This document shows, in pieces, positions 1 through 29,565 of a stretch of 29,565 bases of DNA. The position numbers and the translations under genes were made by a program. The notes below the pieces were generated by a model that saw only the letters and a program-made list of their open reading frames with translations, ran no database searches and was not told where the DNA came from. The stretch is taken from the IMG/VR virus record IMGVR_UViG_3300023214_000450, positions 1-29,565 of that record; one strand, 5' to 3'. The DNA comes from a virus (taxonomy: Duplodnaviria > Caudoviricetes). Positions within the stretch are counted from its first letter, which is position 1. The number at the start of each line of letters is the position of its first letter.

Positions 1-20
1 AAGCGGGCGGCCAGAAGGCC

Positions 21-110
<90 letters not shown>

Positions 111-136
111 CTTGCCCTCGCGAACCCGTTCTCCCG

Positions 137-158
137 ATCCGGCTGCGGCCGGATTTTT
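137..158 (+). terminator. Putative intrinsic terminator downstream of the tRNA
   Basis: Hairpin ATCCGGC-tgcg-GCCGGAT followed by a T run. Confidence 0.55.
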
Positions 159-420
159 CCGTTGTTTTCGGGGGTTATGCGGGAGGGGCTGTTAACCGGC
201 CCACGCCCCGAAAGGCGCACACGCGTTCTCTCCGGGCCGATATTCTCCGGACCTGTTAACCGATGGCTTTCCGGTGAACAGCCTTATCCCACTGAAAAAA
301 ATAACTAATTCATATATGCCGCGTGAGGCAGGTTCTCAGTTCCTTCCCCTTCTCGGTCGGGTCTGGCATCGAATTCGTGAAGGATCGATGCCCACTTGAC
401 CTATGATTGTCGATCGATGT

Positions 421-1506
421 TCAGATTAGCCCCACGATCCGGTTAGTTGCGACGGTGCCTAAGCGAAATAGCGTCTGCCGCTGGGCCGAGGCCAGCCGCC
501 ATGAGCGGGCGAGGTCTGACTCCCAGGGGGTCACGATGAGTTCAAACGAGCCATCGGTCAGGCGGCGGAACATAACGGCTGTGTCGGCATACTCAAATCC
601 ACCCTGCGCGGACGTGGGCAGATTCATCCGCTCCATCTTGTTGTTTCCGTGCCACGTCAATCGTCTGTTGTCCCATACGCGCGCGCCGCTGCGGAGGACG
701 GGCTCACCGATCGTTAGATTATGCGGATAGTCGTACTGGTCGAACACAAAGCCGAAGAACCGATGGCCCCCGCGCGGCAGTTCCAGTTGGTTGCTCGATC
801 CGCCCTGAAGGGCCTCACCGTGGACCCACATGGCCGCGTAATCGGCCGGGTTGATGGCTCCGTTCGCGATAGCGAGCCTGAACAGGGGTAGCGCGGCAGC
901 GGCGACGGGTGCCGGCGCTGCTACAGGCTGCGCTTCCTGCTCGATCTCTGGCGGCGGCGGCTGGGCCTGGCGCAGAGCGGTATAGGCTGCAAGCAAGTCG
1001 TCGGTGAGAGCGGTCGTTCCAAAACGCGCCTTGTCAAAGGCGGCATCGGCATCGGCACGAGGAATGCTCTGCTGCACCCATGCCACCTCCGTGTTCACGC
1101 TAAAGCCACGGCTCGTAAGGTTCGCCGAGCCGACCAGCGTGCTGCATGTTTGGGCATTGCGGCCAAAGACATAAAGCTTGGGGTGAAAGGCACGCTGCGG
1201 CATAAGCGAACCCTGCGCCAGTCTCTGCGCGCCGGAGACGAAAATCGTGGCGTTCGCTAGCGCGTGCCAATGCTGCAATGCCTGTGGTTCGGTGAGGCCG
1301 AAATCGAAGGATGTAACAAGAGTCTTGGGCATCGCCGCGAACGCGGCAGGACCCACAGCGTTCGCGACGGCGGACAGCAGTATGTTTGCGCCGCCGAGCG
1401 TGACGTAAGCTGAGGCCACGCGAATATCGACCGCCCCCGCCGTGACGATATCGACGAGAGCGTTGCGCATGCTCGCCGGTTCCGCGGCATTCTGGACGAT
1501 CAGCAC
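421..1506 (-). CDS. Phospholipase D-family nuclease (BfiI/NgoAVII-like restriction endonuclease architecture), 361 aa
   Basis: Single PLD catalytic motif FHPKLYVFG...VGSANLTSRG...NTE, then a Pro/Ala linker and a separate C-terminal domain. GTG start overlaps the upstream stop by 7 nt. Confidence 0.8.
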   Translation of the reverse strand: MLIVQNAAEPASMRNALVDIVTAGAVDIRVASAYVTLGGANILLSAVANAVGPAAFAAMPKTLVTSFDFGLTEPQALQHWHALANATIFVSGAQRLAQGSLMPQRAFHPKLYVFGRNAQTCSTLVGSANLTSRGFSVNTEVAWVQQSIPRADADAAFDKARFGTTALTDDLLAAYTALRQAQPPPPEIEQEAQPVAAPAPVAAAALPLFRLAIANGAINPADYAAMWVHGEALQGGSSNQLELPRGGHRFFGFVFDQYDYPHNLTIGEPVLRSGARVWDNRRLTWHGNNKMERMNLPTSAQGGFEYADTAVMFRRLTDGSFELIVTPWESDLARSWRLASAQRQTLFRLGTVATNRIVGLI

Positions 1507-4500
1507 GCCGGTGCCTGCGCCCCGCTCCCGCTGCCGCCGGTCGACGCGGTGGATGTTCCGGCAAGAGCAGACCGGGCCAGCGTTTCAAGCTGCACCAGGA
1601 GCGGCGATCCTTCGAGCAGCGCGCGCAATTTGCGGCGGCGCGCTGACAGTGCTTTGACGGGGTCGGCCAGATAGGGGTCGGTCGTGCAGTGGCCCTCGGC
1701 AAGTACGGCAATGTCCTTCGCGAGGGCCGCGATCTTCCGGTGATCGCCGTTTCCGGCATCGTATGTAGGCATCATCCTGTACGGCAGCGTGTGGAGATGC
1801 CGTTCGCCGAAATCTCCCTTCGGGTTGAACGCGAGGGTGGCGTTGGTGAGCGCCACGCTGTTAAGCATGCCGATTTGGTACCAGGCCTCGTCTGCGTCGG
1901 CCACGACCTTCCAGTAGAGGGTCTGATCGACGACAAGATCCTGGGCCTGCGCCACCGGAAGGCACGCCGCGCAGATTATCTTTCCGCCAGCCCCGGCCAG
2001 AATGAGATGCCCGGCCGCCCAGAACACCTGTTTGGACAGCTTGCCTCGTTCGTCGATGCGCTGCTGGAGCGTTTTTCCTTTCCCGACCGTTTTGAGCTTC
2101 TGGTTGATCGCGTCGAAGCGCCGCGCGGTCTGGGTAAATCCCTGGCGGCGGATTTCAGTCTCGTCGAGAATGCTCCATGTCCCGCCGGCCGCGCGCAGCG
2201 CCGGCAAAGCCATGGGCGCGCGGTGGGCACCGAGAACGAATGGCAGCAGGTTTTCCGACTGCGCCATGCGATAGATGAAGCGCGGCGCGACATGGCCGGG
2301 AAATCGCTCGGTCGCCATCTCCTTGGCGGATTTGATCGTAAACCCCCAAGCGGAAGCGCGGGTCGGCGTATCGACACGGTATTCCGGCCCAGCATTCTGG
2401 ACGATGTCCACGCATACCGCCGTGCGCGGCATAAGATCGGCCCCCTGCTGCGGCAGGTCTGCCCCGCCGCTGGCCACGGCCGCACCGCCTCCCTTTTCGA
2501 GCACCCACGCGCTGCGCGCCGACCCGATGGTGCGAACTGAAAAGCCCGCGGCAGCCAGCCCCGCATCGGTCGCGACGAAGCCGGCGAACGCGTTCTGCGG
2601 AAGCCCGGTCGTGTCCGCTCGCTTGTGTCCGACCAGCGCCGCGCCGGGATACTTGAAGGTGCCGGGCGCTACCTGCCAGACTTCGGCGATGTCGAACGGC
2701 ACGGGACGTTCGCTTGCCAGGAAGTCATGCCGCCGCAGCCGCTCGTGATGGTTTCCGTTCAGCACAGTGCCCGGCACGAGACAGGCGACGCAGGCATCCG
2801 GCCCGAGATAGCGGTCGATGGCGTGAAGCAGGTGCATCGTCCCCAGCTCAAGATGAAGGAAGGACTGTCCCGCCGGCTGGATGCCGTAGAGTTTCGCCCT
2901 GCCTTTCAGAAGGTCCCGGTAGGGATTGTCAGCCAATCCGCTCATGGCGAGCCACGGCGGATTAGACACAAGCCCGTTGAAGTGGCCGGTCAGGAGTCCC
3001 GGCCTGTATGTATTACGCAGGATGAATGCCCAAATGCCGTTGCGCCCGGCGACCGCCAGTTCGGCCATGCGATGCGCCAGCGGGAAAAGCGCGTCGGAAA
3101 GCTGTTTGTAGAGCTCCGGCGGCAATGTGATCCCGAACGCCTCGATCGTGCCATCGAGAAAGCTGTCCGCGTCGGCCTTGCTGAAGCCCGCGATGGTCCC
3201 GCACCGCTGAGCGTCGCGCGCTTCGTCGTAAGCCCAGTCCACGATCCGGTCGAAAAACTCCCGGTAGGCCGGCTGCACCAGCGCCGTCGGCAGTTGGATG
3301 GTCGTGCCGTCGAGGGAAACCGGAATGGTGTCGCTTTCGCCGACCAAGGGAACTGACGCGGAGACCGGCGTGACGGCGAACAGCGAGTCCGCATGATAGA
3401 CCGGGATGACGATTGGTTTCGTCGCCGCCTTGATCTCGGCCGACAGGCTGACGACCCATGTCGCCTTCGCGAGGCTGACGGCCAGCGGGTCGATATCAAA
3501 GCCGGTCGCAACGTCCTCAAGCTGTTCGATCGCGGCAAAGCCGAACCGGTCCCGCGTCGCCTTTATGATTTCCGCGATCATCGTGCCGGACCCGCAGCAC
3601 ATATCGACGATCCGGGGGCTTTCCCCTGTCGGGAGGCCGTCGATGCAACGGTCGGCAAGCAGGCGGGCGAGCCAGTGCGGGGTCCATTCCTGGCCGAGCA
3701 GCTTGCGCTGGCTACGCCGGGCGAGCTGCGCCATGAGGCGGCCGAACAGATCCTCTTCAGGATACCAGCTGAAATTGTAAGCATAGAGATCGCGCTGGAG
3801 GTCGCGGGCCACCGCGACGAGCCGGTCGATGTAGGACGGGCCGAGAAGCCAGCCGAAATAGTCCTGCTCGACCACATTCTCCAGCTGGAATTTGTTGCGG
3901 AAGAATGCGCCGTTCAGCATCGCCTTCAGCTCTTCGTCCGTGCTGAGCAGCGCTTGGGCCGTCAGCACGTTTGCGCTCAGCAGCCGCGCGAGCAGCGTCA
4001 CATAGGCTTCATCGACATACGCGGCGGTCCGGAAGGTGCCCGCTGGCCCCTCCAGGTGATCGACGAAGCGGGACCAGAGGTCGGTCGCCAGGCTCGCCGA
4101 CGGATCGGCCGCGCGCCCCTCGTTCACCAACAGCGACAAAGGCCCCACGCTGCTCTTATGCGCGGCCGAGTCCATGCCAAGATCGGAAGCGAGGAATTCG
4201 GCGCGCAGGGGCCGGGACTGTTCGCGCGCGAGATGCTTCCTGATGAAAGCGCCGAGCTGTTCGGCGGACAGGACGCTGTCATCGGCCAGCGTCAGTTCTT
4301 CAACGACGACGAGCGTGATATCGGCAGCGGTGGAGGCGGACGGGTCGACACCCGGCGCAAGCACGGCATCGTAGGCGTACCATTCGACCGTGTCGGACAG
4401 CACGCCCCGGACCGTGGAAACCGGCATGCCTGCGCGGACCAGTCCCGCCGCCTGCTCCTGCACCTGCGCGTAGCCGGTGTCGCGCTTGGCCGTGTTGCGC

Positions 4501-4766
4501 AGGTCGGATTCGTATTCGATCGTGGTCGATCCCACGAGATTGTCTATGAACCGGGACGCGGCCTTGCCCGATCTCGTGCCGACCTTGGTGTGCGCCTCGG
4601 TCCCTTCAGTGTAGTTGTTGATCCAGGTTTCATGCGCGGTGTCGGGGAACATGAGCCGCAACCGCCCCTGGAACTCGCTGCGCAGGACCGCCTCAACACG
4701 GCCCGCGTCCCGCAGCATGCGGCAGCGACCGATGGTTTCGCGAATGCGGGCAAGGTCAGCTGTCAT
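1500..4766 (-). CDS. Type IIG-like fused restriction nuclease / N6-adenine methyltransferase, about 1088 aa
   Basis: N-terminal PD-(D/E)xK-like segment (FIDN...IEYESD...AQVQE...GVLSDTVEW); methyltransferase motifs GQEWTP, DMCCGSG, GFDID and NPPW; long C-terminal putative target-recognition region. Start moved to ATG 4766, which has an AAAGGA RBS. Confidence 0.8.
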   Translation of the reverse strand: MTADLARIRETIGRCRMLRDAGRVEAVLRSEFQGRLRLMFPDTAHETWINNYTEGTEAHTKVGTRSGKAASRFIDNLVGSTTIEYESDLRNTAKRDTGYAQVQEQAAGLVRAGMPVSTVRGVLSDTVEWYAYDAVLAPGVDPSASTAADITLVVVEELTLADDSVLSAEQLGAFIRKHLAREQSRPLRAEFLASDLGMDSAAHKSSVGPLSLLVNEGRAADPSASLATDLWSRFVDHLEGPAGTFRTAAYVDEAYVTLLARLLSANVLTAQALLSTDEELKAMLNGAFFRNKFQLENVVEQDYFGWLLGPSYIDRLVAVARDLQRDLYAYNFSWYPEEDLFGRLMAQLARRSQRKLLGQEWTPHWLARLLADRCIDGLPTGESPRIVDMCCGSGTMIAEIIKATRDRFGFAAIEQLEDVATGFDIDPLAVSLAKATWVVSLSAEIKAATKPIVIPVYHADSLFAVTPVSASVPLVGESDTIPVSLDGTTIQLPTALVQPAYREFFDRIVDWAYDEARDAQRCGTIAGFSKADADSFLDGTIEAFGITLPPELYKQLSDALFPLAHRMAELAVAGRNGIWAFILRNTYRPGLLTGHFNGLVSNPPWLAMSGLADNPYRDLLKGRAKLYGIQPAGQSFLHLELGTMHLLHAIDRYLGPDACVACLVPGTVLNGNHHERLRRHDFLASERPVPFDIAEVWQVAPGTFKYPGAALVGHKRADTTGLPQNAFAGFVATDAGLAAAGFSVRTIGSARSAWVLEKGGGAAVASGGADLPQQGADLMPRTAVCVDIVQNAGPEYRVDTPTRASAWGFTIKSAKEMATERFPGHVAPRFIYRMAQSENLLPFVLGAHRAPMALPALRAAGGTWSILDETEIRRQGFTQTARRFDAINQKLKTVGKGKTLQQRIDERGKLSKQVFWAAGHLILAGAGGKIICAACLPVAQAQDLVVDQTLYWKVVADADEAWYQIGMLNSVALTNATLAFNPKGDFGERHLHTLPYRMMPTYDAGNGDHRKIAALAKDIAVLAEGHCTTDPYLADPVKALSARRRKLRALLEGSPLLVQLETLARSALAGTSTASTGGSGSGAQAPAC

Positions 4767-6885
4767 GGGTGGTCCTTTGTCGGGCGGCGCACGCGGCCTC
4801 GAGCCGGGAGTCGATATGGCGCGCCGCCTCTTTGAGGTCGCTTCCATCGCTGCCGGGCAACGCAGCGGCCAGAATGATCATGTTGATCTGGTGCTGGGCC
4901 GACGGCACGGCCGCGGCCAGCTGCTGTCCGAGCGTGGCGAGTCTTTCGCAGTCCCGGTCGGACAATGGCGGAATCGGCACCTGGCGGATGTGCGTCGCTT
5001 CGAGTTTGAGCGCGCCGCCGCCAAGCGGCGTGCCGGCGGATTCCATCGCTGCCCGGCACCAGCTACTGTGGAACAGGGCGTAGAGCGCGTGAACTGTCCA
5101 TCGCCTCTCTTCCGCCCACAGGGTTGAAAAATTGGCATCGATCAGGATGGGCGGCTGGGTATTGAGCGCGACGGCCGGTGTCCCGTGATTGATCCGCGGC
5201 GTGAAGATCACGGGCAGGTGGCGCGCGGTGAAGGCTGGCAACATGTACCAGAAGCGCGGAACGTCGCGGCCGTTGGCCGGCCGGCGGACATTGGTGCGTA
5301 CCGCCGATAGGTCGGGAATGAACCGCGCCGGCTCTTTGGGGTCCGGCGCATACCGGGCGGCGAGCCGCACGAACGATGCCAGTTCGGGCGGCATGACGCG
5401 CGGCACGGACATACCCCGCCTGCGGTAAGCCTCCGCAGCTTCAGTGACGGCCGGCTGGTCTTCCGGCAGGACCCAGTCCGACAGATCGAGCACGCGTGTT
5501 GCCGGAAGGTAGCCGCTCGCAAAGGACTCCATATCCGCCTGGCGATGGAGAACGGGCCGCAGCGCCGCCGCCGGAACACGGAGACGCATGTTCTGAAAGC
5601 TCTGCGACGCTTCGACGGTAACGGTTTCGTTCTCATCCTCACCGGCAAGCGTCACATAGAAAAACCGGTTGCAACCCGAACGCAGGCCCTGGCTGACCCG
5701 GATGCCCGCCCGTTCAAGCGTCTGGAGACGAACCGGCGTCGCGCCGGGCGGCAGCATGTCGCGCAATCCTTCCGGCATCGCCGCCGGCCGTGCCTCCGCG
5801 ACTGAAAAGAGCGGCAGCGCGTCGCGCCGGTTTTCGGCGTTCTGAAACCAGCTCTTGCGTCCAAGGCGCTGCTCCAGTGTTCGCCATTCCTCATCCAGCG
5901 CAAACTGGCGGCTCTCGATGCTCGGAACTTCCCGGTTCGCCGCGCTCGCCCAGGTTGCGAAATCCCGCTCTGGTTCCGGCCCGGGGAAGGCGCTCCCTAC
6001 CAGGGACCCTCCGCCCGCAGCCGCCGGCGTCACTTGCAGCCAGTGTGCGGCAGGCAAGGACGACCGATCCGACACGGGCGCTTGCGCCTCGTCCCATGAG
6101 AGCCGCCGCGCGATCACAAGATGCGTTCGCACCAGCGCGTCCGAAAACCAGCCGGGCTGCGTATCGGCGACGATGAATTCAAGGCGAAACGCCCGCAGCA
6201 GCACGTAGCGCACGACATCGGCGTAATCGCGCGAGCGCCAAGTGGCGGGAACGACGAGGGCCAGGCGGCCGCCCGGACGCGTCAGCAGGGCGGACAGGAG
6301 CCAGGCCGGCACCGAAAGATCGGCAAGGCCCGAATATCCTTCAACCAGTGCCTGCCAGAGCGCGCGTTCGCCGCCGGTCACGCGCGCGTTCACAATCGCG
6401 GACAGGCCCCGGCGCACGTCTCCGACACCGGCACCGTTCCCGTTTTGCGACTGGTATCTCACATACGGGGGATTGGTAATGACAAGATCGTAGCCGGGCG
6501 CATCCATCGCAGCGACGATCGCTGGATCAAAGGCGCTGCCCGTGACAATGCGGGCAGCGGCGACGGCACCGTCCGCCTGCAACGCCGCGGTCCTACGGCC
6601 GCAGAAGGCGGACGTCTCAGGGTCGAGCTCGATGCCGTCCAGCCGGTCGAGCCGGGCGTCTCGCGCCCGCGCCGTCAATGCGGCCGCGTCGAGAAGGTCG
6701 CCGTGACCGGCCATGGGATCGATCACGGCGCGCGCATCGGGGTCGAGCGCGATGTGCGCCAGCAGTGTCCCTAGCGGCAATCCGGTGAAGAACTGCCCCA
6801 GGCGCTTCCGCTGGGCGGGCGGCAGGCCTTCCTCAAAGGAGCGCGCCGAGGATCTGATCGCGCTGACCGCGTCAGTCGCCGGCAC
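4756..6885 (-). CDS. N6-adenine DNA methyltransferase, gamma class (Eco57I/TaqI-like), about 709 aa
   Basis: Motifs RKRLGQFFT, DPMAGHG, GIELD and DLVITNPPY, followed by a C-terminal TRD-like region. Start inferred at GTG 6885 with a GGGAG RBS. Confidence 0.85.
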   Translation of the reverse strand: MPATDAVSAIRSSARSFEEGLPPAQRKRLGQFFTGLPLGTLLAHIALDPDARAVIDPMAGHGDLLDAAALTARARDARLDRLDGIELDPETSAFCGRRTAALQADGAVAAARIVTGSAFDPAIVAAMDAPGYDLVITNPPYVRYQSQNGNGAGVGDVRRGLSAIVNARVTGGERALWQALVEGYSGLADLSVPAWLLSALLTRPGGRLALVVPATWRSRDYADVVRYVLLRAFRLEFIVADTQPGWFSDALVRTHLVIARRLSWDEAQAPVSDRSSLPAAHWLQVTPAAAGGGSLVGSAFPGPEPERDFATWASAANREVPSIESRQFALDEEWRTLEQRLGRKSWFQNAENRRDALPLFSVAEARPAAMPEGLRDMLPPGATPVRLQTLERAGIRVSQGLRSGCNRFFYVTLAGEDENETVTVEASQSFQNMRLRVPAAALRPVLHRQADMESFASGYLPATRVLDLSDWVLPEDQPAVTEAAEAYRRRGMSVPRVMPPELASFVRLAARYAPDPKEPARFIPDLSAVRTNVRRPANGRDVPRFWYMLPAFTARHLPVIFTPRINHGTPAVALNTQPPILIDANFSTLWAEERRWTVHALYALFHSSWCRAAMESAGTPLGGGALKLEATHIRQVPIPPLSDRDCERLATLGQQLAAAVPSAQHQINMIILAAALPGSDGSDLKEAARHIDSRLEAACAARQRTTHDS

Positions 6886-8749
6886 TGCATAAAACTCCCG
6901 GCAGCGTCTGTTCTGCATACCAGCGATAGAAGACATCAGCGTCGAGCGGGACTTGCTGATGATGGCTGAGGAAATGCGTGACGAGGCGGGAATACAGCCT
7001 CTGTGCCGTCGCTTCGGCCGGATCATGCGCGGCGGTCGCCGCGCGGTGAAGGGCCGTCGCGACGGTCCATACACAGTCGTCCGCCCCGGCCTTGCTTTCG
7101 ATCGTGGCCTCGGCCTTGCGGCGCGGCCCCAACAGGAGCACGGGGTCGCCGCGCACGGCCCCTTCGGTCGTGACCTGCTTGAAGCTGCCCTGCTTCTTGT
7201 CGAGAACCCCCGCATATTCCACGTCGAAGCCGGCATCTTGGTAGGCGCGCTGCAAGGCGTTCCAGACTTCGGCGGACGCGGAATGAAACACCATCGTGGC
7301 TTTGCCGGACGGTTTTAATATCCGGCGGGCCTCGCTGAATGACCGGGTCAGCAATTCCCTGTACTCGTCGATGGACTTGCCCTGGTCCGGGCTCACGATG
7401 GCTTCGTCCGTGCGGTCGGTAAACGTCTTGAGCCAAGCCTCGTTTATGAAACTGAGTTCGGCATAGGGTATGTTGGCCCCGAAGGGCGGGTCCGTGAACA
7501 CATAGTCGATGCTCTCGGATGGCAGCGCGACATCGCAACTGGAACCGTGGACGACTTCGACCTTGCCGCTGCCGCCGTGAATGGTCTCGAACGCCTGTGC
7601 AATTGTCGTCAGCTTGCGCCGCAATCCTGCAAAAAAGTTCTTCTCGACCGGCAGGCCGCTGACATACAGCACGCCGGGCTGGGCGCTGGTGACGACCAGG
7701 TCCTTCTGACCGGACTTCGCCACAACGCGCGTCATGATCGTGCCGTGCGCCGCGTTGTAGCTCAGCAGCCAGAAGCGAAGCCCCTCGCGGAGCGCGCCGC
7801 GATAGGATTCCACACGCTCCCACATGCGGGCGAATACGATGAGATTGCGCCGGGTGTAGAAATGATGAACGTGCGTAATGCCCTGATGGTAGCCCTTCCG
7901 GTAGAGGTCGCCCCAGGGGATCAGCGCCTGCGGCACGCATGACGGGATCGGCTCGGCCTCGATCTTCTTGATAAGCGTCAGGTCGGCGGCTGTGGCCGGA
8001 CGCGACCAGCGTTTTTTTCCGGTCGAACCATAGACGCGGGCCATCGCCCGCCCGCGCAGGTCGCGCTGTTCGCCCAATACGTCGTCACGTTCCTGCACCG
8101 TCACCCGTTGCACACCGTCCAGCGGCTCTTCATGGCGGCATTTCGGGCAGGAGAAGGTGGAGGAAATCTCCGCCGGATCGAGCGCGACGCACGCATCCCA
8201 CAGGGTGACGACGCCCCGGCAAGCAGGGCAGCGCAGCTTGTCGCTCCAGATCAGATGACGAAGAGAGCCTTTCGCGCCGGAGGGGTCGCGCGCCTCGTAC
8301 ATCCAGCCGTCTTCGCTCTCGCCTGCGGCCAATACGTCTTCGGCCGCCTTCCTGAACGCGGCGGGATCGGGCGGATTGGTCAGGGTCCGGCCGACAAACG
8401 AGCCGAGCGCGCCCAGCTCATAGAGAACGGCGTTGCGGGCACCCCATTGCACGTTAAGGCCGAGGCGGGCCGCTTCGGCGCGCAGTTCCGCGGTCGGCCG
8501 CTCGCACAGCAACGCGGCAAGGCCGGTCGTCCCGCTGCCCCCGAACCCATCAAACACGGTGTCGCCGGGTTTGGTGTGGGCGGCGATATAAAGAGCGATT
8601 GCTTCTGGCGATATCTTTGTTGGATATGGAAAGGCGCCGTAGAGGGTGCCAGTCCTCTTCGCAGCTAAGGGCCGCCTGTATAGCGCATTTAGAGCGGCCT
8701 CCGACATCGAATGGTCCGATTTGGATAGCTCGGGCTGAATTTGAAGCAT
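6872..8749 (-). CDS. Zn-ribbon-containing amino-DNA methyltransferase (COG1743/PglXI-like), 625 aa
   Basis: N-terminal YPTKI...DGFGGSGTTG (SAM binding), CPAC and CPKC pairs, distant DYVFTDPPF catalytic motif. Alternative start at ATG 8707. Confidence 0.8.
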   Translation of the reverse strand: MLQIQPELSKSDHSMSEAALNALYRRPLAAKRTGTLYGAFPYPTKISPEAIALYIAAHTKPGDTVFDGFGGSGTTGLAALLCERPTAELRAEAARLGLNVQWGARNAVLYELGALGSFVGRTLTNPPDPAAFRKAAEDVLAAGESEDGWMYEARDPSGAKGSLRHLIWSDKLRCPACRGVVTLWDACVALDPAEISSTFSCPKCRHEEPLDGVQRVTVQERDDVLGEQRDLRGRAMARVYGSTGKKRWSRPATAADLTLIKKIEAEPIPSCVPQALIPWGDLYRKGYHQGITHVHHFYTRRNLIVFARMWERVESYRGALREGLRFWLLSYNAAHGTIMTRVVAKSGQKDLVVTSAQPGVLYVSGLPVEKNFFAGLRRKLTTIAQAFETIHGGSGKVEVVHGSSCDVALPSESIDYVFTDPPFGANIPYAELSFINEAWLKTFTDRTDEAIVSPDQGKSIDEYRELLTRSFSEARRILKPSGKATMVFHSASAEVWNALQRAYQDAGFDVEYAGVLDKKQGSFKQVTTEGAVRGDPVLLLGPRRKAEATIESKAGADDCVWTVATALHRAATAAHDPAEATAQRLYSRLVTHFLSHHQQVPLDADVFYRWYAEQTLPGVLCSAGD

Positions 8750-8782
8750 GCGGTAACTGTCCCCTGAATTCTTCTTTTTTTG

Positions 8783-9001
8783 TTACGTCAGTTGCGACGA
8801 GGTAGGTTGTTTTTCGGACGCAGGACTCTGTGCTGCCCGCACCGGCTGCCGATGCCGGCGCAGATACTCATCTATCGCGCGCCTTACCACCCAGGAGACC
8901 GACACATCATCCTTGTTGGCCAGCATGTTCAGGGCGTCGAAGTCTCCGGACGTTACGCTCACGGTGACCCGGGGACCGAGTTTCTTAGGTCGACGATTCA
9001 T
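8783..9001 (-). CDS. Ribbon-helix-helix (CopG-like) transcriptional regulator, 72 aa
   Basis: RVTVSV strand, then helix DALNMLA, then VSVSWVVRRAIDEYL; GGAGG RBS; first gene of the methyltransferase operon. Confidence 0.8.
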   Translation of the reverse strand: MNRRPKKLGPRVTVSVTSGDFDALNMLANKDDVSVSWVVRRAIDEYLRRHRQPVRAAQSPASEKQPTSSQLT

Positions 9002-9012
9002 GGCGCCCTCCG

Positions 9013-9071
9013 AATGTTCCGCTAATGTTCACCCTAGCGATTCGCACGGTGATTGCAACAGAGTGCATCAC
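9013..9071 (-). promoter_or_regulatory. Putative sigma70 promoter and operator of the RHH-methyltransferase-PLD operon
   Basis: Minus-strand TTGCAA (9053-9058), 16-nt spacer, TAGGGT (9031-9036). Imperfect palindrome GTGATTGCA-acagag-TGCATCAC (9049-9071) overlaps the -35. Direct repeat AATGTTC at 9013 and 9024. Confidence 0.5.
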
Positions 9072-9538
9072 TTTGACTCATCATTCTTCGGATTGTAGCT
9101 GCACGCGGTGGCAGCAGGCAACGGACGGCTACCGCGCTCTGAAGTCTCTCGATTTCGACACAACCAACTCATCTGCTCTTGCCACTGAGCCGGGGCAGGC
9201 TCTCGCAGCGTCTCTAGCGTGAGGCATGCGCGCTGACGCCCGTCCAGGATCGCCTCGACGATGTCCGGCGCGAGCAGCGTCAGGCGCAGGACACGGGTCA
9301 AATATGGTGCAGCGATCCGCTCGCGCTTAGCCAGTTCGGCGATGTTGGCGAACTCGCCCGTCTCAAGCATGCGCTTCCAGCGGAAGGCGCGCGCCAGCGC
9401 CTTGACCAGCGAAGTGTCGGTCCGCCGCGAGTGCGTGGCACCCTCTGGCAGCTGCATCTCCTTTCGTCCGCCGCGTTTCACGACGCGGAACGGGATGTGG
9501 AGCGTGACAGTCTCGGGGATCGGCATGCCGCGTGTCAT
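9068..9538 (-). CDS. Recombinase-associated hypothetical protein with HTH-like segment, 156 aa
   Basis: Coupled to the recombinase stop by an ATGA overlap; contains ALARAFRWKRMLETGEFANIAELAKRE and LRLTLLAPDIVEAILDGRQ, which I recall from genes downstream of such recombinases. Confidence 0.7.
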   Translation of the reverse strand: MTRGMPIPETVTLHIPFRVVKRGGRKEMQLPEGATHSRRTDTSLVKALARAFRWKRMLETGEFANIAELAKRERIAAPYLTRVLRLTLLAPDIVEAILDGRQRACLTLETLREPAPAQWQEQMSWLCRNRETSERGSRPLPAATACSYNPKNDESK

Positions 9539-10860
9539 GCGGCTTCTCCGATCCCGCCGGACAGCATCTCGCGCGCGAGGCCGCTCAGCCCATCGACGCG
9601 CAGCCGGACGTTTAACCCGTCTGTGCGCATGTCGACGCGCTCAACCAGCAATGTCACGATGCGTGCCTGCTCGGCGGGGAACAGTTCGTCCCACAGCGGA
9701 TCGAGCTGCTGCAGGGCTGCGCGGCCGTCGGCTTCGGAGACGTCGTCGGCGTGGACGCGTGCAGCTTTCCACGTCCCCGCCACGATCTCCGGCTGGCGGA
9801 ATACGGCACGGAGTTGGTCAATGACCGCGGCCTCGATCTCCCCTGCTGGCACGCGGCCCACGGGGCATGACCCGGCACCGTGCTTCAGCACTGTCTGGCT
9901 GACGTAGTAGCGGTAGAGCCTGTCGCCCTTGCGAGTATGGGTCGGCGAGAACGCGGCGCCATCGGGACCGAAGAGTAGTCCCTTCAGCAGCGCGGGCGTG
10001 TCGGCGCGAGTCCGGGCGGCGCGCTTGCGGGGGCTTTCCTGCAGGATGGCGTGGACGCGATCCCACGCTTCGCGGTCGATGATCGCGTCGTGCTCGCCGG
10101 GATAGCTTTCGCCTTTGTGGACCGCCTCACCGATGTAGGCGCGGTTGCTGAGCATCCGGTAGATGTATTTCTTGTCGATTCGGTTGCCGCGCGGCGTCCG
10201 GATTCCGCGCGTGCCAACCTCCCGCGCCAGTTCCGTGCAGGACCCGATCTCGAGGAAGCGGGCGAAGATCCAGCGCACATGCGCAGCGGTATCTTCGTCG
10301 ACCACCAGCTTGCGGTTCTCGACGCGGTAGCCGTAGGGCGGCACACCGCCCATCCACATTCCCTTCTTCCGGCTCGCGGCGACCTTGTCGCGGATGCGCT
10401 CGGCCGTCACCTCGCGCTCGAACTGGGCGAAGGACAGCAGGATGTTCAGCGTCAGCCGCCCCATGGAGGTGGTGGTGTTGAAGGACTGCGTGACCGAGAC
10501 GAACGTCACGCCGTTCCGGTCGAACACCTCGACCAGCTTGGCGAAGTCGGCGAGCGAGCGGCTGAGGCGGTCGATCTTGTAGACCACCACCACGTCGACG
10601 AGGCCGTCCTCGATATCTTCCACCAGCCGCTTCAATCCAGGGCGTTCCAGCGTGCCGCCCGAGATGCCGCCGTCGTCATACTGATCGCGGACGAGCACCC
10701 AACCCTCGGACCGCTGGCTGGCTATGTACGCCTCGCAGGCCTCTCGCTGGGCGTGGAGCGAGTTGAACTCCTGCTCCAGCCCTTCCTCGGAGGATTTGCG
10801 GGTGTAGACCGCGCAGCGCAGCTTGCGGACGACCTTGGTTTTTTCGGGCGGCTTTGTCAT
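9535..10860 (-). CDS. Large serine recombinase (resolvase plus recombinase domains), about 441 aa
   Basis: CAVYTRKSS catalytic Ser motif, YDDGGISGGTLERPGL, VVVYKIDRLSRS, FAQFERE and GGVPPYGY. Start ATG 10860 overlaps the upstream stop. Confidence 0.93.
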   Translation of the reverse strand: MTKPPEKTKVVRKLRCAVYTRKSSEEGLEQEFNSLHAQREACEAYIASQRSEGWVLVRDQYDDGGISGGTLERPGLKRLVEDIEDGLVDVVVVYKIDRLSRSLADFAKLVEVFDRNGVTFVSVTQSFNTTTSMGRLTLNILLSFAQFEREVTAERIRDKVAASRKKGMWMGGVPPYGYRVENRKLVVDEDTAAHVRWIFARFLEIGSCTELAREVGTRGIRTPRGNRIDKKYIYRMLSNRAYIGEAVHKGESYPGEHDAIIDREAWDRVHAILQESPRKRAARTRADTPALLKGLLFGPDGAAFSPTHTRKGDRLYRYYVSQTVLKHGAGSCPVGRVPAGEIEAAVIDQLRAVFRQPEIVAGTWKAARVHADDVSEADGRAALQQLDPLWDELFPAEQARIVTLLVERVDMRTDGLNVRLRVDGLSGLAREMLSGGIGEAA

Positions 10861-11312
10861 GTCCGCCCCCTGTGGTTCTTGAGGCCGAAGAACACCCAGC
10901 CGTTCCAGCGCGTGCCGGTGATCGCGCGCGCGATGGCCGACAGCGACTTGTACGGCCGACCTTGCCACTCAAAACCGTCGGCGGTGACGGTGACGATCTG
11001 CTCGACGCCCTGCCATTCTCGCAGCAGCCGCGTGCCGGTGATCGGGCGGTCACGGTCGGCTCGGATGCCGCGCTTCCTCTTGTCGCCGCCATCCAGTTCC
11101 TCGCCCAGCCGCTCAAGGCGCCTGATCGTCTCCGGCTTCAGCCCGCCATAGGCCAGTTCCTGGATGCGGTAGGCGAGCCTGCTTTCCAGATAGCGGCGGT
11201 TGAACGGCGGCGGCTCGCTGTCGAACAGCTCGCGCCACTGCGCCTTCAGCTCCGGCGTTGTCGCGGTCTTGAGCGCGGCCAGGCGCGCGGGGATGGGATC
11301 GTGGGTCGTCAT
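10857..11312 (-). CDS. DUF2924-like protein, about 151 aa
   Basis: RLAYRIQELAYGGL, GTRLLREWQG and YKSLSAIARAITGTRWNGWVFFGL; directly upstream of the serine recombinase. Confidence 0.85.
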   Translation of the reverse strand: MTTHDPIPARLAALKTATTPELKAQWRELFDSEPPPFNRRYLESRLAYRIQELAYGGLKPETIRRLERLGEELDGGDKRKRGIRADRDRPITGTRLLREWQGVEQIVTVTADGFEWQGRPYKSLSAIARAITGTRWNGWVFFGLKNHRGRT

Positions 11313-11512
11313 GCGGTTCTCCGGCGAGTTGGAGTTGCATGACGGCATGCGCTCGCCGGAGAGTGTAGGCGAATTTCTCCAGTATCGTCAGAAGGTTCGC
11401 CGCGCTCGCGCAGCCGCAGCCGGACCAGCCCGAACGCCAGCAGGCCGCACAGTTCAGTGCGGCGTTCGGCAGGGGTCATCCGGTCGGGCGGCAGGGGATT
11501 GGGGCGTTTCAT
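11309..11512 (-). CDS. Small hypothetical protein, 67 aa
   Basis: ATGA overlap with the DUF2924-like gene; first gene of the leftward integration operon. Confidence 0.6.
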   Translation of the reverse strand: MKRPNPLPPDRMTPAERRTELCGLLAFGLVRLRLRERGEPSDDTGEIRLHSPASACRHATPTRRRTA

Positions 11513-11696
11513 GTCGAGGGGGCCTCAGCGTTTCCTTGCCCTTGGCCTCTACTCACGCCGAACGGAAAGCGTCCCACCGCACGCCGGCACAGCTATTGTG
11601 CGTTGATAGCAAAACCTACCCTCTACCGGGGGTTGAGGAACCGGTTCTCTCCCGGATAGAGCTTCTGCGTCGAGTACCCTGTTCCGGATTTATCCA

Positions 11697-12938
11697 ATGC
11701 CAAGGAAGCTGAAACCCTTCCTCACGCCGCGGCTGCTGAGGTGCGTGGAGATCGACCTGATCGCGCGGCTGCTCGATCGACACGCCGCAACACTGCAGGG
11801 ATTCGATCCCGGTATCCTCGATGGCCCCGAGCAGAACGCCCGCGAGGCGCTCGACGCCTTGCTCATGGCGCCCGGTGCGGGACATCCGGCCGGGCTCGCC
11901 TCCGATCTCCATCGCATCGCAGCGCTTGCCGACACCGGAGGGTTGAGGATCATTCGTGAACAGGCCGCTCGCCTCGGCGTCGAGATCGCGCCTGCGCTCG
12001 AAGCGCGGCGCCAGGACCCGAGGCACGTCGCGCTGCTGATCTTCCTCGATCACCCCACGGTATTCGACGCGGCATCGGACATGCTGACGCTCCAGCACTT
12101 CGCCTCGCTCGCCGAGTTCATCGGCCGCGAGGGCGGCGTCGTGCCGAGGCTGACGGAACAGACGAGGGCCGCCTTCGAGCAGCTCGCCGCACGCGCCTGC
12201 GAGGCCGACCATCGCGGGTCCCATTGCCGGGTCGGCTGGTATGGCGACAGCGAGGCGTTGCGCATCGTGGTGACCCATGGCTCGCTCGTGCGCACGACGC
12301 CGATCGTGGACGGCGAGACGGAGAGCGTGATCAGTTTTCGAGAAGCGGAGCATGTTGTCATCGCCTATGCGGCCCCGACAGGGCGGCTGGAAATCGGCGG
12401 CGCGCCGAAGGCCTTCTGGTGTCGGATCGCCGAAGGCTTCGCGGCAACGGTGCTGGGGCGGCCGGGTTTCTTTGCCTTCGAGGACGCTCAGAATCTCTAC
12501 ACGCTGGCGCCTATCGAGCATGCCGGGCGCGACTTCGCCTTCCGCCATGGCTTCGATCCGGGCATCCGCCGGGTCCGCATCGTCGAGGCGCGCGCGGACC
12601 GCGTCATAGGCGATGGGTGTGGCGACGCCACGCAGGGACACCGCCTCGAAACAGACGTGCAGGTCGCACGCTCCTCGCGCGGAAGCGCCGTCGCGCAGCT
12701 CGTCGAGATGATCGGCGCGTCCCTGCTTGGCGTATCGTGGCGGCTGCGACACGTCGTGTTCCGCGTCGAGTTCGATGTCTCCGGCGCGCGACCGGCGAGC
12801 GTGACCGTCAAGCTGCGCCCGCCCGCGACAGCGGCGTTCCCGCGCACCGCGTTCGAAAACCGCATCATGAAGCTGCTGCACTGCAATGGGCTCATCCATG
12901 ACCGATACGCTGATCGCGCTGCTGCTGCGGCGGACTGA
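11697..12938 (+). CDS. Hypothetical protein, 413 aa
   Basis: Long ORF with natural protein composition, divergent from the integration operon and overlapping the next gene; no motif recognised. Confidence 0.75.
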   Translation: MPRKLKPFLTPRLLRCVEIDLIARLLDRHAATLQGFDPGILDGPEQNAREALDALLMAPGAGHPAGLASDLHRIAALADTGGLRIIREQAARLGVEIAPALEARRQDPRHVALLIFLDHPTVFDAASDMLTLQHFASLAEFIGREGGVVPRLTEQTRAAFEQLAARACEADHRGSHCRVGWYGDSEALRIVVTHGSLVRTTPIVDGETESVISFREAEHVVIAYAAPTGRLEIGGAPKAFWCRIAEGFAATVLGRPGFFAFEDAQNLYTLAPIEHAGRDFAFRHGFDPGIRRVRIVEARADRVIGDGCGDATQGHRLETDVQVARSSRGSAVAQLVEMIGASLLGVSWRLRHVVFRVEFDVSGARPASVTVKLRPPATAAFPRTAFENRIMKLLHCNGLIHDRYADRAAAAAD

Positions 12939-13848
12939 GCAGGGCCGCTCGGCGCATCTGTGGGGCCGGGAGGCGCGGCCGCATCATGGGCGAGCCTTCG
13001 ACCGGCTGGTCGCTGCGGGCGTCCTTGTCGAGGAGCCGCCGATGGAGGCGTGGTCGACCTGCACGCATTGCCATTGCGGCTTTGACTGGCGGCCGATCCA
13101 GCGGATCGGCGCGCGCATCGTGGCCGCATGCCCGATCGACGCCGGCTCCGACACCGAACTCGAGGAGGACGACCTGCGCAGCTTCGCGATCGACGCGTCG
13201 GCGCTTGTCGCACAGCTGGCGAGCGAGAGCGACCTCGACGGCGCGGTCGAGGAAATCGCGCCACATCTCTGGCTGCTCGGCCGCCTGCACACGGGCCGCA
13301 TGGTTGTTCTGGCGCTCGACAAGGATGCGATCGCCCATCCGGGGGCCACGCTGCTGATCCGCGCCGTCGCGGCCGGTACGCCCGCGACGCTGCTCGCGCC
13401 TTCGCCGACGGCGAGCGAACGGCGCCGGTTCAAGGAGGCAGGGATCGATCTCGTCGAAACCCTGTCGGCCTTGACGCCGGGTCCGCGTGGCATCGACCGG
13501 CTCGATCGGCATGCGCTCACGCCGAAGGCTGCCGGACCGAGGCTCTCGATCCGGGTGACTGTTCGGGCGGTTCTGGTCGACGGGACGCCGCAGCGCGTGC
13601 CGCCTCAGCCTTTCAATCTGCTCGCATTGCTGGCGCGAGCGGTGCGAGACGGTGACGGTCCGGTCAGCAACCGCGCCATCGAGGATGCCACCGGCCGCGA
13701 CGCCCGCGATCTCGTTCGTGAACTGCGCGATGCTCTGTCGGCGGGTCGAGCAAACGCCTCCGAGCTGCGGAACTGGATCGAAGCCCGGCGGGGTCTCGGC
13801 GCCTTCCAGCTCGTGCTCGAACCCGGAGAGGTCGAACTCGCAACCTAG
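12898..13848 (+). CDS. Hypothetical protein with N-terminal Cys cluster and C-terminal OmpR/PhoB-like winged-helix domain, about 316 aa
   Basis: CTHCHC...ACP near the N-terminus. The C-terminal VLVDGTPQRVPPQPFNLLALLA...VSNRAI...LVRELRDAL...IEARRGLGAFQL follows the winged-helix pattern. Confidence 0.65.
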   Translation: MTDTLIALLLRRTEQGRSAHLWGREARPHHGRAFDRLVAAGVLVEEPPMEAWSTCTHCHCGFDWRPIQRIGARIVAACPIDAGSDTELEEDDLRSFAIDASALVAQLASESDLDGAVEEIAPHLWLLGRLHTGRMVVLALDKDAIAHPGATLLIRAVAAGTPATLLAPSPTASERRRFKEAGIDLVETLSALTPGPRGIDRLDRHALTPKAAGPRLSIRVTVRAVLVDGTPQRVPPQPFNLLALLARAVRDGDGPVSNRAIEDATGRDARDLVRELRDALSAGRANASELRNWIEARRGLGAFQLVLEPGEVELAT

Positions 13849-13854
13849 CCGAAC

Positions 13855-13877
13855 GAAGCTCGCCGGGGGCGAGTTTC
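13855..13877 (+). terminator. Hairpin after the winged-helix gene (possible terminator)
   Basis: GAAGCTCGCC-ggg-GGCGAGTTTC stem with one G-U pair; no long U tract. Confidence 0.35.
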
Positions 13878-13914
13878 CCACGGAACGCCCACGCAAGTCC
13901 CACGCAGTTCCCAC
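13877..13914 (+). repeat. Four CCCAC direct repeats with exact 11-bp spacing
   Basis: CCCAC starts at 13877, 13888, 13899 and 13910, in the intergenic region upstream of the replication operon. Confidence 0.85.
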
Positions 13915-13976
13915 CGAAGGCGCGACAAACTTCGGCAGTCTCGGCCCATCGATAACGATGACCGGGACGCCGAACC

Positions 13977-14570
13977 ATGAAACCTCCGCTCGCAAAGACC
14001 GACCTCTTCGTCATTCTCCTCGAGGCCGAGTTCGCCGCGCGCCGCCTGCATCGCAAGCTGTCGCTGCCCGCGGCCGATCTCGACGATCTCCGCCAGGAAC
14101 TCCTGATTGACCTGATCTGTCGGCTGCCGGGCTTCGACAAGCGCCGCGGGGCCATCGGCGCCTTCGCCGGTCTCGTTCTCCGCAACCAGTGCTCGCGCAT
14201 TGCGATCCGGCACCATCGTCAGCGCCAGGCGCAGGGCGGCAAGGTGCTGTCGCTCGACGCGCCCGTCGCCGGTAGCGCCCAGCCGCTGGGCTGCCTGCTG
14301 GCGGAGACGGACGGGCTGGCCGCCTGGCATGGGCAGGATCGTTGTGCCGCAGTGGACGTGGAGACCCGCCACGATCTCGCCCGGGCGCTCGCCGACCTGC
14401 CGGAGGATGTCCGCGGGCTCTGCGCCGCGCTCGGCACCTGCGCCGTCGCCGATCTGGTCGGCCGCGACGGCATCTCTCGCTCCGCCCTCTACCGCCGCCT
14501 CGCACGCCTCCGGCTCGATCTCGCCATGCGCGGGCTCGGGGGGCGGTGGGACGGTTCGGAAGCCGCGTGA
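13977..14570 (+). CDS. Sigma70/ECF-like or HTH DNA-binding phage protein, 197 aa
   Basis: DLDDLRQELLIDL...FDKRRG resembles sigma region 2, followed by LSLDAP, LADLPEDVR and a C-terminal HTH GISRSALYRRLARLR. Confidence 0.65.
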   Translation: MKPPLAKTDLFVILLEAEFAARRLHRKLSLPAADLDDLRQELLIDLICRLPGFDKRRGAIGAFAGLVLRNQCSRIAIRHHRQRQAQGGKVLSLDAPVAGSAQPLGCLLAETDGLAAWHGQDRCAAVDVETRHDLARALADLPEDVRGLCAALGTCAVADLVGRDGISRSALYRRLARLRLDLAMRGLGGRWDGSEAA

Positions 14571-14583
14571 GTAGAGGGAGGAC

Positions 14584-14940
14584 ATGGAGATGCTCGTCAT
14601 GCCCCCAACAGCTTTCACCCCGGCGCGGCCCCGGCCGCTGACCGACATCGAGTTCTGCGCCTGGATCGGCCAGGCGATGCCCGGCGACCGGCTGGGATAC
14701 CACCGCGGGTTCCTCGGAATCGACACGACGGCCGTGATCTCGACGCTGCCGGAACCGGACCGCCGCAGGCTGGCCGCGCTGGCCGGCGCCGCGCACCGGG
14801 CCTTCGAGGCGGGCCTCGTCCACCTCGTTCAGGTGCGGCTCGGTCCGGACCGCTTCGCCTATCTCGCCATCGCGCGGACCAGGCCGCGCCGCACGCCAGT
14901 GCCGCTCGCCCGTCTCATCGAAGACGCCGAGGCCGCCTGA
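14584..14940 (+). CDS. Hypothetical phage protein, 118 aa
   Basis: GGAGG RBS; in operon with its neighbours; YHRGFL and GLVHLVQ segments. Confidence 0.7.
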   Translation: MEMLVMPPTAFTPARPRPLTDIEFCAWIGQAMPGDRLGYHRGFLGIDTTAVISTLPEPDRRRLAALAGAAHRAFEAGLVHLVQVRLGPDRFAYLAIARTRPRRTPVPLARLIEDAEAA

Positions 14941-14975
14941 TGGCCGTTCCGTTTCCCTCCATCGGAGATCCCGCC

Positions 14976-15458
14976 ATGCCGCACCCCGACAATGCCCCAT
15001 GTTTCGACGACCTCGAAGGTCTCGCCCTCGGCGATATCGCGGCGCTGCCGCCCGAGATGCTGCTGGATCTGCAGACGACGGCGCTCGCCGAGACCGCCCG
15101 CGTGAAGCGGCTGCGGGACCGGCTCGAGGCCGGCATCGCACAGCGCTACGAGGCCGCCGTCGCGGCCGAGCGGGCCGCGCAGGGCAAGACCAGCGGCACC
15201 GTGCGGGTCGAGGACGAGGGCGTCGTGATCGTCGCGGACCTGCCGAAAAAGGTCACGTGGGATCAGGACCGGCTCGCCGCCATGGCCGAGCGCATCCGCG
15301 CCGCCGGCGACGATCCGATCGAGTATCTCGAGATCGCCTACCGCGTGCCCGAGCGGCGCTTTGGCGCCTGGCCCGCGGCGATGCGCGAGGGCTTCGCGGA
15401 CGCGCGCAGCGAGACCACCGGCAAACCCGTCTTCCGGCTCGAGGCTCGAGACCGGTGA
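14976..15458 (+). CDS. Hypothetical phage protein, about 160 aa
   Basis: GGAGA RBS before ATG 14976 (alternative start 14940); natural composition, contains LPKKVTWDQ. Confidence 0.7.
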   Translation: MPHPDNAPCFDDLEGLALGDIAALPPEMLLDLQTTALAETARVKRLRDRLEAGIAQRYEAAVAAERAAQGKTSGTVRVEDEGVVIVADLPKKVTWDQDRLAAMAERIRAAGDDPIEYLEIAYRVPERRFGAWPAAMREGFADARSETTGKPVFRLEARDR

Positions 15459-15459
15459 C

Positions 15460-15534
15460 GCGCGGCGGCGGGACGCCCGGTTGGCAACGCCGGGCAGGTT
15501 CCCCTTCGGCACCCGGTCACCCCCGCCGCCGCGC
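15460..15534 (+). other. Structured intergenic element (nested stems)
   Basis: 13-bp outer stem GCGCGGCGGCGGG/CCCGCCGCCGCGC encloses a GCCCGG...GCAA...CCGGGC hairpin. Confidence 0.55.
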
Positions 15535-15562
15535 CCCCTGAATACATTCCCCGGAGAACCCC

Positions 15563-16420
15563 ATGGCCTTCCGCATCATCACCGCCGACGAACGGCTCTC
15601 GGCCGCCGAGAACAAGACGTCCCTCGCCATCTTCGGCCCGCCCGGCGTCGGCAAGACGACGCTCCTGAAGACGCTGCCCGCCGAGGAGACGGTCTGCCTC
15701 GACCTCGAGGCCGGCATGAAGTCGGTGCAAGACTGGCGCGGGGACTCGATCCCGGTGCGCAGCTTCACCGATTTCCGCGACCTCGCCGTGCTGATCGGCG
15801 GGCATGACCCCGCGCAGCATCCGCAGTCCTGGTACGGCGCCGAGTATCACGCCTGGCTGCAGCAGCAGTATCTCGGCACCGGCATCGAGGATTTCCTTGG
15901 CCGGAAGCGGATCGTCTTCGTCGACTCGATCACCGACCTGACGCGGCGGGCCATGGCCTATGCCCGCCAGCAGCCGGAGGCCTTCTCCGAGCGGACGGGC
16001 AAGCCGGATGTCCGCGGCGCCTACGGACTGCTCGGCCGTGAGGTGATCCAGGCGCTGAAGCACCTCCAACACGCCCGCGGCAAGACGGTGATCTTCGTCG
16101 GCGTTCTCGAGAAGGTCACCGACGAGTTCGGCGCGACGACATGGCAGCCGCAGATGGAGGGCACGAAGGCCGGGCGCGAGTTGCCGGGAATCGTCGATCA
16201 GGTGGTCTCGATGCAGCTCTTCGGCCGCGACGCCAAGGGCGACTGGACCCTCGACGAAACCTCGGCCGAGCGCCGCCTCGTCTGCCGCTCCGGCAACCCC
16301 TGGGGCCTTCCCGCCAAGGACCGCTCCGGTCGTCTCGACACCACCGAGCCGCCCGATCTCGGCGCGCTGATCGCGAAGATCGACGGCCGCGCGCCCGCTC
16401 ACCCTGCCACCCCTTCCTGA
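15563..16420 (+). CDS. P-loop ATPase, AAA_24/Sak4-like single-strand annealing protein, 285 aa
   Basis: Walker A GPPGVGKT, LDLEAG, Walker B VFVDSIT and C-terminal PAKDRSG; lies upstream of an SSB-like gene. Confidence 0.8.
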   Translation: MAFRIITADERLSAAENKTSLAIFGPPGVGKTTLLKTLPAEETVCLDLEAGMKSVQDWRGDSIPVRSFTDFRDLAVLIGGHDPAQHPQSWYGAEYHAWLQQQYLGTGIEDFLGRKRIVFVDSITDLTRRAMAYARQQPEAFSERTGKPDVRGAYGLLGREVIQALKHLQHARGKTVIFVGVLEKVTDEFGATTWQPQMEGTKAGRELPGIVDQVVSMQLFGRDAKGDWTLDETSAERRLVCRSGNPWGLPAKDRSGRLDTTEPPDLGALIAKIDGRAPAHPATPS

Positions 16421-16442
16421 TCCAGACGCAAAGGACAGACCC

Positions 16443-17219
16443 ATGAGCTATGATCTCAACGACGCCCAGCCCCAGATGGCCCCCATCGGCGAGCTGATCC
16501 CCGACGGCACCTTCGCCAAGGTCCGCCTGACCGTGCGCCCCGGCGGTGTCGACGGCGCCACGCCGATGGACGCGAAGCTCCTGAAGGCGTCGCAGTCGAG
16601 CGACGCGAAGATGCTGGACTGCGAGTTCACCATCCTCGAGGGGCCCCATGCCCGGCGGAAGTTCTGGCAGAGCTTCACGGTGGCGGGCGGCAAGCTCGAC
16701 GAGAAGGGCCAGTCGATCGGCTGGAAGATCTCCAAGTCCACCTTTCGCGCGATGGTCGACAGCGCTCTCGGGCTCGATCCCAGGGATGAAAGCCCCGACG
16801 CCAAGGCCAAGCGGGTCCTGCCCGGGCTCAAGCATCTCGACGGCATCGTCTTCGCCGCCCGGATCATGGTGGAGCCCGCCTCAAACCCGCAATACCGCGA
16901 CCAGAACCGGATCGCGAACGTCGTTCTGCCCGACGAGCCGCAGCACGCAGCAATCATGCGCGGCGAAACCGTGCCCCCGGAGCCCGTCAACGCCCCGCCG
17001 CGCAAGGCCGCGAGCGCGCCGGCGCCGGGCTGGCAGGCGCCCACGCCGGCATGGGGCGCGCAGCCGCAAGCCCCGGCGGCGGCTCCGGCCTGGGGCGCGC
17101 AGGCTCCGGCTCCGCAGCAGCTCCCGCAGCAACCGCCCGCCCAGCAACCGGCTGCGGCCCCGCCGTCCCCGCCGGGCGGGGCGCCCGCGGCCGGCATGCC
17201 CGCGTGGCTCAATGGGTGA
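16443..17219 (+). CDS. Putative phage single-stranded DNA-binding protein (DUF669-like) with Pro/Ala/Gln tail, 258 aa
   Basis: LIPDGT...LDCEFTILEGPHARRKFW core, low-complexity tail ending PAWLNG; position after a Sak4-like ATPase. Confidence 0.6.
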   Translation: MSYDLNDAQPQMAPIGELIPDGTFAKVRLTVRPGGVDGATPMDAKLLKASQSSDAKMLDCEFTILEGPHARRKFWQSFTVAGGKLDEKGQSIGWKISKSTFRAMVDSALGLDPRDESPDAKAKRVLPGLKHLDGIVFAARIMVEPASNPQYRDQNRIANVVLPDEPQHAAIMRGETVPPEPVNAPPRKAASAPAPGWQAPTPAWGAQPQAPAAAPAWGAQAPAPQQLPQQPPAQQPAAAPPSPPGGAPAAGMPAWLNG

Positions 17220-17529
17220 GGCGCGGTCTGCAGCGCGGCGGCGGAGGTCAAACCGGCCTTCGCCTATGCCCGAGGCCCGGCGCAATCCGGTCGGGCCGAT
17301 GACCCCGGATGAATGGCAGGCGCACGTGACGCGCGAGGCGGCGCTGGAGATCGGACGATGGCTCGAGGCCCGAGGAAGACTGCACGCCCCCATCGCAAGC
17401 CTCAGCCTCGGCGACCTCGAAGCCATGGCCAGCAACGCGATCTCCCGCTGGATCGTGCTCCAGTCCGAAAAGCTCCGGAGGGCGGGCTGGCCGCCCGAGG
17501 ACCCGATCGCGACCTTCTTGCTCGGGTAG
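17212..17529 (+). CDS. Hypothetical protein (start 17212 or 17299)
   Basis: The 3' part of ORF 16648-17529 (MTPDEWQAHVTREAALEIGRWLE...) fills the gap in the operon. Confidence 0.5.
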   Translation: MGEARSAARRRRSNRPSPMPEARRNPVGPMTPDEWQAHVTREAALEIGRWLEARGRLHAPIASLSLGDLEAMASNAISRWIVLQSEKLRRAGWPPEDPIATFLLG

Positions 17530-17897
17530 CGCTCTGCGCCGTCTGCGCCCGCGAGGCGCGCGGTTTCGGCTACTGCCACGGCCTCCGCTGGGATCGCCAC
17601 CCCTACCACCGCTTCTGCTCGCGCCGCTGTCAGGACGTGGGCAGCACCATCGCCCAAAGGAACAACGGCATGATCGACAAGACCGCGCGCGAGGCCCGTG
17701 CGATCCGCGATGCGCGGACGCCCTTCGCCGAAGCGCTCACCGACCTCGGGCTCATGGAGCCCTTCTTCCACCGCAGCGCCGAGGACATCGACCGCCTCAT
17801 CGAGGCGGCCGTCACCGGCTACATCGACAGCATGCAGGACCAGGCCGCGCGCAGGGAGCGCACCGGCACGGCCCTCGACGACCCCATTCCGTTCTGA
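17313..17897 (+). CDS. DUF6511-like phage protein (true start uncertain, possibly ATG 17670)
   Basis: CAVC...FCSRRC Cys cluster followed by MIDKT...LIEAAVTGY; ends in DDPIPF. Confidence 0.55.
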   Translation: MAGARDARGGAGDRTMARGPRKTARPHRKPQPRRPRSHGQQRDLPLDRAPVRKAPEGGLAARGPDRDLLARVALCAVCAREARGFGYCHGLRWDRHPYHRFCSRRCQDVGSTIAQRNNGMIDKTAREARAIRDARTPFAEALTDLGLMEPFFHRSAEDIDRLIEAAVTGYIDSMQDQAARRERTGTALDDPIPF

Positions 17898-17908
17898 GGG
17901 GGCGCGCG

Positions 17909-18124
17909 ATGATCGACCTTAACGACGACACCGCGTCCTGCAGCTGGACCTACCTGCTCGAGGCGGCCACCGGGAACGCCGTCACCGAGTTCGAGATCGA
18001 GTTCTGTGACAGCCTCCGCGAGAAGCTGGTGCGGTTCGGCGACAGCGCCCGGCTGACCGACGCGCAGTTCCACAAGCTGACCTGCATCGCGCAGGCCGGC
18101 GGGTTCTGGGAGCGCGAGCGATGA
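17909..18124 (+). CDS. Hypothetical protein, 71 aa
   Basis: GAGGGGG RBS; ATGA overlap with the next gene. Confidence 0.65.
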   Translation: MIDLNDDTASCSWTYLLEAATGNAVTEFEIEFCDSLREKLVRFGDSARLTDAQFHKLTCIAQAGGFWERER

Positions 18125-18918
18125 TCGACCTGAACCATGGCTCGGGCTTCCTCTATGGCGCCGGCGCGCCGCGCCCGCCCATTGCGGAAGCGGTGTCCGC
18201 GGCCATCGACATGGCGCTGTCCGCGCGCAACCGCGCAGAGCGTCCGCGCACCTATGTCAGTTCCTCGGGTCTCGGCCGCGACTGCCTGCGCCAGATCCAG
18301 TACGACTTCCTCGCGGTACCCAAGGACGAAGGCCAGGAGTTCGCGCCGCGCACGCTGCGCATCTTCGAGGCGGGCCATAGGGCCGAGGACATCGTCGCGG
18401 GCTGGTTCCACATCGCCGGGTTCGACCTGCGCACCGAGCGCCCCGATGGCCGCCAGTTCGGGTTTGAGGCCCTCGGGGGGCGCTTCAAGGGCCATATCGA
18501 CGGCTGCCTCGTCTCGGGCCCCGTCGCGATGGACTATCCCGCGCTCTGGGAGAACAAGGCGCTCGGCGCAGCCAGCTGGAAGGACGTGGTCAAGCGCGGC
18601 GTCAGCCTCGCCCGGCCGGTCTATGCGGCCCAGATCGCGCTCTATCAGGCCTATATGGACCTGCCGGCCCCGGCGCTTTTCACCGCGTTGAACCGCGACA
18701 CGATGGAGCTGCACGCCGAGCTCGTGCCCTTCGATGCGCACCTCGCGCAGGAGATGTCGGATCGCGCCGTCGCCGTGGTGCGGGCCTCCGAAGCCGGGGA
18801 ATGGCTGCCGCGGGCCGCGGCCGAACCCACGGCGGTCCTCTGCCGCGGCGGCATGGCGGCCGGCAAATGGCACGCGCCATGTGCCTGGGCAGGCCGGTGC
18901 TGGGGAGAGCGGCGATGA
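18121..18918 (+). CDS. PD-(D/E)xK nuclease, Cas4/RecB-like phage exonuclease, 265 aa
   Basis: One N-terminal Cys (GRDCLRQ) and three C-terminal Cys (Fe-S staple pattern); GHIDG...WENK...QIALY. Confidence 0.78.
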   Translation: MIDLNHGSGFLYGAGAPRPPIAEAVSAAIDMALSARNRAERPRTYVSSSGLGRDCLRQIQYDFLAVPKDEGQEFAPRTLRIFEAGHRAEDIVAGWFHIAGFDLRTERPDGRQFGFEALGGRFKGHIDGCLVSGPVAMDYPALWENKALGAASWKDVVKRGVSLARPVYAAQIALYQAYMDLPAPALFTALNRDTMELHAELVPFDAHLAQEMSDRAVAVVRASEAGEWLPRAAAEPTAVLCRGGMAAGKWHAPCAWAGRCWGERR

Positions 18919-19664
18919 TCCACGACGCCTATGAACTCAAGCGGATCGTGCGGGCCCAACGCGAGCGGTTCTGGTGCTCCGACCTGCTCGGAGCGGCGGA
19001 GTTCGCGCCGATCTATTTCTTCGACGATCAGGCCGCCTTCGATGGCGATATCGTCGACCGCGCGATGACCCGGGTCTTTACCGGTCCGCTTCGGCTGCCG
19101 CATCCGTCCGTGATCTTCGAGGTGCGCGAGCAGCGCGCGTCTCCCTCGGGCCTCATCGTCTGCGCCCGCGCCGACGGCGACATCGTCGAGGCCACGTTCC
19201 TCATGCGCAAGCGGGCGCCGCGCGGCTGGACGGATTGCCTGGTGCGGATCTGGATTCATCCGGACGGCAAGGCGGAGATCGAGGGCAACCCGGCCGAGCG
19301 ACACGACGAGACGGTCCGTGGCCACGGCGAGGTCGCCGCCGGCATCGTCTGGCGCGCGCTGACCATTCTCGGCGCGTCCCCGGACATCCGCGACCGCAAG
19401 GTGTCGCTCGCGAAACGGTCCCGCCTGTCCCGCGAGGGCGTGCGCGGATGGGTCTGGCGCCAGGTCGCCATCGATCCGGCGCGCCTGCGGGCGGCGACGC
19501 CGCCGCAGGGCGGCAGTCACGCCAGCCCGCGCTGGCACATCCGCCGCGGTCACTGGCGGCAGCTCGCCGACGGGCGTCGGGTCTTCGTCCGCCAGTGCGA
19601 GGTGGGCGATCCGACCCGCGGCGGGATCGTCAAGGATTACGCAGTGGAGGCACCCCATTCATGA
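18915..19664 (+). CDS. Hypothetical phage protein, about 249 aa
   Basis: ATGA overlaps at both ends; C-terminal SPRWHIRRGHWR motif. Confidence 0.7.
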   Translation: MIHDAYELKRIVRAQRERFWCSDLLGAAEFAPIYFFDDQAAFDGDIVDRAMTRVFTGPLRLPHPSVIFEVREQRASPSGLIVCARADGDIVEATFLMRKRAPRGWTDCLVRIWIHPDGKAEIEGNPAERHDETVRGHGEVAAGIVWRALTILGASPDIRDRKVSLAKRSRLSREGVRGWVWRQVAIDPARLRAATPPQGGSHASPRWHIRRGHWRQLADGRRVFVRQCEVGDPTRGGIVKDYAVEAPHS

Positions 19665-20980
19665 CCGAGTTCACCCCATCCTCCACGCAGGCCGCCGCGA
19701 TCCGCGAGATCAGGGAGTGGTTCGAGACCCGCACGGAGCAGCAGCAGGTGTTCCGCCTGTTCGGCTATGCCGGGTCCGGCAAGACCACCGTGCTGAAGTT
19801 CGCGCTCGACGAACTCGGCCTCTCGCCCCACCGCAGCGCGAAGGACGGCCGCTGCGTGCCCGGCGTCGTCACCGCCACCTTTACCGGCAAGGCCGCGCTG
19901 GTGCTGACCCGCAAGGGCACGCCCGCGCGCACCATTCACAGCCTGATCTACTCGGTGATCGAGTCGACCGAGGAGGAGATCGAGGAAGCCGCCCGGAAGA
20001 TCGCGGCGGCTGAGCGCGACGCGCGTCGCCTTACCGGGTTCGCGCGCACCACGGCCGATGCCGCGATCGAGGCCATGCGCCAGGGGCTCTCGGCGATGAA
20101 GCACCCGCGCTTCGCCCTGAACCCGCAGAGCGACGCCGCGGACGCCCGGCTGATCGTGCTCGACGAGGTGTCGATGGTCGGCGAGGAGATGGCGCGCGAT
20201 CTGATGAGCTTCGGCAAGCCGATCCTCGTGCTCGGCGATCCCGGCCAGCTGCCGCCGATCCGGGGCGAAGGCGCCTTCACCCGCGACGAGCCGGACGTGA
20301 TGCTGACCGAGATCCACCGCCAGGCGGCCGAGAGCGCGATCATCCGTCTCGCGACCATGGCGCGGGAGGGTCGGCCCATCGGCTTCGGCGTCTACGACGA
20401 CCATGTCGCGAAGCTCCGCAAGGGCGACATCACGCCGGAACAGGCCCTGCGCGGCGGCCAGCTGATCTGCGGGCTGAACGCCACGCGGCTGCAGATCAAC
20501 AACGCCATGCGCGCGGCTGCAGGGCTCGGCGGGACCTGGCTGCCCACGGGACCGTCCGAGAAGATCATCTGCCTGAAGAACCAGAACGATCTGGGGCTGA
20601 TCAACGGGATGTTCGTGACGCTCGAGGACATCGTCGACGAGGGCAGCCTCTACTTCTCCGCCGTCGTCCACGACGAGGACGGACGCCACATCGGCGAGCC
20701 CTATGAGGACGGGCGTCCGGGCCGGCTGCGCATCTACAAGGGGCACTTCGAGGACCATCTCGCCTACGACGACAAGCGTCACGACCGCGACTACAAGGAG
20801 AAGCGTCTGCTGACCGAGGCGACCTTCGGCTGGGCGATCACCGCCCACAAGGCGCAGGGCTCGCAGTGGGAGAACGTGATCGTCTGGGACGACGGGCTGG
20901 GCCGAAGCGAGATCGACCGCCGCCGCTGGCTCTACACCGCGATCACCCGGGCCGAGCGCGGTCTCGTCCTTCTGGCCTGA
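19661..20980 (+). CDS. RecD/Dda-like SF1B ATP-dependent DNA helicase, about 439 aa
   Basis: GYAGSGKTT, TFTGKAA, TIHSLIY, LDEVSMV, GDPGQLPPI, LTEIHRQ, AITAHKAQGSQW and LYTAITRA; GGAGG RBS before ATG 19661. Confidence 0.92.
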   Translation: MTEFTPSSTQAAAIREIREWFETRTEQQQVFRLFGYAGSGKTTVLKFALDELGLSPHRSAKDGRCVPGVVTATFTGKAALVLTRKGTPARTIHSLIYSVIESTEEEIEEAARKIAAAERDARRLTGFARTTADAAIEAMRQGLSAMKHPRFALNPQSDAADARLIVLDEVSMVGEEMARDLMSFGKPILVLGDPGQLPPIRGEGAFTRDEPDVMLTEIHRQAAESAIIRLATMAREGRPIGFGVYDDHVAKLRKGDITPEQALRGGQLICGLNATRLQINNAMRAAAGLGGTWLPTGPSEKIICLKNQNDLGLINGMFVTLEDIVDEGSLYFSAVVHDEDGRHIGEPYEDGRPGRLRIYKGHFEDHLAYDDKRHDRDYKEKRLLTEATFGWAITAHKAQGSQWENVIVWDDGLGRSEIDRRRWLYTAITRAERGLVLLA

Positions 20981-20988
20981 GGGGCGCG

Positions 20989-23574
20989 ATGATCGACCTC
21001 AACGACATCGTGGTCCCGAAGACCCGGCACGATCTGGCGGTCGTGAAGGAGCGGCTCGCCTGCACGGCCGCCGACTGGCTGCCGGGGCTTTTCCCCGAGG
21101 CCAGGCTCGCGCGGGACCGTCGCTCCTTGCGCTGCGCAGACCTCTCCGGGCGCCCGCCACGCAAGGAGGGCTCCTGCACCATCCATCTCGACGGGCCCTA
21201 TGCAGGCTGGGGCTTCGACTACGCCACCGGCGAGCGGGCCGGTCCCATCGACCTGATCGCGCAGGCGACCGGACTCTGCGACGGCGCGCTCTTCGACGAG
21301 GCAGCGCGGCTCGCGGGGATGGAACACCCTGCGTTGCAACCCACGATGGCGTCGCCCATGCGCGCTCGCCCCGACCACTCGGCCGAGATCGCGCGTCTGG
21401 TCGGTGGGGCCGTGCCGATCGCAGGCACGCCGGGCGAGACCTACCTGCGCGCTCGCAGGCTGTCGGATCCCGGATCGCCCGACCTTCTGTTCCATCCCGA
21501 CTTGCCGGACTTCGACCGCTGCCGCGGCTGGCCCGGCCTGATCGCGATCCTGCGGCTGCCGGGCGGGGAGCGCGCGCCGGGTATCCACCGCACCTTCCTG
21601 CTCGACGACGGCAGCGCCAAGGCGCCCCCGGGCAAGAAGATGCTCGGCAGCGTGAAGGATGCCGTGGTCCGGCTCTTCCCGATGCCCGAGGACGGCCACA
21701 TCGGCATCGCCGAGGGCATCGAGACGGCGCTCGCCGCGCACGCGCTCTTCGGCACACCGGTCTGGGCGGCGCTGTCGGCGGACGGTCTGGCGCGGTTGCA
21801 GTGGCCCGAGGGCACCCGCCGCGTAACCATCTACGCCGATGCCGGGGACGCAGGTCGCCAGGCGGCCGCGACGCTCTCCGATCGCCTCAACCGGGCCGAC
21901 ATCCCGAACGAGATCGTCGGACCGCTGCATGGCGACGACTTCAACGACGACCTTCTGCGCGGCACCCGCGCCGAGGATTACGCGCGACTGGCTGACACCA
22001 CAGCGGCGGCGCAGGACGGGGATCCGGCACAGCCCGAGACGGCAACACCTGTCGTTGCGTCTGCTGACGATCCCGCAACGCTGATCGCCGCGGCCGAGGC
22101 GCTGACCAACCCGCCCGAGTTCGAAGCCCTGTCCATGTTGCTCGGACGCATCGCGCTGGCGAAGCTCAACCCGCTGCCCGAGCGGCAGGTCATCGCGCGG
22201 ATCAAGTCCGCGACAGGCATCGGCATGTCGGTCCTGACCCAGCAGCTGGCAGAGCTCCGCCGCCGCGTGAACGCCACCGGCGACCCGCATGCGCCGATCC
22301 CGAAGCCCGCCTGGTTCAGGCGCCTGCGGCTCGATCTCGCGGGCGCGCCCGAGCGCAACGAGGCCAACGTCATCGTCGCGCTGACCTCCGATCCGGCCTT
22401 CGCGGGCGTTCTCGCCTTCGACGAGTTCGGGCAGGAGATCGTCGTGCGCCAGCCGTTGCCTTGGGATTGTGCCGCCGCCTCCCTCCCGCGTCCCTGGGAG
22501 GACGCCGACGACATCCGCACCGCCGAATGGCTGCAACTCCGCGGCATCAACGTGGCGCCGGTGGTCGTGAGCCGTGCCGTCGGCGCCGTCGCCCGCGAGC
22601 TGCGCATCCATCCCGTCCGAGACTGGCTTGGCACCCTGACATGGGACGGTACGCCCCGGATCGAGACCTGGACCAGCACGTATCTCGGCGCCGAGCCCAC
22701 CGCGTTCAATCACACCATCGGCGCGCTCTGGCTGATCTCGGCCGTCGCCCGCATCTACCGCCCCGGCGTGAAAGCCGACCACATGCTGATCCTGGAGGGG
22801 CCGCAGGGCGCACGCAAATCCACCGCGATCAAGGTGCTCGCGGGCGAGGAATGGTTCACCGACGAGCTGCCGGAGCTCGGCTCGAAGGACGCCGCACTGC
22901 ACATGCAGGGTGTCTGGATCGTGGAGATCGGCGAACTCGACGCCATCGGCCGCGCCGAGGTCTCGCGCATCAAGGCCTTCCTGACCCGCACCACCGACCG
23001 CTTCCGCCCGCCCTACGGCCGCTACACCGTCGAGGTGCCTCGGCAGTGCGTCTTCGCCGGCACCGTGAACCCCGACACCTATCTGCGCGACGAGACCGGC
23101 AACCGCCGCTTCTGGCCGCTCCGATGCGGCACCATAGACATCGCGGCGCTAGCGCGCGACCGGCACCAGCTCTGGGCCGAGGCCGCCCACCGCTTCCGCG
23201 CCGGTGCAATCTGGTGGATCGACGATCCGGCGCTGCTGGCCGAAGCCCGCGAGGAACAGGACCGCCGCTACCAGTCCGACGCCTGGGACGACCTCATCGA
23301 ACACTGGCTGATCCACGAGGTCCGCACCGTTTCCGACGGCTTCCCCGACTATGGCAACTCCCGCACCGAGAGCGTTCCGCGCCCGGAGCCGCTGAGGGAC
23401 GTGTCGGTCGGCGAGATCCTCGAGGAAGCGATAGGGCTCGAACCCGCGAGGTGGACCCGCGGCGACCAGATGCGCGTGTCGGCCTACCTCAAGGCCAACG
23501 GCTGGGAGCGATACCGGCGGCGCGACGAGGGCGGGCGCGAGGCGCCGCGGGAATGGCGGTATCGGAGGGCATAG
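20989..23574 (+). CDS. Primase-helicase: Toprim domain fused to a virulence-associated E (VapE)-type ATPase, about 861 aa
   Basis: Toprim motifs IAEGIETAL and IYADAGDAG; VapE motifs LEGPQGARKST, WIVEIGELD, RPPYGR, FAGTVN and DETGNRRFWP. Confidence 0.9.
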   Translation: MIDLNDIVVPKTRHDLAVVKERLACTAADWLPGLFPEARLARDRRSLRCADLSGRPPRKEGSCTIHLDGPYAGWGFDYATGERAGPIDLIAQATGLCDGALFDEAARLAGMEHPALQPTMASPMRARPDHSAEIARLVGGAVPIAGTPGETYLRARRLSDPGSPDLLFHPDLPDFDRCRGWPGLIAILRLPGGERAPGIHRTFLLDDGSAKAPPGKKMLGSVKDAVVRLFPMPEDGHIGIAEGIETALAAHALFGTPVWAALSADGLARLQWPEGTRRVTIYADAGDAGRQAAATLSDRLNRADIPNEIVGPLHGDDFNDDLLRGTRAEDYARLADTTAAAQDGDPAQPETATPVVASADDPATLIAAAEALTNPPEFEALSMLLGRIALAKLNPLPERQVIARIKSATGIGMSVLTQQLAELRRRVNATGDPHAPIPKPAWFRRLRLDLAGAPERNEANVIVALTSDPAFAGVLAFDEFGQEIVVRQPLPWDCAAASLPRPWEDADDIRTAEWLQLRGINVAPVVVSRAVGAVARELRIHPVRDWLGTLTWDGTPRIETWTSTYLGAEPTAFNHTIGALWLISAVARIYRPGVKADHMLILEGPQGARKSTAIKVLAGEEWFTDELPELGSKDAALHMQGVWIVEIGELDAIGRAEVSRIKAFLTRTTDRFRPPYGRYTVEVPRQCVFAGTVNPDTYLRDETGNRRFWPLRCGTIDIAALARDRHQLWAEAAHRFRAGAIWWIDDPALLAEAREEQDRRYQSDAWDDLIEHWLIHEVRTVSDGFPDYGNSRTESVPRPEPLRDVSVGEILEEAIGLEPARWTRGDQMRVSAYLKANGWERYRRRDEGGREAPREWRYRRA

Positions 23575-23608
23575 TGCTTTGCACACATGCGTGCTCGGCG
23601 GTCCCGAC

Positions 23609-24373
23609 CTATCCGAAAACCAGCCCGCCATCCACGATCAGGTTCTGACCGGTGACCGACCGCGCCCATGGCGACGCGAAGAACAGGACCGCATCGGCCA
23701 GCTCCTCCGGCGTCGTCGCGCGACCGAGTGGGGTCTGCCCGGCGACGATGTCGAATACCGCATCGGGTGTCGCGGCGCTGGCATCGGTGGTGCGCAGCAA
23801 TCCGCCCGAGACCATGTTGACCGTGACGCCGAGAGGGCCAAGCTCCTTTGCCGCGGTGCGCGTGAAGGCCAGGAGCGCACCCTTGGCGGCCGTATAGTCG
23901 TGATAGGGCACCACCGGGTTCTGCAAAAGGTTCGTGCCGATGGTCACGACACGCCCGAAACCTCGCGCCTCGAAATGCAGGCGCAGGGGCTGAATGCAGT
24001 TGAGCGCGCCCCCGACCGCCGTTTCCGTCTGTCGCGCGATCTCGGTCCAGGTCAGGCGCTCGAGATGCGCCCGTGCATCGCCGTTAAAAGAGAAGTCGGC
24101 GAGTGCGTTGTGCACGAGAACGTCGGGCGGGCCGAGCCTCTCGACGATCTCGTCGACCATCCGGACGACCGCCTGCGCATCGGTCACGTCGGCGACAAAC
24201 GCTGCGACGCGCGGGCCGAGATCAGACGCGAGCGCGTCAGCCGCCTCCTTGCTCCTTCGGCAGTTGATCGCGACCTGCGCCCCCTCTCGCGCAAAGGCAC
24301 GCGCGATTGCGGCGCCGAGGCCGCGGCCTCCGCCAGTAATCAGTACAGTTTGTTCGTTCAGTGGCAGGGTCAT
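23609..24373 (-). CDS. Short-chain dehydrogenase/reductase (FabG-like; resembles thiamine-regulon OarX), about 254 aa
   Basis: TGGGRGLG cofactor motif, YTAAK catalytic motif, VTGQNLIVDGG. ATG 24373 overlaps the natural tenA stop and has an AAGGA RBS. Confidence 0.85.
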   Translation of the reverse strand: MTLPLNEQTVLITGGGRGLGAAIARAFAREGAQVAINCRRSKEAADALASDLGPRVAAFVADVTDAQAVVRMVDEIVERLGPPDVLVHNALADFSFNGDARAHLERLTWTEIARQTETAVGGALNCIQPLRLHFEARGFGRVVTIGTNLLQNPVVPYHDYTAAKGALLAFTRTAAKELGPLGVTVNMVSGGLLRTTDASAATPDAVFDIVAGQTPLGRATTPEELADAVLFFASPWARSVTGQNLIVDGGLVFG

Positions 24374-25059
24374 GCCGTCATTCCTTCTTTCGGGGTTGTG
24401 TCGGGCCAGGTTTCCAGCCGCCAGGCACTGTCCCAGAACACCCATTCCAGAAGCGCGCTTTTGGTGAAGGCCGCTTGCATGCGCGCCAGTTCCGTGGCGC
24501 CAGCGGCCGCGCCAAGACGGTCGACCAGCGCGCACATGCGGGTGACGGAAGCATCGAAGTCCGCCCCTGCATAAGTGTCGATCTAGGCGCGATAGGGGTT
24601 GTCGGCGCTGGCTTTCGCATGAATGTCGTTGCCGACGTCGCGATAGACCCAGAAACAGGGAAGCAGGGCCGCCACGGCCTCGCCCACACTTCGCGTTGCG
24701 GCCGTAGCCACAAGGAAGCTGACATAATGCGCGCAAGCCGGGCTGGGCGGGGTGGTGGCAAAGGTCGCGGGGTCAACCCCGAACAGGCCCATGTAATGCG
24801 CGTGCAACTGCCGCTCGACTGCAATGGCTCCGGCGCCCGAGCCAGCGAGTTGGGCCACGGCCTCGGCATCTGGGGCGCCGGTCGCAGCACAGGCAAGCGC
24901 GCGCGCAAAGCCTTCGAGGTAATACGCGTCCTGAACGATATAGTGGCGGAACACCTCTTGCGGCAGCGTGCCGTCGGCCAGCGCGCGGTTGAACGGCATG
25001 GCGCGGATATCGGCACAAAGCTGAGCGTTTTCCGCCAGCACGGTTTCGGTGAAGCTCAT
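24370..25059 (-). pseudogene. tenA: Thiaminase II (TenA) interrupted by an in-frame amber codon
   Basis: YIVQDAYYL and LLPCFWVY, then NPYRA-TAG(24583-24585)-IDTY continuing in frame to LEWVFWDSAW and a TGA at 24370-24372. The TAG sits where TenA proteins have Trp (NPYxxWI). Confidence 0.88.
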
Positions 25060-25859
25060 GGCCGAACCTCATTCATGATGTGGAAATGGTGCGTCGGACC
25101 GTGCCCGTGTCCGACCGTCAGCGCATCAGCCTCGGCGATGGCGGCGGCGACATACGCCTTGGCCTCTGCTGCCGCGCGACCCGGGTTCAGGCCATGCGCG
25201 AGGAACGTCGCGAGCGACGACGACAGCGTGCACCCCGTGCCGTGCGTCTTTTGCGTGGCGTGGCGCGAGCCGGGCAGCCAGGTCGGACCTGCGGCCTCGA
25301 CCAGCAGGTCGGGGCAGTCTTCGCCGCCTAGGTGCCCGCCTTTCAGCAGCACCGCCTTGGGCCCGAGATCGAGGAGCGCACGCGCCTGCGCGGCCATGCC
25401 TTCCCGCGTCGTGGCCTCCTTGGCTCCCAGCAGATCGGCAGCCTCGGGCAGGTTCGGCGTGATGACCGTGGCGCGGGGCAGCGCGTCGCGCAGGGCGGCC
25501 ACCGCCTCGGCTTCGAGCAGGCGGTCGCCGCTCTTGGCCACCATCACCGGGTCGAGCACCACCGGCGCATCAAGTCCCTCCAGTGCGGTGACGACCGCCG
25601 CCACGGTTGCGGCGCTCCCAAGCATGCCGATCTTGACTGCGTCGATCCGGATATCCGCCCGGATCGCGGCGATCTGCGCGGCGACGAAATCTGGGGCCAC
25701 CATCTGCACCCCGCGCACGCCGCGGGTATTCTGCGCCGTCAGCGCCGTGATCGCGGCCATCGCGTAGCCGCGGCAGGCCGAGATCGCCTTGACATCGGCC
25801 TGGATGCCGGCCCCACCCGAAGGATCGGAGCCTGCTATGGACAGCACGTTGGGGATCAT
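25056..25859 (-). CDS. thiD: Hydroxymethylpyrimidine/phosphomethylpyrimidine kinase
   Basis: IAGSDPSGGAGIQAD, TAQNT, VKIGML, VLDPVMVAKSG, TPNLPEA, LLKGGH and THGTGCTLS. Confidence 0.95.
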   Translation of the reverse strand: MIPNVLSIAGSDPSGGAGIQADVKAISACRGYAMAAITALTAQNTRGVRGVQMVAPDFVAAQIAAIRADIRIDAVKIGMLGSAATVAAVVTALEGLDAPVVLDPVMVAKSGDRLLEAEAVAALRDALPRATVITPNLPEAADLLGAKEATTREGMAAQARALLDLGPKAVLLKGGHLGGEDCPDLLVEAAGPTWLPGSRHATQKTHGTGCTLSSSLATFLAHGLNPGRAAAEAKAYVAAAIAEADALTVGHGHGPTHHFHIMNEVRP

Positions 25860-26467
25860 TTCTGCCTCCATTCCCGCACGAGGGCGCGGGTCGCCACTTC
25901 AGGGTCGGGCGCGCGCACCACGGCCGAAACGACGGCGAGTCCCGCCGCCTCTGCGCGCCGCACCGGTTGCGCATCGCCGAGGCCGAGGCCACCGATCGCC
26001 ACCGCCGGAACCCGCGACCGGGCGGCGATACGCGCGAGGCCATCGAAGCCTATGGGGGCGGCATGATCCGGCTTGGTTGCCGTGGCCCGGATCGGCCCGG
26101 CACCGATGTAGTCGACACCGCACGGGATCGCGGCACATTGCTCGGCCGCCTCGACCGACAGTCCGAGGATCTTTCCCGCGCCGAGACGGGCGCGCACCGC
26201 GCCCGGATCGCCATCGCCCTGGCCGATATGCAGCCCGTCGGCGCCGGAGGCCACCGCGACCTCCAGCCGGTCGTTGACGATCAGCTTGACGCCGAGCGGA
26301 GCAAGCTCGGCCATCAGCATGCGGGCGAGCGCCAGCAGATCGGCATCCGACGCAGTCTTGTCGCGCAGCTGCACGGCCCAGGCCCCGCCGCGCGCCGCCG
26401 CGCGCGCCTGGTCGACGACCGCGTGCGGGGCGCCCGGATCGGTGATGACGTAAACGGCGCCGATCAT
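25856..26467 (-). CDS. thiE: Thiamine-phosphate synthase
   Basis: VQLRDK, LIVNDR, DGLHIGQGD, DYIGAGP, TATKPD and VAIGG; ATGA overlaps at both ends. Confidence 0.95.
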   Translation of the reverse strand: MIGAVYVITDPGAPHAVVDQARAAARGGAWAVQLRDKTASDADLLALARMLMAELAPLGVKLIVNDRLEVAVASGADGLHIGQGDGDPGAVRARLGAGKILGLSVEAAEQCAAIPCGVDYIGAGPIRATATKPDHAAPIGFDGLARIAARSRVPAVAIGGLGLGDAQPVRRAEAAGLAVVSAVVRAPDPEVATRALVREWRQK

Positions 26468-27252
26468 TCCACGCTCACCCTGGCGCCAGCATCGAGCGCC
26501 TCTGGAGTCAGCGCCGCCAGCGCATCGAGGAAGGCCGGCTGAAAACTGCCCGGGCCTTGGGCATTTCCAGCAGCATGCTCCCCGGCCAGACCGTAAAAGG
26601 CGAGCGCCGCCGCGGTCGCCTCGAGCAACGGTTGACTCACGCAGAAGGCCGCGATCACGCCGTTGAGCGAGCAACCCATCACCGTGACACACGCCATGAG
26701 CGGATGCCCGTTGGCCACCCGATACCCCTTCGACCCGTCGGTGACGTAATCGACCGGGCCGGAAACGGCGACGACGCCACCCGTGCTTTGCGCCAGCGTC
26801 CGCGCCGCCTCCATCGCCGCCTCAACACTGTCGCCCGCATCGACCCCGCGCGCCGCGCCGGACAGCCCCGCCAGCGTCAGGACCTCGGATGCGTTGCCGC
26901 GGATGACGCTTGGCCCGAGGTCGATGAGCTTTTGCGACAAGTCCCTCCGGAAACGTGTCGCCGCCACGCCGACCGGATCGAACACCCAGGGCCTTGCGGC
27001 GCCGTTCATCACGACGGCTGCCTCCTCCATCGCGGCACCCCAGTCGGGGTCGGCTGTGCCGATATTGACCGTGAGCGCCTGCGCAAGACCTGCGAACTCC
27101 GCGGCCTCTTCGCGCGCATGCACCATCGCCGGGGACGCCCCCGCAGCAAGCAGCACGTTGGCCATGAAATTCATCGCCACGAAATTTGTGATGTTGTGCA
27201 CGAGAGGCGCGGTGTCGCGCATGCGTGCGAGGTGTTCTCCAGGGTATTGCAT
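26464..27252 (-). CDS. thiM: Hydroxyethylthiazole kinase
   Basis: PLVHNITNFV, ANVLLAAGASPAM, VNIGT, DPVGV, IRGNASE, GCSL and GPGSF. Confidence 0.95.
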   Translation of the reverse strand: MQYPGEHLARMRDTAPLVHNITNFVAMNFMANVLLAAGASPAMVHAREEAAEFAGLAQALTVNIGTADPDWGAAMEEAAVVMNGAARPWVFDPVGVAATRFRRDLSQKLIDLGPSVIRGNASEVLTLAGLSGAARGVDAGDSVEAAMEAARTLAQSTGGVVAVSGPVDYVTDGSKGYRVANGHPLMACVTVMGCSLNGVIAAFCVSQPLLEATAAALAFYGLAGEHAAGNAQGPGSFQPAFLDALAALTPEALDAGARVSVE

Positions 27253-27255
27253 ATC

Positions 27256-27279
27256 TCTCCCCGCTCAGACGCAGGGAGA
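27256..27279 (-). promoter_or_regulatory. RBS-sequestering hairpin (riboswitch expression platform)
   Basis: Minus-strand TCTCCCTGC-gtctga-GCGGGGAGA pairs over the thiM Shine-Dalgarno sequence. Confidence 0.7.
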
Positions 27280-27325
27280 CGCGATACGGGGAACTGATAG
27301 GCGGAGCCGCCTGTTGCTCGTCGCA

Positions 27326-27414
27326 CCGCGGACTCCCTACGCCAGCATGATCTGGTTCAGGTTCGAAGGGTGCTTCTCAGACCGCGCCAAATGCGCGGAC
27401 GCCCCTGTCCGTGG
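27326..27414 (-). ncRNA. TPP riboswitch (THI element)
   Basis: Minus strand reads GGAC-AGGGG...CTGAGA...ACCCTTCGAACCTGAACCAGATCATGCTGGCGTAGGGA-GTCC, the canonical aptamer, upstream of thiM. Confidence 0.95.
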
Positions 27415-27417
27415 CGC

Positions 27418-27448
27418 AAGTTAGACGACGTCGGCCGAGACCTGTCAA
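27418..27448 (-). promoter_or_regulatory. Putative promoter of the thiamine cassette
   Basis: Perfect TTGACA (27443-27448) and TAACTT just upstream of the riboswitch; the 19-nt spacer is long, so the -10 is uncertain. Confidence 0.4.
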
Positions 27449-27499
27449 TGGAATCGCTTTCCGTGCTTGACCGTAGTGGGGACATTCCGTGGTCAGCCT

Positions 27500-27796
27500 G
27501 TCCCAACCTCCCCCGTGGTCCCAACCCTGTCCCAACCTCCCGAGGGGGTTGGGGACACGAAAAGCCATTCAAAAACAACGGTGTCCCCAACCTCACCCCG
27601 TGGTCCCAACCTTTTGCTACACATTCATGTGGGAGAACGGAAAAGGTCGGGAACATGTTTTTCTATACGAAAAGAGAAGGACCCCCGTTGGGGACACCGA
27701 GGTTGGGACCACATACGCTTAAGCCATTGTAGTAAATAGATAAAACGCTGTCCCAACCCCCTCGAAGGTTGGGGCCACGCGTTTGGAGGTTGGGAC
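27500..27796. repeat. Array of direct and inverted GTCCC(C)AACC repeats with AT-rich spacers; putative replication origin
   Basis: Forward copies at 27500, 27518, 27529, 27583, 27603 and 27750; inverted copies at 27547, 27686, 27701, 27767 and 27788 (some degenerate). Confidence 0.8.
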
Positions 27797-27925
27797 CGGG
27801 ACGGGCAGCGCGTCGATCGTCGCCGGCCGCGTCGTCCCTGGTCGATTTCGCTTTGGCCGAGGACCGCCGGATGCTAACTCCTGAGGCGACCGAAGCCGAA
27901 GGCCCACAGCTTGTGAGCCTTCACG

Positions 27926-28567
27926 ATGAACACACCGATCCCCGCGCAGGACGTCCGCCCCGAAGCGGACGCGATGTCCCGGTCCTGTATCCTCGCCCTC
28001 GATCTCGGCACCACGACCGGCTGGGCGCCTGGCGAACCGGCAACAACGGCCGACGCAGTCAAATGGCGGATCATCCCCGATTGGCCCGCATACGAGGTGT
28101 CATCCGAAGGGCGGGTTCGCAGGATGCGTCAGTCCAAGGGCGCGAAAGCGGGCCGCGTCCTCCGCCCTTCGCTCAACATGAAGACCGGGTATGTCTCGGT
28201 CTGCCTTTGCGAGCGTCCGAGATCGAAGCGCATCGACGTTCACCGTCTCGTTGCCCTGACATTTCTCGGCCGCCCGCCCTCCGCGCATCATCTTGTCGCG
28301 CACAATGATGGCGATCGGACCAACAACGCCGTTGGCAACCTGCGATGGGCAACGCAGGCCGAGAACCTTGCCGACTGCACGTTGCACGGCACCGCCTTGA
28401 AGGGCTCGAGGAACCCCGCGTCCGTCATCACAGAGATCGACGTTCGCGCAATCCGTCGAATGAAGATCGCCGGAATTCCACGACCAGTGATCGCCGAGGG
28501 CTACGGTCTCCATAAGCGTTCGGTGTTCAAGATCCTCGCGCGGTCCAGCTGGGAGCACGTACGATGA
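27926..28567 (+). CDS. NUMOD4/HNH homing endonuclease with C-terminal HTH, fused to a RuvC-like N-terminal stub, 213 aa
   Basis: WRIIPDWPAYEVSSEGRVR (NUMOD4-like) and VHRLVALTF...HNDGDRTNN...NLRWATQAEN (HNH); leader contains ILALDLGTTTGWA. Confidence 0.88.
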   Translation: MNTPIPAQDVRPEADAMSRSCILALDLGTTTGWAPGEPATTADAVKWRIIPDWPAYEVSSEGRVRRMRQSKGAKAGRVLRPSLNMKTGYVSVCLCERPRSKRIDVHRLVALTFLGRPPSAHHLVAHNDGDRTNNAVGNLRWATQAENLADCTLHGTALKGSRNPASVITEIDVRAIRRMKIAGIPRPVIAEGYGLHKRSVFKILARSSWEHVR

Positions 28568-29028
28568 GCATCTTGGCTTTGGACCTTGGTACGCGGACTG
28601 GATGGGCGCTTCTAACGCGTGATCGGGCAATCACGAGCGGCGTCGTCGACTTCAGGCAGGACCGGTGGCAGGGCGGCGGTATGCGCTTTCTGCGCTTCCG
28701 GGGCTGGCTGGACGAAGTCCATCGACTCTCCGGCGGTTTCGAACAGCTGATCTACGAGCAGGTTCGCCGGCATGCGGGGACGGACGCCTCCCATCTCTAC
28801 GGAGGCTGGTTGGCAATTCTCGAAGTGTGGTGCGAGCAGAACTCGGTTGCATACCAAGGCGTTCCGGTCGGCACGATCAAACGCCACGCCACCGGCAAGG
28901 GCAACGCGCCAAAGGAGGCGATGATCGCCGCGGCCAGAGCACGAGGGTTCTCGCCCGCCGACGACAATGAGGCCGACGCCATCGCCATTCTGCACTGGGC
29001 GATCGAGACGAACGGAGGCCTGGGATGA
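28564..29028 (+). CDS. Phage RuvC-like Holliday junction resolvase, 154 aa
   Basis: ILALDLGTRTGWA, YEQVRRH, IKRHATGKGNA and DDNEADAIAIL match the RNase H-fold acidic motifs. Confidence 0.8.
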   Translation: MSILALDLGTRTGWALLTRDRAITSGVVDFRQDRWQGGGMRFLRFRGWLDEVHRLSGGFEQLIYEQVRRHAGTDASHLYGGWLAILEVWCEQNSVAYQGVPVGTIKRHATGKGNAPKEAMIAAARARGFSPADDNEADAIAILHWAIETNGGLG

Positions 29029-29219
29029 GGTGGTATCCGAAAGGCTACGGCGGCTCGCGCCGGGATCCGGACCAGGTGAAGCGCGATGGCTGGCACGACG
29101 AGGGTGTGCTCGCCGTATCCGTCGAAGACGACCGGCTAACCTGGCCGGAGCGCGAGCTGGTGCGTCAGCTCGGCGAGAAGCTCTACGGAAAGCGGCAGGA
29201 GGACGGGTCTCATGCGTGA
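29025..29219 (+). CDS. Small hypothetical protein, 64 aa
   Basis: ATGA overlap with the RuvC-like gene and overlap with the next start. Confidence 0.65.
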   Translation: MRWYPKGYGGSRRDPDQVKRDGWHDEGVLAVSVEDDRLTWPERELVRQLGEKLYGKRQEDGSHA

Positions 29220-29565
29220 CTGGACAACTGCCCGCGTTCAGGACCGCCTCGAACTGGCCGCCGACGTGTTTGCGCAACTGCCGGCCGTGAAGCCGCAGGG
29301 CTATTTCAACGCGTGGCCGGAGTATTTTCACACCTTCGCGGATCAAGTCGGTCAGGAGCCTCAGATGCGTCGGCCGCGGCCGAGCCCGCGGCAGATCACG
29401 GAAGCCAAGGAAGCGATGCTCTGGCTGCGGTGGCTCGAGAAGGATGACGCACGGATCGTCTGGCTGCGCGCGAACCGGACACCGTGGAAGAAGATCGGCT
29501 GGGAGATCGGGCTGAGCCGCCCGGCCGCCAACCGGCACTGGCAGTACGGCGTCGCGCTGATCACC
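29212..29565 (+). CDS. DUF6362-like putative transcriptional regulator (partial, runs off the window; absent from the ORF track)
   Basis: Read by hand: AGGAGG RBS, then MRDWTTARVQDRLELAADV...GYFNAWPEY...WLRWLE...IVWLRA...WKKIGWEIGLSR, open to the window end. Confidence 0.75.
   Translation, partial: MRDWTTARVQDRLELAADVFAQLPAVKPQGYFNAWPEYFHTFADQVGQEPQMRRPRPSPRQITEAKEAMLWLRWLEKDDARIVWLRANRTPWKKIGWEIGLSRPAANRHWQYGVALIT

Follow-up and report, generated by a model that had tools for sequence, protein, structure and literature searches.

A tRNA-Ser-flanked viral operon encoding two methyltransferases, a type IIG enzyme and a detachable PLD-B3 protein

Layout of the operon and its carrier element

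We analyzed a 29,565-nucleotide stretch of viral DNA (the window; IMG/VR record IMGVR_UViG_3300023214_000450), in which five minus-strand open reading frames lie between a tRNA-Ser(TGA) gene at positions 21-110 and a large serine recombinase. In 5' to 3' order, the genes are RHH, the methyltransferases M1 and M2, the nuclease-methylase fusion RM, and PLD, whose product is referred to as PLD-B3. The features are as follows.

21..110, plus strand: tRNA-Ser(TGA), detected with ARAGORN and Rfam
421..1506, minus strand: PLD-B3, 361 aa, GTG start; BfiI fold predicted from a structural model and Foldseek
1500..4766, minus strand: RM, 1088 aa; PADLOC REase_MTase_IIG, E 3e-40
4756..6885, minus strand: M2, 709 aa, GTG start; Pfam Eco57I/N6_Mtase
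6872..8707, minus strand: M1, 611 aa; PADLOC PglXI, E 7e-133
8783..9001, minus strand: RHH (CopG-like), 72 aa; Pfam RHH_1, E 6e-7
9068..11348, minus strand: DUF2924, large serine recombinase and ParB-like small protein; carrier context, outside the system

With the starts chosen here (M1 at 8707, M2 at the GTG at 6885 and PLD at the GTG at 1506), M1 and M2 overlap by 14 nt, M2 and RM by 11 nt, and RM and PLD by 7 nt. These open reading frames agree with the first-pass annotation, which had described five co-oriented genes with such overlaps; the catalytic motifs are intact. An alternative upstream start for M1, an ATG at 8749 giving 625 aa, is possible. The 14/11/7 pattern is repeated in 29 of 63 related loci having all four enzyme genes, mostly close relatives. 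As had also been claimed, the operon contains no helicase, ATPase or PglZ gene; the helicases that the window does encode, at 18974-23574, fall by their matches in phage replication families. The operon does occupy the proposed cargo slot between tRNA and recombinase. The tRNA-Ser(TGA) gene is likely the integration site bounding the element, and of 36 related loci that were scanned, 13 have a tRNA-Ser gene approximately 300-400 bp past PLD; many four-gene loci lack the large serine recombinase. A scan for promoters and terminators gave counts at chance level, and repeats around the operon ends were limited to short two-copy matches that we took as chance.

When the suggested check of synteny across genomes was made, the four-gene enzyme set was found again down to about 35-50% identity, indicating that the grouping is not due to chance. 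A fixed five-part system was not recovered. Both nucleases are optional, and RHH was detected ahead of M1 in 52 of the 77 loci that have RM but in only one of the 24 that lack it (by tblastn, in which the 72-aa query can miss distant copies). RHH, an optional part, is likely the operon's regulator. Sequence evidence supports the view that the cassette is a conserved, putatively methylation-based defense-type set carried as cargo by a tRNA-Ser-integrated element.

The methyltransferases and the two predicted nucleases

M1 is an alpha-order amino-methyltransferase with motif I at residue 53, a Zn-finger insert/TRD and DPPF at 406. It has two CxxC motifs, and an alignment of its homologs retains four Cys in 101 of 101 rows and DPPF in 100 of 101. 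Compared with a PglXI from BREX type 3, M1 is 30% identical over 632 columns, and its insert alone is 31% identical over 193 aa (E 8e-24), while the C-terminal ~220 aa of PglXI (the HTH region) are lacking. These similarities suggest that M1 is a PglXI/BrxXI-like methylase with m6A or m4C as its predicted product. The available text of PMC12839542 (section 26) reports no homologs of the insert outside BREX; contrary to that report, M1 is one.

M2 is a gamma-class adenine methyltransferase with NPPY at 138 and a C-terminal TRD, and its profile matches M.BseCI (E 3e-14), M.TaqI and BpuSI. NPPY is present in 106 of 107 aligned rows, and QGLRxGxN and DANF in all 107. In seven protein clusters, M2 is fused behind M1 (order M1~M2).

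RM combines a nuclease domain, a gamma methylase domain (NPPW at 602, in 87 of 87 rows) and a TRD in a single chain, and its companion methylases are co-encoded and co-inherited, as in type IIG systems of the BpuSI/BseRI kind. Its model (pLDDT 84) matches BrxX, DrdV, MmeI and BpuSI in Foldseek, and the fold resembles those of BpuSI, MmeI and DrdV. The predicted nuclease site comprises E25, E57, D75, E84 and E86; the spacing D75-x8-E84-x-E86 is invariant, and D75 and E84 are present in all 85 rows covering them. The canonical catalytic Lys of PD-(D/E)xK nucleases is not present in RM, which has Glu at the position of Lys in distant IIG relatives (ExK). Variant nuclease sites exist, so the missing Lys would lower, but does not exclude, nuclease activity.

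The same substitution, together with the presence of BrxX/PglX among the top fold matches of RM, can be read to mean that RM is a BrxX-like methylase or sensor and that PLD is the sole cutter, possibly within one complex. We regard this as very improbable. In the N-terminal domain, all five acidic residues are conserved almost without exception, a pattern that a metal site would show, and ExE is the active motif of BamHI-type nucleases. Furthermore, some loci have M1, M2 and RM but lack PLD, and elsewhere PLD is often encoded kilobases away or on the other strand.

PLD-B3 is predicted (model pLDDT 92) to consist of a single HxK PLD domain at residues 1-185 and a B3-like DNA-reading domain at about 221-361. 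Its best Foldseek match is BfiI (2c1l, E 6e-12), and R.NgoAVII (4rct) is also matched. VIA-align superposes the nuclease domain on that of BfiI with Z 15.6 (161 aligned, rmsd 3.0) and the C-domain on the BfiI recognition domain 3zi5 with Z 10.3 (132 aligned, rmsd 3.6). B3 is the best match of the C-domain among Foldseek's top 1000 chains; the Atlas lead for this domain, PF20731 at 0.80, is under Atlas's reliable range. Single-sequence searches of the PDB gave nothing useful, and the DrmC model scored 16 bits against a cut-off of 133. H108, K110, S127 and N129 are present in 98 of 98 PLD rows.

Natural configurations and separate histories

We surveyed 68 genome loci anchored on PLD. M1, M2 and RM are all present in 31 of these and M1 and M2 without RM in 24, such that 55 of the 68 have the methylase pair nearby; one more has it on another contig, and one has M1 with a diverged gamma methylase. 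M2 is rare (1/301, 3/401 and 1/401 sampled genomes, centers included), which makes the link of PLD to M1 and M2 specific. The 24 genomes with M1, M2 and PLD contain no RM ortholog, five of them having only distant IIG matches (best E 3e-47). In these RM-less loci the catalytic and TRD motifs of M1 and M2 are intact, and PLD is the only recurring nuclease partner. M1, M2 and RM without PLD were observed in 15 of 59 RM-anchored metagenome loci (four with 4 kb or more of DNA on each side) and in five of nine M2-anchored viral loci, one of which duplicates a metagenome locus. Among loci with enough DNA, none had M1 and M2 but neither nuclease, two of the three surveys being nuclease-anchored and blind to such loci. 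Beside M1 and M2, PLD occurs in eight arrangements that vary in strand and position. The recurring neighbors include no helicase partner, no SF2 helicase-like N/H subunit and no BREX component.

Pairwise distances of M1, M2 and RM are correlated at 0.92-0.95 (0.94 for M1 versus RM), and those of M1 and PLD at 0.40. Even where PLD is the only nuclease, its correlation with M1 and M2 is 0.30-0.40, versus 0.76 between M1 and M2. The short length of PLD was ruled out as the cause, since 350-column slices of RM still give 0.92-0.95. Tree tests on 22 dereplicated loci with all four genes showed that RM accepts the M1+M2 tree (AU p 0.10, 16 of 19 splits common), while PLD rejects it (delta lnL 651, five of 19 splits common). 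The AU test used 2000 replicates, below the recommended number, but the likelihood gap is too large to hinge on this. M1, M2 and RM have one shared history, and PLD is a detachable, independently moving part.

These histories bear on an earlier proposal of two nested restriction-modification systems with different targets, in which an Eco57I-like M2 and RM would lie inside M1 and PLD. The gene order in the window would suit this proposal, as would two damaged loci. In L024, M1 is frameshifted twice and PLD lacks its first 42 residues and catalytic Glu (one case only), and in the PLD-less locus L073, M1 is frameshifted beside intact M2 and RM. However, M1 tracks RM and not PLD, M2 stays intact where RM is missing, as does M1 in nearly every locus without PLD, and the M1~M2 fusions join enzymes that the proposal assigns to separate systems. 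In addition, we saw no locus with M1 and PLD that lacked a gamma methylase, and no well-flanked locus with M2 and RM that lacked M1. Thus, the nested arrangement is improbable.

The PLD-B3 family also extends beyond the methylase pair. PLDs that retain HxK/SxN/E intact and carry the same WHGxxxMER arm adjoin unrelated methylation systems, including an MmeI-like cluster (L056), a type III restriction-modification system (L070) and a distant IIG enzyme (L038); in L067, a same-arm PLD with shortened ends has no methylase adjoining. The genomes of these four loci, three of which are metagenome-assembled, contain no M1 or M2. Among plasmid records, the same arm occurs with MmeI-like neighbors (L002, L003 and L143) and with a distant IIG enzyme (L004), in each case without M1 or M2 in the record, and more divergent PLD-B3 proteins are embedded in operons of DISARM, MmeI and type III. 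Across the wider family, the gene directly adjoins that of the methylase in DISARM, MmeI-like, type III and IIG systems, and in a BREX-3 locus PglXI is followed by a stand-alone B3 domain. The stand-alone B3 protein had no plasmid match, a DNA search of E. coli genomes gave none, and phage records yielded no match with PLD.

One methylase pair, two candidate nucleases

Our preferred reading, in which our confidence is evenly divided, is that the set is a type II restriction-modification system in which one methylase pair shelters two alternative, interchangeable restriction nucleases. Type IIG enzymes such as BpuSI and BseRI methylate one strand and need companions, and dimers of the BfiI type use B3 arms to read DNA, which they cut without metal. 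In this reading, M1 would methylate one strand of a single asymmetric site and M2 the other, and RM and PLD-B3, which are unrelated, would each cut DNA lacking the M1/M2 mark. Both nucleases would be active and would have a shared or overlapping target. Because the two differ in reader and in chemistry (one Mg/SAM-dependent, the other metal-free), a single inhibitor or base change would presumably not disarm both, and this redundancy could be the benefit of carrying the two. PLD would be able to shuttle between loci, since immunity would already exist wherever this methylase pair is present. M2, RM and PLD each have predicted reading loops that hardly vary, which fits one conserved target and swappability.

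Several observations weigh on this reading. It is supported by the specific link of PLD to a rare methylase pair, by the 24 genomes in which M1 and M2 keep their motifs with PLD but no RM ortholog, by the loci that have M1, M2 and RM but not PLD, and by the eight arrangements in which PLD lies beside M1 and M2 despite its separate tree. The damage to both M1 and PLD in L024, a single case, is a point in its favor, and the frameshifted M1 of L073 is a point against it. The same-arm PLDs in four genomes without M1 or M2 also count against it, since a plain restriction enzyme protected only by M1 and M2 should not persist there. So do the Glu at the expected catalytic Lys of RM and the failure of PLD to track M1 and M2 even where it is the only nuclease. 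The alignment of the M2 and RM profiles is confined to the SAM-binding motif, with no TRD alignment, and the common target is therefore a prediction. A search for the target by k-mer depletion in the flanks (463 kb, 276 kb and 104 kb for the respective configurations) was rejected, as it showed nothing beyond a general avoidance of palindromes and weak signals from non-palindromic words.

A more tentative possibility is that M1, M2 and RM form the restriction-modification system and that PLD-B3 is a conditional plug-in backup, silent on ordinary DNA. It might be triggered by modified phage DNA, by a partner that switches it on, or by release through a phage anti-restriction protein. BfiI, EcoRII and NgoAVII use their B3 domains to read specific sequences that are unmodified, which speaks against such a role; this possibility also leaves unexplained the 55 loci beside a rare methylase pair and the 24 genomes with an intact M1-M2-PLD set but no RM, and no helicase partner recurs. 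It would account for the same-arm PLDs in genomes without M1 and M2, the placement of the wider family, including the bare B3 after PglXI, and the uncoupled PLD tree. Such a PLD could perhaps be likened to END nucleases or to partner-dependent R.NgoAVII, and the available text of two reports offers precedents: a BfiI-like PLD works without a methylase on hypermodified phages, its sensor being iEndoIII rather than B3 (PMC12191111), and R.NgoAVII requires its N protein and ATP (PMC4267654). A broader version is slightly more doubtful. In it, PLD-B3 would be an unrecognized plug-in second-nuclease family on unrelated methylation defenses (M1-M2-IIG, MmeI-like, type III and DISARM, with a bare reader in BREX type 3) that keeps silent on normal DNA and fires once the resident defense has been evaded or its methylase inhibited. 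B3 would then be a conditional sensor instead of a plain reader of sequence, and M1-M2 a BREX-3-related methylase module reused outside BREX. If PLD is indeed conditional, it would be a new backup layer common to several defense classes.

Returning to the two interchangeable nucleases, we compared the operon with known systems. The three-gene form M1-M2-PLD has the layout of BfiI, which has two methylases, and PLD-B3 shares the two-domain fold, length and HxK...SxN...E site of the type IIS enzymes BfiI and BmrI. Unlike these, to which it is only about 12-14% identical and whose methylases belong to other classes, PLD-B3 often occurs with a IIG enzyme, and its family is also found beside unrelated methylation systems. 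The R protein of NgoAVII/CglI has the same PLD and B3 architecture, but NgoAVII depends on a helicase-like N protein and ATP (PMC4267654), and no gene for such a protein recurs here. END nucleases (PLD with inactive EndoIII) and SauUSI are similar in that a BfiI-like PLD can act without a cognate methylase, as given in the available text of PMC12191111; in contrast, the C-domain here is B3-like rather than EndoIII or helicase-SRA, and PLD is mostly tied to a specific methylase pair. Type IV/END nucleases are recognized by having no consistent methylase neighbor, and PLD is strongly linked to M1 and M2. Their known modification sensors are SRA, EVE, wH and iEndoIII domains; among the chains listed for the C-domain, B3 matched best.

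DISARM and MANTIS (Gao_RL) likewise join a PLD nuclease to an adenine methylase, and a distant PLD-B3 is found within one DISARM operon, but the operon here lacks the DrmA/B/D helicases and an AAA+ ATPase. M1 is homologous to PglXI of BREX type 3, including the four-cysteine insert TRD, but BrxC, PglZ, BrxHII and BrxA are missing. We rejected MANTIS, DISARM, BREX and END as identities. The earlier view that the operon is neither BREX nor DISARM is supported, and its architecture, which had not been recognized as a named system, matched none in our searches of PADLOC profiles and the literature. No operon combining a IIG enzyme with PLD-B3 turned up in the literature searches, although such proteins may be listed in the auxiliary-effector tables of PMC12839542.

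Restriction-modification systems normally have one methylase set and one nuclease, whereas here IIG only, PLD only, or both occur on one methylase pair. These three natural versions allow a direct test of redundant nuclease chemistries against anti-restriction proteins or base modifications. Two new specificities would be expected from them, one of type IIG and one of a metal-independent BfiI type, and the small stand-alone operon makes the target and chemistry of a PglXI-type methylase measurable apart from BREX.

The three methylase domains, which had been put forward as novel, do not distinguish the operon: BpuSI and BseRI already combine a IIG enzyme (R~gammaM~S) with two more methylases in one operon (available text of PMC3874165 and PMC3185434). 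The new element is the detachable second nuclease, none being described for BpuSI or BseRI in that text. The partner of BpuSI is an m5C enzyme, and M1 is a PglXI-type Zn-finger enzyme. RM is 24% identical to a protein annotated 'restriction endonuclease BseRI', and the BseRI methylases are fused with the non-gamma enzyme first and the gamma enzyme second (PMC3874165, PMC3185434), the same order as in the M1~M2 fusions.

Operon organization and enzyme identities

The five minus-strand genes of the window (421..9001), their motifs and their overlaps of 14, 11 and 7 nt are as the first-pass annotation described. The operon has a GC content of 65%, compared with 69% for the remainder of the element. 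A tRNA-Ser lies at the start of this 29.6-kb virus-type record, and the DNA to the right of the operon holds a module with a serine recombinase as well as genes for phage replication. We found a tRNA-Ser at the cassette end in 13 of the 36 loci scanned (L001, L005-L007, L009, L010, L013, L021, L023, L025, L044, L087 and L103), with four anticodons (TGA, CGA, GGA and GCT), and any tRNA-Ser isoacceptor seems to be usable by the carrier element. The record also holds thiamine-salvage cargo (23609-27416, minus strand), in which thiM-, thiE- and thiD-like genes and an SDR gene come after a TPP riboswitch (27317-27416), on the strand opposite to the surrounding phage-like replication region.

The first methylase, M1, has the alpha motif order and a four-cysteine insert. 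It matches BREX type 3 PglXI by profile (E 7e-133) and is 30% identical to one BREX-3 PglXI, the insert by itself matching at E 8e-24; the C-terminal part of PglXI is absent from M1. PMC12839542 states that the BrxXI insert is without homologues outside BREX; M1 is one. The second methylase, M2, belongs to the gamma class. Profile and fold matches both identify RM as a type IIG fusion, with Glu in its predicted nuclease site at the position held by Lys in distant relatives. Natural M1~M2 fusions form seven protein clusters (P0277-P0283, 1261-1319 aa) with both catalytic motifs present.

In model comparisons, the PLD nuclease domain scores Z 15.6 against BfiI 2c1l and the C-domain scores Z 10.3 against the BfiI recognition domain; the protein, as modelled, has the complete BfiI architecture. 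Because of this BfiI-type C-domain, PLD has its own predicted DNA reader, in contrast to DISARM DrmC. With matches clustered at 50%, a reader profile search yielded 450 representatives. Of the 150 that were listed, the majority are PLD fusions of about 350 aa or fragments, and some are stand-alone proteins of about 140 aa whose C-arm loops differ.

Across near-full-length ORFs, broken or truncated ones having been filtered out beforehand, the catalytic and predicted reading residues of M1, M2, RM and PLD are almost invariant. One decayed copy (L024:2920-10960) has two frameshifts in M1 and a shortened RM joined in frame to a PLD without its N-terminus and catalytic Glu.

A conserved core and an exchanged nuclease

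A PLD-anchored survey of genome contigs gave 68 loci, of which 31 have all four enzymes, 24 are M1-M2-PLD, 5 have PLD alone with long flanks (one of them the B3 domain only) and 8 are partial or contig-limited; record titles include Proteobacteria, Actinobacteria, Acidobacteria, Planctomycetes, Verrucomicrobia and Nitrospinota, among others. No RM orthologue turned up in a search that covered every one of the 24 M1-M2-PLD genomes. One of these loci (L054) is from an unpublished genome, G014, and is a row in several alignments; our conclusions are independent of it. An RM-anchored metagenome survey using the best 80 of 209 relatives gave 59 loci (31 four-gene, 15 M1-M2-RM without PLD, 13 truncated); 4 of the 15 have flanks of 4 kb or more on each side. 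Nine M2-anchored viral loci comprise one four-gene, five M1-M2-RM, one truncated and two distant. Locus counts include near-identical relatives.

For 22 dereplicated four-gene loci, comparison of the identity matrices gives correlations of 0.92-0.95 among M1, M2 and RM and of 0.32-0.40 for PLD. The M1+M2 tree is accepted by RM and rejected by PLD, three- and four-gene forms are interleaved in the listed part of the M2 tree, and PLD may be co-oriented, convergent, divergent, ahead of RM or kilobases distant. These correlations, trees and variable placements indicate that the core is M1-M2 with RM and that PLD is a repeatedly exchanged module. The common history of M1-M2-RM and the exchange of PLD rule against the earlier suggestion of two nested systems, M2 plus RM inside M1 plus PLD.

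In seven loci a large related gene is convergent after PLD (L012:11254-13872 and six related loci); the scanned copy matches PADLOC candidate PDC-S06 (E 2e-192). In L074, RM and PLD are separated by a more distant match to PDC-S06 (10200-12400).

Proposed roles: shared target or conditional nuclease

Taken one by one, the modules work as known enzyme classes do. Type IIG enzymes with two companion methylases are known (BpuSI and BseRI; PMC3874165, PMC3185434), and the PLD-B3 nuclease follows the BfiI design (PMC4081073). In searches of open-access papers we found no description of two alternative nucleases accompanying one methylase pair; REBASE may list the genes as putative type II/IIG. MANTIS (bioRxiv 10.64898/2026.09.23.753747) is a different system, and the EcoSal review (PMC12707154) describes others. 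The gene set is real, and we regard it as a likely type II restriction-modification variant, new in its combination.

We infer a shared target, activity and an anti-phage benefit. The M1/M2 pair would mark both strands of a single asymmetric site, sheltering either nuclease (RM or PLD) or both, and PLD, its specificity being conserved, would be free to move from one already immune locus to another. No simpler model covers the three configurations together, and we give this one about an even chance of being correct.

The neighbours of PLDs with an identical active site and reading arm also include an MmeI-like cluster, a distant IIG and a type III system, and one such PLD has no methylase beside it. 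These PLDs occur in four genomes that hold neither M1 nor M2 and on four plasmids, for which the search covered the plasmid records. More distant PLD-B3 members are embedded in operons of DISARM, MmeI and type III systems, and in one BREX type 3 locus PglXI is followed by a B3 gene on its own:

L140:7935-9068, distant PLD-B3 gene adjoining a methylase in a DISARM operon
L141:7992-9005, distant PLD-B3 gene adjoining a methylase in an MmeI-helicase-GIY-YIG trio
L142:about 7900-8980, distant PLD-B3 gene adjoining a methylase in an SNF2/type III operon, missing from the record's gene table
L072:9977-10408, stand-alone B3-like protein of 143 aa immediately after PglXI

The last is related to the PLD reader, and similar proteins of 140-150 aa occur elsewhere. 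These contexts do not fit the shared-target model and are compatible with a conditional or modification-dependent role of PLD, which has precedents in the END nucleases (PMC12191111) and partner-dependent R.NgoAVII (PMC4267654). We regard such a role as a tentative possibility and rank the shared-target model above it.

A PLD homologue with 61% identity (P0094) occurs in Pseudomonas aeruginosa genomes (63 contigs), and methylome data may already exist for these carriers.
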